Assembly: GCA_009377735.1 (NCBI GenBank)
Contig: WHTL01000001.1
Span: forward strand, 1-38,205
Reading direction: 5' to 3'
Length of the DNA: 38,205 nucleotides
DNA from: Acidimicrobiia bacterium
GTDB taxonomy: Bacteria > Actinomycetota > Acidimicrobiia > Spongiisociales > ZC4RG35
The position numbers and the translations under genes were made by a program. This document shows, piece after piece, positions 1-38,205 of this stretch. Numbering within the stretch: position 1 is the stretch's first letter; each line of letters begins with the position of its first letter. The notes beneath the pieces were generated by a model. That model saw nothing but the letters and a program-made list of their open reading frames with translations, was not told the origin of the DNA and did no database searches.

Positions 1-729
1 GCGACTGCCACCGTCGTCAACAATGTGGAAACCCTTGCCAATGTCCCGGGAATCCTGACTCACGGTGCCGACTGGTTCCGAGAGGTCGGCACGGAGGACT
101 CACCGGGACCGATGTTGTTCACTGTCTCGGGCGATGTTAGAAATCCATCGGTCGCCGAGCTTCCCCTTGGCACACCGCTCTCGTTTCTGCTCTACGGGGT
201 GGTCGGAGGCCTGGAGGCTGGTCGACGCCCCAAGCTGGTCGTCTCCGGGGTATCCAATCGACCATTGACGGCGAGTGAGCTGGACACCCCGCTTTCCTTC
301 GAGGCGATGTCCGAGATCGGGAGCGGCCTCGGCTCCGGTGGCTTCATCGTGTACGACGACACCACATGTGTCGTTGAGGTGGCGACCGTCCTCTCGTGGT
401 TCCTCCAAGTGGGGTCTTGCGGGCAGTGTCCGCCCTGTAAGTTGGGTACCACCGCCTTCGCCGAGGGGTTCGAGAAGGTGATGGCTGGAACAGCCACCGA
501 GGATGACCTCGACGACATGTTGGGCTGGGTTCCCCGTGTCACCGATTCCAACCGGTGTGGTCTCGGAGCGGGACAGCAGAACCTGGCAGCCGGCATCTTC
601 AACACCTTCCCCAACGATGTCCGCGCCTGCTTCGAAGGCCGGTGCCCCGGCCACCGCGGCCTGGCCCCCCCACTTCCCACCGATCACGACCCCCTCAACC
701 GCCGCCCCATCCAGATCTTCGCGCCGTAG
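1..729 (+). CDS. NuoF-family flavoprotein subunit (NADH dehydrogenase / NAD-linked hydrogenase or formate dehydrogenase type), C-terminal part; 5' end lies outside the window
   Basis: Frame 1 is open from base 1 (ATVVNNVETLANVP...). 4Fe-4S cluster motif GSCGQCPPCKLG ... RCGLG. Stop TAG at 727-729. Confidence 0.8.
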   Translation, partial: ATATVVNNVETLANVPGILTHGADWFREVGTEDSPGPMLFTVSGDVRNPSVAELPLGTPLSFLLYGVVGGLEAGRRPKLVVSGVSNRPLTASELDTPLSFEAMSEIGSGLGSGGFIVYDDTTCVVEVATVLSWFLQVGSCGQCPPCKLGTTAFAEGFEKVMAGTATEDDLDDMLGWVPRVTDSNRCGLGAGQQNLAAGIFNTFPNDVRACFEGRCPGHRGLAPPLPTDHDPLNRRPIQIFAP

Positions 730-774
730 GTGTAATGCGGTAGATGTGGCGGACTCCTGGGTCAGCGAGAGTAC

Positions 775-1326
775 GGACCGGGTGTGCCGCAACGAGCGAC
801 GATCATAGGCAACGGACGTGGGCAGTCGTGCAGATGCCGTGGTGGTGGGTGGGAAACGTATGCCGCGGCGAGTGTTCCACCAGCAAGACCCGCGGCGACG
901 TAAGACCTCAGACTGCGCTCACCTAAGACCCGGCAATCACCCCGACACGACAGACAGGCACAGGTACGCGGATGTTGAGGTCGGACGACCGCAGCCACGC
1001 GAGAAGTGAGGTGGAGGCAGCCGTTGGGGGTCTGGGGGACGTCGCGGTCGCCGATGCCACGGACCGGGTGTGCCGAAAGAGGCGATGACTGCGGGCTCCC
1101 AGATACGGGTGGTCGTGCAGATGCTGTGGTGGCGGGTGGGAAGCCTCAGCCGAGATGAGCGGTTCACCGGCGAAACCCGCGACCAGATAAAACAACAAGC
1201 CGAAGTCACACCGAACCCGACAACCTCGCCCTTATGCGACAGACAGGCACCGCGTCGCGGAGGTGAGGTCGGACGGCCCGGCCACGCGGGGAGTGGGGTA
1301 GAGGCAGCCGTTGGGGGTCTGGGGGA
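775..1326. repeat. Tandem duplication of a ~286-nt noncoding unit (unit A 775-1039, 21-nt spacer, unit B 1061-1326)
   Basis: Both units share ordered identical blocks: ggaccgggtgtgccg, gtcgtgcagatgc[c/t]gtggtgg[t/c]gggtgggaa, gacagacaggcac, gaggtcggacg, ccacgcg, gaggcagccgttgggggtctggggga. The blocks are separated by indel-rich variable spacers. No consistent reading frame is conserved between the units. Confidence 0.85.
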
Positions 1327-1345
1327 GTCCCCCAGAAATAACAGC

Positions 1346-1394
1346 AACCCAGGGTTCCCACGGTCGCTCAGCGACGTCCCCGGCCCTAAGTTCG
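1346..1394. repeat. 49-nt intergenic element, copy S1 (AACCCNGGGTT palindrome, central hairpin, GCCCTAAGTTCG)
   Basis: Same length and same terminal modules as the copies at 1417, 18337 and 28401. Central gtcgc-tca-gcgac hairpin. Its 3' end forms a 7-bp inverted repeat (gttcgca/tgcgaac, 1390-1419) with the start of S2. Confidence 0.8.
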
Positions 1395-1416
1395 CAACCG
1401 GCCGTGCGTCGGTGCG

Positions 1417-1465
1417 AACCCAGGGTTCCCACGTCCGCTCAGCGACGTTCCCGGCCCTAAGTTCG
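1417..1465. repeat. 49-nt intergenic element, copy S2; overlaps the last codons and TAG stop of the amidohydrolase gene
   Basis: Near-identical to S1. The cta at 1457-1459 inside the gccctaagttcg module is the TAG stop of the minus-strand CDS 1457-2731. Confidence 0.8.
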
Positions 1466-2731
1466 GCGGTATCTTGTCTCGCCCGCCACCACGGTGGCGG
1501 AGCATCTCGATGCGCCCTGGGTGACCAATGACTCAAGAACCTGGTCGGGGACAGGGTCTACGTCGAAGACGGCCAGGTCTGCCCGTGCTCCAGCAACCAG
1601 CTCACCGACCGCACCGCGCGTCCCCATTGCCTCTGCTCCTCCGATGGTGGCGGCCCGAAGGAGACGGGGTGCCAGGTCCTCTCCTTGGTAGCCCTGATCC
1701 CGTGCCAGGTCGTAGAGCAGTGCCACGTCGGCCATGAGATCGAGGGAGGGGCTCGAGCCTAAAGAGTCCGTCCCCACGGCAATGGGGTTGCCCTCCTCAA
1801 GGAACGCCCGGATGGGTGGTGGGTCGATTCCAACACCGAGGTTGGAGCGGGGACAGAGCGCCGTCGTCGTGTTTCGTTCCCGAAGGATACGCCTCCCGTC
1901 CTTGCCCAGGTAGACGCCATGCGCAACATGGGTGGTAGGTCCGAGAAGCCCACACGACTCGGCGAACTCGGCGGCCCCCATCCCGGTTCCACCACGGCCG
2001 AGGACACCCCAGGGACGACCGACACGCATGGCGACCCTCTCGGCGAGGGCACCACGGCCATTCCTGTAGTAGTCGTCCTCGGTGTCCGACTCGGCGAGAT
2101 GGATGTGAAGCCTCCGACCCATGTCATTAGCCAGTCGTGCCAGATGTTTCAGTACCGGCTCGTCGAGACTGTATGGGGCGTGGGGTGAGATACCGACCGT
2201 GGAATCACCGGAGATCGGGGCCTCGGCCACGGTGCTTGCGAGTGTCTCCTCGACATGGCTCTTCCAGGCTTCCTCGTCGACGCCGATCACCTCCAGATAG
2301 GCGACCCCCGCTACCCCCATCTCGTCGAGAATGCCGAGGGCGGCGACGTCCGTAACGATGTCGGCGAAGCAGGTGGTGCCATTTCGAAGAGATGCATGAA
2401 CCCCATCTCGGGCCGATTGAGCCCAGTCGTCATTCCGACGCTCTTCATACTCCTCGACGAACCGGGCCGACCAGGTGACATAGTCGGGATGTCTGACCGA
2501 CCCGACCGATGAGAAGCTGGTGTACTGGAGATGAGTGTGGGCGTTCACTAACCCCGGCACCATCACCCCCTGCCACTCGCACTTTTCCGCATCCGGGTAG
2601 GAAGCAGTGAGCCTGTCTCTCTCACCCACGTCGATGATCCGCCCCTGACGGCTCACAACACCCCCATCCCGGATTGGTGGCGCCGACACCGGGACCACGG
2701 TGGGGGCGAGGTGGATGGTGGTGGTCACCAA
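1457..2731 (-). CDS. Metal-dependent amidohydrolase of the chlorohydrolase / MTA-SAH deaminase (MtaD/DadD-like) group
   Basis: 424-aa ORF with motifs VNAHTHL (HxH), HIHLAES, VAHGVYL, VGTDS. The start is non-ATG (TTG 2731 or GTG 2728). The GTG forms a GTGA overlap with the upstream stop. Confidence 0.8.
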   Translation of the reverse strand: MVTTTIHLAPTVVPVSAPPIRDGGVVSRQGRIIDVGERDRLTASYPDAEKCEWQGVMVPGLVNAHTHLQYTSFSSVGSVRHPDYVTWSARFVEEYEERRNDDWAQSARDGVHASLRNGTTCFADIVTDVAALGILDEMGVAGVAYLEVIGVDEEAWKSHVEETLASTVAEAPISGDSTVGISPHAPYSLDEPVLKHLARLANDMGRRLHIHLAESDTEDDYYRNGRGALAERVAMRVGRPWGVLGRGGTGMGAAEFAESCGLLGPTTHVAHGVYLGKDGRRILRERNTTTALCPRSNLGVGIDPPPIRAFLEEGNPIAVGTDSLGSSPSLDLMADVALLYDLARDQGYQGEDLAPRLLRAATIGGAEAMGTRGAVGELVAGARADLAVFDVDPVPDQVLESLVTQGASRCSATVVAGETRYRRT

Positions 2732-3927
2732 CTTCGGGTCGCCTCCGCCTGCTCCTGGCTGGGAATGTCGATAACGAGCCCTGATGCGGCGAGTTGCGAT
2801 GCCGCCACCTCGTCGTCGATCTCATCGGGTAGGAGGTGGACCCCGACGGGGAGGTCGTTTCCTGCGAGGTGATCGAGGGCACGCAATTGCAGGGCAAGCG
2901 ACAGGTCCATGATCTCGATGGGGTTGCCCTCGCCCGCCGTGGTGTTGGCACAGTAGCCATCGGCGACCACGAAGACCGTTGTGCCCCCGGGAGTCCGCCA
3001 AGCCCGGACATTCGGCCGGACCGTGTCTCCACCGGAGAGGGGCGGACCGATGGAGGGATCGAACTCGGGTGGGCCGGCACCACCCACCGCAATGACGGTT
3101 CCCTCACGCATCTTGGCGACGTGCTCAGCGGTGAGGGTGTGGGCGATACCGGTGGCCGTGATGACGAAGTCGGCCTGACCAATCGCGTCGGCCACGGGGG
3201 CCACTTCGAACCCGTCGTGGTGGGCGCGCAGGGCGGCAACGGGATCTATCTCGGTCACCGTGACCCGGCCCCCGAGACCACGGGCCGCTGCGGCGATTCC
3301 ACGGCCAACCTTTCCGTAACCAACCACAACCACCGACGCTCCCGACATCTGCATGTTGGTGGCGTCGAGAACAGCCATAACCACTGACTGCCCGGTGCCG
3401 TAGACGTTGTCGAAGAGCACCTTGCTGCGGGCGTCGTTGACGGCGATGCACGGCACCTCCAGCACGCCATTCTGTTCCATCACCCGAAGGGGCCGGACTC
3501 CGCTGGTGGTCTCCTCGGCGACACCTTTGAGATGCTTCAGGGCGTCGCGGCGGTCGCGGTGGAGCCGTCGCGTGATGGAGGCGCCGTCGTCGCAGAGGTA
3601 TTGATTCCCAACATCGATGAACCGGTCGCGAAGAAGATCGACCCGCACCCTGTCTGCGCCCGTCTCGGCAAATACCGCGATGCCTTCCTCGGTCAAGGCG
3701 TCCACTACCTCCGTCTTGGTGGAATGACCGGAGCCGAAAACCGACACCTCCGCTCCCAAAGATGCCACGGCCTCGGCTAGACATGCTGTCTTCGGTTCCA
3801 AGGTCAGGGCTATTCCCACCTTCGCCCCATCGAGGTTCCCTGTCTGCCTGACGGTGGCGGTGGCGGCATCCAAGGCCGGCATGAACCCGCGGGCGAAGTC
3901 GATCATCCCACGACCCTTCTCAGTCAT
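2725..3927 (-). CDS. Adenosylhomocysteinase-fold paralogue 2 (divergent; catalytic histidines replaced)
   Basis: AhcY motifs are present: DDG, AEETTSGV, NDARSKVLFDNVYGTGQS, GYGKVGRG, TEIDP. The histidine motifs read TLEPKTA (not HLExKTA), GGAGPPEFD (not GHxDxEID) and GNP (not GHP). ATG at 3927 lies inside the last codons of the upstream gene. The longer ORF to 4224 is a low-complexity extension overlapping that gene. Confidence 0.8.
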   Translation of the reverse strand: MTEKGRGMIDFARGFMPALDAATATVRQTGNLDGAKVGIALTLEPKTACLAEAVASLGAEVSVFGSGHSTKTEVVDALTEEGIAVFAETGADRVRVDLLRDRFIDVGNQYLCDDGASITRRLHRDRRDALKHLKGVAEETTSGVRPLRVMEQNGVLEVPCIAVNDARSKVLFDNVYGTGQSVVMAVLDATNMQMSGASVVVVGYGKVGRGIAAAARGLGGRVTVTEIDPVAALRAHHDGFEVAPVADAIGQADFVITATGIAHTLTAEHVAKMREGTVIAVGGAGPPEFDPSIGPPLSGGDTVRPNVRAWRTPGGTTVFVVADGYCANTTAGEGNPIEIMDLSLALQLRALDHLAGNDLPVGVHLLPDEIDDEVAASQLAASGLVIDIPSQEQAEATRSW

Positions 3928-5206
3928 CGTTCCGTCTTCTTCCAGTCGACTCGGCTTCGAGGATGGAGGTGAGGGTGTCACTCTGATCCTCCCGGGGCAG
4001 GTCGAGCCTGATGCCGCGGCTTGCCAGCTTGGCGGTGGCAATCTCGCGATCCAGGTGGGAGGGGAACTCGTGGACGCCGGGATCGAGGTCGCCGGTGACA
4101 AGGAGGTGACAGCCCAACGCCTGTACGGAAAAGGAAAGGTCCATGATCTCAACCGGGTGCCCCATACCACCGGCGATGTTGACCAAGGCTCCCTCGGAGA
4201 GGACGTAGACCGGTCTCGCGCCATCGATTAGATATCGGGAAACCCCCGGTCTCACCTCGGTGACATCGCTGGACCGCGTCGCCAGTGCGGGGGTGTCGAT
4301 CTCCAGATCATGATGACCGGCATTGGCGAGCACGACCGAATCACCGAGGACGTCTATGTGGTCATCGCTCACGGCTCGCAAACCTCCGGTGGCGGTGATC
4401 ACGATCTCGGCGCCATCAATTGCCGTCATCATGTCGGCGACGTCGTGGCCATCGCTCAGCGCCTCGAGTGCCCGAACGGGGTCGGTCTCCACCACGACCA
4501 CCCGGCCTCCCAGGGCGTGGGTGTAGTTGGCAATGCCCCGTCCCACCCAGCCGTACCCGATGACAGCGACCCGCTTGCCGGGCAGTCGGAGGTTGGTCAA
4601 CGAGAGGATGGCCTGAAGGGTGGATTGCCCCGTGCCATAGCGATTGTCGAACATGTGCTTGCAGGCGGCGTCGTTGGCAGCGATGGCCGGCATCGGTAGT
4701 TCGTCGCGACTCTCCAGGGCACGAAGACGGGCGACACCGGTGGTGGTCTCCTCCGACACCCCCTGCAGCTCGGCATACAGATTTGGCCGGTCGCGGGCTA
4801 TGCGAACGGTGAGCTCCGCCCCGTCGTCGATGATGTACTCCGGTCCACTCTCGGCGACTGCTACCAGGTCGACCTCCCACATCTCCTGGGTGGCGCCCCT
4901 GGTGGAATGCACCTCGATGCCCCGCTCCACGAGTGCGGCGGCGACCTCGTCACGGGTGGTCCACGGGTTGGATCCGGCCACGATCACCTCGGCTCCGGCG
5001 TCGGCCAGCACGGTCGCCAGAAAAGCCGTCTTCGCCTCGAGATGCACCACGACCGCGACGCGACGTCCCCGGAGAGACCCGTCCTCGGTGAGTCTTCGAC
5101 GGACGAACCCGTCCAGGACGGGTGATCTCTGTCGCGCCCACTCGATAGCCTGCTGACCTTCGGGTGCCAGGGAAGGATCGGCAATCCTCGACCGTTCGAA
5201 CGTCAT
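3920..5206 (-). CDS. ahcY: Adenosylhomocysteinase-like enzyme, paralogue 1 (archaeal-type; catalytic motifs intact)
   Basis: MTFERSRIADPSLAPEGQQAIEWA N-terminus. Motifs HLEAKTA, IIDDGAEL, SEETTTGV, NDAACKHMFDNRYGTGQS, GYGWVGRG, ETDP, NAGHHDLEID, GHPVEIMD. ATG 5206 overlaps the upstream TGA (ATGA). Confidence 0.8.
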   Translation of the reverse strand: MTFERSRIADPSLAPEGQQAIEWARQRSPVLDGFVRRRLTEDGSLRGRRVAVVVHLEAKTAFLATVLADAGAEVIVAGSNPWTTRDEVAAALVERGIEVHSTRGATQEMWEVDLVAVAESGPEYIIDDGAELTVRIARDRPNLYAELQGVSEETTTGVARLRALESRDELPMPAIAANDAACKHMFDNRYGTGQSTLQAILSLTNLRLPGKRVAVIGYGWVGRGIANYTHALGGRVVVVETDPVRALEALSDGHDVADMMTAIDGAEIVITATGGLRAVSDDHIDVLGDSVVLANAGHHDLEIDTPALATRSSDVTEVRPGVSRYLIDGARPVYVLSEGALVNIAGGMGHPVEIMDLSFSVQALGCHLLVTGDLDPGVHEFPSHLDREIATAKLASRGIRLDLPREDQSDTLTSILEAESTGRRRNDD

Positions 5207-5955
5207 AGACGACCAGCCTCGATGATCCGCTGTAGGAACTGCCTGGTGCGGGGGTTTGCGGGGTCGCTGAACAGTTGGGCTGGCTCGTTCTGCTCGAGGA
5301 TGCGACCATCGTGCAGGAAGCACACCCGATCGGCGACATCGCGGGCGAAGGCCATCTCGTGGGTCACGATCACCATCGTCATCCCCTTCTCCTTGAGATC
5401 GCGGATGACAGCGAGGACACCACCGATCAGCTCCGGATCGAGGGCGGCAGTCACCTCATCGAGGAGGAGGACGTCGGGATTTGTGGCCATGGCACGGACT
5501 ATGGCGACCCTTTGCTGTTGTCCACCCGAGAGCCGATCGGGATAAGACGAGGCGAATTCTCCCATCTCGAAGAGCTCGAGCAGCCGGTGGGCGTTGTCCT
5601 CGGCCGCCGCCTTGTCGACCCCGTGCACCCGGCGTGGTGCCAGAGTGATGTTGTCAAGGACCGTCATGTGGGGGAAGAGGTTGTAGGCCTGGAACACGAT
5701 CCCAATCCGCTTCCTCAGTTCGTTCTCGGTGAGGGATTCGTCGTAAAGGTCGACGCCGTCGAGGAGGATGCGGCCGCCCTCATAGTCCACAAGTCTGTTG
5801 AGACAGCGGAGCAGGGTGGACTTGCCCGAACCCGAGGCGCCGATGAGACAGACCACCTCGTGGGTGGCGACTTCGAGGTCGATCTCGTTCAGCACCATCT
5901 TGTCGCCGTAGAACTTGACGAGCCGTTCCACCTGGATCTTGGCGGGAGAATCCAT
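5203..5955 (-). CDS. Polar amino-acid ABC transporter ATP-binding protein (GlnQ/HisP type)
   Basis: Walker A GASGSGKST, signature LSGGQQQRV, Walker B LLLDE. Length of 250 aa is typical of the family. Confidence 0.9.
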   Translation of the reverse strand: MDSPAKIQVERLVKFYGDKMVLNEIDLEVATHEVVCLIGASGSGKSTLLRCLNRLVDYEGGRILLDGVDLYDESLTENELRKRIGIVFQAYNLFPHMTVLDNITLAPRRVHGVDKAAAEDNAHRLLELFEMGEFASSYPDRLSGGQQQRVAIVRAMATNPDVLLLDEVTAALDPELIGGVLAVIRDLKEKGMTMVIVTHEMAFARDVADRVCFLHDGRILEQNEPAQLFSDPANPRTRQFLQRIIEAGRL

Positions 5956-6800
5956 CAGACGGTCCTTTGCAGACGGCGCTCCTGATCACGACGGGCGTAC
6001 CAGTCGGTGAAGCGGGCGAGGGGGATGCTTGCAATCAGGAAGAGGATGGCGGCCGCGATGAGGCTGGAGTAGTTGAAGGTCCGCGCGGTGTAGATCTCAG
6101 CGGCACGCACCGCTTCCCTCACACCGAGGACGGACAGGAGTGCCACGTCCTTCTGAAGTGAGACGGCGCCGTTGAGGAGTGCCGGTGCCACGTTGCGGAT
6201 CGCCTGGGGGATGATGGCGAAACGGAGGGTCACCCACTGGTTGAGACCCAGAGCCCGTGCTGCGGCGCGCTGGCCGTCATGGACCGCTTCCATTCCCGCC
6301 CGGTAAACCTCGGCGCTGTAGGCGGAGTATCCGGCGATCAAGGCTACCGAACCCCAGAAGGTGGCACTCGTAGGTAGTCCCGGTAGCTGGAGGGCGGGAA
6401 CACCGAAGCCGAAAAGAAGGATCAGAAGCAGGGCGGGCACCCCCCGGAAGAGGTCGATGTAGGCGATCGTGGCGAGACGGAACGGGGCGGCGATAGGCCC
6501 GGTGAGAGAGCGGAGCACTGCCAGCAGGAGGGCGAACGCCAAGATGATGACCTCAGCGACTATCCAGATCCTCAGGTTCAGCCAGAACCCGGCGAGGACG
6601 GAGGGAAACGACTCCTGGATGGCCTCCCAGGAGAAGAATTGGTTTCGCACCGCCGGCCACTGCTCGGCCGAGCTGATCCACCACGCCGCCAGACCGAACA
6701 CGATCACGGTGCTCACCCCACTGATCAGGAGCGAGGTTCGTCGCTCCCGCGCCACCCGTCTGTGATGGGCCTCCGCTACCGCGGTGGAGTGCTCGGTCAC
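5955..6800 (-). CDS. Polar amino-acid ABC transporter permease (His/Glu/Gln/Arg/opine family)
   Basis: Multi-TM protein in an operon with family-3 SBP and GlnQ-like ATPase genes. I prefer the GTG at 6800 because it forms a GTGA overlap with the SBP stop. The ORF-track ATG at 6839 is the alternative start. Confidence 0.8.
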   Translation of the reverse strand: MTEHSTAVAEAHHRRVARERRTSLLISGVSTVIVFGLAAWWISSAEQWPAVRNQFFSWEAIQESFPSVLAGFWLNLRIWIVAEVIILAFALLLAVLRSLTGPIAAPFRLATIAYIDLFRGVPALLLILLFGFGVPALQLPGLPTSATFWGSVALIAGYSAYSAEVYRAGMEAVHDGQRAAARALGLNQWVTLRFAIIPQAIRNVAPALLNGAVSLQKDVALLSVLGVREAVRAAEIYTARTFNYSSLIAAAILFLIASIPLARFTDWYARRDQERRLQRTV

Positions 6801-7762
6801 CCCTCGATCAGCGGGATATCTCCGCCTTGCTCGAGCCACTCCTCCGCCATGGCGTCGATGGCGCCGCTCTCGTGGAGGGCTTCAAGGGCGGGGTTGACAC
6901 AATTCACGTACTCGTTGCCCTCGGTGAAGAGGAGACCCATGCCCTCCCCACTGTCACCTTGCTCTGGCAGAAGACCGGAGATGACCGCATTCTCCAACTC
7001 GACCGCGGTGAGGAAGTGGGCAGTCGGGAGACCCACGACGGTGGCGTCGATCTGTCCCGCATTTAGGGCGGCAACGGTGTCTGCCTGGGTGTTGTATACC
7101 GCGGTGTCGGTATCGCCGATCACCTGCTCGATATAGTCGAGATCGGTGGTCCCGATGGTGGCTCCCAGGTTGGCTTCCGCCAGCTCAGCGAAGGTAGTTG
7201 CCTGGGCGGCTGGGGTGTCGCTCAAAGCGATCACCGACTTCTGCACGTTGTAGTAGGGGATGGAGAAATCGACGACCTCGTCTCGCTCCTCGGTGATGGA
7301 GTACTGCTGCATGTTGAAGTCGTAGTCCTTCTCACCGGGGGCGATGGCCTGATCGAAACCGGTGCGGACCCAGCTGACGTCCTCGGCGGCGAAGCCCAAC
7401 TCCTCGGCGAGGGCATATGCCACGGCACTCTCGAATCCCTCACCGTTGGTGGGGTCATCGTCCATCATCCAAGGTGGGAACACCGGTTCCCCGGTGGCGA
7501 TGGTGAGCTTTCCGGGTTCGAAGAGGAGATCACTGTCGGTGGAGCAGGCGGCGTTTACGGTGGTCTCCGTCGCCGCCGCGGTGGTCTCGGCAGGAGCCGC
7601 GGTGGTCTCGCCCGCCGCGGTGGTCTCGGCAGGGGCAGTGGTGTCCGGCGCAGCAGCGGTGGTCTCGGTCCCGACACCCGTAGTGTCTGCGGGATCCGAT
7701 CCCCCACACGCGGCCAGAACCAGGGTGAGTGCCAGCGTCGAATACATCAGCTTGCGGTACAT
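6797..7762 (-). CDS. Amino-acid ABC transporter substrate-binding lipoprotein (SBP family 3) with a Thr/Ala-rich tether
   Basis: Signal peptide with lipobox LAAC. ETTAA/DTTAP-type repeat linker followed by an SBP_bac_3-like domain. SD-like AGGAGG lies about 7 nt upstream of the ATG. Confidence 0.85.
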   Translation of the reverse strand: MYRKLMYSTLALTLVLAACGGSDPADTTGVGTETTAAAPDTTAPAETTAAGETTAAPAETTAAATETTVNAACSTDSDLLFEPGKLTIATGEPVFPPWMMDDDPTNGEGFESAVAYALAEELGFAAEDVSWVRTGFDQAIAPGEKDYDFNMQQYSITEERDEVVDFSIPYYNVQKSVIALSDTPAAQATTFAELAEANLGATIGTTDLDYIEQVIGDTDTAVYNTQADTVAALNAGQIDATVVGLPTAHFLTAVELENAVISGLLPEQGDSGEGMGLLFTEGNEYVNCVNPALEALHESGAIDAMAEEWLEQGGDIPLIEG

Positions 7763-7892
7763 CGGGATCCTCCTGGAGAAATACGATTCGATTGCTTCAA
7801 CACTCCCAATGCGAGATCACTGGCGAACTGTCACCCACAGGGAAAGATCCAGTTTACGACGTGATGAAGATCAGGTGTTCACCCGTGCCGGG

Positions 7893-8780
7893 TCAGGTGA
7901 TCGATGCCTCGTAGATGCTCCCAATCGAGGTGTCCAGGGCAGAGTCGAACTCCTCGTCGCTCTGCTGTGCGGTAAGCCCTTCGGTGAGGGCCCTCGAGAA
8001 GCTGGCGATCATGCCTTGGTTACGGGTGAGGCGATCGGTAGCCTCCTCCCTGCTGTAGCCACCGGAAAGGGCGGCGACCCGAAGTACCTTCGGGTGGGAG
8101 ATGAGGTCGGCGTAGTGTCCGTCCACCTCGGGGAGAGTCAGTTTCAGCATCACTTGCTCGTCGTCGCCGATCGACTCCAGACCGGCCAGGATCGTGGACC
8201 TGAGGGAATCTTCCGCTGCCTCCTTTTCGGGGCTGTGGATGTCGATCTCCGGTTCCAGGATGGGCACCAGCCCCGCGGCGAGGATCTGACGACCGATCTC
8301 GAACTGCTGGTCGACCACGGCACCGAGACCGGTGGGGTTGGCCATCTTGATGACAGACCGCATCTTGGTGCCAAACACACCGTGCTCCAGCGCCTTGGCC
8401 AGGAGTGAGTCGAGACCCGGGATGGGCTTCATCACCTGTGCCCCATCGCTCTCATCGGCAAGGCCCTTGTCGACCTTCAGGAAGGGGACTACCTGCTTCT
8501 TCGTCCATAGATATTCGGCGGAGCCCAAACCCTCGATCTCGCGATCCATGGTGTTCTCGAAGAGGATCGCACCAACGACACGATCTCCTCCGAAGACGGG
8601 ACTGGTGATGATCCGTGTTCGCATCTCGTGGATCTTCTCGAACATCTCGTCGTCACCGGAGTACTCCGACTCCTCGACTCCGTATACCCGCAGCGCCTTG
8701 GGGGTGCTGCCGCCGCTTTGGTCGAGGGCGGCGATGAAGCCCTTGCCCTTGGCCATCTTGTCGAACTGCTGCTGGTTCAT
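7893..8780 (-). CDS. Class I fructose-bisphosphate aldolase
   Basis: MNQQQFDKMAKGKGFIAALDQSGGSTPKAL N-terminus is typical of Gram-positive class I FBA. SD AGGGAG lies upstream of ATG 8780. The track ORF extends to 8903 without support. Confidence 0.85.
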   Translation of the reverse strand: MNQQQFDKMAKGKGFIAALDQSGGSTPKALRVYGVEESEYSGDDEMFEKIHEMRTRIITSPVFGGDRVVGAILFENTMDREIEGLGSAEYLWTKKQVVPFLKVDKGLADESDGAQVMKPIPGLDSLLAKALEHGVFGTKMRSVIKMANPTGLGAVVDQQFEIGRQILAAGLVPILEPEIDIHSPEKEAAEDSLRSTILAGLESIGDDEQVMLKLTLPEVDGHYADLISHPKVLRVAALSGGYSREEATDRLTRNQGMIASFSRALTEGLTAQQSDEEFDSALDTSIGSIYEASIT

Positions 8781-8953
8781 GGGAGGTCTCCCTTGTGAAA
8801 AGTGTCTTGATCCCGACAATAGCCAACCGAGAAGCTGTCCCCCCACTGATGTAGGGGCCGGGGACGGTTCCTGCCGGCCGGAGGCCGGGAGGAAGGGGGG
8901 CACAACAGCCTCGATAGTCGCGACCCGATCGCATCGGGGAGTTGCCCGATCGT

Positions 8954-8970
8954 CAGCGCCTTCGGCGCTG
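8954..8970 (-). terminator. Hairpin downstream of livM (cagcgc-cttcg-gcgctg)
   Basis: Perfect 6-bp GC-rich stem 12 nt after the livM stop. There is no U-tract. Confidence 0.4.
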
Positions 8971-8981
8971 CCACTCCCCCC

Positions 8982-10007
8982 TCATTCGAGGGGAGAGAAT
9001 GTTTGACGGCGTTTGAACCAATCGTCCACGGTCGGGATCACGCCATTTGGGATCCAGAGGAAGAGGATGATGATGAGCAATCCATACGGCACCAGCCGCA
9101 GGTGACCCAGATCGAGGAGAGCCTCGTTGATGGCGGTAAAGGTGACCGATCCGAGGATGGGACCGAGTAGCGAGCCGATCCCACCGAACGCCAGCATCAC
9201 CAACACCACCACGTCCAGCTCGGCGAATTCGAAGGTGGTCGGACTGACCCGGCCCTGGGTGAACGCATAGATGGCGCCGGTCATCCCCAACATGGCCGCA
9301 CCGATCAGGGCTGCATAGACCCTATATCGGGCCACGTTGACACCAGCCAGCTCGGCGGCGATTTCGTCGTCCCGAAGGGCCCGGAATCCCCAGCCAATGT
9401 GTGACCGGCGCAACAAGCCATGCAAGAGGAGAAAAACGAGCACCATGGCAAGCATCAGGTAAAAGGCCGGCACCCGACTCCTGAGGAAGCTGTCACCACC
9501 CGAACTGATCAAGAACCCAGATTCTCCTCCGGTGAGATCGCCCAGCCCGAGCACGAGGTTCTCGAAGGCCAGTGCGAAGATGAGGGTGACTATCCCGGTG
9601 AAGATGACACCGAGCGAGCGTCGCACCGCGATCCAGCTGAGGAGCCCACCGGCGAGGCTCGAAGCCAACGTCGCGGCGAGGATGCTGACAACGATGGGTA
9701 GGCCCACAGTATCGCCGAGGATGGCAGCGCCGTAGCCACCGATCCCGGCGAGGGCGCCGACACATAGGAACAGTTGTCCCGTGCTTCCGAAGATCACGTT
9801 GAAACCGATGGCATAGCCGGCAAAGGCGAGTCCGAGAACGGACACCGTCATCATCACTCGGGAGTCACCGAGCCAGAGCGGCATCAGGGACAGTACCGCA
9901 CCGACCGCCAGTACCGGGACCACAAGGGCGGGTAGCGACCGGACTCCTCGTCGTTCGGTGCCACCAACGACAGATGTCCCGGTCGCCTCTGTGAATCTCT
10001 CCGTCAT
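8982..10007 (-). CDS. livM: Branched-chain amino-acid ABC transporter permease
   Basis: 341-aa polytopic membrane protein. Operon position is after livH, with an ATGA overlap. Confidence 0.8.
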   Translation of the reverse strand: MTERFTEATGTSVVGGTERRGVRSLPALVVPVLAVGAVLSLMPLWLGDSRVMMTVSVLGLAFAGYAIGFNVIFGSTGQLFLCVGALAGIGGYGAAILGDTVGLPIVVSILAATLASSLAGGLLSWIAVRRSLGVIFTGIVTLIFALAFENLVLGLGDLTGGESGFLISSGGDSFLRSRVPAFYLMLAMVLVFLLLHGLLRRSHIGWGFRALRDDEIAAELAGVNVARYRVYAALIGAAMLGMTGAIYAFTQGRVSPTTFEFAELDVVVLVMLAFGGIGSLLGPILGSVTFTAINEALLDLGHLRLVPYGLLIIILFLWIPNGVIPTVDDWFKRRQTFSPLE

Positions 10008-10861
10008 TCCCTGATTCCCAGAAGGCCGGAGGGACGGATGAGAATGGTCACCGCCGCCGCACCGAGAAGGATGATAAGAGAGAGGAAGGTGCCGATGTAG
10101 GTGGTGGCGAGGCTGTTGATCACTCCGAGGATGATCCCGGCGAGGAAGGCGCCGGCGACACTGCCCAGACCGCCGACGACGGTCACGATCAGGGCGAAGA
10201 CCGTGATCGAGAAGCCAGCGGTGACCGTCACCGGGCGGATCATCGATTGGGTGAGCGCCACCACCGCGGCGAGGACACCGCTCAGGATCAGGATGAAACG
10301 AAGCATCTTGGAGGGATCTATCCCAACCAATCGAGCCCCCTCCTCGTCTTCGATAATCGATCTCACCGCCCTCCCCACCGCGGTACCTCTGAGGAAGACG
10401 AAGAGCAGGGCAAAGACCGCGAGGATGATGGCCGACCCCACGATGCTGCCTCGTCGCATTGGAAGACCGAAAAGCTCGATCGGATCGCCCGAGATGTTCA
10501 AACTCAGGGCCGCCACCGGATACCGCCAGTTGAGGAACCCATCGACCATGAACGCCACCCCGAGGGTGAGAAGGAGGCTGAGCAGCACCCGTGCCTCGCC
10601 ATGACGTCGGTAGATGGGGCGAAGGATGGTCCTATCAAAGAGAAATCCGACGACACCCCCGGTGACCAGACCAATGCCCACTGCCGTCGGTACCGAGACT
10701 CCGGCGTCGATCGTGAACAAGACCGCCATGGCAGAGATGACCGCCATCTGTCCGTAGGCGAGGTTGAGGACACCACCCAAGCCGTACACCAGGGTCATTC
10801 CGGCAGCGAGCAGCCCGAACTGGAGTCCGAGCACGATTCCGTCGAGGATGATCGCCGTCAT
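10004..10861 (-). CDS. livH: Branched-chain amino-acid ABC transporter permease
   Basis: 285-aa polytopic protein with a LivH-type N-terminus (MTAIILDGIVLGLQFGLLAAGMTLVYG). ATGA overlap with livF. Confidence 0.8.
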   Translation of the reverse strand: MTAIILDGIVLGLQFGLLAAGMTLVYGLGGVLNLAYGQMAVISAMAVLFTIDAGVSVPTAVGIGLVTGGVVGFLFDRTILRPIYRRHGEARVLLSLLLTLGVAFMVDGFLNWRYPVAALSLNISGDPIELFGLPMRRGSIVGSAIILAVFALLFVFLRGTAVGRAVRSIIEDEEGARLVGIDPSKMLRFILILSGVLAAVVALTQSMIRPVTVTAGFSITVFALIVTVVGGLGSVAGAFLAGIILGVINSLATTYIGTFLSLIILLGAAAVTILIRPSGLLGIRE

Positions 10862-11571
10862 GTCACCCCGAGATATGCTCGACGGACCCGGGGGTCGTTA
10901 GCGAGCTCCTCGGACGTGCCCTCAAGGTTGATCACACCGTCTTCGAGGACATAACCCCTATCGGTGAATTCCATGGCCAGTGGGACCTGTTGCTCGGCGA
11001 CGAGAAGGGTCAATCCCTGACCACGGATGATGGCCAATGCCTCATACGCCTCGTGGGCAAGTTTTGGTGCCAGCCCCGTCGTGGGCTCGTCGAGGACGAG
11101 GAGACGAGGTTGGGACATCAGGGCTCGCCCGATGGCCAGCATCTGCTGTTCACCGCCACTCAGAGTCCCGGCCCGTTGTCCACGACGTTCGGCGAGGCGC
11201 GGAAAGATGTCGTAGACGACCGACAGGGTCTCCGGGTCGGGACGCCTGGGATAGGCGCCCAAGGAGAGATTCTCCTGGACCCTCATCCGGGGGAACAGGT
11301 GTCGTTCGGCGGGTACGAATCCGAGACCGGCCCGGACGATCTTCTGTGCGGGTTGTCCGGTCAACTCCTTACCGTCGAACACCACCGCACCGGAGCTCGG
11401 TTGGTTGAGCCCACACATCGTACGGAATAGTGTGGTCTTCCCGGCTCCATTCGAGCCCATGATCATCACCGCCTCCCCCTCGTTCACGTGGAAGCTGATG
11501 TCGTGGACTACGTCGTTACCTTGATACCCGGCTGCCAGGTCCCGAACTTCAAGCACTCTAGATATCCTCAC
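10858..11571 (-). CDS. livF: Branched-chain amino-acid ABC transporter ATP-binding protein
   Basis: Walker A GSNGAGKTT, signature LSGGEQQML, Walker B LVLDEP. The start is GTG at 11571, or GTG at 11556 which gives MLEVRDLAAGY. Confidence 0.85.
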   Translation of the reverse strand: MRISRVLEVRDLAAGYQGNDVVHDISFHVNEGEAVMIMGSNGAGKTTLFRTMCGLNQPSSGAVVFDGKELTGQPAQKIVRAGLGFVPAERHLFPRMRVQENLSLGAYPRRPDPETLSVVYDIFPRLAERRGQRAGTLSGGEQQMLAIGRALMSQPRLLVLDEPTTGLAPKLAHEAYEALAIIRGQGLTLLVAEQQVPLAMEFTDRGYVLEDGVINLEGTSEELANDPRVRRAYLGVT

Positions 11572-12289
11572 CGAGATAGGCCTCGATTACCCTTGGATCC
11601 CGCATCACCCGCTCAGGATGACCCTCGGTGACGACCTTCCCGAAGTCAAGCACCACGATGCGCTCCGCCAATCGCATCACCGCCTTCATTACATGCTCCA
11701 CCCAGATGACCGTGATCCCGAAGTGGTCCCGTATGGTCCTCACGATCTCGACGGAGGCGTCCAGCTCGGCGTCGTTGAGACCAGCCATGACCTCGTCAAG
11801 AAGCAGGAGACGGGGCTGTCCGGATACGGCGCGGGCCAGTGCAAGGAAGCGCTGCTCGTGAAGATTAGGACTGCCAACATGGTCGAATCGTCGCTCACCG
11901 AGACCAACAAACGAAAGGACCTCGTCGGCGGCTTGGAGGGCAATTGCCTCGTCCCGATAGGCACCTGCCTGGCCGAACAGGGCACCAACGGCAACATTCT
12001 CCAGCACAGTCATCGTCGGGAAGGAGCGCGGAGTCTGCTGAACCATCGCGATTCCCTTCTGTCGAACCCGATGCGTGGGAGCGCGGGTGATGTCCTCACC
12101 GGCGAAGCTGATGGTTCCCGCAGTGGGAAACTCCAGACCCATGATCAGCTTGAGCATGGTGCTCTTCCCGGCGCCGTTGGGGCCGACGATGGCGAGAATC
12201 TCACCTTCGTCCGCCCCAACGCTCACTCCATCGACGGCCGGGAGCCCGCCGTAGTGCTTCCCGACCTCATCCAGCTCAAGCAGGGGCAA
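11558..12289 (-). CDS. livG: Branched-chain amino-acid ABC transporter ATP-binding protein
   Basis: Walker A GPNGAGKST, Walker B LLLDEV and a LivG-like C-terminal extension. TTG start. Confidence 0.85.
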   Translation of the reverse strand: MPLLELDEVGKHYGGLPAVDGVSVGADEGEILAIVGPNGAGKSTMLKLIMGLEFPTAGTISFAGEDITRAPTHRVRQKGIAMVQQTPRSFPTMTVLENVAVGALFGQAGAYRDEAIALQAADEVLSFVGLGERRFDHVGSPNLHEQRFLALARAVSGQPRLLLLDEVMAGLNDAELDASVEIVRTIRDHFGITVIWVEHVMKAVMRLAERIVVLDFGKVVTEGHPERVMRDPRVIEAYLGEDI

Positions 12290-12298
12290 CGGTTAGTA

Positions 12299-13642
12299 CT
12301 ACGGCTGGTACGGCTCAAGTGGCTCGGACTGGCTCAAAACCTCGATCCACCAGTCGCCGGCTTCGTTGAGCCCTTCTGGCGGCGGACCTTCGGTGATCCC
12401 GAAGAAAGTCGGCTGCGACTCCGCCAGCTCACCCCACTCGGTCCAACTCACAGGGTGAGCGTAGCCCTCCAGCTCGAACGAGTTCTGGTGCATGTAATCG
12501 GCGATCGCCACCGGGTCGTCACCAACCTCTCCCACCGCCTCGGCCACCATCGTCACTATGCCGAAACCAGCTACCGCGTCGTCCGACATGAAAGCGTTGT
12601 CGGAAAAGGCGAGATAGCGCTCGGCCAGGGCGGCGTATCCGTCGCTCCCGTAGTCGGCGCAGGAAAAGTCCGTGTAGCGTCCGACGGCGACCTCGGGCTG
12701 GGCTGCTACCGCGAGATCGGGTGGTATCCACGCCCCGGTAACAGGCACATCGCCGATCAGGTCCGCCGAAAGACCCAGGATCGCCGCGTTCCCGGGGGGA
12801 TGACCGGTGGCAACGACCATCTGGGCACCGGCGTCGGCCATTGCCCGCACAAACGGGGTGAAGTCTGTGTCGGGTGGAACCGGGGCGACCTGGATCTCGC
12901 CATAGTCGACGCCGGAGCCCTCGAAGGTTGTCTCCACCGCGCCGGCGAATGCCTGACCCCAGGCGTAGTCGGCGATGATCACTCCCACGTTGGTGAGACC
13001 CTCCTCTTGGGCGTACTGCAACACGGGTCCAGCGGTCATCGGTGCCGCGGGGAGACAGGAGCGGAACATGAAGTGGCTATCCGCGGTGAGGGCGGCCTCG
13101 GTTCCTGACTTCACCAGGAAGGTGGGCATCTCCAGCTCCTCAGCGAGGGGCGAAATCGCGGCACCCACGGTGCTGGAGATGACTCCACCCAGCGCCACCA
13201 CACCGTCCTCGACCAGTCGCTCGAAGCCGTCGATACCGGCATCGGCATCGTTCGCCGAGTCCTGGACGACGATCTCGATCATGCGGCCATCGACCCCACC
13301 AGCGGCATTGATCTCCTCGGCGGCGAGCAGCATCCCGTCGCGAGCTTGGACAGCCCAGGGGGTGAAGTCGGTCAGATCGGTCAGCGCACCGATCCTGATG
13401 GGTTCGCCCGACGTCGGTTCGGTTGCCTCGGGGGTCGCCGCGGTGGTGTCGGGTGCAGCCGCGGTGGTATCGAGTGCGGCTCCTGTGGTGTCGGTAGCGG
13501 CCGCGGTGGTGTCCGGGGCCGCAGCGGTGGTGTCAGTAGCGGCCGCTGTGGTGTCGGTAGGGCCGTCGCCACCACATGCCACCAGGACCAGCGATAACAC
13601 CACTCCCAGCGCCAGCCACGTTGATCTCGAACGTTTCCTCAT
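12299..13642 (-). CDS. Branched-chain/aliphatic amino-acid ABC transporter substrate-binding lipoprotein (LivK family) with a tandem DTTAAA linker
   Basis: MRKRSRSTWLALGVVLSLVLVACGG lipoprotein signal. SD GGAGGAG lies upstream of ATG 13642; ATG 13657 is an alternative and the track ORF to 13804 is unsupported. Periplasmic binding protein type I-like body. Confidence 0.8.
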   Translation of the reverse strand: MRKRSRSTWLALGVVLSLVLVACGGDGPTDTTAAATDTTAAAPDTTAAATDTTGAALDTTAAAPDTTAATPEATEPTSGEPIRIGALTDLTDFTPWAVQARDGMLLAAEEINAAGGVDGRMIEIVVQDSANDADAGIDGFERLVEDGVVALGGVISSTVGAAISPLAEELEMPTFLVKSGTEAALTADSHFMFRSCLPAAPMTAGPVLQYAQEEGLTNVGVIIADYAWGQAFAGAVETTFEGSGVDYGEIQVAPVPPDTDFTPFVRAMADAGAQMVVATGHPPGNAAILGLSADLIGDVPVTGAWIPPDLAVAAQPEVAVGRYTDFSCADYGSDGYAALAERYLAFSDNAFMSDDAVAGFGIVTMVAEAVGEVGDDPVAIADYMHQNSFELEGYAHPVSWTEWGELAESQPTFFGITEGPPPEGLNEAGDWWIEVLSQSEPLEPYQP

Positions 13643-13810
13643 ATTTCTCCTCCTCATCGCCTCGCTCTCAGGAGACCGAGAGATTGGTGAACTCCCCGAT
13701 GCCCGGTTGACGGCGACGTGAGGAAGGGTAATCCCCAAGTCGCCCCAGGTGTCGGCGATTTTGGATGCCACGTACCGGGTCATGTCTGGTGACCTGCCCG
13801 ACACATCCTA

Positions 13811-13838
13811 TGATTGTCCACAACTATGTCGACAATCA
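13811..13838. promoter_or_regulatory. Candidate GntR-type operator: 8-bp inverted repeat tgattgtc-N12-gacaatca with internal TTGTCCACAA and TGTCGACA palindromes
   Basis: Read directly from the sequence; it abuts the ATG of the ligU-like gene. The GTCCACAA half-site resembles the palindrome at 17292-17307. Confidence 0.4.
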
Positions 13839-14914
13839 TGCAGTCGTTTGCGGCCGGGGTTCGTTGCATGGTTATGTGGCACCTCCAAGGGGGCCTACTT
13901 TCTCCGCGATGATCTGCCGATGGACCGGGGAGAGCGAGATGAGATCCTGCTCCGCATCATGGGGACACCCGACCCCCGGCAGATCGATGGCATAGGCGGC
14001 GCGCATCCCTTGACCTCCAAGGTGGCAGTGGTCGGTGCCGACCGGGAGGGTCATGGCGATATCGAGTACCTCTTCCTCCAACTCGGTGTTGATGAGGTGA
14101 TGGTGACCGATCGTCAGTACTGCGGGAACATCCTCGCCGGGGTGGCACCATTCGCGGTGGAACGTGGGTTGGTCAAGGCGGACGGCGAGCAGGCAATGAT
14201 TTCGATCCACATGCTCAATTTCGACTCATATGCGACGGCGACCTTTCCGATCGCCCAGGGCGGGGCGGTCTACGTGGGGGAACAGGCAATCTCCGGGGTT
14301 TCGGGGACCGCGGCTCCCATCCGTCTCGAGTTCGAGGGCCTGGCCGGTTCGACAACCGGTGCCCTCCTGCCGAGCGGCCGGATCACGGACGAGGTCGAGG
14401 GTGTGACATGCACCTGATCGACAACGGCATGCCGGTAGTGGTGATGCGTGCGGAGTCCATGGGCATCACCGGGTACGAGTCATGCGCCGAATTGGAGGCC
14501 AATGACGCCCTCCGTGAGCGTCTTGAGCTGATCCGTCTCGCCGCTGCCGAGCTGATGGATCTGGGCGACGTCTCCTCTGCCACCGTTCCCAAGATGACCA
14601 TGGTGGCACCCCCGAAGAACGGTGGCACCATCACAACTCGCACATTCATACCCCATCGATGCCATCAGGCGATTGGTGTGTTCGGGGCGGTATCCGTTGC
14701 TACCGCGATCCTGCTGCCTGGCTCGGTCGGCTCGGACCTGGTCGGCCCATTGGCAGGCGACACGGTCGTCTTAGAGCATCCGACAGGCTCCTTTCAGGCA
14801 GTGGTCGAGATCATCTCGGGCGACGACGCGATCCCAGTGGTGAAACGTGCCGGATTCGTCCGTACCGCCCGCAAGCTCATGGATGGGTTGGTGTTTCCCC
14901 GACCCTATCTCTGA
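13838..14914 (+). pseudogene. PrpF-family 4-oxalomesaconate tautomerase (LigU/GalD-like), interrupted by two frame changes
   Basis: The homologous protein is readable only by switching frame. The 13838-13876 part (window frame 2) gives MQSFAAGVRCMVM. The 13878-14414 part (frame 3) gives GTSKGAYFLRDDLP...DGIGGAHPLTSKV...CGNILAGVAPFA...VEGVTC. The 14414-14914 part (frame 2) gives LIDNGMPVVV...FIPHRCHQAIGVFGAVSVA. The conserved MRGGTSKG motif is truncated at the first junction. Confidence 0.7.
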
Positions 14915-15613
14915 TCATTCATCGGGGGCACGGTCGACGAACTCGACCCCCAGCCGTGTGAGTTTCTCCCGTATCCCGTCCATGTCGAGGGTGAGCTCAC
15001 CGGCGGCGAGGCGGGTCCGTTTCTCCTTCTCGCGTTCTAGACGCTCCTCGGATGCGGCGAGGCAGTCGTCGACGGTCTCTCTGGGGACGATCACCACACC
15101 ATCGTCGTCGGCACACACCAGGTCACCGGGCCGAACCGTGACGCCGCCGATTGTGACCGGGACGTTGACCGAGCCCGGAGTCTCCTTTTCTGTTCCCAGG
15201 GGGGACACATGTCGGGTCCATACGGGGAATCCCATCGTGCGCAGCTCGGCGACATCACGCACCCCGGCGTCGATGACCAGACCGCGGACCCCTCGCGTCC
15301 GGAGCGACGTGGCCAACAGCTCGCCGAACATCCCATGGGTGGAGGGCCCGTCGTTGGTAACGACCAGGATGTCCCCCTCTCGACACACCTCGATGGCGGC
15401 GTGGATCATCATGTTGTCGCCTGGATGGCTCAATACCGTGACCGCGTTGCCAGCGACAGATGCACCGCGTTGGATCGCTTGGATATTAGGAGCGATCGAC
15501 CCGGTCCGACCCTGGGCTTCGTGGATGGTGGCCACACCGAGCGACGGAAAGCGATCGACGATCTCGAGCTCGGTCCTCGGGATGTCCCTCACCACGAGAT
15601 GTCGCCGACTCAC
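14915..15613 (-). CDS. ligK: 4-carboxy-4-hydroxy-2-oxoadipate aldolase / oxaloacetate decarboxylase (RraA-like class II aldolase)
   Basis: Motifs VATIHEAQGR, GELLATS, GLVIDAGVRD, FPVW, DDDGVV and a LAAGEL tail. GTG 15613 forms a GTGA overlap with the ligJ stop. The track start at 15625 is the alternative. Confidence 0.75.
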   Translation of the reverse strand: MSRRHLVVRDIPRTELEIVDRFPSLGVATIHEAQGRTGSIAPNIQAIQRGASVAGNAVTVLSHPGDNMMIHAAIEVCREGDILVVTNDGPSTHGMFGELLATSLRTRGVRGLVIDAGVRDVAELRTMGFPVWTRHVSPLGTEKETPGSVNVPVTIGGVTVRPGDLVCADDDGVVIVPRETVDDCLAASEERLEREKEKRTRLAAGELTLDMDGIREKLTRLGVEFVDRAPDE

Positions 15614-16626
15614 GGGGGAGAGCACTTGGAGCGAAGCCTCGGGTACACCCTGAGGGCGTTCTCCGAATAGATCATCTGCTTACTAGTCCTGTCGAGGGCG
15701 GCATTCTCGATGTAGCGTCTGGTGTCATCGAAATGATGCCCGGTCTCGGGGTCCACTCCACGGACCGCTCCGATCGTCTCCGACCCGAACAGGATGTTCT
15801 CGGTAGGAACGACATCGAGGAGAAGGTCGATGCCGCGCTGGTGGTAGACGCAGGTGTCAAAGAAGATGTGTTCCGAAAGTGACTCGAAGTCCCAGCCCTT
15901 GTCAGCCGCCATTCCCTTGAATCGTCCCCAGTGATAGGGGACTGCGCCGCCGCCGTGGGGAACGATCCAGCGGAGCCCGGGGAACCGGGTCATCAAGTCC
16001 GAGGTCAATGCCTGGGTGAACGCGGTGGTGTCCGCCCCCAGATAGTGGGATGCGGTTGTCTGCAGGTTCTCGTTGGTTGAGGTGCTGACGTGGATCATGG
16101 CCGGCACATCGAGCTCCTCCATCTTCTCCCAGAGCGGGTACCAGTACCGGTCCCACAGCGGTGGTCCGTCCCAGTGCCCACCCGATGGATCGGGGTTGAC
16201 ATTGCAGCCGACAAACCCCATCTCGATCACGCACCTCTCAAGCTCCCGCACCGACTCGTCGATTGGCGCACCGGGGGACTGAGGCAGCTGGCAAACAGGG
16301 ACCAAGCTGTCGGGGAAGAGGTCGCACACCCGACGGATCAGCTCGTTCTGATGCTGTGACCAGAACTTCGAGGTGTGGGCATTGCCGACATGGTGGCCCA
16401 TCCAGCTGGCGCGAGGAGAGAAGATGGTGACGTCGATGCCGCGCTCATGCTGGGTCTTGAGCTGGGCGTTCTCGATCGACTCCCGGATCTCGTCATCTGC
16501 CACATCGATGGTGCCCTTCGTTCCCACATACGAAGAGTCGGCAGTGACGGCGGCGACCTGCTCCTCGCGCCATTGTCCGACGCCCGGTGGGGTCGTGGTG
16601 TAGTGGCCGTGACAGTCGATGATCAT
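15610..16626 (-). CDS. ligJ: 4-oxalomesaconate hydratase (amidohydrolase_2 family)
   Basis: Motifs MIIDCHGH, GFVGCNVNPDP, PPLWDRYWYPLWEKMEELDVPAMIH, PHGGGAVPYHWGRF, FFDTCVY. ATGA overlap with the gntR stop. Confidence 0.7.
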   Translation of the reverse strand: MIIDCHGHYTTTPPGVGQWREEQVAAVTADSSYVGTKGTIDVADDEIRESIENAQLKTQHERGIDVTIFSPRASWMGHHVGNAHTSKFWSQHQNELIRRVCDLFPDSLVPVCQLPQSPGAPIDESVRELERCVIEMGFVGCNVNPDPSGGHWDGPPLWDRYWYPLWEKMEELDVPAMIHVSTSTNENLQTTASHYLGADTTAFTQALTSDLMTRFPGLRWIVPHGGGAVPYHWGRFKGMAADKGWDFESLSEHIFFDTCVYHQRGIDLLLDVVPTENILFGSETIGAVRGVDPETGHHFDDTRRYIENAALDRTSKQMIYSENALRVYPRLRSKCSPP

Positions 16627-17267
16627 CCCGATCGATCCCTCACGTCATCCCAAGTCGCCAAGACCTCGATGACCGAGTCGAGATGCTCACCCATCGCTCT
16701 GGCTGCCGCGTCCTCATCTCCCTTCACGACGGCGTCGACAATGGCAGCGTGCTGATCCAGCGAGTCCGCCTGACGACCGGGGACCGCGGCCAGCCGGAAC
16801 TGGTTCTGCACACCACGATTTCTCAGGTTCCGAACCAGCTCGGAAGCCACGCTGTGCCTGCTCATCGACATAAGCTGCTGGTGTAGATGACGGTTTAGGG
16901 TGGCGTACGAGGAGGCGTCTCCGAGTGCTACCGCACCTTGCATGTCTAGGAGAATTCGCTCCAACTCGACAAACTCTTCTTCGGTCCCACGACGCGCCGC
17001 GGCTGTGGCGATCAGCCCTTCAAGGGCGCGACGGGCCTCGGTTATCTCGATGGCTTCCGAGACGGGAATACGACGCACCACCGCACCCCTGTTGGCCCTC
17101 CGGTCGACCAGGACCTCGGTCTCGAGTTGTACCAGCGCCGCACGAATGGCGGCTCGACCACATTGGTAACGCTCAGAGAGCTCTACCTCGATAAGACGCT
17201 CCCCGGGGGAGAAGACACCGTCGAGAATTTCGTGGCGGAGTCGATCCACCACCTGGTCGGTTGGCAT
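16623..17267 (-). CDS. GntR-family transcriptional regulator (FadR/FCD subfamily)
   Basis: N-terminal winged HTH (LIEVELSERYQCGRAAIRAALVQLETEVLV) with an all-helical FCD-like C-domain. It is the first gene of the ligJ-ligK operon. Confidence 0.85.
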   Translation of the reverse strand: MPTDQVVDRLRHEILDGVFSPGERLIEVELSERYQCGRAAIRAALVQLETEVLVDRRANRGAVVRRIPVSEAIEITEARRALEGLIATAAARRGTEEEFVELERILLDMQGAVALGDASSYATLNRHLHQQLMSMSRHSVASELVRNLRNRGVQNQFRLAAVPGRQADSLDQHAAIVDAVVKGDEDAAARAMGEHLDSVIEVLATWDDVRDRSG

Positions 17268-17291
17268 CTCACGAGCTTACCCCAAAGATCA

Positions 17292-17307
17292 TCCACAATA
17301 TTGTGGA
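17292..17307. promoter_or_regulatory. Perfect 16-bp palindrome TCCACAATATTGTGGA in the divergent gntR / dioxygenase intergenic region (candidate GntR operator)
   Basis: Read directly from the sequence. It lies 25 nt upstream of the gntR start and 45 nt upstream of the dioxygenase ATG. Confidence 0.5.
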
Positions 17308-17351
17308 CATGATTGCTGACAACCTTTACGCTGCCGTCAAGAGGAGGATCG

Positions 17352-18311
17352 ATGGGTGACAACGCAAGAGGAAGAGAGATTGCCCACGTTGGCTCGGTCG
17401 AGCTGTTCACTCCGATCCTCGAGGATACACTCGCCTTCTTTGTCGATCTGATGGGGATGGAGCCGGTGGCAGAGCAGGGCGACTCCGTATACGTCCACGC
17501 CTGGGACGACTACGAACTGTTTACCCTCAAACTCACCGCCCGGGAAAAGGCGGGTGTGGGACGGACATACCTTCGGGCATCCAGCCAGGACGCCCTGGAG
17601 AACACCGTTACCCGACTCAACGACATGGGTGTCTCGGGGGAGTGGGTCTCCGACGAGGTAGGGCTGGGCCAGATCTATCTCACCACCGACCCCGACGGTC
17701 ACACGATCGGCTTGTACTGGGAGACGGAGTGGTTTGATGCCCCACCAGAGTTGAAGCCGAGTTTGAAGAATCAGGCGGCGCGTTTTCCAGGGAGGGGCGC
17801 CAACATCCGTCGTCTCGACCATGTCAACTATCTGGCCGCCGATATACCCGGGATGGGGCCGTTCGTCGGTTCTGGTCTGGGTGGGATGAAGACTGAGGAA
17901 ATCCTCGGTCCGGAGGGACCGCCGGCAGCCACCTGGTGGACCTTCAGTGACAAGACATATGACGTCGTCTACAGCGCCGACTGGACGGGGAGCAACGGGC
18001 GGCTACATCACATCGCGCTGGCGGCCGACACCAGGGATGACATCCTGCGCGCCGCCGACGTGTGCCTCGAGAACGACATCCACATCGAGACGGGGCCGCA
18101 CAAGCATGCCATCCAACAGACCTTCTTTCTCTATGTTTGGGAGCCGGGAGGCAATCGGGTCGAGTTGTGCAACGCCGGGGCCAGGATGATGCTCGCCCCC
18201 GATTGGAGGACGATCTCCTGGACCCCCGAGGAGCGGGCCAAAGGTCAGGCCTGGGGTCTCCAGACCATCGAGACATTCCATACCCACGGGACCCCACCGG
18301 TCGATGTGTGA
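17352..18311 (+). CDS. Type I (VOC-fold, two-domain) extradiol ring-cleavage dioxygenase, catechol 2,3-dioxygenase-like
   Basis: Motifs HVGSVELF, HHIALA and ETGPHKHAIQQTFFLYVWEPGGNRVEL are typical of extradiol dioxygenases. SD AGGAGG lies 4 nt before ATG 17352. The track start 17313 is unsupported. Confidence 0.8.
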   Translation: MGDNARGREIAHVGSVELFTPILEDTLAFFVDLMGMEPVAEQGDSVYVHAWDDYELFTLKLTAREKAGVGRTYLRASSQDALENTVTRLNDMGVSGEWVSDEVGLGQIYLTTDPDGHTIGLYWETEWFDAPPELKPSLKNQAARFPGRGANIRRLDHVNYLAADIPGMGPFVGSGLGGMKTEEILGPEGPPAATWWTFSDKTYDVVYSADWTGSNGRLHHIALAADTRDDILRAADVCLENDIHIETGPHKHAIQQTFFLYVWEPGGNRVELCNAGARMMLAPDWRTISWTPEERAKGQAWGLQTIETFHTHGTPPVDV

Positions 18312-18336
18312 GCGTTAGTCGCGCGGTGGTCTCCTG

Positions 18337-18385
18337 AACCCTGGGTTCCAGACGTCGCTCAGCGACGCTCCCAGCCCAAAGTTCG
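18337..18385. repeat. 49-nt intergenic element, copy S3
   Basis: aaccctgggtt palindrome, cgtcgc-tca-gcgacg hairpin, then gcccaaagttcg. It sits between convergent genes ending at 18311 (+) and 18395 (-). Confidence 0.75.
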
Positions 18386-18394
18386 GGGTGAGGG

Positions 18395-19168
18395 TCAGCG
18401 GTGGGAGTGGGCGGCCGCGGTCTGCTCCTTGAGGTGGCGCAGGACCCCCAGTTCCTCTTCGGTGGGCTCAGGCGTCACCGCGACGTTGTCGCTCACCTGT
18501 AGGTCCCACCCCGTGCTCGCCAACACCTCCTGCACCTCGACGCCGGGATGGGTGGCGACCAGGGACATTTCCTTGGTGTCCGGGTCGGGCTCGAGCACCC
18601 CGAGGTCGGTGATGACCACCCGGGGTCCTGAGCCTCGGTGGCCCGCCCTTCCCTCGCCGTTACGGCCGAAGCCGACAGACGTGATGAAATCCACCTGTGG
18701 GACGAAGGTGCGTTTGGAGTGACGGAGCATCACGATCACTTCGCCGCAGGACGATGCAATCTCGGGGGCGCCACCAGCACCTGGGAGTCGCACCCTTGGA
18801 GTCCCATACGGGCCGATCACCGTGCTGTTTAGGTTGGCGAACCGGTCGATCTGGGCGGCGGACAGGAACCCGACGTCAACGCGACCGGCCTGCAGCCAAT
18901 AGGCGAAGATCTCCGGCACACTCACCACCAGATCCGCCTGGTCGGCCAGCTCGCCGTCACCGATGGAGAGGGGCAGGATCTCGGGCCGTGTCCCAATGGT
19001 GCCCGATTCGTAGATCAGTATCACGTTGGGGGCATGGGTGCGCCTGGCCAGATTGGCGGCCTGGCTGGGTAGTCCGATGCCGACGAAGCAGACCTGTCCA
19101 TCATGGAGCTGACGGGCCGCGGTCACCGACATCATCTCGTCCGACGTGTATCCCGCCTCGTCACCCAT
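18395..19168 (-). CDS. Family I CoA-transferase beta subunit (glutaconate/3-oxoadipate CoA-transferase type; probable pcaJ role)
   Basis: The IYESGTIG motif carries the catalytic Glu. It overlaps the alpha-subunit gene by 8 nt and lies next to the pca genes. Confidence 0.75.
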   Translation of the reverse strand: MGDEAGYTSDEMMSVTAARQLHDGQVCFVGIGLPSQAANLARRTHAPNVILIYESGTIGTRPEILPLSIGDGELADQADLVVSVPEIFAYWLQAGRVDVGFLSAAQIDRFANLNSTVIGPYGTPRVRLPGAGGAPEIASSCGEVIVMLRHSKRTFVPQVDFITSVGFGRNGEGRAGHRGSGPRVVITDLGVLEPDPDTKEMSLVATHPGVEVQEVLASTGWDLQVSDNVAVTPEPTEEELGVLRHLKEQTAAAHSHR

Positions 19169-20030
19169 CGAGCACCGTTGTGAATAGGGATCCGTCGTCG
19201 AGGGCGGCCAGATAACCCTCGAAGTCCGTGTCGAGGACGAATGACTTCATCCATTGGGTGAAACGATCACGGTCGCGGGATATGGCATCCCACTGTGTGT
19301 AAAATACGTTGTCGCGGTTTGAGAAACCCATCGAGTAGGACGGATGGGATCCCCGGGGGACACAGACGATCGCCGTCACCGTCCAGGAGGGGAGTACCAC
19401 ATGATTGGGGCCCTGCTGACCCAACTCGTCGACCACCTCCTCGACGGTGACGACCACCGTCTTGGAGGCCAAGGCCACCTCCTTCTGGACCCCGGAGATA
19501 CCCCACAGACCCACATTTCCCTGCCGATCGGCCTGCTGGGCATGGAGCAAAGCCACATCCGGCGTCAGGGCAGGCACCGCCGCCAAGTCCTCACCGGTGA
19601 AGGGACATACGATCGTGGTCATGTTGGTGTGCTCGGCGAGATCGGTGCCGTGGTACCCCCGGAGGATTCCGAAGGGAAGACCGGAAGCACCCGCGGCATA
19701 ACGGGTCGCCATCCCGGCGTGGCTGTGCTCCTCGAGATCGAGCCGATGGGGGTATCCGTTCTCCACGGCATCGCGGAGGCGGTGCAATGATCCGACCCCG
19801 GGATTGCCACCCCAGGAGAAGATCAGGCGGCTGGCACATCCCATCCCGATGACCTGGTCGTATATCACATCGGGTGTCATCCGGATCAGGGCCAGGTCCC
19901 GCTTCCGTTGCCGGATGACCTCATGACCGGCAGCAAAGGGAATGAGGTGGGTGAAGCCCTCCATCGCCACGGTGGAGCCGTCCGGCACCAGGTCCTCGAT
20001 GGCGGAGGGGAGGGTGGTGAACTCAGTCAA
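19161..20030 (-). CDS. Family I CoA-transferase alpha subunit (probable pcaI role)
   Basis: CoA-transferase subunit A-like sequence (VPDGSTVAMEGF...). I prefer the in-frame TTG at 20030, which sits 6 nt after GGGAGGAGG. The track ATG at 20063 is the alternative. Confidence 0.7.
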   Translation of the reverse strand: MTEFTTLPSAIEDLVPDGSTVAMEGFTHLIPFAAGHEVIRQRKRDLALIRMTPDVIYDQVIGMGCASRLIFSWGGNPGVGSLHRLRDAVENGYPHRLDLEEHSHAGMATRYAAGASGLPFGILRGYHGTDLAEHTNMTTIVCPFTGEDLAAVPALTPDVALLHAQQADRQGNVGLWGISGVQKEVALASKTVVVTVEEVVDELGQQGPNHVVLPSWTVTAIVCVPRGSHPSYSMGFSNRDNVFYTQWDAISRDRDRFTQWMKSFVLDTDFEGYLAALDDGSLFTTVLDG

Positions 20031-20111
20031 GCACGACCTCCTCCCTATCCAACAACTCCACATAAGACCGCGACGGCAGTGCCAACATTGGTGCCGCTAG
20101 CGTAGTGCGCC

Positions 20112-21329
20112 ATGGCGATCGGGAGCAGGGAGGTGACCAACCATACGAGTCAGCTGCCAACCCGCACTCAGGTGGCGATCATCGGAGGCGGTCCGGCAGG
20201 GACGCTTCTTTCCTATCTTCTCCATCTCGAGGGTGTCGCCAGTGTTGTCTTGGAGTTGCGATCCCGGGAGCACGTCCTCGGCCGGGTCCGGGCCGGTGTC
20301 ATCGAGTACGGGAGCGCCGGTGTTCTCCGTGCGGCCGGTCTGGGCGATCGAATGGATGGCGAGGGATTCGTACACGACGGGGTAAATCTCGCTTTCGCCA
20401 ACAAGTTGCTCCGAATCGACTTTGGCGGACTTGTCGGCAAGCACGTCGTCATTTACGGGCAGACACAGCTGCAGAAAGACCTCTACGACGCCATGGACAG
20501 AGAGGGGATCGCTCTGGTCGATGAAGCCGAGCAAATCGAAGTACACGACATCGAAACCACCACGCCCCGGGTGATCTTCGACAAGGACGGCGAATCCCAC
20601 TCCCTGAGCTGTGACTATGTCGTGGGGTGTGATGGGGCGCATGGAACGGCCCGTGAGTACATACCCAGCACGGTTAGCCAGACGTTCGAGCGACTTTATC
20701 CCTTCGTCTGGGTGGGTTTGCTCTCGGAAACGCCTCCGGTCAACGACGAGCTGATCTACGCCAACCACCTCGACGGCTTTGCTCTCTGCTCGATGCGGAA
20801 TGAGAACCTGAGCCGCTACTACGTCCAGGGCTCGGCGGAGGACACGCCCGAGGATTGGCCCGACGAGCGCTTCTGGGAGGCCCTGGAGAGACGTCTTCCC
20901 ACCGAAGCCGCGGATCGGCTGGTAACCGGTCCGTCGATCGAGAAGCTGGTCACTCCCCTCCGCAGCTGGGTGTCGGAACCGCTCTCCTATGGTCGTCTCT
21001 ACCTGGCGGGCGATGCCGCTCATGTCGTCCCACCCACGGGAGCCAAGGGACTGAATCTTGCTATCTCCGATGTGGTCTACCTCGCCTCCGCGTTGTCCGA
21101 TTTCTACACGACAGGTTCCACCACGGGGCTGGATGAATACTCGGCCACCGCCCTCTCCCGGGTTTGGAAGGCGGTGCGGTTCTCCTGGTGGTTGACTGCT
21201 TTGATGCATCGCTTCAGCGCCGAGGAGGACTTCGATCGACGGCTGCAGATGGCCGAACTCGATTACCTATTCTCGTCGGAGGCGGCGCAACGGGCCATGG
21301 CGGAGAACTACGTCGGTCTACTGTTGTGA
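20112..21329 (+). CDS. pobA: 4-hydroxybenzoate 3-monooxygenase
   Basis: Motifs TQVAIIGGGPAGTLL (FAD GxGxxG), CDGAHG, LAGDAAHVVPPTGAKGLNLA and a PobA-like C-terminus. Confidence 0.9.
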   Translation: MAIGSREVTNHTSQLPTRTQVAIIGGGPAGTLLSYLLHLEGVASVVLELRSREHVLGRVRAGVIEYGSAGVLRAAGLGDRMDGEGFVHDGVNLAFANKLLRIDFGGLVGKHVVIYGQTQLQKDLYDAMDREGIALVDEAEQIEVHDIETTTPRVIFDKDGESHSLSCDYVVGCDGAHGTAREYIPSTVSQTFERLYPFVWVGLLSETPPVNDELIYANHLDGFALCSMRNENLSRYYVQGSAEDTPEDWPDERFWEALERRLPTEAADRLVTGPSIEKLVTPLRSWVSEPLSYGRLYLAGDAAHVVPPTGAKGLNLAISDVVYLASALSDFYTTGSTTGLDEYSATALSRVWKAVRFSWWLTALMHRFSAEEDFDRRLQMAELDYLFSSEAAQRAMAENYVGLLL

Positions 21330-21351
21330 ACTCCCCGACACGGAGTAGAGG

Positions 21352-21729
21352 GTGACCGAGATGAGCAGGTATGAGAAGGGCATGTCGATGCGCCGTCAGG
21401 TCTTGGGTGACGATCACGTCGATCGGACCACTGCCGCCGCCAGCGATGTCGATCGTGACTTCCAGCGCTGGATAACCGAATCGGTGTGGGGTGGCCTCTG
21501 GAGCCGTCCCCAGATCGACCTTCGGGAGCGCAGCATGGTTACGATTGCGATTCTGGGCGCCCTGGGACATGAGGAGCTGGAACTGCATCTGCAAGCCGCC
21601 CACAACACCGGGTTGGACGCCGAGGACATCAGCGAGGTACTCCTCCATGTTGCCGCATATGCCGGGGCCCCCGCCGCCAACCGGGCATTCAAGACGATGA
21701 AGTCGATCTACGAGGAGGGCGGATCATGA
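21352..21729 (+). CDS. pcaC: 4-carboxymuconolactone decarboxylase
   Basis: Motifs RYEKGMSMRRQVLGDDHVDR and the CMD-family core LRERSMVTIAILGALG...ELELH. The start is GTG 21352 or ATG 21361. Confidence 0.85.
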   Translation: MTEMSRYEKGMSMRRQVLGDDHVDRTTAAASDVDRDFQRWITESVWGGLWSRPQIDLRERSMVTIAILGALGHEELELHLQAAHNTGLDAEDISEVLLHVAAYAGAPAANRAFKTMKSIYEEGGS

Positions 21730-22451
21730 CCAATCCCCTGGTGCGGCACTATGGTCCCCGGGCCTATGCCGACCACCCGCCATTCAGCTACCCCGAGTAT
21801 CGCTCGACGGTGAAGCGAAGTCCCACCCAGGACCCGATCCCCATCGTCGCCACCCTGTCGGAGAGCACCGGGCCCGGTCCGGTCTGGTCGGAGATGGCCG
21901 AGGAGGATGCCGACCTCACCACCAATGCCGGAACGGGTGAGCCTGCGATAGGCGAGCGCATCATCGTTACCGGCCGGGTTCTCGACGAGAACGGCGGTGG
22001 TGTACCGGGGACACTCCTCGAGATCTGGCAGCCCAACGCCTGCGGCCGATATGTCCACTGGAGAGAGGTCGATTTCCCCGCACCACTCGATCCCAACTTC
22101 ATTGGGGTCGGCCAGTGTCGCACCGATGACAGCGGAACCTACCGCTTCACCACCATCAAACCCGGGCCCTACCCATGGGGAAACCACCCCAATGCGTGGC
22201 GACCGGCGCACATCCATTACTCGGTACTCGGCCCCTCCCTCGGAACCCGTCTCGTCACCCAGATGTACTTCGAAGGCGATCCCTTGCTCCCACTCGACCC
22301 GATCTACAACTCGCCGCCGCCGCACTCAAGGGTGCGGATGGTGGCCCGATACGACCACGAAGTCACCATCGAGAATTGGGCGCTGGGGTGGCGCTGGGAC
22401 ATCGTGCTCCGTGGGGAATTTGCCACGCCGGCGGATGAGGATCACCAGTGA
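21726..22451 (+). CDS. pcaH: Protocatechuate 3,4-dioxygenase beta subunit
   Basis: Motifs LEIWQPNACGRYVH, YRFTTIKPGPYPW, RPAHIHYSV, QMYFEGDPL. ATGA overlap with pcaC. Confidence 0.9.
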   Translation: MTNPLVRHYGPRAYADHPPFSYPEYRSTVKRSPTQDPIPIVATLSESTGPGPVWSEMAEEDADLTTNAGTGEPAIGERIIVTGRVLDENGGGVPGTLLEIWQPNACGRYVHWREVDFPAPLDPNFIGVGQCRTDDSGTYRFTTIKPGPYPWGNHPNAWRPAHIHYSVLGPSLGTRLVTQMYFEGDPLLPLDPIYNSPPPHSRVRMVARYDHEVTIENWALGWRWDIVLRGEFATPADEDHQ

Positions 22452-23026
22452 GTGCCAGCTTCGGGCAAACCCCTTCTCAGACGGTGGGGCCCTACTACTC
22501 GATGCGTCTCGGGGGAGAGGGACAGAACGTCGTCACCAGCCCGGACGGAGAACCGATCATCATTACCGGGCGGGTATTCGACGGTGACCGAAATCCGATC
22601 GAGGACGCCCTGCTTGAGACTTGGCAGGCGAACCCGAACGGGAGGTACAACCATCCCGACGACACGAGGGAACTCGATCTCGACTCAGCCTTCACAGGAT
22701 TCGCCCGGGCCATGTCGAACTTTGAGACTGGGACCTACCACATCGAGACAGTGAAGCCTGGACCGGTTCCGGATATCGAAGACTCGTTTCAGGCGCCACA
22801 CATCTCGATGGTGATTCAGGGGAGGGGGATGCTCAACCCGTGCTACACCCGGATCTACTTCTCCGATGAGGAGGACGCCAACCGAGACGACCTCGTCTTG
22901 GCGGCGGTCCCGGCGTGGCGACGCGACACCCTCGTTGCCGAAGCTGTGGACGGCACCAACCCCCGGGAATACATTTTCGACGTGAGGTTCCAGGGCGACG
23001 ACGAGACGGTCTTCTTCGATTTCTAA
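22448..23026 (+). CDS. pcaG: Protocatechuate 3,4-dioxygenase alpha subunit
   Basis: Motifs QTPSQTVGPYY, LETWQANPNGRYNH, TVKPGPVP, APHISMV, RIYF. GTGA overlap with pcaH. Confidence 0.9.
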   Translation: MSASFGQTPSQTVGPYYSMRLGGEGQNVVTSPDGEPIIITGRVFDGDRNPIEDALLETWQANPNGRYNHPDDTRELDLDSAFTGFARAMSNFETGTYHIETVKPGPVPDIEDSFQAPHISMVIQGRGMLNPCYTRIYFSDEEDANRDDLVLAAVPAWRRDTLVAEAVDGTNPREYIFDVRFQGDDETVFFDF

Positions 23027-23049
23027 GTGCTAAACCCGGAAGGCACGAC

Positions 23050-24186
23050 ATGGTCCATCCTCTAGAAAACGGCTTCTCCACCCCGGCGATGGCTGAGGTG
23101 TTCTCAGCCCCGGAAACTGTCGCTGCCATCATCTCCTTCGAGGCTGAGCTTGCCTTGGCTCTGGTCGATGCCGGTCTGGCCCCGTCGGAGGAGGCGAGTG
23201 AGGTCGCCGCTGCCTGTCGGGAACCCGTGGACGACCCCGAGGGGATTCTCGCCTCGGTTTGGGATAGTGGAACCCCTCTGATCGCCCTAAGAGAGGTCGT
23301 CGCCACTCGCATCGACGAATCCGCCCTGAGGTGGTTCCACCATGGTGCCACCACTCAGGACGCCATAGACACCGGTCACATGATCCAGGCCAAGAAGGCC
23401 CTCGGGGTCCTCGATGAGTCGTTGACTCAGGTGACCCGAACACTGCGGGGGCTGGTCACCGAATACCGAGAGCAGCCCCAGATGGGGCGAACCTTCCTCC
23501 AGTACGCCCGACCCACCACCTTTGGGTTCAGGGCCGCCCAATGGCTCGATGCCGTTCTTACCAACATCGACGATCTCAGACACGAACGGGAGAATCTCAG
23601 GCTGCAGTTGGGGGGAAGTGTCGGCACCATGGCCTCATACGGATTGGCCGCCACCGAGGTGCTGCTGTCACTGGCTCGGCGTCTCGACCTGCAACCTCCC
23701 AACATCGCCTGGCACTCGGACCGTTCCTCCGTGCATGCCCTCGCCGAGGCCGTAGCCAGATCGGCGCAGACCATGGCGAAGATCGCCGGGGATATCGTCC
23801 TCCTCGCCCAAAGCGACGTCGCCGAGGTAAAGGTGCGCCCTGGGAGATCCTCCAGCATGCCGGAGAAGCGCAACCCGATCGACGCCATCCGGGCGCGGGC
23901 GGCGGCCGGGGCATGCCACGGCTTTGCGGCAATGCTCACCTCCGCCCCACCCCCCGAGCTGGACCGAGGAATCGGGGGTTGGCATCTCGAGGGGTTCGCC
24001 TTGCCTCGCGTGTTCACCTCCGCGGGGGCAGCCGTCGAGGCGATCGGGCTGTGTCTGGAGAGTCTCACCGTCAACACCACCAGGATGGCGGCGCCGGTCA
24101 CGGGCGAGGATCTGAAGACCTTGCAAGCCGTGGACCCCCGTCAGATCGACCGGGTTCTCACCCGATTCAACAAGACGGTGATGTGA
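23050..24186 (+). CDS. pcaB: 3-carboxy-cis,cis-muconate cycloisomerase (fumarase/ASL superfamily)
   Basis: Signature GRSSSMPEKRNP and a HHGATTQD motif. ATG 23050 is preceded by GGAAGG. The track ORF start 22915 overlaps pcaG. Confidence 0.85.
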   Translation: MVHPLENGFSTPAMAEVFSAPETVAAIISFEAELALALVDAGLAPSEEASEVAAACREPVDDPEGILASVWDSGTPLIALREVVATRIDESALRWFHHGATTQDAIDTGHMIQAKKALGVLDESLTQVTRTLRGLVTEYREQPQMGRTFLQYARPTTFGFRAAQWLDAVLTNIDDLRHERENLRLQLGGSVGTMASYGLAATEVLLSLARRLDLQPPNIAWHSDRSSVHALAEAVARSAQTMAKIAGDIVLLAQSDVAEVKVRPGRSSSMPEKRNPIDAIRARAAAGACHGFAAMLTSAPPPELDRGIGGWHLEGFALPRVFTSAGAAVEAIGLCLESLTVNTTRMAAPVTGEDLKTLQAVDPRQIDRVLTRFNKTVM

Positions 24187-24980
24187 CTGGCCTTGCCGGT
24201 CGTACCGGGACAATCCGCTGGTCCGACACCGGTGGCGACCACCGACCCACCGTCATCCTGATCCACTCGTTGGGAACAGACCGAACCCTGTGGGCTCACC
24301 AGATGGCTGCACTGTCCGAGATACGCCGTGTCCTGACGATCGACCTTCCCGGACACGGGGAGTCGTCGGCCCGGCCAGGCCTGTACACGATCGAGGATCT
24401 GGGAATGGATATTCTCGATGTTGCCCGGGAGTGTGGTGTGGCCCAGTTCGACGTATGTGGAATCTCCATGGGTGGTTTCATCTCCCTGTGGCTGGCGTGT
24501 CACGCCCCCGACGCGGTATCGACTCTCATCGCCGGGAACACCGCCACCCGTCTTGGCTCGGCCGAGTTGTGGTCGGAACGCATCGGGACGGTGGAGACCC
24601 ATGGCATGAAGGCAATCCGAGAAGCCGTCGTGGGGCGCTTTTTCGCACCGGGATTCGAAGACCGCTCCTCGGGAGACTTCGAGGCAATTAACAGGGTCTT
24701 CGCTGCCACGGACCCGATCGGTTATGTCGGTTGCTGCGCCGCCCTACGCGACGCCGACCTCACCGAGGACGTGACCAGGATCGACTGTCCCACCCTGATC
24801 ATCGCCGGAGAACACGACGTGGCCGCGCCGCCAGAGCAGTCGCACCACCTCAACGATCAGATCAGCGACAGCCGCGTGGTGGTGGTCCCGGGAACGGGAC
24901 ACCTGTCGAACCTCGAGGCGCCAACCCTGTTCAATCGAGAGGTCCTCGCCATCCTGGATGGCGGACCTCCCCCCATCTAG
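24183..24980 (+). CDS. pcaD: 3-oxoadipate enol-lactonase (alpha/beta hydrolase)
   Basis: Motifs ILIHSLGTDRTLW, nucleophile elbow GISMGG and PGTGHLSNLE. GTG 24183 forms a GTGA overlap with the pcaB stop. The upstream part of track ORF 23541-24980 is a shadow frame inside pcaB. Confidence 0.85.
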   Translation: MTGLAGRTGTIRWSDTGGDHRPTVILIHSLGTDRTLWAHQMAALSEIRRVLTIDLPGHGESSARPGLYTIEDLGMDILDVARECGVAQFDVCGISMGGFISLWLACHAPDAVSTLIAGNTATRLGSAELWSERIGTVETHGMKAIREAVVGRFFAPGFEDRSSGDFEAINRVFAATDPIGYVGCCAALRDADLTEDVTRIDCPTLIIAGEHDVAAPPEQSHHLNDQISDSRVVVVPGTGHLSNLEAPTLFNREVLAILDGGPPPI

Positions 24981-24991
24981 AAATCATATGG

Positions 24992-25014
24992 TCCCCCCTC
25001 CGAAGGCGGGGGGG
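24992..25014. terminator. GC hairpin between convergent pcaD and the MetE-like gene (tcccccc-tccgaaggc-gggggga)
   Basis: 6-bp C/G stem plus inner pairs, located 12 nt after the pcaD stop. Possibly a bidirectional terminator. Confidence 0.45.
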
Positions 25015-25045
25015 AGAACATCACAATTACAGGGACTTTCAGCCG

Positions 25046-26155
25046 CTAGCCCCAGACGTCGGTAGCTACCTCGACGGTTCGCGCCAGCTTGCGCCACTGG
25101 TCGGACTCGGCCAGCTCGTTGCCGTCGGCAGTCGAGGAGAAACCGCATTGGTGACTCAGCCCACACTGGCCGATGTCGACGTACTTGGTTGCTTCCTCTA
25201 TGCGTCCCTTGAGCGCATCGGCATCCTCAACATCGGGCTTCTTGGAGCTCATCAGACCCAGGATCACCTGCTTGTCGTCCGGCATGAGACGCAATGGTGC
25301 GAAATCCCCGGACCGCTCGTTGTCGTATTCCAGGAAGAAGGCGTCGACTTCCATCTCGTTGAAGAGGATCTCGGCGACGGGCTCGTACCCGCCCTCGGAG
25401 ACCCAGGCACTGCGAAAATTGCCACGACACAGATGGATCGCGGCCACCATGTCATCGGGGCGATCCTTGATCGACTCGTTGACCAGACGGCAGTAAAGGC
25501 GGGTTAGCTCGTCGGGATCCTCCCCCTGCTCGGTTTTCTGCTGGCGGATGGATGGATCACAGAGGTACGCCAAATTGGTGTCATCCATCTGTAGATAGCG
25601 ACATCCCCGCTCCGCGAGATCGGCGATCTCTTCTCGATATGCAGCGGTGAGGTCGGCGAAGAAGTCGTCGAGATCGGGATAGACCTCCGATGAGATCGCC
25701 TCCCGACCACCCCGAAAGTGGAGCATGGAGGGGGCCGGGATCGATACCTTGGGAGTCTTGGTGACCACCGAGGCGAGAAAGTCGAAGCCGGGACCCTGGA
25801 TGGGTTGGCTGTGTCGGAGTGGCTCCTCGACCCTCATGGTCGGCGGACGGAATCCGACCTCGGTCCCGTCGTCCCTTCGGAAGTGCGCGAAGAAGTCGCC
25901 ATACGTCACATTGACGCCATCGAGCGCCTCAAGGAAGTCGATATGGAAGAAGAGCCGTCGAAACTCGCCGTCTGTGATCCCGGTGAGACCGACGGCCTCT
26001 TGGCGACCCACGACGTCTCGGATGTGGGTGTCCTCGATCTCGCGAAGCTCCTCCGCAGTGATCTCTCCACGGGCTCGGTGTTCCCGAGCCGCCATTATCT
26101 CCCGGGGTCTAAGGAAGCTCCCGACGTGCTCGGCTCGAAACGGCGGTGTTGGCAT
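25046..26155 (-). CDS. Core-only (single-domain) cobalamin-independent methionine synthase family protein (MetE C-terminal-domain-like)
   Basis: Motifs FRAEHVGSFLRP, IHLCRGN and LSHQCGF are Zn-ligand-type motifs. SD AAGGAGA lies 6 nt before ATG 26155. Confidence 0.8.
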   Translation of the reverse strand: MPTPPFRAEHVGSFLRPREIMAAREHRARGEITAEELREIEDTHIRDVVGRQEAVGLTGITDGEFRRLFFHIDFLEALDGVNVTYGDFFAHFRRDDGTEVGFRPPTMRVEEPLRHSQPIQGPGFDFLASVVTKTPKVSIPAPSMLHFRGGREAISSEVYPDLDDFFADLTAAYREEIADLAERGCRYLQMDDTNLAYLCDPSIRQQKTEQGEDPDELTRLYCRLVNESIKDRPDDMVAAIHLCRGNFRSAWVSEGGYEPVAEILFNEMEVDAFFLEYDNERSGDFAPLRLMPDDKQVILGLMSSKKPDVEDADALKGRIEEATKYVDIGQCGLSHQCGFSSTADGNELAESDQWRKLARTVEVATDVWG

Positions 26156-26280
26156 ACGTGGTCTCCTTTGGCGGTCTCGGTTCGGCCAGATCGTGGTCCT
26201 GCCCGACGATAGCCAACGACAACGTGTCGGGGCGGGCGGCAGCACAGGAGGAGACGAAGAGACACAGCCAGATCGAGATT

Positions 26281-26357
26281 GGTGGTCAGGGGCGGAATCG
26301 AACCGCCGACCCCCGGTTTTTCAGACCGGTGCTCTAGCCAACTGAGCTACCTGACCG
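26281..26357 (-). tRNA. tRNA-Phe (GAA), CCA encoded
   Basis: Manual cloverleaf: acceptor GGTCAGG/CCTGACC, anticodon arm CCGGT-CTGAAAA-ACCGG, T arm GGCGG-TTCGATT-CCGCC, 3' ACCA. Confidence 0.9.
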
Positions 26358-26394
26358 CATGTGTGGCGCGCCGAGATCGCTCGAGATCTCGGGT

Positions 26395-26472
26395 GGCGGG
26401 GACGACGGGATTTGAACCCGCGACCTCCGGCTTGACAGGCCGGCGAACACTCCAGACTGTTCTACGCCCCCG
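26395..26472 (-). tRNA. tRNA-Asp (GTC), CCA encoded
   Basis: Manual cloverleaf: acceptor GGGGGCG/CGTCCCC, anticodon arm CCGGC-CTGTCAA-GCCGG, T arm GCGGG-TTCAAAT-CCCGT, 3' GCCA. Confidence 0.9.
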
Positions 26473-26577
26473 GGTCGACACTCGTTTCCATAACCCAGGT
26501 CATGGGACCGTGTATCGCTGCGATCAGTATAGGAATCCCGTAACGGTGCCGGGCACGCGATGCACTGAAGTGGGTGA

Positions 26578-27594
26578 TCATCTCCTGATGGCGACCTTGC
26601 CCATATGCTCACCCGAATCGAGTCGTTCGATGGCTGCTGGGACGTCCTCGAAGTCGTGGACCGAGTCGATAGGCACGACTACGTCTCCGGACTCGACCAT
26701 GTGGAGTGCACGCGCGAATTGGGAGTGTGTTGCCATCGATGATCCGATTATCTCCAGCTGCTTGAAGAAGAGCGCGGGCAGGGAGAGCTCCACTTTCGAT
26801 CCGGTGGTTCCTCCGCAAACCGCCATCCGGCCCCCTTTGCGCATCGAGCGGATCGACTGGTTCCAGGTGGCAGGACCGACGTTCTCGATGACGATGTCCA
26901 CCCCTCCGTTCGTGACCTCTTTTGCTTCCTTGGAGAAGTCGGCCGACGAGTCGAAACCGCCCTCGGCACCACTCTCTGTCGCCCAGGTGATCTTCTCGGG
27001 GCTGCGGGAGGTAACCCAGACTCGTGCTCCCAGCGCCTTGGCGACCAGAAATGCCATGGACGATACTCCACCGCCGATACCCACAACGAGCACGGTGTCG
27101 CCGCGGCGGAGCCGGGCACGTTTCAGCATCCGGTATGCGGTTCCGGTAACGAGTCCGAAGGTGCCCGCCACCTCCCAGGAGAGGTCGGCGAACTTGGGTC
27201 TCAGGTTCCTGGCAGGGACAACCACATACTCGGCGAGGGTTCCCCAACGATGCTCCCCAAGGATGGAGAAGTCGGCGCAGTAGGTGGCGTCGTCGTGGAG
27301 GCACTGCTCGCACTTACCACAGGAGACGGTGGGGTCGACTATGACCTCATCGCCCGCGGACCATCCGTCAACACCTTCACCCACGCTGTCCACCACCCCA
27401 GCAGCGTCGCCACCGGCCACATGGGGAAAGGAGCCCGGAGCCGGAAGACCCTGCGACACCCATAGGTCGAGATGGTTGAGACCCGACATGACGATCCGCA
27501 CCCGGACATCGCCCGGTCCGGGTTCTGGTGTATCGACCTCGTCGAGACTGAAGGAGTCGGGTCCGTCGGTGTCGTTGAGTATCCAGGCTCTCAT
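26578..27594 (-). CDS. Zinc-binding medium-chain alcohol dehydrogenase / oxidoreductase (MDR family)
   Basis: MRAWIL... N-terminus, GHVAGGDAAG-type Zn site, structural-Zn cysteines CGKCEQC...C, and the Rossmann motif VVGIGGGV. The start is ATG 27594; the ATGATG at 27624 is the alternative. The track ORF to 27822 is unsupported. Confidence 0.8.
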   Translation of the reverse strand: MRAWILNDTDGPDSFSLDEVDTPEPGPGDVRVRIVMSGLNHLDLWVSQGLPAPGSFPHVAGGDAAGVVDSVGEGVDGWSAGDEVIVDPTVSCGKCEQCLHDDATYCADFSILGEHRWGTLAEYVVVPARNLRPKFADLSWEVAGTFGLVTGTAYRMLKRARLRRGDTVLVVGIGGGVSSMAFLVAKALGARVWVTSRSPEKITWATESGAEGGFDSSADFSKEAKEVTNGGVDIVIENVGPATWNQSIRSMRKGGRMAVCGGTTGSKVELSLPALFFKQLEIIGSSMATHSQFARALHMVESGDVVVPIDSVHDFEDVPAAIERLDSGEHMGKVAIRR

Positions 27595-27649
27595 GGTGTC
27601 TACGGTAACGGTCGTCAGCATCATCGTTAGTCTCGACTTGGAGGGCGCA

Positions 27650-27997
27650 ATGCAACTGAAATCGGTGGTCGTAAACACAACCGATGTCGAAGAAGTGGTT
27701 TCGTTCTGGTCGGACCTCCTAGATTTGGAGGAGTTACGACGGTCCGGCGACGGTTTTGTTTGGCTAACCCCTATGGGAGACACCGGTATCTCCCTCGCAT
27801 TCCAGAAGGTGGACGAACCCACAGAAGGACGAAGACGACTCCATTTGGACTTTGGAGTCGAAGACCTGTCAGGGATGCGCCGTCGAATCCTGGATCTTGG
27901 TGGGTCACAAGTTGAGACTCACACGGTCGGTGACTTCACCTGGGTTGTGATGGCGGATCCTCAGGGCAACGAGTTCTGTATTGCTGAGGGACATTGA
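27650..27997 (+). CDS. VOC/glyoxalase-family small protein
   Basis: 115 aa with a glyoxalase-like sequence (FWSDLL..., HLDFGVED, DPQGNEFCI). SD GGAGGG lies 5 nt before ATG 27650. Confidence 0.75.
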   Translation: MQLKSVVVNTTDVEEVVSFWSDLLDLEELRRSGDGFVWLTPMGDTGISLAFQKVDEPTEGRRRLHLDFGVEDLSGMRRRILDLGGSQVETHTVGDFTWVVMADPQGNEFCIAEGH

Positions 27998-28401
27998 GCA
28001 GCTCCCATACCGCCACGGTGAAGGTTCGTTTCTACGAGCTCGATCCCTACGACCACGTCAACCACGTCAACTATCTCCGTTACTTCGAGACGGCGAGGGT
28101 CGAGTTCCTCTCCGAGCTGGGTTTCGGTCTCGACGTGATGAAGGATCGTGATTTGGCGATTGTCGTTGTGGAGCTACACGCACGATTCACTGGACAGGCC
28201 AAGCTCCATGATGTCATCGAGGTGACCACGGAGGTCGGAGAGGCGAGCGGGGCGGTCTCCACCTGGCATCAGCGCATGACCCTCGACGACGACCCCATCG
28301 CTGAGATCGATATCAAGGCCGCCTTCACCTCCCTCGAGGGCAAGGCCCGCCGCATCCCACCCGAGTTCCTGGAGAAGGTCTCCCCCTCACCGATCACCTG
28401 A
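27994..28401 (+). CDS. Hotdog-fold acyl-CoA thioesterase (YbgC/4HBT family)
   Basis: The VRFYELDPYDHVNHVNYLRYFETARVEFL motif is typical of the family. TTG start overlaps the upstream stop (TTGA). Confidence 0.8.
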   Translation: MSSSHTATVKVRFYELDPYDHVNHVNYLRYFETARVEFLSELGFGLDVMKDRDLAIVVVELHARFTGQAKLHDVIEVTTEVGEASGAVSTWHQRMTLDDDPIAEIDIKAAFTSLEGKARRIPPEFLEKVSPSPIT

Positions 28402-28449
28402 ACCCGGGGTGGAGGACATCGCCTGGCGTCAACCTCCGCCCTAAGTTCG
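28401..28449. repeat. 49-nt intergenic element, copy S4
   Basis: aacccggggtg and gccctaagttcg termini at the same spacing as S1-S3. The central region is replaced by a different 9-bp helix (gggtggagg/cctccgccc). It starts on the last base of the TGA stop. Confidence 0.65.
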
Positions 28450-28470
28450 AGGAAACCACTGTCGCTCACG

Positions 28471-29181
28471 CTACCGGACGAAGTCGGCCACCCACTGATC
28501 GGCGGGGTTGGCACGGAGATCGTCGAAGGTGCCCGTCTGGACGATGCGTCCGGTCCGCATGAGGGCCACGGTCTGAGCGACGGCCTCCGCCTCCTCATGG
28601 TCATGGGTGACATAGAGCGATGGGATGCCGGTTTCATCGAGGATCTTTCCGATATCGACTACCAGACGATCCCGCAAGAGACGATCCAGGGAGCCTAGAG
28701 GCTCGTCGAGCATGATCAGCCGGGGCTCGGGCGCCAAGGTCCGGGCAAGTGCCACCCGTTGTGCCTCACCCCCGGAGAGACGATCGACGCTACGCTCGAC
28801 GAAATCCTCCAGACCAACCAGGTCGAGCATCTCCTCGACACGGGTCCTGATCCGACTCCGATCCCAACCAGCCATCTTCAGACCGAAGCCGACATTGTCT
28901 CCGACATCTAGATGTGGGAAGAGAGCGTCATCTTGGAACATCAGTCCGAAGATCCGGAGATGGGGCGGCATCGACCCTATGTCCTCACCGTCCCAAAGGA
29001 CAGTCCCCTCGTCGACGGGTTGTAACCCGGCGACGACCCGCAGCAGGGTCGACTTGCCGCAACCACTGGGTCCGAGGATTGCCACCTCCTCACCCGACTC
29101 CACGGTGAGGTTGACATCATCGAGGGCGATGGTCTCACCGAACCGGACCGTGACGCTCCGTACCTCAAGCACCGAGGTCAC
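28471..29181 (-). CDS. thiQ: Thiamine ABC transporter ATP-binding protein
   Basis: Walker A GPSGCGKST, signature LSGGEAQRV, Walker B IMLDEP. It is short (236 aa, no TOBE domain) and lies in an operon behind a TPP riboswitch. Confidence 0.8.
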   Translation of the reverse strand: MTSVLEVRSVTVRFGETIALDDVNLTVESGEEVAILGPSGCGKSTLLRVVAGLQPVDEGTVLWDGEDIGSMPPHLRIFGLMFQDDALFPHLDVGDNVGFGLKMAGWDRSRIRTRVEEMLDLVGLEDFVERSVDRLSGGEAQRVALARTLAPEPRLIMLDEPLGSLDRLLRDRLVVDIGKILDETGIPSLYVTHDHEEAEAVAQTVALMRTGRIVQTGTFDDLRANPADQWVADFVR

Positions 29182-30716
29182 TAGAACCTCCCCACTTCAC
29201 CGAGACGGTCGATGATCGTTACCACCGCCGCAGTGAGGACTGCCAACACCACGGCCAGTGCCATGGCACGACCGAAGTTGGCGTCGCCGGGTCTCCCCAG
29301 CAGCCGGAAGATGGTGACGGGGACGGTCACCGACGACGGTCGGGCGATGAACGAGGTCGCTCCGAACTCTCCTAGGGACACGACGAAGGCGAACCCGGCA
29401 CCAAGTGCCGCAGCCCGGGAGGCAATGGGTAGGGCCACCGACCTCCAAGCCCGACCGGGTGGGGCACCCAGCATGGCGGCCGACTCCAACAGTTGGGGTC
29501 GAATGGACCGAAGCAGCGGCACGGCGGATCGGACGACGAACGGAACCGCTACGAGGGCGTGGGCCAACGGCACCAACCACACGGTGCCCCTGAGATCCAC
29601 GGGCCAATTGAGTGCGACCAAGAACCCGAACCCCACGGTCACAGCCGATGTGCCGAGTGGCAGCATGAGGGCGGTGTCGAACCATCGGGAGAAGGCGCTT
29701 CTACGTCCCGAGACCACGCTCGCCGCCAGCATCCCAACCAGAACGGCCACCACAGTCGCAATTCCGGCGAAACCAAGAGAACGCGGGATCGATTCGAGGG
29801 GGACACCCACAACAGGATCCTCGATGGCGAGGTCACCAAACCAGCCGAGGCCACGCACAACGAGAGTGGCCAACGGAACGAACTGCAGGCCAAGGGTTCC
29901 GACCACGATGAACCCGACGATCCATCGAAAGCGCCCCGTCGGTCGTCGGCGAATGCTTTGCTCACCGGCGAGGTCGAGACCGCGGCTTGCCCGCTCCTGA
30001 CTCCTCGAATACCAGGCGAGTGCCGCCGACACCCCCACCAGTTGTAATACCGCCAATAGGGCGGCCAATGGGAGGTTGAAGAACGTCACAGCCTGTTGAT
30101 AGATCTCGACCTCGAGGGTGGCGTTTCCCCGACCACCCAGGATGAGGACGACCCCGAAGCTGGTGAAACAGAACAGGAACACTATTGCTGCCGACGCCAT
30201 GATCGCCGGCCGGAGTGTCGGGAGGATGACATACCAGAAGGTCTGCCATCTCCCGGCACCGAGGGTACGGGCAGCATCCTCGATGCGGGTGTCCACCGAT
30301 GCCCACATCCCTCCGACCGTCCTCACCACGACGGCGATGTTGTAGAAAGTATGGGCGACGAGGATTGCCCACACGGAACCCCTCACTCCCAGGGCGGCGA
30401 AGGCGGCTCCGACCACCACCGTAGGAAGCACGAACGGCACGACCACCGCCGCTTGCGCCAGCCTCCTGCCCGGGAATTCGAAGCGTGATATCACCCACGT
30501 CAGCGGGGCGGCCACTATCACGGTGAGGGCCGTGGAGACGAGCGCCTGCCAGAAGGTGAACCAGACCACCGAACCGATCCGGCCACCCTGAAATAGCTGC
30601 CCCGGCTCCGCATCGCCCAGACCGAGAAGGATTATTCGCGCCACTGGATACACGAAGAGGTATCCGATGAATAGAAGTGGGATGACCGCCAGGAGAACCC
30701 GGGTCTTCGAGGTCAT
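29181..30716 (-). CDS. thiP: Thiamine ABC transporter permease (duplicated 2x6 TM)
   Basis: 511-aa polytopic protein with two permease modules, positioned between thiB and thiQ. Confidence 0.8.
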   Translation of the reverse strand: MTSKTRVLLAVIPLLFIGYLFVYPVARIILLGLGDAEPGQLFQGGRIGSVVWFTFWQALVSTALTVIVAAPLTWVISRFEFPGRRLAQAAVVVPFVLPTVVVGAAFAALGVRGSVWAILVAHTFYNIAVVVRTVGGMWASVDTRIEDAARTLGAGRWQTFWYVILPTLRPAIMASAAIVFLFCFTSFGVVLILGGRGNATLEVEIYQQAVTFFNLPLAALLAVLQLVGVSAALAWYSRSQERASRGLDLAGEQSIRRRPTGRFRWIVGFIVVGTLGLQFVPLATLVVRGLGWFGDLAIEDPVVGVPLESIPRSLGFAGIATVVAVLVGMLAASVVSGRRSAFSRWFDTALMLPLGTSAVTVGFGFLVALNWPVDLRGTVWLVPLAHALVAVPFVVRSAVPLLRSIRPQLLESAAMLGAPPGRAWRSVALPIASRAAALGAGFAFVVSLGEFGATSFIARPSSVTVPVTIFRLLGRPGDANFGRAMALAVVLAVLTAAVVTIIDRLGEVGRF

Positions 30717-30737
30717 TGGGCGCCAAGTGCCCTGGCG

Positions 30738-31889
30738 TCAACCATCGACGATGGCATTCCACTCCCGGATCCAAAGCTCTCGGTTCGCTGCTATTTCCTC
30801 GATCGGGATCCGGGCGGGGGAGTCGGGAACGTCGGTGAACTCCACGAATTCCTGCGGGAGCTCCACGGTTTCATTGGCGGGGAAGACGAACCAGGTGAGC
30901 GGAATTTCCTTCTGGAAGCCCGGGGAGAGCATGAAGTCGATGAGCTTACCGGCCTCGGCCTCGTGGTCGGTCCCTGCCAGGATCCCTGCGAACTCGATTT
31001 GGCGGTAGCAGCCGTTGGTGACCACGGCCGTTGGCGCCGTTTCGAGTGGTTCCTCGGCGAAGATCACCTCGGCGGGTGGGGAGGAGGCGTACGACATAAC
31101 GATGGGTCGCTCACCTCCGTAGCGGGTGAACGAGCTGTAGTAGGCGGCATCCCAGTCGGCGGCCACCTCCACCCCGTTGTCCACCAGCCCCTGCCAGTAC
31201 TCCTGCCATCCGTCCTCCCCGAACTCGGCGATGGTGGCGAGGAGGAACGCCAGCCCCGGGGAGCTGGTGGCTGCACTCTCCACGACCACCAGGTCCTGGT
31301 AGGGCTCTTGGGTGAGTTGCTCCAGATCTGTCGGCGGCTCGACTCCCGCTTCCTCAAGGGCAGCGATGTCGTAGTTGAAGCAGACATCCCCGTAGTCGAT
31401 GGGAGTGGCTCTCCTCTCCTCGTCGAGCTCGAGCTCGTCGGGTACATCGCTCAGGAGCGGCGACTCGTATGGGAGGAGTATTTCCTCGTCGAGGGCCCGT
31501 GTGAGGAAGGTGTCGTCGATCCCGAACATCACATCGGCGATGGGGTTGTCAGCAGTGAGAACTAGCTGGTTGGTGAGGGATCCGGCGTCCCCACCGGCGA
31601 GAATCTCCACCGAGATCCCGGTTTCCTCAGTGAAAGGAGCGAAGACCTCTCCGGCGGCATCGGCAAAGGAGTCGTGGGCGATCAGGGTGAGGGTTAGGTC
31701 AGACTCACCGCCCCCAGTGGTGGTGCTGGTCGCGGCCGTGGGGGATGCAGAGCCCACGGTGGTGACCGAACCTTCGGTCTCGGTAGTTGCTTGACCCGTT
31801 CCCTGATCTGCGATCGTGGTCGAGGTGGCTTCGTCGCCCGATCCGCAGCTCACGAGAATGATCACCAGGATGAGGAGGATGGTCTTCAT
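30738..31889 (-). CDS. thiB: Thiamine-binding lipoprotein of the ABC transporter (TbpA/ThiB family)
   Basis: MKTILLILVIILVSCG lipobox and a Thr/Ser-rich tether. TbpA-like blocks DSFA, ATSSPGLAFLL, SYASSP, WFVFPAN, WIREWNA. SD AGGGAG lies 6 nt before ATG 31889. Confidence 0.85.
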   Translation of the reverse strand: MKTILLILVIILVSCGSGDEATSTTIADQGTGQATTETEGSVTTVGSASPTAATSTTTGGGESDLTLTLIAHDSFADAAGEVFAPFTEETGISVEILAGGDAGSLTNQLVLTADNPIADVMFGIDDTFLTRALDEEILLPYESPLLSDVPDELELDEERRATPIDYGDVCFNYDIAALEEAGVEPPTDLEQLTQEPYQDLVVVESAATSSPGLAFLLATIAEFGEDGWQEYWQGLVDNGVEVAADWDAAYYSSFTRYGGERPIVMSYASSPPAEVIFAEEPLETAPTAVVTNGCYRQIEFAGILAGTDHEAEAGKLIDFMLSPGFQKEIPLTWFVFPANETVELPQEFVEFTDVPDSPARIPIEEIAANRELWIREWNAIVDG

Positions 31890-31913
31890 GTAATGCTCCC
31901 TGTTGTTGCGTAT

Positions 31914-32007
31914 GGGAGCCGAAGACGATCCCTGCGGCGGCATTACCCGCATCAGGTTCGAACGGTCGGAGCGTTAGCTCCCTCTCAGCCCGGTTCGTCG
32001 GGCTCCC
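31914..32007 (-). promoter_or_regulatory. TPP (THI-box) riboswitch aptamer
   Basis: Minus-strand RNA: GGGAGCCCGACGAACCGGGCUGAGAGGGAGCUAACGCUCCGACCGUUCGAACCUGAUGCGGGUAAUGCCGCCGCAGGGAUCGUCUUCGGCUCCC. It carries the conserved CUGAGA, ACCUGAU and GGUAAUGCC..GCAGGGA blocks. P1 is GGGAGCC/GGCUCCC. It lies directly upstream of thiB. Confidence 0.9.
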
Positions 32008-32075
32008 GTGTGTCATTGATCTGAAACCGATGGTACCGCTTCGCGGCGATATCGCCGATTACGCTCGCCCCAGAC

Positions 32076-32755
32076 ATGACAACCACCCACCTTCAACCGC
32101 GTTCCCCCGGCATCCGAGGGGTCCTACGAGAGGTGAGGTCGGTACCGCGGGTGGTGGCAGCTGCTGCCGTGTCCGGCCTCAACACGGTCGACCCCCTTTC
32201 AGACGTCGGACCCATCGTGGTGATTCCGGGATGGGCGCCGACGATCGCTTCATGGCACCACTGAGGGCTCATTTGAGGAAGGGTGGCGCCGATGACCACG
32301 GGTGGGGATTGGGTCTCAACATCGGGAGGGTCGCCGGTTTGATCGCTAATTTGTCGCAGCGGATGGCGGCCCACGACCGACCCGTTCACCTCATCGGCTG
32401 GAGCGCCGGTGGTGTCATCGCCCGCGAGGTGGCGCGCTCGCAACCTTCGAATGTGGCGGGTGTGATCACCATCGGGACCCCGGTGGTTGGCGGTCCTCGC
32501 TGTACCGTCATCAGTCGTTTCTACCCGACAAGGGTGCTGGACCAGATGGAGCACCGTATGGCTACCGCGGAGGAAACGCCCATCGCGGTACCGCTGACTG
32601 CCATCTACAGTCGAAACGACGGAATAGTCGACTGGAGGGCGATGATCCCACCCGAGACAAATGCCAACATCCTTGAGGTGTCTGCCACCCACTGGCGTCT
32701 TCCCTTCGATCGGGAAGTATGGAATGCCACGGTTTGTGCGCTGGAGCGGGTGTGA
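32076..32755 (+). pseudogene. Alpha/beta hydrolase (lipase/esterase-like, GWSAGG nucleophile elbow) with a -1 frame break in a G-run
   Basis: The N-terminal part MTTTHLQ...GPIVVIPGW is in window frame 3 (32076-32234). The continuation GADDRFMAPLRAHL...IGWSAGG...GTPVVG is in frame 2 (32234-32755). The junction is at the GGG run 32233-32235. Confidence 0.65.
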
Positions 32756-33544
32756 TCTTCTCCACGGAAACTGCGGTTCGCCAGAGTGGTGATGGGACCT
32801 GGACCGGGGAGATACATCCCTCCTGGGACATCGCTGGCAACACCAACGGCGGATATCTCTTGGCGATGACAGCCCGGGCCATGTCTGAGCATCTGGGACG
32901 CCCCGATCCGGTCAGTATCACCGGCCACTTCCTGGCACCGACAGGACCGGGAGGCATATCCATCGATGTCGAGACAGTTCGGGAGGGCCGAACCTTCTCC
33001 GTCGCCAGGGCGACGCTGCGGTCGCCAGAACGCAATCTGCTCACGGCACTAGGCTCCTTCTCCGACCTGTCAGTTATCGATGGTGTCGACTACATCGACG
33101 CCGAGCCACCCAACCTGCCGCCTCCTGACGAATGTCTCGCCGTCGAACCCACCGACACCATGCCACCGCCGATGATGTCCAAGGTGGATCTGCGGATACC
33201 CCATCGATATGTCACCTTCATGGAAGGCAAGCCGACCGGGGAGGCCGTCATAGAGGGATGGTTCCGCATGCGGGATGAAGAGCCCATGGGACCCATGAAT
33301 TTGATCCTCGCATTGGACTCCTTCCCACCCACCATCTTCAATCTCGACCTACCACTTGGATGGACACCCACCTGTCGAGCTCACCTGCCACCTCCGAAGA
33401 CGCCCCGCCACCGAGTGGTTTCGGTGCCGATTCTCCACCCGCTTCATCACCGGCGGTTTCCTCGAGGAGGACGGACAGGTCTGGGACGTGGACGGCAGGT
33501 TCCTATCGCAGTCCCGCCAGCTAGCCCTCGTGCCGAGGGGCTGA
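32752..33544 (+). pseudogene. TesB-like (double hotdog) acyl-CoA thioesterase with a +1 frame break
   Basis: GTG 32752 forms a GTGA overlap with the upstream stop. Window frame 1 reads IFSTETAV...GNTNGGYLLAM...LGWTPT up to 33372. The sequence then continues in frame 2 as VELTCHLRRRPATEWFRCRF...EEDGQVWDVDGRFLSQSRQLALV to a stop at 33544. The extra base is around 33373. Confidence 0.65.
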
Positions 33545-33602
33545 GACCATTCCATTCCTCCCGCGGAGGAGGAGGGCGTCCCGCTGTTTCCGCCCCCTCG
33601 AT

Positions 33603-33620
33603 CCGACGGCTGGCCGTCGG
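33603..33620. terminator. Hairpin ccgacgg-ctgg-ccgtcgg between convergent genes
   Basis: Perfect 7-bp stem with a 4-nt loop in the 113-nt gap between the stops at 33544 (+) and 33658 (-). Confidence 0.4.
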
Positions 33621-33657
33621 CACACTCCCCCCTCCCCGCGGGGAAACAGACACCCGG

Positions 33658-34641
33658 CTACATCGTCGGAGCGGGGTTCCCTGCCAGGAGGGCCTGAACA
33701 TGGCTGGGCTCGGCGTTGGCTCCGGATATGACGAGGACGGTGGGTCCGGCGGAAGGGACCACGGCACCCATGAGGAGGCCGGCGACCCCGACGGCACCGG
33801 CGCCTTCGACGACGAGGCGATGGTTGTCGAAGAGAAACCACATGGCCGTCCAGATGGCGTTCTCGTCTACCAGAACGACGTCCTGGACCAGCCGGGACAC
33901 GATATCGAAGGTGTAGCGGTTGTCGAGCCCAATATCGCCCAGAAGTGAGTCGGCGAGCGTTGGCTCTTCCTCGAGATCGACGGGCTTACCCGCCTCCAGG
34001 CTGGTAGCCATCACGGCGGCGCGTTCCATGGAAACACCAATGGGCTGGGTAGCGACCGATGCCTCGTGCAGAGCAGTGGCAATACCCGCCAACAGACCCC
34101 CACCCGATAGGGGTACCAGGATGCTTGCCACCTCAGGCAGATCCTCTAGTACCTCGGCGGCAATGGTTGCCTGGCCGGCGATGACCTCAGGGTCGTCGAA
34201 CGGATGAACAAAGGCAGCACCGGTTTCTTCGGCGATCTCGTGTGCCCGTTGCAGGGCCACCGTCTGTGAGTCACCAACCACCTCTACGGTGGCACCCACC
34301 GCGTGGAGAGCGTCGAGTTTGCCATGGGGGACACCGTGGGAGACGCAGACGGTTGCTCGTATGTCGAGGGATCGAGCCACATACGACACCGCTCGACCGT
34401 GGTTACCCGTCGACGCGGTCACGACGCCAAGACTGCGTTCTTCCTCCGGAATGGACAGGATCTTCGAGGTTGCGCCCCTCACCTTGAAGGAGCCAGTGGG
34501 CTGAACAGATTCCAGCTTGAGATAGACGTCGGTCCCGACCTGATCACTCAGTTCGGGGGCAGGGACTAGTGGGGTTCGCACCACCCGCCCGTGGAGACGC
34601 TCGCGGGCAGATCTAATGTCGATCTCAGGTAACGACGACAT
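33658..34641 (-). CDS. PLP-dependent threonine/serine dehydratase-family enzyme (EutB-like)
   Basis: Motifs KLESVQPTGSFKVRGA (PLP lysine), ASTGNHG and LSGGGL. ATG 34641 overlaps the end of the upstream OCD gene. Confidence 0.8.
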   Translation of the reverse strand: MSSLPEIDIRSARERLHGRVVRTPLVPAPELSDQVGTDVYLKLESVQPTGSFKVRGATSKILSIPEEERSLGVVTASTGNHGRAVSYVARSLDIRATVCVSHGVPHGKLDALHAVGATVEVVGDSQTVALQRAHEIAEETGAAFVHPFDDPEVIAGQATIAAEVLEDLPEVASILVPLSGGGLLAGIATALHEASVATQPIGVSMERAAVMATSLEAGKPVDLEEEPTLADSLLGDIGLDNRYTFDIVSRLVQDVVLVDENAIWTAMWFLFDNHRLVVEGAGAVGVAGLLMGAVVPSAGPTVLVISGANAEPSHVQALLAGNPAPTM

Positions 34642-35614
34642 CACCCACCCCCGCCTTTGTGGCCCACTCCACCACCAACCCGGCGATGGCAGTGTCCTGG
34701 GCACCCGTTCCGGTGAGGTCGCAAACCGTCACTTGCTCAGAGCTGGTGCGACCGGGGTGCGTCCCCGATACGACCTCACCCAGCTGCACCAGGGTGGATT
34801 CGTCGAAACCCTCCGCGATGGCGGCACGGGCTTCACCCAACCGCAGACTCTGGGCGACGGAGTCGACCACCACCAGGTCGGCGGTTGCGAGAACCCCCGG
34901 GCCCAGCTCGCGCTTGTGCTCGGCGTCAGAGCCGATAGCCGTTACATGAAGACCCCGATGGAGGTGACGTTCTTCTAGGACCCCGTCAGTCGCCGGTGTG
35001 GTGGTAACCACGATGTCTGCATCGGCGAGCGTCCCTTCGACCGTCCCGAATTCGCTGGCGTCGAGATCGAGCTCGGAACTCAAGACGCCGGCAAGGTCCT
35101 CGGCCTGCTCCTGGCGTCTTGCCCACACCGAGACGGTCTCGATCTCGGACACCAGTAGCAGTGCCTCCACCTGGAGTCTCGCCTGGACACCCGCCCCCAG
35201 GACAGCCACCCGCGACGCCTCCGGATTCGCCAGATGCCGGGCGGCGACGGCACCGGCGAGTGCCGTGCGTAGATCTGTGAGGTAGCCGTTGTCGAAGAGG
35301 GCAGCCGCGGGGACACCGGTCTCGGAGTCGAGCACCATCATGAATCCACCGAGGCTGGGGAGTCCCTTCTTTGGATTGTCGAAGAACCCAGCCGACACCT
35401 TCACCGCGATACCGGGATGCCCCGGCAGATAAGCGGTCTTGATATCCACTTCGCCGTTGTGGTCCTCCACATCCAACCGCATGATGGGTGGCATCACCGC
35501 CGAACCGTCGGCGATCAGCGGATATACCGACTCGATCGTCGTCAGCTCCTCTTCACCGAACCCGACGAGACCCCGGATCTGGGTCTCGGTGAGGACCGAC
35601 AGCTCGGTGGGCAC
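34625..35614 (-). CDS. Ornithine cyclodeaminase / mu-crystallin family NAD-dependent enzyme (EutC-like)
   Basis: OCD_Mu_crystall-like sequence with the Rossmann motif VLGAGVQA. GTG start. Confidence 0.8.
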   Translation of the reverse strand: MPTELSVLTETQIRGLVGFGEEELTTIESVYPLIADGSAVMPPIMRLDVEDHNGEVDIKTAYLPGHPGIAVKVSAGFFDNPKKGLPSLGGFMMVLDSETGVPAAALFDNGYLTDLRTALAGAVAARHLANPEASRVAVLGAGVQARLQVEALLLVSEIETVSVWARRQEQAEDLAGVLSSELDLDASEFGTVEGTLADADIVVTTTPATDGVLEERHLHRGLHVTAIGSDAEHKRELGPGVLATADLVVVDSVAQSLRLGEARAAIAEGFDESTLVQLGEVVSGTHPGRTSSEQVTVCDLTGTGAQDTAIAGLVVEWATKAGVGDVVVT

Positions 35615-35641
35615 TTAGTGCCCCCCACCGGAAATGCGCTG

Positions 35642-35751
35642 GTATTTCAACGGACAGCGACGCCGCTTGCTGCGTCCTCGCCCTCGACGCACCGCATCGG
35701 GTGCGCCTTCGTGCTGCGTCCTTGCCATCAACGCCGCTGCCTCGCCGAAAT
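35642..35751 (-). ncRNA. Candidate structured 3'-UTR RNA element, copy R1 (about 27 nt downstream of the Cys/Met-PLP gene stop)
   Basis: It shares ordered identical blocks with the copy at 37108-37214. Read on the minus strand, closing helix AUUUCGGCG/CGUUGAAAU and second helix GCAGCGGCG/CGUCGCUGU form with G-U pairs. Those pairs would be C-A mismatches on the plus strand. Confidence 0.55.
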
Positions 35752-35778
35752 GCGCGACCGCACTTCCGTTGGAGAGCA

Positions 35779-36960
35779 CTAGACGGCTTTGAGCGCCTGG
35801 TCGAGATCGGCGATTAGATCCTCGATGTCCTCGATACCGGCCGAATAGCGGATGAGGCCCTCGGGGATACCCAGGGCGGCTCGCTCCTCCTCGGTGCACT
35901 CGACGTGGCTGCTGGTTGCCGGTGCCGCCACGATGGTTTCCACGGCTCCGAGGTTGGCGGCGGCGTGGGCATGCCGCATTGCGGGAATGAACTTGCGAAC
36001 GGCATCGAGGTCACCCTCGAGCCCAAAGCTGAGCATGCCACCGAATCCGGTCATCTGTTTGGCAGCCACCTCGTGACCAGCGTGACCCGACAGGCCCGGA
36101 TAGTTCACCGATGTTACCCGTGGCTGGTTGAGGAGGTGCTCGGCGACGGCCTGGGCATTCTGGTTCTGACGCTCGATCCGGAGATGGAGGGTCTTCGTGC
36201 CCCGTAGGAGGAGGTAGGCCGCCATCGGATGGAGCGTGGCACCGTTGATCTCCCGGTAGGCGTAGACCTTCTCCACCAACTCTTCGCTACCCACAACTAC
36301 ACCACCGAGCGCATCGGCATGGCCACCGAGGAACTTGGTAGCGGAGTGGATCACAAGATCGGCCCCGAGTTCCAGCGGCTTCTGGTTGATGGGGGTGGCC
36401 ACCGTGTTATCGACGATCACCACGGCACCGGCGTCATGACCGGCCTTGGCGAGACGGGCCAAGTCGAGGACCTTCAGCGTTGGGTTGGTTGGTGTCTCCA
36501 GATATAGGACATCGCAGCCTTTGGCCAGTTCGGCTTCGATCTGCTCGTGGTCGTCGGTCTCACAGAGCTCGATGTCCACCCCGTACTGGGGGAGGTAATC
36601 GGCGAAGACGCGGTTGGTGCCCCCATAGGTGTCCTTGATCGAAACGACCCTTTTCCCGGGAGCGAGGAGGGCGAAGAGAGAGTTGGAGATGGCGGCCATT
36701 CCAGTGGAGGCCGAAGTGGCGGCCTTCCCACCCTCGAGGACCCGCACCTTCTCCTCGAATACTGCGACGGTGGGGTTGGAGTTACGACCGTAGATGTGGC
36801 CAGCCTCCTCCCCAACGGCGACCGACTTCCACTGCTCCACCTCACCGTATCCATAGGAGACGCTGTGAATCACGGGGACCTGGGTGGCGTCGCCGCCAAG
36901 GGCGCGGTGCTCGCCCGCCCACACTGCCTGCGTTCCTGGCGTTGGTACCTTTTCGCTCAT
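35779..36960 (-). CDS. Cys/Met-metabolism PLP-dependent enzyme (cystathionine gamma-synthase / gamma-lyase / methionine gamma-lyase family)
   Basis: Motifs [15 protein letters not shown] and SATKFLGGH (PLP lysine). I prefer ATG 36960, which lies 9 nt after GGAGG. The track start GTG 36966 is too close to the SD. Confidence 0.85.
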
Positions 36961-37107
36961 GATCACTTACCTCCTCTGGTGCGGATAGATGTCGTGGCAC
37001 TTAGATGGCCGCGACTGTAGTGACTTGTTTGGAGTGGGATCGCGGCACTATCGATTGCCGCGAATATTGGTGTCACCACCTAGTGTCCTGGCCGGCTGAT
37101 CATGCAT

Positions 37108-37214
37108 GTATTTCAACGGCCCTTTTCACCCCTGGCTGCGTCCTCCGCCTCGACGAACCGCCAGTGCGTCTTCGTTGTGCGTCCTTGCCAGGAGCGAAAA
37201 TTGCTCGCCGAAAT
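37108..37214 (-). ncRNA. Candidate structured 3'-UTR RNA element, copy R2 (about 26 nt downstream of the GntR gene stop)
   Basis: It has the same conserved blocks as R1: gtatttcaacgg, ctgcgtcctc, tgcgtccttgcca, ctcgccgaaat. The closing helix is GUAUUUCGGCG/CGUUGAAAUAC. The second helix is replaced by the covarying pair UUUUCGCUCC/GGGGUGAAAA. Confidence 0.55.
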
Positions 37215-37240
37215 ACCAAGCGAACCAACCGGACAGGACA

Positions 37241-37912
37241 CTAGATCAGCGATCTGGTCAGGTACTGGTTGTAACGGTTGAGCAAGGTGGTTAAATGGTC
37301 GGATCGAAACTTGGCCATCAGGTCTGCCGAACCCGTCTCGAGTGCGTCGAGGCAATCGTCGATCTCGGCGACCATGATCCGCACCTCCTCATCCCAATCC
37401 ATGTCGGGTAGCACCTGGATCCAGACCCGTGCGGTGCGACGGAACAGACGATCGGCGATTTCCCTGAGCGGTTCATTTCCGATCGTGCTCAGGAGGGTTT
37501 CGTGGAACTGGTTGTAGTGGTGGCCGAGTAGTCGGGCATCGCGTTTGGAGGAGTCGGTTAGGGTCGCCGCCCTTATTTCGTGCAATCTCTCGATGGTTCC
37601 CACCGGCACTGGAACAATCATGAAGTCGGCGAATAGCTCTGTGAGCTTGAGCCGAAGCGAGTAGACGTCCCGCATCGATTTGAGGTCAACCCCCGATACC
37701 GAGGTGCCACCGCCCGGTTGGCGGGTAACCAAACCATCGATGCGCAGCTTGGTGAGTGCCTCTCGCACGGGAGTGCGGCTCACCCCAAACTCCTCGGCAA
37801 TTGCCTGCTCACGAAGGGGTGTGCCAGGGGGCAACTCGAGAATGCAGATCCGGTCCCTCAGCTGCTCATAGATTCGGTCGGCGGTGAACCGCTTCTCGGC
37901 TTCCTTGCTCAT
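37241..37912 (-). CDS. GntR-family transcriptional regulator (FadR/FCD subfamily)
   Basis: The wHTH segment reads AIAEEFGVSRTPVREALTKLRIDGLV, followed by a helical C-domain. Confidence 0.85.
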   Translation of the reverse strand: MSKEAEKRFTADRIYEQLRDRICILELPPGTPLREQAIAEEFGVSRTPVREALTKLRIDGLVTRQPGGGTSVSGVDLKSMRDVYSLRLKLTELFADFMIVPVPVGTIERLHEIRAATLTDSSKRDARLLGHHYNQFHETLLSTIGNEPLREIADRLFRRTARVWIQVLPDMDWDEEVRIMVAEIDDCLDALETGSADLMAKFRSDHLTTLLNRYNQYLTRSLI

Positions 37913-38158
37913 TCGGTGGAATGCTCCTCGGTCTCATGTCTGCCGAACAGGACTTCGAACCGCTGTTGATAAGGGACGGGCAGGAATCCAGCCCACGTTC
38001 TAGCTTCACCGTCTAGGGTATACCGAACGTATCCATACTGGGTTCCGATTGCGTGGAATTTGGACACTGATTAGCGTTTGAATGTCCTTCACGAGTGGAG
38101 CGTGTGGAACAAGAACTGAAAATACCATTTGAAATTGCAAGGGCCATAGGAGGTTCAC

Positions 38159-38205
38159 ATGACCCTACGAGCAAAGAAGTACAGCCGACTCTTGGCAATC
38201 CTCAC
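38159..38205 (+). CDS. 5' end of a secreted/lipoprotein-like gene (probably a transporter binding protein); truncated by the window end
   Basis: ATG 38159 lies 6 nt after TAGGAGG. It reads MTLRAKKYSRLLAIL, a basic n-region followed by the start of a hydrophobic core. It is divergent from the GntR gene. Confidence 0.4.
   Translation, partial: MTLRAKKYSRLLAIL

What the first reader, a model, noticed from the sequence alone, without database searches (positions are those of the whole stretch)
1457..7762. Operon coupling an amino-acid ABC importer to two SAH-hydrolase paralogues and an MTA/SAH-deaminase-like amidohydrolase
**What the sequence shows.** Six minus-strand genes are chained by stop/start overlaps: GTGA at 6797-6800, TGATG at 5953-5957, ATGA at 5203-5206, an ATG inside the last codons at 3920-3927, and GTGA at 2725-2728. 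They encode a family-3 amino-acid binding lipoprotein, a permease, an ATPase, AhcY-like 1, AhcY-like 2 and an HxH amidohydrolase.

**Established knowledge.** ahcY is normally a solitary housekeeping gene. DadD/MtaD/Tm0936-type amidohydrolases deaminate SAH and MTA. In the archaeal route an AhcY homologue hydrolyses the resulting S-inosyl-L-homocysteine.

**Inference.** Tying both enzyme types, with AhcY duplicated, to a dedicated amino-acid-type importer suggests uptake and breakdown of exogenous SAH or a related nucleoside-amino-acid conjugate. The products would be homocysteine (reduced sulfur) plus inosine. The same window also carries a core-only MetE-like methyltransferase (25046-26155) and a Cys/Met PLP enzyme (35779-36960). 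I do not recognise this operon layout as a described system.
Basis: partly seen in the sequence, partly recalled or inferred. Interest (0 to 1): 0.72.

Follow-up and report, generated by a model that had tools for sequence, protein, structure and literature searches.

The report
Importer-linked nucleoside breakdown operon, odd AhcY pair
This six-gene operon, which recurs in hundreds of bacterial species, most likely imports a modified adenosine such as S-adenosylhomocysteine, deaminates it and cleaves it to inosine, and it relies on a large, unstudied family of adenosylhomocysteinase-like enzymes that lack the usual catalytic histidines.

Summary
Six minus-strand genes (1457-7762) are chained by the stated stop/start overlaps. 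They encode a family-3 binding lipoprotein, a permease, an ATPase, two AdoHcyase-fold proteins and an HxH amidohydrolase.

- **AhcY-1** carries the HxExK motif, which experiments tie to a preference for S-inosyl-homocysteine. It keeps every catalytic and homocysteine-contact residue.
- **The amidohydrolase** is closest to deaminases of 5'-substituted adenosines (MTA, SAH, aminofutalosine), though by a small margin.
- **AhcY-2** is not a second SAH hydrolase. It belongs to a large, old clade that always lacks three conserved histidines but keeps the NAD site and the 3'-oxidation residues.

AhcY-2-like genes occur in 461 species representatives. The amidohydrolase lies within 7 kb in 72 of 84 loci examined. 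The module sits beside interchangeable importers (amino-acid ABC, sugar-type ABC, ECF, TRAP). LacI regulators, inosine-uridine nucleoside hydrolase and ribokinase are frequent neighbours. One copy is on a plasmid.

This points to import-coupled breakdown of a 5'-substituted adenosine through inosine. The exact substrate and the role of AhcY-2 are unresolved. I could not test whether AhcY-1 is this genome's only ahcY. I found no published description.

The parts
6797..7762 (-). Family-3 solute-binding lipoprotein. It has an LAAC lipobox, a Thr/Ala/Glu-rich linker and then the binding domain.
   Evidence: PF00497 at 74.6 bits. It falls below every NCBIfam equivalog cut-off; the best is Lys/Arg/Orn TIGR01096 at 88.6 against 256. 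The carboxylate-binding Arg in the 'SITEER' motif is invariant in 23 of 23 orthologues. The position of the alpha-ammonium Asp in canonical binders is Gly/Ala/Ser in 22 of 23.
5955..6800 (-). ABC permease of the polar amino-acid type. Its GTG start overlaps the binding-protein stop.
   Evidence: PF00528. It passes TIGR01726, the HEQRo 3-TM domain model, at 46.3 against 42.2. The GTGA junction is verified.
5203..5955 (-). ABC ATPase of the GlnQ/EhuA/TcyN type.
   Evidence: PF00005 at 124 bits. It scores about equally against GlnQ, EhuA and TcyN (273-278 bits), all below their cut-offs. The TGATG junction is verified.
3920..5206 (-). AhcY-1: a short, archaeal/Thermotoga-type adenosylhomocysteinase homologue with the HxExK (hypoxanthine-type) motif and a full catalytic set.
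   Evidence: PF05221 and PF00670. NF004005 scores 496.7 against a cut-off of 275, but TIGR00936 scores 421.8 against 497.6. The best PDB matches are the Pyrococcus furiosus (Pfu) SAHH/SIHH 7r37 at 1.5e-102, Thermotoga maritima (Tm) 3x2e, and 7r3a. Motifs are HLEAKT, SNPWTTRDE, DDGAE, GHHDLE, MGHPVE and KHMFDN.
2725..3927 (-). AhcY-2: a divergent AdoHcyase-fold protein that lacks three conserved histidines. Its ATG lies inside the last codons of AhcY-1.
   Evidence: PF00670 and PF05221. Motifs are TLEPKT (His to Thr), GSGHSTKTE, DDGAS, GAGPPE (no His-Phe gate), EGNPIE (His to Asn) and KVLFDN. The NAD motif GYGKVGRG and residues E138, T140, T141, K169, D173 and N174 are invariant across the family.
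1457..2728 (-). Metal-dependent amidohydrolase with complete deaminase catalytic machinery. It resembles deaminases of 5'-substituted adenosines.
   Evidence: PF01979 at 123.5 bits. It is below all NCBIfam cut-offs. A family profile gives its best full-length match to DR_0824 (2imr, 147 bits), and also matches 4dyk/4gbd. The AlphaFold model has pLDDT 95.3. In Foldseek, 4gbd has the best E-value (5e-31) and 7lkk/7lkj the best TM-score (0.85/0.87).
7763..7892 (-). Leader / intergenic region upstream of the binding-protein gene, carrying the ribosome-binding site. The promoter was not identified.
   Evidence: AGGAGG lies 7 nt upstream of the ATG. There is no sigma-70-like promoter or terminator match. 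There is no Rfam match even at E<=1. Orthologous leaders share no element beyond the SD sequence.

Best explanation
The operon is an import-coupled catabolic or salvage module for an extracellular 5'-substituted adenosine. For this window's version the most likely substrate is S-adenosyl-L-homocysteine (SAH).

**Proposed steps**
1. The lipoprotein binding protein, permease and ATPase import the compound.
2. The amidohydrolase deaminates the adenine ring to hypoxanthine (SAH to S-inosyl-L-homocysteine, SIH).
3. AhcY-1, with tightly bound NAD+, oxidises the 3'-OH, eliminates the 5'-thioether and adds water. The products are inosine and homocysteine.
4. Inosine is split to hypoxanthine and ribose by nucleoside hydrolase. 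That enzyme is encoded in many sister loci but not in this window. Homocysteine enters methionine and cysteine metabolism.

**AhcY-2**
AhcY-2 still appears to bind NAD and a hypoxanthine nucleoside and can probably perform the 3'-oxidation. It lacks the histidines that protonate the leaving group, activate water and gate the homocysteine channel. It therefore either partners AhcY-1 in a hetero-oligomer or processes a different 5'-substituent, for example the methylthio group of deaminated MTA, or a sulfonium.

**What is shown and what is inferred**
- Shown: gene order, motifs, conservation, transporter swapping and neighbour genes.
- Inferred: every catalytic step, the identity of the substrate and the role of AhcY-2.

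My confidence in the general scheme (5'-substituted adenosine, then deamination, then AhcY-type chemistry, then inosine) is about 0.7. My confidence that SAH is the substrate here is about 0.4.
For: **AhcY-1 looks like an S-inosyl-homocysteine hydrolase**
- It has HxExK (HLEAK), the motif that experimentally marks SIH-preferring enzymes (PMC10978960).
- It keeps the equivalents of the Pyrococcus furiosus (Pfu) residues His55, Glu57, Lys59, Ser79, Asn80, Asp128, Glu153, Lys183, Asp187, His298 and His350. These contact SIH in structure 7R38.

**The amidohydrolase looks like a deaminase of 5'-substituted adenosines**
- The HxH, HxHxxE, H and D machinery is invariant.
- The nearest profile and structure matches are MTA, MTA/SAH and aminofutalosine deaminases.

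**Linkage**
- AhcY-2-like genes occur in 461 species representatives.
- The amidohydrolase lies within 7 kb in 72 of 84 loci.

**The transporter class changes but a transporter is nearly always present**
- Family-3 amino-acid ABC (type A), SBP_bac_1 sugar-type ABC (type B), ECF (type C and L027) and TRAP (L073).
- A plasmid copy carries LacI, AhcY-1, AhcY-2, binding protein, two permeases, amidohydrolase, ATPase and nucleoside hydrolase.

**Neighbours fit nucleoside catabolism**
- LacI orthologues (54-95% identity) in 24 loci, IU-nucleoside hydrolase in 10, and ribokinase in Kribbella.
- A Vibrio plasmid has an analogous set built from non-orthologous parts: nucleoside hydrolase, AhcY-like (HIEPK), Add deaminase, ribokinase, DeoR and NupC.

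**The substrate probably carries a carboxylate**
- The carboxylate-binding Arg is invariant in the type-A binding protein.
- One locus uses a TRAP system and has a MetE-like, homocysteine-methylating-type gene next to the AhcY pair.

**AhcY-1 and AhcY-2 probably work together**
- The overlapping stop/start is conserved.
- Natural single-chain fusions exist: P0121, L051 and L052.
Against: - No enzyme, transporter or regulator of this module has been assayed, so the substrate is inferred.
- The type-A binding protein lacks the Asp that binds the alpha-ammonium group in ordinary amino-acid binders. That is unexpected for a ligand with a free homocysteine amino group.
- Sugar-type ABC, ECF and NupC importers in sister loci fit MTA-like or other uncharged nucleosides better than SAH.
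- ECF-linked loci carry only the His-less AhcY-2 type. AhcY-2 must therefore work alone there. By the canonical mechanism it should be a poor hydrolase.
- Two fused proteins (L051, L052) and L016 also lack the catalytic His in the AhcY-1 part.
- The amidohydrolase is below every NCBIfam equivalog cut-off. Base deaminases and chlorohydrolases score only slightly worse in structure space.
- Five loci with enough flanking sequence have the AhcY pair but no amidohydrolase.
- No homocysteine-using gene is a conserved neighbour.
Confidence: 0.5

Rival explanations
1. Same pathway logic but a different substrate. The module imports a 5'-substituted or sugar-modified adenosine other than SAH, such as 5'-methylthioadenosine, S-adenosylmethionine or a rarer nucleoside. 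AhcY-2 is then the key new enzyme. It could be an NAD-dependent lyase or hydrolase acting on the deaminated nucleoside: methylthioinosine to inosine plus methanethiol, sulfonium elimination releasing methionine, or an AgmF-like dehydration or isomerisation. AhcY-1 would be an optional helper, for example hydrating a 4',5'-didehydro product.
For: - AhcY-2-like plus amidohydrolase is the most conserved core, and it occurs without AhcY-1 in 23 ECF-linked loci.
- The same LacI orthologue serves type B and type C loci, which implies one effector.
- Sugar-type ABC, ECF and NupC importers suit uncharged nucleosides.
- AhcY-2 has lost exactly the residues that contact the homocysteine moiety and the sulfur (His55, Asn80 and the His-Phe gate). 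It keeps the hypoxanthine, ribose and NAD contacts.
- The best structural match of the amidohydrolase is an MTA deaminase bound to methylthio-coformycin.
- AgmF shows that AhcY homologues can have non-SAH chemistry (PMC8599513).
- Ribokinase neighbours require that a free 5'-OH is regenerated.
Against: - AhcY-1 keeps all homocysteine contacts.
- The window's importer is of the amino-acid type with a conserved carboxylate-binding Arg. A TRAP system, which handles carboxylate substrates, replaces it in L073.
- AgmF needs both histidines that AhcY-2 lacks, so that precedent does not transfer directly.
- No methanethiol-handling gene is a conserved neighbour.
Confidence: 0.28
2. Housekeeping methyl-cycle variant. 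In this Acidimicrobiia genome the amidohydrolase and AhcY-1 are simply the cell's own SAH-disposal route (SAH to SIH to inosine plus homocysteine), as in Methanocaldococcus and Thermotoga. The neighbouring amino-acid importer takes up an ordinary amino acid or a sulfur amino acid.
For: - The HxExK type and a DadD/MtaD-like deaminase are exactly the known archaeal and Thermotoga pairing (PMC10978960).
- AhcY-1-type genes (62-66% identity, same HLEAKT and GHHD motifs) occur without AhcY-2 or the amidohydrolase, some in housekeeping-like contexts: L088 and L093.
- No second ahcY is present in the 38-kb window, and the rest of the genome could not be inspected.
Against: - The triad is translationally coupled to an importer in at least 20 species, and stays next to an importer when the transporter family changes.
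- It is under LacI or TetR-type regulators, sits on a plasmid in Roseateles, and moved between phyla as a unit.
- It occurs in Mycobacterium, Nocardia, Microbacteriaceae, Rhizobiales and Rhodobacterales. From established knowledge, those groups carry a canonical long-type ahcY.
- Only 461 of 185,579 species representatives carry it. That is too patchy for a lineage's core enzyme.
- This reading does not explain AhcY-2.
Confidence: 0.15
3. Chance or purely genomic co-location. The transporter and the three enzymes are functionally unrelated genes that happen to be adjacent.
For: No direct functional data link them. No shared regulatory element was found in the leader.
Against: - Overlapping stop/start codons occur at all five junctions.
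- The order is conserved with unrelated flanks in many genomes.
- The enzymes are repeatedly re-associated with other importer families.
Confidence: 0.02

Closest known systems
Archaeal/Thermotoga SAH route: DadD/MtaD (Tm0936) SAH deaminase plus S-inosyl-L-homocysteine hydrolase (EC 3.13.1.9)
   Same: A cog0402-type deaminase is paired with a short AhcY homologue carrying the HxExK hypoxanthine motif. AhcY-1 matches the Pyrococcus furiosus (Pfu), Thermotoga maritima (Tm) and 7r3a enzymes at E of 1e-95 to 1e-102 and keeps all SIH contacts.
   Different: - The known route is an intracellular housekeeping pathway with unlinked genes. Here the genes form one operon with an importer.
- A second, His-less AhcY paralogue is always attached.
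- The deaminase is nearer to DR_0824 and PA3170 than to DadD.
- The gate is His-His rather than His-Phe.
- The carriers are mesophilic Actinomycetota, Proteobacteria, Chloroflexia and Spirochaetales.
Pseudomonas aeruginosa MTA deaminase (PA3170; PDB 4gbd/4dyk) with methylthioinosine phosphorylase; Plasmodium ADA/PNP handling of MTA
   Same: A 5'-thioether adenosine is deaminated first and then processed at the inosine level. PA3170 is the best sequence and Foldseek match of the window's amidohydrolase.
   Different: Those pathways cleave the glycosidic bond by phosphorolysis and keep the methylthio-ribose. Here an AhcY-type enzyme is predicted to remove the 5'-substituent, after which a nucleoside hydrolase acts. 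Identity to PA3170 is only about 25%.
Aminofutalosine deaminases (DR_0824 2imr, Nis_0429, H. pylori AFLDA 7lkj; NCBIfam NF006269)
   Same: These give the only full-length single-stretch profile match (2imr, 147 bits), with shared NAHTHL, SPHxP, HxHxAExxxE, CPRSN and GTDS motifs. They also give the highest TM-scores (0.83-0.87). JGI labels many orthologues 'aminodeoxyfutalosine deaminase'.
   Different: The window protein scores 126 against a cut-off of 320 for NF006269. There is no menaquinone (mqn) gene context. Futalosine has a C-C bond at C5' that AhcY chemistry cannot eliminate.
AgmF, the SAH-hydrolase-like dehydratase of angustmycin biosynthesis (PMC8599513)
   Same: It is an AdoHcyase-fold enzyme with tightly bound NAD+ that does not act on SAH and performs other 5'/6' chemistry on a nucleoside.
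   Different: AgmF keeps His56 and His299 and needs both. AhcY-2 lacks both. AgmF sits in a biosynthetic cluster, not beside importers and a deaminase.
Eukaryotic AHCYL1/IRBIT-type AhcY paralogues (from general knowledge; PDB 3mtg and 3gvp appear as hits)
   Same: They are AhcY-fold paralogues that are not ordinary SAH hydrolases and are reported to associate with AHCY. This is a precedent for a non-canonical partner subunit.
   Different: They are unrelated in lineage and have an N-terminal regulatory extension. AhcY-2 keeps most catalytic residues and also occurs without any AhcY-1 partner.
Bacterial nucleoside catabolic operons (LacI or DeoR regulator, nucleoside importer, IU-nucleoside hydrolase Rih/IUNH, ribokinase)
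   Same: Many sister loci, and the Vibrio plasmid analogue, contain exactly these parts.
   Different: Described operons lack AhcY-fold enzymes and a cog0402 deaminase. The window's own copy has neither the hydrolase nor a regulator next to it.

Membership tests
S-inosyl-L-homocysteine hydrolase / archaeal-type SAH hydrolase (applied to AhcY-1) | AdoHcyase substrate and NAD domains | tested here: met
   PF05221 at 138 bits and PF00670 at 122.6 bits. Full-length alignment to 7r37 at 1.5e-102.
S-inosyl-L-homocysteine hydrolase / archaeal-type SAH hydrolase (applied to AhcY-1) | HxExK nucleobase motif, which marks SIH preference | tested here: met
   HLEAK aligns to the Pyrococcus furiosus (Pfu) HLEMK. 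The meaning of the motif comes from PMC10978960. It is conserved in 119 of the 120 best homologues.
S-inosyl-L-homocysteine hydrolase / archaeal-type SAH hydrolase (applied to AhcY-1) | Catalytic and SIH-contact residues (Pyrococcus furiosus numbering: His55, Ser79, Asn80, Asp128, Glu153, Thr154, Lys183, Asp187, His298, Phe299, His350) | tested here: met
   All are present except Phe299, which is His (GHHD gate).
S-inosyl-L-homocysteine hydrolase / archaeal-type SAH hydrolase (applied to AhcY-1) | Curated equivalog score | tested here: inconclusive
   It passes NF004005 (496.7 against 275). It fails TIGR00936 (421.8 against 497.6) and NF004010 (478.9 against 512). A Rhizobiales orthologue passes NF004010 at 618.
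S-inosyl-L-homocysteine hydrolase / archaeal-type SAH hydrolase (applied to AhcY-1) | Hydrolysis of SIH (or SAH) in vitro | not testable with these tools
   An enzyme assay is required.
Canonical adenosylhomocysteinase (applied to AhcY-2) | AdoHcyase fold and NAD-binding motif | tested here: met
   PF00670 at 114 bits and PF05221 at 95.5 bits. GYGKVGRG, E226 and N328 are invariant.
Canonical adenosylhomocysteinase (applied to AhcY-2) | Catalytic His of the HxT/ExE/K motif (human His55) | tested here: not met
   The window has Thr. Across 84 loci the position is T, V, M, P or A and never His.
Canonical adenosylhomocysteinase (applied to AhcY-2) | His-Phe molecular gate (human His301-Phe302) | tested here: not met
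   The segment is GGAGPPE, AGGGxFE or AGGVxxE, with no His.
Canonical adenosylhomocysteinase (applied to AhcY-2) | His contacting purine N7 (human His353) | tested here: not met
   The position is an invariant Asn (EGNP).
Canonical adenosylhomocysteinase (applied to AhcY-2) | 3'-oxidation and C4'-deprotonation residues (human Asp131, Glu156, Lys186, Asp190, Asn191) | tested here: met
   D114, E138, K169, D173 and N174 are invariant in alignment A1.
MTA/SAH/5'-deoxyadenosine/aminofutalosine deaminases of the amidohydrolase superfamily (applied to the amidohydrolase) | Metal ligands and catalytic HxxE, His and Asp | tested here: met
   H64 (nearly invariant) and H66, H208, H210, E213, H270 and D321 (invariant) across 20 orthologues.
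MTA/SAH/5'-deoxyadenosine/aminofutalosine deaminases of the amidohydrolase superfamily (applied to the amidohydrolase) | Passing a curated equivalog model (MtaD NF012037, DadD NF005557, AFL deaminase family NF006269) | tested here: not met
   Scores are 81.6 against 779, 101.5 against 522 and 126.1 against 320.
MTA/SAH/5'-deoxyadenosine/aminofutalosine deaminases of the amidohydrolase superfamily (applied to the amidohydrolase) | Closer to nucleoside deaminases than to base deaminases or chlorohydrolases | tested here: inconclusive
   The top profile hits are 4dyk/4gbd and 2imr. Top Foldseek hits are 4gbd, 4dzh, 4f0r and 7lkk, with TM up to 0.87. AtzA, TrzN, Vcz and GuaD follow at TM 0.76-0.82.
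MTA/SAH/5'-deoxyadenosine/aminofutalosine deaminases of the amidohydrolase superfamily (applied to the amidohydrolase) | Residues binding the homocysteine carboxylate (Tm0936 Arg136 and Arg148, from memory of Hermann et al. 2007) | not tested
   The N-terminal half aligns too poorly to Tm0936, and the model coordinates cannot be inspected.
Polar amino-acid ABC importer (family-3 binding protein type) | PF00497 binding protein, HEQRo-type permease and GlnQ-type ATPase | tested here: met
Polar amino-acid ABC importer (family-3 binding protein type) | Arg binding the ligand's alpha-carboxylate | tested here: met
   The Arg in SITEER aligns to the Arg of AncQR, AncCDT and 3vv5, and is invariant in 23 of 23 orthologues.
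Polar amino-acid ABC importer (family-3 binding protein type) | Asp binding the ligand's alpha-ammonium group | tested here: not met
   It aligns to Gly in the window and to Gly/Ala/Ser in 22 of 23 type-A orthologues.

The most novel reading that the evidence does not exclude
The His-less AhcY-2 clade is a previously unrecognised family of NAD-dependent nucleoside-processing enzymes. It is currently annotated everywhere as 'adenosylhomocysteinase'. Together with a dedicated deaminase and interchangeable importers, it would define a widespread, horizontally mobile pathway by which soil, plant-associated and marine bacteria scavenge extracellular SAM-derived nucleosides (SAH, MTA, possibly SAM) as sources of sulfur, nitrogen and ribose. 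Its chemistry would differ from canonical SAH hydrolysis, for example 5'-elimination without histidine catalysis, or an obligate AhcY-1/AhcY-2 heteromer.
Probability: 0.35. Interest if true: 0.8.

Novelty: new variant of a known kind. Interest (0 to 1): 0.66.

Why it matters
- **Nutrient scavenging.** SAH, MTA and related by-products of SAM are made by every cell and released into soil and seawater. How bacteria reclaim them from outside is poorly known. This module would be a dedicated uptake-and-breakdown route yielding homocysteine or another thiol, hypoxanthine and ribose.
- **Reach of the deaminate-first route.** The logic known from a few archaea and Thermotoga would extend to many mesophilic bacteria.
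- **Annotation error.** A large enzyme clade (AhcY-2-like genes in 461 species representatives) is labelled 'adenosylhomocysteinase' although it lacks three residues considered essential for that reaction. Metabolic reconstructions that count these genes as a methyl-cycle step are probably wrong.
- **Testable.** Cultured carriers exist, including Euzebya, Microbacterium, Leifsonia, Rathayibacter, Nonomuraea, Mycobacterium aquaticum and Taklimakanibacter.

Tried and rejected
- **Riboswitch or other RNA leader.** Rfam at gathering thresholds found no match in or next to the operon, either in the window or in seven sister loci. The window's only hits lie elsewhere: a TPP riboswitch and two tRNAs. 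The operon leader gave nothing even at E<=1. The 650-1500 gap gave one weak Guanidine-II hit (19 bits against 32), which I treat as chance.
- **Promoter and terminator scans of 700-9100.** No hits.
- **Alignment of orthologous leaders.** Nothing is conserved beyond the SD sequence. One of the five coordinate sets was a guess.
- **Another ahcY in the same genome.** The tools give only about 10 kb around a named protein.
- **MetE-like and Cys/Met PLP genes as part of the system.** They are real but distant, and they are not neighbours in other loci. The MetE-like gene next to the pair in L073 is only 21% identical to the window's.
- **GNAT acetyltransferase.** It recurs beside nine type-A loci but is absent from the window, and its role is unknown.
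- **My GC3-based gene caller.** It failed in low-GC loci (L048, L073), so I used the ORF listing there.
- **Literature.** Five searches found no description of these operons or of bacterial His-less AhcY paralogues. One search term was rejected for syntax.
- **AhcY-2 as a recent degenerate duplicate of AhcY-1.** Rejected. The two are 41% identical and sit in separate deep clades. The AhcY-2 substitutions are uniform across phyla.

Full report

Yes. The ORF listing finds the six minus-strand ORFs.
- GTGA at 6797-6800
- TGATG at 5953-5957
- ATGA at 5203-5206
- ATGACTGA at 3920-3927
- GTGA at 2725-2728

All six genes show coding periodicity (GC3 0.71-0.80). ORFs in the adjacent 730-1456 gap do not. 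Pfam confirms PF00497, PF00528, PF00005, PF05221 plus PF00670 (twice) and PF01979. The binding protein has a lipobox (LVLAAC) and a strong ribosome-binding site. The window is a 38,205-bp contig of an Acidimicrobiia MAG.

**2. The two AhcY-like proteins are different things.**

They are 41% identical.

*AhcY-1 (3920-5206).* It is a short, archaeal/Thermotoga-type enzyme. Its best PDB matches are the Pyrococcus furiosus (Pfu) enzyme 7r37 (1.5e-102), the Thermotoga maritima (Tm) enzyme 3x2e, and the S-inosyl-L-homocysteine hydrolase entry 7r3a. Koeppl et al. 2024 (PMC10978960) showed that an HxTxE/Q nucleobase motif marks SAH-preferring enzymes and HxExK marks enzymes preferring S-inosyl-homocysteine (SIH). 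AhcY-1 reads HLEAK. It also keeps every residue that their Table S5 lists as contacting SIH in the Pfu structure: His55, Glu57, Lys59, Ser79, Asn80, Asp128, Glu153, Thr154, Lys183, Asp187, His298 and His350. The only change is in the gate, which is His-His instead of His-Phe. That change is a constant mark of this clade.

*AhcY-2 (2725-3927).* It keeps the following features:
- the NAD fingerprint
- the ExK hypoxanthine contacts
- the equivalents of the human-numbered residues Asp131, Glu156, Lys186, Asp190 and Asn191

It has lost or replaced these:

| Canonical residue | State in AhcY-2 |
|---|---|
| Catalytic His | Thr in this window |
| Asn contacting the homocysteine carboxylate | Gly or Ser |
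| His-Phe gate | GAGPPE |
| His contacting N7 | Asn |

Across 84 loci these states never revert. In a neighbour-joining tree of 105 family members, the AhcY-2 type forms a large, diverse monophyletic clade (more than 36 clusters at 50% identity). It is separate from the tight AhcY-1 clade and from the Pfu/Tm group. AhcY-2 is therefore an old, selectively maintained protein with an altered 5' pocket. It is not a decaying duplicate and not a canonical SAH hydrolase.

**3. The amidohydrolase.**

The catalytic set of deaminases is complete and invariant: HxH, SPHxP, HxHxAE, AHG, CPRSN and GTDS. It passes no NCBIfam equivalog cut-off.

A profile of 20 orthologues gives its best scores to the P. aeruginosa MTA deaminase (4dyk/4gbd). 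Its only full-length single-stretch match is to DR_0824, of the aminofutalosine-deaminase family. A confident AlphaFold model (pLDDT 95.3) matches the following in Foldseek:
- 4gbd, with the best E-value
- Xanthomonas and Chromobacterium adenosine and MTA/SAH deaminase homologues
- H. pylori and Nitratiruptor aminofutalosine deaminases, with the best TM-scores (0.83-0.87)

Atrazine and triazine hydrolases and guanine or isocytosine deaminases are only slightly worse. So it leans to deaminases of 5'-substituted adenosines, but the call is not firm.

**4. Conservation and context.**

*Window-type six-gene order.* It recurs with unrelated flanks in Acidimicrobiia, Nitriliruptoraceae and Euzebya.

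*Wider distribution.* A scan of one genome per species with an AhcY-2 alignment found 461 loci, of which I fetched 79. In 84 loci overall, the amidohydrolase lies within 7 kb in 72. About half of the exceptions are cut by contig ends.

*Architectures.*
- **Type A.** Family-3 binding protein, permease, ATPase, AhcY-1, AhcY-2, amidohydrolase. This is the window's type.
- **Type B.** AhcY-1, AhcY-2, SBP_bac_1 binding protein, two permeases, amidohydrolase and often an ATPase. It occurs in Chloroflexia, some Acidimicrobiaceae, Rhizobiales, Pseudomonadales, Rhodobacterales, Nocardioidaceae, Kribbella and Microbacteriaceae.
- **Type C.** An AhcY-2-like gene alone, then a fused EcfA1A2, an ECF S component, EcfT and the amidohydrolase. 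It occurs in Nonomuraea, Streptosporangium, Rathayibacter, Mycobacterium aquaticum, Mycolicibacterium brisbanense and Nocardia fusca.
- **Variants.** A Spirochaetales locus joins AhcY-1, AhcY-2 and the amidohydrolase to an ECF system. A Granulosicoccaceae locus has a TRAP transporter, a MetE-like core protein and an alpha/beta hydrolase before the AhcY pair.

*Recurrent neighbours.* These are a LacI regulator (24 loci, 54-95% identical across phyla and across types B and C), IU-nucleoside hydrolase (10 loci), ribokinase (Kribbella) and a GNAT (9 type-A loci).

*Plasmid copies.* A PGAP-annotated Roseateles plasmid shows the full set. Its order is LacI, two 'adenosylhomocysteinases', binding protein, two permeases, amidohydrolase, ATPase and nucleoside hydrolase. 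A Vibrio nigripulchritudo plasmid carries an analogous set built from non-orthologous parts. These are a nucleoside hydrolase, an AhcY-like protein (HIEPK), an Add-type adenosine deaminase, ribokinase, DeoR and NupC.

**5. What it most likely does.**

Four things stay constant:
- an importer
- a deaminase
- an AhcY-fold enzyme with a hypoxanthine-type pocket
- often a nucleoside hydrolase and ribokinase

This describes import of a modified adenosine, deamination, removal of whatever blocks ordinary nucleoside catabolism, and then inosine split to hypoxanthine plus ribose. Ribokinase needs a free 5'-OH. AhcY chemistry (3'-oxidation, C4' deprotonation, elimination at C5', water addition) produces exactly that.

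For the window's version, SAH is the best candidate for three reasons:
- AhcY-1 keeps all homocysteine contacts.
- The importer is of the amino-acid type, with an invariant carboxylate-binding Arg.
- A carboxylate-dependent TRAP system and a homocysteine-methylating-type gene appear in one variant.

Several points weigh against SAH, or at least complicate it:
- The binding protein lacks the alpha-ammonium Asp.
- Sugar-type, ECF and NupC importers elsewhere suit uncharged nucleosides such as MTA.
- Type C works with the His-less enzyme alone.

I therefore put about 0.7 on the general scheme and about 0.4 on SAH as the substrate here.

**6. AhcY-2.**

Two readings remain open.
- **Partner subunit.** The AhcY-1 stop and AhcY-2 start overlap in every inspected pair. 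Three natural single-chain fusions exist.
- **Independent enzyme for another 5'-substituent.** AhcY-2 stands alone in 23 ECF-linked loci. It has lost precisely the sulfur and homocysteine contacts while keeping the oxidation machinery. It might act on methylthioinosine or a sulfonium, or release a 4',5'-didehydro product that AhcY-1 hydrates.

AgmF shows that the fold can do non-SAH chemistry. However, AgmF needs the two histidines that AhcY-2 lacks.

**7. Housekeeping or accessory?**

I could not check the source genome for another ahcY. AhcY-1-type genes with the same motifs also occur without AhcY-2 or the amidohydrolase:
- alone (L088, L093)
- beside Bmp-type nucleoside ABC transporters (L089, L092)
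- followed by a PNP/MTAP-family gene (L091)

So in Acidimicrobiia this clade may include the native housekeeping enzyme.

Several observations make an accessory, substrate-induced role much more likely for the operon as such:
- The module occurs on a plasmid.
- It is under LacI control.
- It occurs in lineages known to have a canonical ahcY.
- It has moved between phyla.
- It is present in only 461 of 185,579 species representatives.

**8. Known or new?**

The deaminate-then-SIH-hydrolase logic is known from Methanocaldococcus and Thermotoga. MTA deamination is known from Pseudomonas and Plasmodium. I found nothing in the searchable literature on four points:
- the operon itself
- its coupling to importers
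- the obligatory His-less AhcY paralogue
- its breadth of distribution

Databases call both proteins 'adenosylhomocysteinase'. I rate it a new variant of a known kind. The AhcY-2 clade is the most novel element.

**9. Limits.**

Everything functional is inference from sequence, predicted structure and gene context. Gene calls in the fetched loci come from my own scripts and are approximate at gene starts. The neighbour-joining tree is unbootstrapped. Statements about canonical ahcY in other lineages, and about Tm0936 residues, rest on general knowledge rather than on tests made here.

Noticed in passing
window 31912-32019 (-), with genes 30738-31952 (-) and 29181-30716 (-): A TPP riboswitch (73.4 bits against a gathering score of 54.3) sits directly upstream of an SBP_bac_6/8 binding-protein gene and a double-length ABC permease. 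This is presumably a thiamine or thiamine-precursor importer.
   Followed up: partly
window 26283-26356 (-) and 26397-26471 (-): Two tRNA genes lie just upstream of the MetE-like gene.
   Followed up: no
window 730-1456: A gap of about 727 bp lies between a NuoF-like C-terminal ORF (25-729) and the end of the amidohydrolase gene. It has no coding periodicity, and Rfam gives only one weak sub-threshold hit (Guanidine-II, 19.1 against 32 bits, E = 0.24), which I treat as chance. That is unusually long for this compact genome.
   Followed up: partly
window 25046-26245 (-) and 35779-36966 (-): A core-only MetE-like protein (PF01717, C-terminal part only) and a Cys/Met-metabolism PLP enzyme (PF01053, 430 bits) are real genes. 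They are not conserved neighbours of the operon in other genomes.
   Followed up: partly
L073 4003-11173 (Granulosicoccaceae MAG): A variant locus carries TRAP DctM and DctP, a MetE-like core protein, an alpha/beta hydrolase, AhcY-1 and AhcY-2, with a divergent LacI and no amidohydrolase nearby. It is the only locus where a homocysteine-methylating-type gene touches the pair.
   Followed up: partly
L087 7085-14311 (Vibrio nigripulchritudo plasmid pTUMSAT-V.nig2-1): An analogous module built from different parts: nucleoside hydrolase, a third kind of AhcY-like protein (HIEPKT, GHL gate, GDP, DNG, LEN), an Add-type adenosine deaminase, ribokinase, DeoR and NupC. It lies next to tal and tkt.
   Followed up: partly
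L051 8675-11200 and L052 8597-11200; protein P0121: These are natural single-chain AhcY-1/AhcY-2 fusions of 800-867 aa. In L051 and L052 the AhcY-1 half also lacks the catalytic His (QLEAKT, GHQD).
   Followed up: partly
proteins P0125 and P0137 (about 825 aa): Other tandem double-AhcY fusions that are much more divergent. Both halves have unusual motifs, for example HLTRQT/HITKES, and lack the gate. Their genomic context is unknown.
   Followed up: no
L003 8025-8662 and L004 6771-7414: A VapB/VapC (PIN) toxin-antitoxin pair is inserted between the ATPase and AhcY-1 genes of the operon in two genomes.
   Followed up: no
L001, L003, L004, L014, L017, L019-L022: A GNAT acetyltransferase (PF00583 plus FR47) sits immediately upstream or downstream of the type-A operon in nine genomes but not in the window. 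An Eis-like GNAT follows the amidohydrolase in Mycobacterium aquaticum.
   Followed up: partly
L089, L092 and L091: AhcY-1-type genes without AhcY-2 lie beside Bmp/PnrA-type nucleoside ABC transporters (L089, L092) or are followed by a PNP_UDP_1-family gene (L091). Even the unpaired members of this clade therefore tend to be linked to nucleoside uptake or cleavage.
   Followed up: no

What the first reader, a model, noticed from the sequence alone, without database searches (positions are those of the whole stretch)
2725..3927. Second AhcY paralogue keeps the NAD-binding fold but has lost three catalytic histidines
I aligned the two tandem paralogues by eye. Paralogue 1 keeps all three histidine motifs: HLEAKTA (His55), NAGHHDLEID and GHPVEIMD.

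Paralogue 2 reads as follows at the same positions:
- TLEPKTA, with Thr42 in place of the histidine.
- GGAGPPEFD, with no histidine.
- GNPIEIMD, with Asn335 in place of the histidine.

Paralogue 2 still retains EETTSG, the K/D pair in NDARSKVLFDN, and the GYGKVGRG dinucleotide-binding loop.

In characterised SAH hydrolases these histidines take part in catalysis and domain closure, and the enzyme is a tetramer. Paralogue 2 is therefore either a non-catalytic partner subunit in a hetero-oligomer or an enzyme with different chemistry. Its start codon is embedded in the end of paralogue 1, which favours stoichiometric co-production.
Basis: partly seen in the sequence, partly recalled or inferred. 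Interest (0 to 1): 0.6.

Follow-up and report, generated by a model that had tools for sequence, protein, structure and literature searches.

The report
Histidine-less SAH-hydrolase paralogue, conserved clade
The second of two back-to-back SAH-hydrolase-like genes has lost three textbook histidines, yet it belongs to a large, carefully conserved and unstudied enzyme clade that databases label "adenosylhomocysteinase", and in Bifidobacterium and Gardnerella it is the only such gene.

Summary
P2 (2725-3927, minus strand, 400 aa) has T42, A284 and N335 where P1 and all solved SAH hydrolases have His55, the gate His301 and His353. It keeps the NAD loop and the 3'-oxidation residues (D114, E139, K169, D173, N174). 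Its ATG overlaps the P1 stop by 8 nt.

P2 is not decaying. It has more than 120 orthologue clusters, dN/dS is 0.10-0.26, and the AF2 model has pLDDT 93 and TM 0.93-0.94 to archaeal-type SAHHs.

The histidine-less proteins form one clade (SH-aLRT 99-100) that is sister to the P1 clade, so the tandem duplication is ancient.

P1 and P2 stay adjacent and translationally coupled in about 40 loci from three phyla. They are fused in frame in 17 protein clusters, so a P1/P2 complex is likely.

The constant core of the module is P2, a COG0402 purine-type deaminase and an importer. P1 is degenerate or truncated in some Acidimicrobiia and absent in Bifidobacteriaceae and Leucobacter. P2 is fused to the deaminase in Rarobacter.

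P2 is therefore more likely an NAD enzyme with altered chemistry than a dead helper subunit. Its substrate is unknown, and I found no paper on this clade. The scan has noted the same pair in other genomes.

The parts
2725..3927 (-). P2: histidine-less archaeal-type SAH-hydrolase-fold protein, 400 aa. T42, A284-G285 and N335 replace His55, the gate His-Phe and His353. The NAD site and the 3'-oxidation residues are kept.
3920..5206 (-). P1: complete HxExK-type (inosine/SIH-type motif) SAH-hydrolase paralogue, 428 aa. It has H55, H298-H299 (gate HH instead of HF) and H350.
   Evidence: The motif meaning comes from PMC10978960.
3920..3927 (-). 8-nt overlap ATGACTGA between the P1 stop and the P2 start (translational coupling).
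   Evidence: Equivalent overlaps of 1, 4 or 8 nt occur in most related loci.
1457..2731 (-). COG0402 (TRZ/ATZ, MTA/SAH/aminofutalosine-deaminase-like) amidohydrolase with intact HxH, HxxE, H and D motifs. Its start overlaps the P2 stop.
5203..5955 (-). ABC transporter ATPase. Its stop overlaps the P1 start (ATGA).
5955..6839 (-). ABC permease (BPD_transp_1).
6797..7762 (-). Family-3 (polar amino-acid type) solute-binding lipoprotein. It is the first gene of the six-gene operon.

Best explanation
P2 is a working member of an old, widespread and uncharacterised clade of SAH-hydrolase-fold proteins. After a tandem duplication of an HxExK (inosine-type) enzyme, this clade lost the two histidines that hold O5' and water (His55 and the gate His301, together with its Phe). 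It later lost His353.

**Shown**
- The fold is intact.
- The NAD motifs are invariant, as are the residues that do the 3'-OH oxidation and C4'-H abstraction (K169, D173, N174, E139, D114) and the base-contacting E44 and K46.
- Purifying selection acts on the gene.
- The histidine loss has a single origin.
- P2 is constantly linked to a purine-nucleoside-type deaminase and an importer.

**Inferred**
- P2 binds NAD and a deaminated, 5'-substituted purine nucleoside made by the adjacent deaminase from an imported SAH-like nucleoside conjugate.
- It carries out the oxidation/elimination half of SAHH chemistry through a permanently open, widened and more hydrophobic 5' channel.
- The canonical histidine-assisted water addition is either dispensable for its substrate or supplied by the partner.
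- In this genome P2 is made 1:1 with P1 through the 8-nt overlap and most likely assembles with it into mixed tetramers.
- P1 is an accessory partner that other lineages have degraded or lost.
For: - Alignment and structure: pLDDT 92.9, pTM 0.88; TM 0.93-0.94 to 3X2F, 7R37, 7R39, all ligand-bound closed forms.
- Conservation: more than 120 orthologue clusters at 62-74% identity. About 65 of the top 150 representatives at the 50% identity level are histidine-less but keep E, K, D, E, K, D, N. The clade-wide changes are few and specific.
- Selection: dN/dS for P2 is 0.10-0.26, against 0.09-0.28 for P1.
- Phylogeny: the histidine-less clade has SH-aLRT 99-100, the P1 clade 99-100, and the two are sisters at 87-92. 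Intermediate forms that still have His353 branch at the base, and their partner genes sit in the P1 clade.
- Context: the same six-gene operon occurs in Acidimicrobiia and Nitriliruptoraceae. P1-P2 with a sugar-type ABC importer and the deaminase occurs in Microbacteriaceae, Chloroflexia and Proteobacteria. P2-type with the deaminase and an amino-acid ABC importer, without P1, occurs in 37 loci.
- Fusions: P1-P2 and P2-deaminase.
- P1 is degenerate or truncated while P2 is intact in L018/L019 and L014/L022.
- P2-type is the sole AdoHcyase-family gene in Bifidobacterium hapali, B. pullorum, Gardnerella and Leucobacter salsicius.
- The deaminase is closest to MTA, SAH and aminofutalosine deaminases.
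- The HxExK motif goes with SIH/inosine preference and a DadD-type deaminase (PMC10978960).
- AgmF shows that an 'SAH hydrolase' by annotation can do other NAD-dependent nucleoside chemistry (PMC8599513).
Against: - There are no biochemical, expression or ligand data.
- His55 and His301 are regarded as important for the hydrolytic half-reaction, so full turnover without them is unproven.
- The solo class C proteins differ from the paired P2 at 14 conserved positions. They also carry an N-terminal extension of about 125-150 aa that looks like a relic of a second NAD domain, so they may not be true stand-alone equivalents of this P2.
- The AF2 model of a natural P1-P2 fusion gave no confident inter-domain packing (pTM 0.45).
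- Importer types differ between lineages, so the substrate class is uncertain.
- Retention of catalytic-looking residues is also seen in some pseudoenzymes.
Confidence: 0.5

Rival explanations
1. P2 is a non-catalytic (pseudoenzyme) subunit. It binds NAD and perhaps the nucleoside, and serves only to build, stabilise or regulate a P1/P2 hetero-tetramer in which P1 does the chemistry. This would be the bacterial counterpart of AHCYL1/IRBIT pairing with AHCY.
For: - Three active-site histidines are lost, including the gate.
- Translational coupling is conserved and P1-P2 fusions exist.
- P1 keeps the full catalytic set in most loci.
- SAHHs are obligate tetramers, and paralogues of homomers often stay associated (established knowledge).
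Against: - The P2-type persists, under selection, where P1 is absent, truncated or itself degenerate.
- K169, D173, N174, E139 and D114 are invariant in 80 sequences, whereas the degenerate P1 of L018 lost exactly these residues.
- P2-type is fused to the deaminase, not to P1, in Rarobacter.
- In one subclade of fusions it is the P1 half that carries H55Q and E156Q.
Confidence: 0.25
2. P2 is still an SAH or S-inosyl-homocysteine hydrolase that completes the reaction without the histidines, for example with D114 and ordered water. P1 and P2 are then isozymes with different substrate preference.
For: - NCBIfam NF004005 scores P2 above its cut-off, 387 against 275.
- P2-type is the only ahcY-like gene in several Bifidobacteriaceae.
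- The adjacent deaminase is of the SAH/MTA-deaminase kind.
- The base-binding E and K of HxExK are kept.
Against: - TIGR00936 scores P2 well below its cut-off, 325 against 497.6.
- His55 is described as important for catalysis, and the His-Phe gate as highly conserved in SAHHs of all domains (PMC10978960).
- Nine positions conserved in P1 and canonical enzymes are changed around the pocket.
- Bifidobacteria are reported to carry pfs and luxS for SAH removal (PMC7817509).
Confidence: 0.13
3. P2 is a decaying duplicate (pseudogene in the making) or an annotation artefact.
For: Loss of canonical residues. The genome is a fragmented MAG with 448 contigs and 7% contamination.
Against: - The frame is open in the window and in all 79 related loci.
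- dN/dS is 0.10-0.26.
- The replacement motifs LEPKTA, EETTSG and GEGNPIE are invariant.
- The AF2 model is confident.
- Hundreds of clusters come from independent sources.
Confidence: 0.01

Closest known systems
Archaeal/Thermotoga-type SAH hydrolases of the HxExK subgroup acting as S-inosyl-L-homocysteine hydrolases together with a DadD/MtaD-type deaminase (M. jannaschii SIHH, P. furiosus and T. maritima SAHH; PDB 7R37/7R38, 3X2E; PMC10978960)
   Same: The short form has the same fold (TM 0.93-0.94, 37-41% identity). The ExK base-binding residues, the NAD site and the K/D/N/E/D oxidation residues are shared. A COG0402 purine-nucleoside deaminase is encoded alongside. P1 fits this type almost fully.
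   Different: P2 lacks the catalytic His of HxExK, the His-Phe molecular gate and the GHP histidine. The genes sit in an importer operon as a coupled pair, in mesophilic Actinomycetota that also hold a separate canonical AhcY.
AHCYL1/AHCYL2 (IRBIT), eukaryotic SAHH-like proteins that hetero-oligomerise with AHCY (PDB 3MTG, 3GVP)
   Same: A paralogue of a tetrameric SAHH with the fold retained, thought to lack hydrolase activity and to associate with the active paralogue.
   Different: There is no IRBIT N-terminal domain. The origin is independent, inside the archaeal-type branch. A different set of residues is changed. The bacterial clade also occurs without any active partner. This comparison rests on general knowledge and on the PDB hit list.
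AgmF, the SAHH-fold NAD-dependent dehydratase of angustmycin biosynthesis (PMC8599513)
   Same: Annotated as an SAH hydrolase, binds NAD tightly, does not use SAH, and uses transient 3'-oxidation for a different nucleoside reaction.
   Different: The AgmF study made H56A and H299A variants alongside D129A, K184A and D188A, so AgmF has those histidines. It is a long-type enzyme in a biosynthetic cluster, not an importer/deaminase operon.

Membership tests
Adenosylhomocysteinase (SAH hydrolase, AhcY) | Two-domain SAHH fold with Pfam AdoHcyase and AdoHcyase_NAD | tested here: met
   PF05221 at 95.5 bits and PF00670 at 114 bits. AF2 pLDDT is 92.9. TM is 0.93-0.94 to 3X2F, 7R37 and 7R39.
Adenosylhomocysteinase (SAH hydrolase, AhcY) | NAD-binding motifs: GxGxxG, the acidic residue after beta-2, the TT(T/S) and the Asn residues | tested here: met
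   G203-Y-G205-K-V-G208, E226, T140-T141-S142, N174 and N328 are present and invariant or nearly so in the clade. Actual NAD binding was not tested.
Adenosylhomocysteinase (SAH hydrolase, AhcY) | Oxidation/elimination residues (human numbering D131, E156, K186, D190, N191) | tested here: met
   D114, E139, K169, D173 and N174 are present and conserved in all 80 histidine-less sequences.
Adenosylhomocysteinase (SAH hydrolase, AhcY) | Catalytic His55 of the HxT/ExE/Q/K motif | tested here: not met
   P2 has T42. The clade has T, V, I, M, P or L and never H.
Adenosylhomocysteinase (SAH hydrolase, AhcY) | His-Phe molecular gate (His301-Phe302) | tested here: not met
   P2 has A284-G285. The clade has A/G followed by G, I or V. 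The gate is described as highly conserved in all domains (PMC10978960).
Adenosylhomocysteinase (SAH hydrolase, AhcY) | His353 of the GHP loop | tested here: not met
   N335, 100% Asn in the clade.
Adenosylhomocysteinase (SAH hydrolase, AhcY) | Curated equivalog score thresholds | tested here: inconclusive
   NF004005 scores 387 against a cut-off of 275, so it passes. TIGR00936 scores 325 against 497.6, so it fails. NF004010 scores 243 against 512, so it fails.
Adenosylhomocysteinase (SAH hydrolase, AhcY) | Reversible hydrolysis of SAH (or SIH) to nucleoside plus homocysteine | not testable with these tools
   This needs an enzyme assay.
AHCYL/IRBIT-like inactive partner | Hetero-oligomerises with the active paralogue and has no activity of its own | not testable with these tools
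   Indirect support for association comes from the overlaps and fusions. Evidence against dependence on a partner is that P2-type occurs without P1. The AF2 model of a fusion was uninformative, with pTM 0.45.
AgmF-type SAHH-fold dehydratase | Long-type enzyme that has His56 and His299, encoded in a nucleoside-antibiotic cluster | tested here: not met
   P2 lacks both histidines and lies in an importer/deaminase operon.

The most novel reading that the evidence does not exclude
The histidine-less clade is a new enzyme activity of the SAHH fold: an NAD-dependent lyase or transferase acting on deaminated 5'-substituted purine nucleosides. With a dedicated deaminase and importer it forms an undescribed salvage route for SAH-like nucleoside-amino-acid conjugates. 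On this reading the 'ahcY' of Bifidobacterium, Gardnerella and many Actinomycetota is mis-annotated. P1/P2 would then be the first bacterial hetero-oligomeric SAHH, with the complete paralogue as the dispensable partner.
Probability: 0.35. Interest if true: 0.8.

Novelty: new variant of a known kind. Interest (0 to 1): 0.62.

Why it matters
SAH hydrolase is treated as one of the most uniform enzymes known, with the His/His-Phe gate conserved in all domains of life.

A large clade has dropped these residues yet is kept under selection. It includes hundreds of 90%-identity clusters and one bifidobacterial cluster with 5,280 member sequences. This points either to new chemistry on the SAHH scaffold or to a bacterial pseudoenzyme partner.

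It also has a practical consequence. NCBIfam NF004005 passes these proteins, and public records name them adenosylhomocysteinase. Metabolic reconstructions of bifidobacterial sulfur amino-acid metabolism count 'ahcY' as an SAH hydrolase (PMC7817509). If the protein does something else, those pathway maps are wrong.

The operon context gives a direct experimental handle: an importer, a deaminase that matches MTA, SAH and aminofutalosine deaminase structures (all 5'-substituted adenosines), and natural fusions.

Tried and rejected
- **Riboswitch clue.** No SAM or SAH riboswitch lies upstream of the operon in the window or in 7 related loci.
- **Promoter and terminator scan.** The scan of 700-8200 found nothing. 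The consensus is probably unsuitable for this high-GC actinobacterium.
- **Solute-binding protein.** Only generic Arg/Gln/Lys-type binders match in the PDB and NCBIfam, so there is no substrate clue.
- **Block-diagonal alignment for a pseudo-multimer fold.** I aligned fusions with separate P1 and P2 sequences, but MAFFT stacked the P2s on the P1 half, so I abandoned it.
- **AF2 of a natural fusion.** With 17 fusion sequences the model had pLDDT 75 and pTM 0.45, so it does not inform on the interface.
- **Literature.** Searches for a described bacterial histidine-less or second AhcY returned only eukaryotic AHCYL and plant SAHH2 papers.
- **Pseudogene or decay reading.** Rejected.
- **AgmF-like reading.** Rejected because AgmF has the histidines.
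- **Class C as proof that this P2 works alone.** I considered this and softened it. Class C proteins differ at 14 conserved positions and carry a probable relic of a second NAD domain.
Full report
**Anatomy**

Six minus-strand genes are chained by overlapping stops and starts:
- a family-3 solute-binding protein (6797-7762);
- a permease (5955-6839);
- an ABC ATPase (5203-5955);
- P1 (3920-5206, 428 aa);
- P2 (2725-3927, 400 aa);
- a COG0402 amidohydrolase (1457-2731).

The P2 ATG lies inside the last codons of P1. The shared string is ATGACTGA, an 8-nt overlap. Base composition is even across the region.

- P1 and P2 are 41% identical over their full length.
- In that alignment, and in HMMER alignments to the T. 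maritima SAHH structures, P2 has T42, A284 and N335 opposite P1's H55, H298 and H350. These correspond to human His55, His301 and His353.
- P2 keeps E44 and K46, D114, E139, T140-T141-S142, K169, D173, N174, the GYGKVGRG loop, E226 and N328.
- Koeppl et al. 2024 (PMC10978960) describe the first His as important for catalysis and the His-Phe pair as a molecular gate conserved in all domains. They describe HxExK as the signature of the subgroup that prefers inosine and SIH and co-occurs with a DadD-type deaminase.
- P1 reads HLEAK. P2 reads TLEPK, and its gate is Ala-Gly.

**P2 is not decaying**

- P2 has more than 120 orthologue clusters at 62-74% identity, mostly Acidimicrobiia. Public records that carry a name call them 'adenosylhomocysteinase'.
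- The replacement motifs are themselves invariant: LEPKTA, EETTSG, VGGAGPPEFD and AGEGNPIEIMD.
- NG86 dN/dS in unsaturated pairs is 0.10-0.26 for P2 and 0.09-0.28 for P1.
- An AF2 model built on 37 orthologues has pLDDT 92.9 and pTM 0.88. It superposes on ligand-bound archaeal-type SAHHs with TM 0.93-0.94.
- The genome also holds a separate canonical long AhcY on another contig, so neither P1 nor P2 needs to be the housekeeping enzyme.

**A large clade with three genomic settings**

A scan of one genome per species returned 79 loci. Mapping the six window proteins onto them gives three settings.
- **(A)** The identical six-gene operon, in Acidimicrobiia and Nitriliruptoraceae.
- **(B)** P1-P2, then a sugar-type ABC importer (SBP_bac_1 plus two permeases, with a LacI regulator), then the amidohydrolase. 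This occurs in Microbacteriaceae, a Chloroflexia MAG and some Acidimicrobiaceae. P1-P2 is also found in Mesorhizobium, Granulosicoccus and a Rhodobacterales MAG.
- **(C)** A single histidine-less gene, the amidohydrolase and an amino-acid ABC importer, with no P1. This occurs in 37 loci of Leucobacter, Mycetocola, Bifidobacterium, Gardnerella and relatives.

Further points on breadth:
- In B. hapali, B. pullorum, Gardnerella and L. salsicius the histidine-less gene is the only AdoHcyase-family gene in the genome.
- Of 119 Bifidobacteriaceae hit clusters, 109 show the full signature ([IV]LEPKTA, EETTSG, GNP and K..FDN) in a regex scan. The other 10 each miss one pattern.
- Named members include B. 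catenulatum, B. pullorum and Gardnerella vaginalis/piotii 'adenosylhomocysteinase'. One unnamed cluster has 5,280 member sequences.
- In an exhaustive HMMER search of 50%-identity representatives, about 65 of the best 150 are histidine-less while keeping E, K, D, E, K, D, N.
- No solved structure has this pattern.

**Evolution**

- In maximum-likelihood trees rooted on the genome's long AhcY, the histidine-less sequences form one clade (SH-aLRT 100 and 99). The P1 sequences form another (99 and 100). The two clades are sisters (87 and 92). Their internal branching mirrors each other.
- Two genomes of the same class (G085, G121) carry pairs in which the second gene has lost His55 and the gate His but still has His353: ALEPKTA, NAGGPSDE, GEGHPIE. 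These intermediates branch at the base of the histidine-less clade, and their partner genes sit in the P1 clade.
- The simplest history is one ancient tandem duplication, stepwise loss of the histidines in the downstream copy, co-inheritance of the pair, and later loss of P1 in some lines.
- Only 3 of 201 sampled genomes of the class, the window's own among them, carry such a pair. The operon is therefore a sporadic accessory trait. Proteobacterial pairs nested among Microbacteriaceae point to horizontal transfer.

**Do P1 and P2 act together?**

- The P1 stop and the P2 start overlap by 1, 4 or 8 nt in most of the roughly 40 paired loci.
- Four genomes have P1 and P2 in one reading frame.
- A search with that fusion found 17 independent clusters of 797-864 aa from NCBI, JGI, ENA and Logan assemblies.
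- This is good indirect evidence for a P1/P2 complex, as expected for paralogues of an obligate tetramer.
- An AF2 model of the fusion was too uncertain to show an interface (pTM 0.45).

**Which partner is dispensable?**

The evidence points to P1, not P2.
- In L018/L019 (Poriferisodalaceae) P1 has lost H55, D131, E156, D190, N191 and H353, while P2 is intact.
- In L014 and L022 the P1 slot holds only a remnant of about 200 aa at 30% identity.
- In one subclade of fusions the P1 half carries H55Q and E156Q.
- Class C has no P1 at all.
- Class C proteins do carry an N-terminal extension of about 125-150 aa. Its profile aligns to the start of the AdoHcyase NAD domain, with the GxGxxG loop destroyed. 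The hhalign P-values are 1e-4 against P1 and 2e-6 against canonical enzymes, and the same region matches each time. This suggests they descend from a fusion whose P1 half decayed. The point is suggestive, not proven.
- In Rarobacter incanus (998 aa) and in one metagenomic protein (899 aa) the histidine-less domain is fused to the amidohydrolase.

**What the changes say**

- Against P1 plus canonical enzymes, the whole clade differs at few positions:
  - His55 becomes T, V or I.
  - The Asn of the SNP motif becomes variable.
  - EETTTG becomes EETTSG.
  - The Arg after it becomes Pro (Pro or Ala in class C).
  - The Asn before the gate becomes V or T.
  - The gate His-Phe becomes A/G followed by G, I or V.
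  - A conserved pocket Leu becomes C or G.
  - His353 becomes N.
- All residues of the NAD-dependent oxidation machinery are untouched.
- The pattern is a remodelled, wider and less polar 5' side of the pocket with no gate, on an intact redox engine.
- That looks like changed substrate or reaction rather than loss of function. AgmF is a precedent for SAHH-fold enzymes that do not use SAH, although it has the histidines.

**The deaminase**

- The amidohydrolase has the HxH, HxxE, H and D motifs, read directly from the translation.
- It is closest to two P. aeruginosa amidohydrolase structures (4DYK and 4GBD, which I recall as an MTA deaminase), to MTA/SAH deaminases (4F0R, TM0936), to aminofutalosine deaminase and to 8-oxoguanine deaminase.
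- It reaches no NCBIfam equivalog cut-off.

**Best reading and its limits**

- I read the module as uptake of an SAH-like nucleoside conjugate, deamination of its purine, and processing by the histidine-less enzyme. In this genome that enzyme probably works in a mixed complex with the complete HxExK paralogue.
- The substrate and the reaction are inferred, not shown.
- The paired P2 differs from solo class C proteins at 14 conserved positions, so independence of this particular P2 from P1 is not established.
- The main rival, a pseudo-subunit, keeps about one chance in four.

**Prior knowledge**

- I found no paper on this clade.
- Bifidobacterial 'ahcY' is assigned by similarity only (PMC7817509).
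- Earlier notes of this scan describe the same twin pair in other genomes and reached a similar view.

Noticed in passing
L087 (G085:C2) 6947-9387 and L088 (G121:C4) 6022-8453: These pairs have a second gene that is an intermediate form. His55 and the gate His are lost (ALEPKTA, NAGGPSDE) but His353 is kept (GEGHPIE). They branch at the base of the histidine-less clade.
   Followed up: partly
P0128 (Rarobacter incanus, 998 aa) and P0310 (899 aa): Natural fusions of a histidine-less AhcY-like domain with the COG0402 amidohydrolase.
   Followed up: partly
Class C proteins, e.g. L056 9719-11263 (Gardnerella) and the Curtobacterium proteins of about 571 aa: An N-terminal extension of about 95-150 aa has a conserved W...ATNLL(V/I)AGRRF...G(G)D...LGAR pattern. 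It aligns to the start of the AdoHcyase NAD domain with the glycine loop destroyed. It is possibly a relic of a lost P1 half.
   Followed up: partly
L018 and L019, 3737-4867 (Poriferisodalaceae / Acidimicrobiales MAGs): The P1 copy is 55% identical to the window's P1 but has lost most catalytic residues (R, E, G, E, D and Q at the H55, D131, E156, D190, N191 and H353 positions), while P2 next to it is intact.
   Followed up: partly
Class C loci, e.g. L050 15946-16449: A Cupin_5 (DUF985) gene is conserved between the amidohydrolase and the binding-protein gene in 16 class C loci.
   Followed up: no
G000:C367:5939-7330 (locus L001): The genome's canonical AhcY is the long type (HMTKETA, NIGHFDNE), whereas sampled relatives of the same family carry a short canonical type. 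The MAG has 7.2% estimated contamination, so the origin of that contig is uncertain.
   Followed up: no
Representatives P0176, P0193, P0195, P0203, P0210, P0226, P0229 and P0266: Other SAHH-fold subfamilies keep His55 and the gate His but have Asn at His353 (pattern H-H-N). They form at least two separate clades.
   Followed up: no
window 31912-32019 (-): A TPP riboswitch scores 73.4 bits against a gathering score of 54.3. It overlaps the called start of the 30738-31952 ORF on the same strand.
   Followed up: no
window 26283-26356 and 26397-26471 (-): Two adjacent tRNA genes.
   Followed up: no
Cluster of P0479: One 90%-identity cluster lists both Gardnerella 'adenosylhomocysteinase' proteins (about 500 aa) and 'amidohydrolase family protein' entries (473 aa). 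A read-through or fused record may bridge the two neighbouring genes.
   Followed up: no

Follow-up and report, generated by a model that had tools for sequence, protein, structure and literature searches.

The window, a stretch of 38,205 nucleotides, carries two copies of a repeat (R1 and R2), and we believe, with a probability of roughly 0.8, that they are non-autonomous mobile DNA elements of approximately 160 bp, that is, MITEs of the ERIC/Correia/RUP type. The family, a large one in uncultured Actinomycetota, is new, and the kind of element is familiar. We regard the copies as mobile DNA because they are flanked by TA and because their insertion is polymorphic among relatives. The genes and repeat features, all on the minus strand and listed in the direction of transcription, are as follows.

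37241–37912, minus strand: gene of a GntR/FCD-family regulator (Pfam GntR 1e-21, FCD 2.7e-7), the stop codon of which is rebuilt by R2
37242–37243, minus strand: 5' TA flank of R2; TA and the G at 37241 form the TAG stop of the GntR gene, in a CTAG context
37083–37241, minus strand: R2 element proper, 159 nt, between the GntR/FCD regulator and PLP genes; ends 5'-GTGTCCTG...CAGGACAC-3'
37135–37189, minus strand: conserved core of R2, with two AGGACGCA boxes
37081–37082, minus strand: 3' TA flank of R2, in the context ...CAGGACAC-TA-GGTGG
35779–36966, minus strand: gene of a Cys/Met-metabolism PLP enzyme (Pfam PF01053, 1e-128), with insertions on both sides
35780–35781, minus strand: 5' TA flank of R1; TA and the first G of the element (35779) form the TAG stop of the PLP gene (35781..35779)
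35618–35779, minus strand: R1 element proper, a rod-like hairpin of 162 nt between the PLP and OCD genes; ends 5'-GTGCTCTCC...GGGGGGCAC-3'
35669–35726, minus strand: conserved core of R1, consisting of GGCAAGGACGCA, a variable hairpin and GAGGACGCAGC
35616–35617, minus strand: 3' TA flank of R1; the next letter is A (giving TAA), which the GTG start of OCD at 35614 adjoins directly
34625–35614, minus strand: gene of the ornithine cyclodeaminase/mu-crystallin family (OCD; Pfam PF02423, 5e-57), with its GTG start right after R1

The deposited PLP protein has 393 aa, with an ATG start at 36960, and is 100% identical to P0001, a protein of an Acidimicrobiia MAG. The initial annotation had placed two copies of a structured element, similarly oriented, on both sides of this gene, and both copies were found where it had put them and in the same orientation; the blocks gtatttcaacgg, ctgcgtcctc, tgcgtccttgcca and ctcgccgaaat, which it had described as shared, are common to R1 and R2. 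Its size of about 110 nt describes real copies, but the limits were drawn too narrowly, and the helix runs approximately 27 nt further on each side. In the same way, the distance of about 27 nt from the preceding stop codon is true for the 110-nt piece, whereas the full element begins at the stop codon itself (cTAG...). The junctions read GCCGTC-TA-(GTGCTC...GGGCAC)-TA-A-GTG for R1, the end of which lies directly before the OCD start (...CACTA-A-GTG), and GATC-TA-(GTGTCCTG...CAGGACAC)-TA-GGTGG for R2. No third copy was found in the 38-kb window; a copy with 91% identity to R2 lies at the unrelated locus L047.

The empty sites were found by a protein search and by looking up the contigs. Both copies are absent from 7/7 orthologous GntR-PLP-OCD-PALP operons of related Acidimicrobiia (PLP 76–81% identical), which are not exact same-species empty sites, and a profile search of these seven operons gave no match to the element. 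The spacing between GntR and PLP in the relatives is 8–31 nt, and at the PLP-OCD junction the OCD start overlaps the PLP stop (TGATG) or lies 21 nt away. Because the genes of the relatives are 8–31 nt apart or overlapping, without the element, R1 and R2 are insertions. The last sense codons of the relatives (ATC, GTC) are followed at once by the stop; therefore, one TA at each junction is original. In L199, the closest relative, both sites read CTAG. A scan of metagenomes with the PLP protein gave only homologues of 39–69% identity, none carrying the element, and no copy was found near 80 more distant PLP-homologue loci. Comparison with the relatives shows that members of two different family lineages inserted, independently of each other, at the GntR and PLP stop codons of a formerly compact operon.

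Integration takes place at TA, preferably at C-TA-G or C-TA-A, after which TA lies on both sides of the element. In these G+C-rich genomes, a C-TA-G or C-TA-A target is mostly a stop codon. Because the element starts with G and ends with C, a stop codon that is split by the insertion is rebuilt as TAG on either strand; the rebuilding of TAG at insertion leaves the protein unchanged. Several other marks of a MITE are present as well. The copies in the window are small (159–162 bp, for a usual limit of about 300 bp) and have no coding capacity, and a conserved ORF is impossible in the family because the arms vary freely. Terminal inverted repeats are present, although their sequence is poorly conserved between copies. 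The TA flanks are compatible with a target-site duplication, without formal proof, since TA is palindromic and duplication and terminal TA are therefore indistinguishable by sequence. Presence/absence polymorphism was seen at both orthologous sites (7/7 empty).

The initial annotation had made its reading depend on whether further copies exist. Searching with an exact 21-base core pattern that holds two AGGACGCAG boxes, we found at least 118 loci, and among the matches listed, nearly all belonged to MAGs of Thermoleophilia and Acidimicrobiia, three MAGs each being present twice. Chromosomes of Solirubrobacterales and Actinomycetes (OY969xxx and OY970xxx) were also among the carriers. Nine extra copies were found at seven loci (approximately 0.9 Mb of flanking DNA). 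The estimate of copies per genome is rough because the count of loci is a lower bound. In 110 copies, TA is concentrated 54–56 nt 5' of the core (48/110) and 54–58 nt 3' of it (52/110), over a background of approximately 2 per offset. The terminal 10 nt pair at 8–10 positions in nearly all copies, and the whole element is an inverted repeat, yet the terminal repeat sequence differs greatly among copies, including R1 and R2, and the common part is only TA-G(TG). The stop codons of adjoining genes match the ends of the element in position, irrespective of side and orientation, and the copies favour gene 3' ends and convergent intergenic spaces. The neighbouring genes are unrelated (176 Pfam families in 125 flanking ORFs, including DnaK, FtsZ, TIM and tRNA synthetases). 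Outside these lineages, no blastn match (word size 11) was obtained in 5,426 E. coli genomes (20,395 records), which carry ERIC copies; three matches in viral contigs were chance matches without the rod, and the sole match among PLSDB plasmids was a chance match inside hypF. The initial annotation had matched the element to no riboswitch or sRNA family, and this was borne out: Rfam 15 gave no match at gathering thresholds or even at E ≤ 10 with permissive filters. Literature searches brought up no relevant repeat or RNA motif described in these lineages.

The three helices named in the initial annotation are present in the minimum-free-energy folds. As minus-strand RNA, the 110-nt pieces fold with −56.3 (R1) and −53.2 (R2) kcal/mol (z −4.7 and −7.7, respectively); 0/200 shuffles equalled this fold, and the plus strand folded much worse. 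The full rods reach −95.0 kcal/mol (R1, 35616–35781, z −7.4) and −89.0 kcal/mol (R2, 37081–37243, z −8.8). Two actinobacterial classes share the same invariant apical core, whose two AGGACGCAG boxes lie opposite each other across a pseudo-two-fold internal loop, whereas the arms are variable yet complementary. When 104 copies were aligned with MAFFT, RNAalifold gave almost no structure because the variable helices are out of register; it was replaced by a subfamily alignment combined with the structures of individual folds. In the Acidimicrobiia subfamily, double changes were found at 47/65 pairs, which upholds the covariation that had been proposed from two copies, and 88.5% of alignment cells were paired; the corresponding share was 69% for shuffles and did not exceed 44% for slid controls. 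The folded strand was also correctly identified as the minus strand: mismatches of the G-U type exceed those of the A-C type (113:15, 104:17 and 278:55; about 6:1). This ratio was 108:26 in copies that are sense to the abutting gene and 138:55 in antisense copies, and the box-bearing strand was the more stable one in 91/95 rods. From 35500 to 37350, no terminator-like site, no U-tract after the rod and no promoter signal were found.

Studies have shown that ERIC-type MITEs, which carry terminal inverted repeats with TA at both termini, are found at the 3' ends of genes and transcribed together with them (PMC3184786; PMC10969869). ERIC/IRU, a MITE of approximately 127 bp in Enterobacteriaceae and Vibrionaceae, is likewise an imperfect palindrome of 100–170 bp that forms a long hairpin, and like the present family, it has TA termini and lies at gene 3' ends in both orientations; the intergenic regions that it occupies are transcribed (PMC3184786, PMC10969869). 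Its consensus is conserved across distant hosts, with tens to hundreds of copies per genome (PMC3184786, PMC10969869). However, the two families have no sequence similarity, and the hosts of the present one are Acidimicrobiia and Thermoleophilia. In contrast to ERIC, the present family is invariant in an apical core, which is asymmetric and holds two direct AGGACGCAG boxes, its terminal repeats are variable, and its ends regenerate a TAG stop. Correia (CREE/NEMIS) of Neisseria and RUP of Streptococcus pneumoniae are likewise small and non-autonomous, with inverted ends, and they show TA target duplication, but they have conserved terminal repeats of approximately 26 bp, and Correia carries a promoter and IHF sites, whereas the termini of the present family are its least conserved part and neither a promoter nor a terminator signal was detected in it. 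An IS630-family transposase is presumed to mobilise RUP. Correia and RUP elements are often co-transcribed with their neighbours, and the Correia hairpin RNA is processed by RNase III (PMC10969869). Similarly, the repeat bcr1, which is dispersed and transcribed in the Bacillus cereus group, has approximately 155 bp and direct-repeat flanks, and compensatory changes keep its structure (PMC3184786). The maintenance of structure by compensatory base changes is shared with the present family, but the flanking repeats of bcr1 are 5 bp long and not TA, it belongs to another phylum, and no sequence is common to both.

As judged from established knowledge of transposases, the TA flanks suggest an enzyme of the IS630/Tc1-mariner type acting in trans. 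Using terminal-repeat words and TA-flanked inverted repeats 600–2500 bp apart, we found no transposase and no autonomous IS with matching ends in the 1.4 Mb searched, which is a weak negative. The ends of classical MITEs are conserved transposase-binding sites. Classical MITEs thus have conserved ends, whereas the present family has a conserved centre. Since the wobble bias stays with the box-bearing strand and does not depend on how the host gene is oriented, we infer that this strand has to fold for the element to propagate, and the symmetric core is probably the docking site of a putative dimeric protein.

The purpose of the conserved core is where the next explanation competes with ours, being compatible with mobility. 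The selected folded form may be RNA, that is, a mobile module for processing or stability, for the binding of a dimeric protein (e.g., RNase III) or for the coupling of stop and start. We consider this possible but rather improbable. The excess of G-U over A-C is large and slightly stronger in sense (108:26) than in antisense copies (138:55), R1 and R2 are sense-oriented within the operon, each placed precisely between the stop codon of one gene and the gene that follows, and RNase E and RNase III cleave the RNAs of ERIC and Correia elements (PMC10969869, PMC3184786). However, copies antisense to the abutting gene are at least as frequent as sense copies (55 vs. 36), the antisense copies keep the wobble bias, and a terminator-like U-tract is lacking. 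Speculatively, and on our main reading too, a co-transcribed rod in an operon would place the upstream stop beside the downstream start, and by analogy with ERIC and Correia, the rod might serve as an RNase target or stabiliser. The family might also be no ordinary cut-and-paste MITE, and its unit of selection could be the folded single strand, with the invariant core being recognised by its structure through a dimeric enzyme or an RNA-binding protein; we put this forward only as a doubtful idea. If it were true, the arm sequence would be free to drift while paired, and the family would represent either a new mechanism of transposition, directed by a hairpin and specific for TA, or a functional RNA module that is mobile and has spread over two actinobacterial classes.

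We also considered a structure-specific single-stranded DNA element, REPIN/RAYT- or IS200/IS605-like, of which an HUH/Y1-type enzyme would cut the folded top strand at TA, so that the two TAs would mark the target and the point of cleavage instead of a duplication. It would explain the strand-specific wobble tolerance independent of host gene orientation, arms that are conserved in structure and not in sequence, and a pseudo-symmetric core. REP and REPIN-RAYT elements are also extragenic, strand-specific and non-autonomous hairpins after gene 3' ends or between convergent genes, the same places that the present copies prefer. Nevertheless, we judge this explanation unlikely. The ends of IS200/IS605 are two separate subterminal hairpins and not one rod pairing left with right; REPs have 20–40 nt and REPINs approximately 70–110 nt, both are sequence-conserved within a genome, and they have a GTAG-type start without TA flanks, whereas the present element forms a rod of 160 nt between TA flanks. 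A TA at each side is the hallmark of IS630/Tc1-mariner elements, and no Y1/RAYT gene was noticed in an unsystematic look.

The initial annotation had read the pattern as a transcribed, folded RNA instead of a plain DNA repeat, naming copies in random orientation relative to genes as the contrary sign. Relative to the gene whose stop is touched, 36 copies are sense and 55 antisense, and this claim is not sustained. An RNA tied to particular genes is not supported either, because the neighbours are unrelated, the 80 PLP-homologue loci have no copy nearby and the orthologous operons are empty. Therefore, a cis-regulatory RNA (riboswitch, leader or attenuator) of the Cys/Met-PLP operon, in tandem before two genes, is very improbable. 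The structured covarying fold with conserved internal loops and the sense orientation in an amino-acid-metabolism operon would suit it, but it is missing from all seven orthologous operons and from the 80 further loci, 176 Pfam families flank the copies, both orientations occur, the copies touch gene 3' ends instead of 5' leaders, and no Rfam family matches.

The remark that the two copies might mediate recombination or cassette behaviour was right in looking to the DNA level, but integron attC sites or other cassette-recombination sites bracketing the PLP gene as a cassette are hardly credible. Sites of the attC type likewise keep structure over sequence, work through one folded strand and directly follow the cassette stop; R1 and R2 are imperfect palindromes with strand asymmetry, follow stops and are co-oriented on both sides of one gene. 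However, the PLP gene is not a mobile cassette because it has the same position in the same operon of relatives without the repeats. The ends are TA-G...C-TA and not RYYYAAC...GTTRRRY, R/L boxes and arrays are lacking, and the neighbouring genes include no integrase. An attC site has conserved terminal boxes around a variable centre, the reverse of the present element, and the copies elsewhere are solitary and in both orientations.

Several other candidates were rejected. An intrinsic terminator does not fit a region (35500–37350) without a U-tract or terminator-like site, where R1 is followed directly by a start codon. For a SECIS/PYLIS-like recoding hairpin, in-frame read-through of R1 meets TGA after 16 codons; the loop geometry does not fit a K-turn, and a hammerhead or other known ribozyme has no Rfam match.

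Returning to the probable mobile TA-inserting repeat, its recognition removes a false lead. Without it, an RNA-like covarying motif of this type would be listed among riboswitch candidates, and pipelines that compare RNA motifs in Actinomycetota MAGs will meet the family repeatedly. A widespread MITE-like family is now documented in Thermoleophilia and Acidimicrobiia, neither of which was included in a review of prokaryotic MITEs (PMC10969869). Because the G...C ends and the TA target regenerate TAG on either strand, the element can lie in tight, even translationally coupled, operons with every protein unchanged. With its invariant centre, its free but paired arms and its strand-specific wobble, the family is a good system for the question of what palindromic repeats are selected for.

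The 110 copies fall into two size classes of approximately 98 bp and approximately 162 bp, both of which are flanked by TA. Nesting of the long form from the short form was rejected because no internal TA lies at the short-form boundary. Some copies of the short form have the ends TGA...TCA, without TA.

This is a mobile, non-coding element that inserts at TA and restores the stop codon, and it folds into a rod whose core is invariant and whose arms covary. The initial annotation had described two copies of about 110 nt, R1 and R2, which flank the Cys/Met PLP enzyme gene (PLP), and both their positions and their common blocks were confirmed. As minus-strand RNA, the 110-nt pieces folded at -56.3 and -53.2 kcal/mol (z -4.7 and -7.7), and folding of the plus strand was far poorer. 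However, these pieces were too short, as folding with wider flanks extended the helix by about 27 nt at either end. On the plus strand, the full rods reached only -63.3 and -65.8 kcal/mol.

Features of the window
35616-35781, minus strand: R1 full rod, -95.0 kcal/mol, z -7.4
37081-37243, minus strand: R2 full rod, -89.0 kcal/mol, z -8.8
Gene order, minus strand: GntR/FCD regulator, R2, Cys/Met PLP enzyme, R1, ornithine cyclodeaminase-like enzyme (OCD), PALP enzyme
31912-32019, minus strand: TPP riboswitch (Rfam RF00059, 73.4 bits)
26283-26356 and 26397-26471, minus strand: a pair of neighbouring tRNA genes (74.4 and 62.9 bits)

Each rod begins at its 5' end with the TAG stop codon of the gene upstream, and the 3' end of R1 (…CACTA-A) is immediately followed by the next gene's GTG start. 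R2 is separated from the PLP start codon by about 120 nt of unique sequence (36961-37080, minus strand), compared with 8-31 nt in orthologous operons. Within this spacer are a hairpin (TCGCGGCA…TGCCGCGA) and a single weak promoter-like match (37076-37047), and no further copy of the spacer was found in the collected DNA. It may be a promoter/operator specific to this lineage, or what is left of another insertion.

The initial annotation had suggested a comparison with Rfam and a search for further copies. No known family was assigned in Rfam 15, either at gathering thresholds or even at E<=10. The core common to R1 and R2 contains two AGGACGCA boxes, and the exact pattern GCAAGGACGCA-N20-50-GAGGACGCAG, searched in one genome per species (GTDB), was matched by at least 118 loci. 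Among the matches listed, nearly all were MAGs of Gaiellaceae, Solirubrobacterales, other Thermoleophilia or Acidimicrobiia, and long complementary arms flanked the core in all except one or two. The family has two size classes, of about 98 bp and 162 bp. A profile search gave 127 copies in 1.37 Mb of collected DNA, with more than one copy in seven loci and none in the window beyond R1 and R2. As a rough guess, a genome may carry tens of copies. Plasmids and viral contigs held no family copy.

Some short-form copies of about 100 bp (L033, L038, L076, L097, L005, L014, L029 and L087) appear to end in TGA…TCA or ATGAG…CTCAT and lack the flanking TA, and their TCA supplies the TGA stop of an antisense gene. 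In two copies from different Gaiellaceae MAGs (L004 ~3739-3854 and L118 ~5673-5787, both minus strand), a further branch of about 45-60 nt (…CCGACGAGCGAAGCGAGGAGTCGCG…) sits at an identical position immediately 3' of the second box; it represents an optional additional domain or else a small secondary insert. Genuine Acidimicrobiia-type copies were also present in MAGs labelled Burkholderiales and Gammaproteobacteria (L053, CAZTOV010000050.1; L074, CAXMOO010000078.1), pointing to mis-binning or, with lower probability, inter-phylum transfer.

The PLP protein encoded in the window matches one from an Acidimicrobiia MAG at 100% identity. The window operon was compared with seven orthologous operons of identical gene order, whose PLP is 76-81% identical to that of the window. 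In all seven, the GntR-PLP gap was 8-31 nt, and PLP and OCD either overlapped at TGATG (stop/start) or lay 21 nt apart; the profile search of four of them (L199-L202) found no copy. The junctions in the window read …CTG ATC-TA-GTGTCCTG…CAGGACAC-TA-GGTGG… for R2 and …GCC GTC-TA-GTGCTCTCC…GGGGGGCAC-TA-A GTG… for R1. Because the stop in the relatives immediately follows the same last sense codons (ATC; GTC or GTT), one TA at each site must be original and the other newly gained; CTAG is present at both sites in the closest relative compared. R1 and R2 are insertions. In unbiased positional counts over 110 copies, TA peaked at the element boundaries, occurring 54-56 nt 5' of the core in 48 and 54-58 nt 3' of it in 52, against a background of about 2 per offset. 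The inferred target of copies with TA on both sides was mostly C-TA-G or C-TA-A, and since the element has G as its first base and C as its last, a TAG stop is restored by TA+G whichever strand is read.

An R2-like copy, 91% identical including the arms, lies at a contig end after an unrelated gene in another Acidimicrobiia MAG (L047, JBOGEU010000004.1), which shows recent movement or spread of the R2 variant. The similarity between R1 and R2 is confined to the conserved blocks; together with the R2-like copy at an unrelated locus, this shows that two family lineages inserted independently.

Flanking-gene stop codons fell on the rod ends, with genes called by a simple home-made GC3-based method that left 42 of 119 contexts without assignment. 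A same-strand gene stopped 51-53 nt before the core in 36 loci, an opposite-strand gene stopped 53-55 nt after it (21-24 nt in short forms) in 55, and 14 loci had both. The commonest context was convergent, tandem contexts were about equal in either orientation, and divergent ones were rare. The 125 flanking ORFs matched 176 Pfam families with at most four members each, including DnaK, FtsZ, triosephosphate isomerase and tRNA synthetases, and none of 80 metagenomic PLP-homologue loci carried the element. The element is tied to neither gene nor orientation. The initial reading of a transcribed RNA rather than a DNA repeat is not supported here: copies occur in both orientations relative to genes, which by the initial annotation's own reasoning marks a DNA-level repeat.

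The covarying helices of the same annotation held up when more homologues were aligned. In 16 full-length Acidimicrobiia-type copies, with the structure taken from individual folds, 47 of 65 pairs had changes on both sides; a structure derived from the same sequences favours itself, but the double changes are still numerous. Paired cells made up 88.5%, compared with 68.9% in shuffles (0/500 reached the observed value) and 33-44% with partners slid, and two isolated pairs within the core also covaried. In a strand-neutral test, in which each 5' arm was aligned with the reverse-complemented 3' arm of the same copy, G-T-type versus A-C-type mismatches were 104:17 for Acidimicrobiia-type and 278:55 for Thermoleophilia-type copies; the alignment itself gave 113:15. 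The box-bearing strand was the more stable in 91 of 95 rods (mean -97.0 vs -77.5 kcal/mol). The mismatch bias was 138:55 where the only abutting gene was antisense and somewhat stronger (108:26) in sense copies. One particular strand is thus under selection to fold. This selection is largely independent of host transcription, and the folded strand may act as RNA or as single-stranded DNA.

TA flanks are a hallmark of IS630/Tc1-mariner transposition, and no transposase was found in the collected DNA. TA is also found at both ends of ERIC-type MITEs (PMC3184786). The IS630/Tc1-mariner model sits poorly with the variable termini and the strand asymmetry, which leave room for a structure-specific, single-strand mechanism instead. 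On either side of the internal loop, the two boxes have identical 5'→3' sequence; they may form a pseudo-two-fold site that would suit a dimeric protein. In the operon, we speculated that the rod would bring the upstream stop beside the downstream start and might thereby maintain translational coupling. The rod might also be cleaved by RNases, by analogy with ERIC and Correia, which have been shown to be RNase targets (PMC10969869).

The nearest analogues are ERIC/IRU, Correia, RUP and bcr1. The element has no sequence relationship to ERIC: E. coli genomes contained no match to it. No description of such a repeat was found in the literature on these lineages. What sets it apart is that conservation is inverted: the centre is invariant, whereas the ends are free to vary.

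Elsewhere in the window, the TPP riboswitch immediately precedes an ORF for a solute-binding protein (30738-31952; Pfam SBP_bac_6/8), which presumably belongs to an uptake system for thiamine or a precursor. In the relatives' operons L199-L202, GntR-PLP-OCD-PALP is divergent to a neighbouring amino-acid ABC transporter (SBP_bac_3, two permeases, ATPase), a region that the window stops short of. This neighbour suggests that the operon is an amino-acid catabolic or salvage unit.
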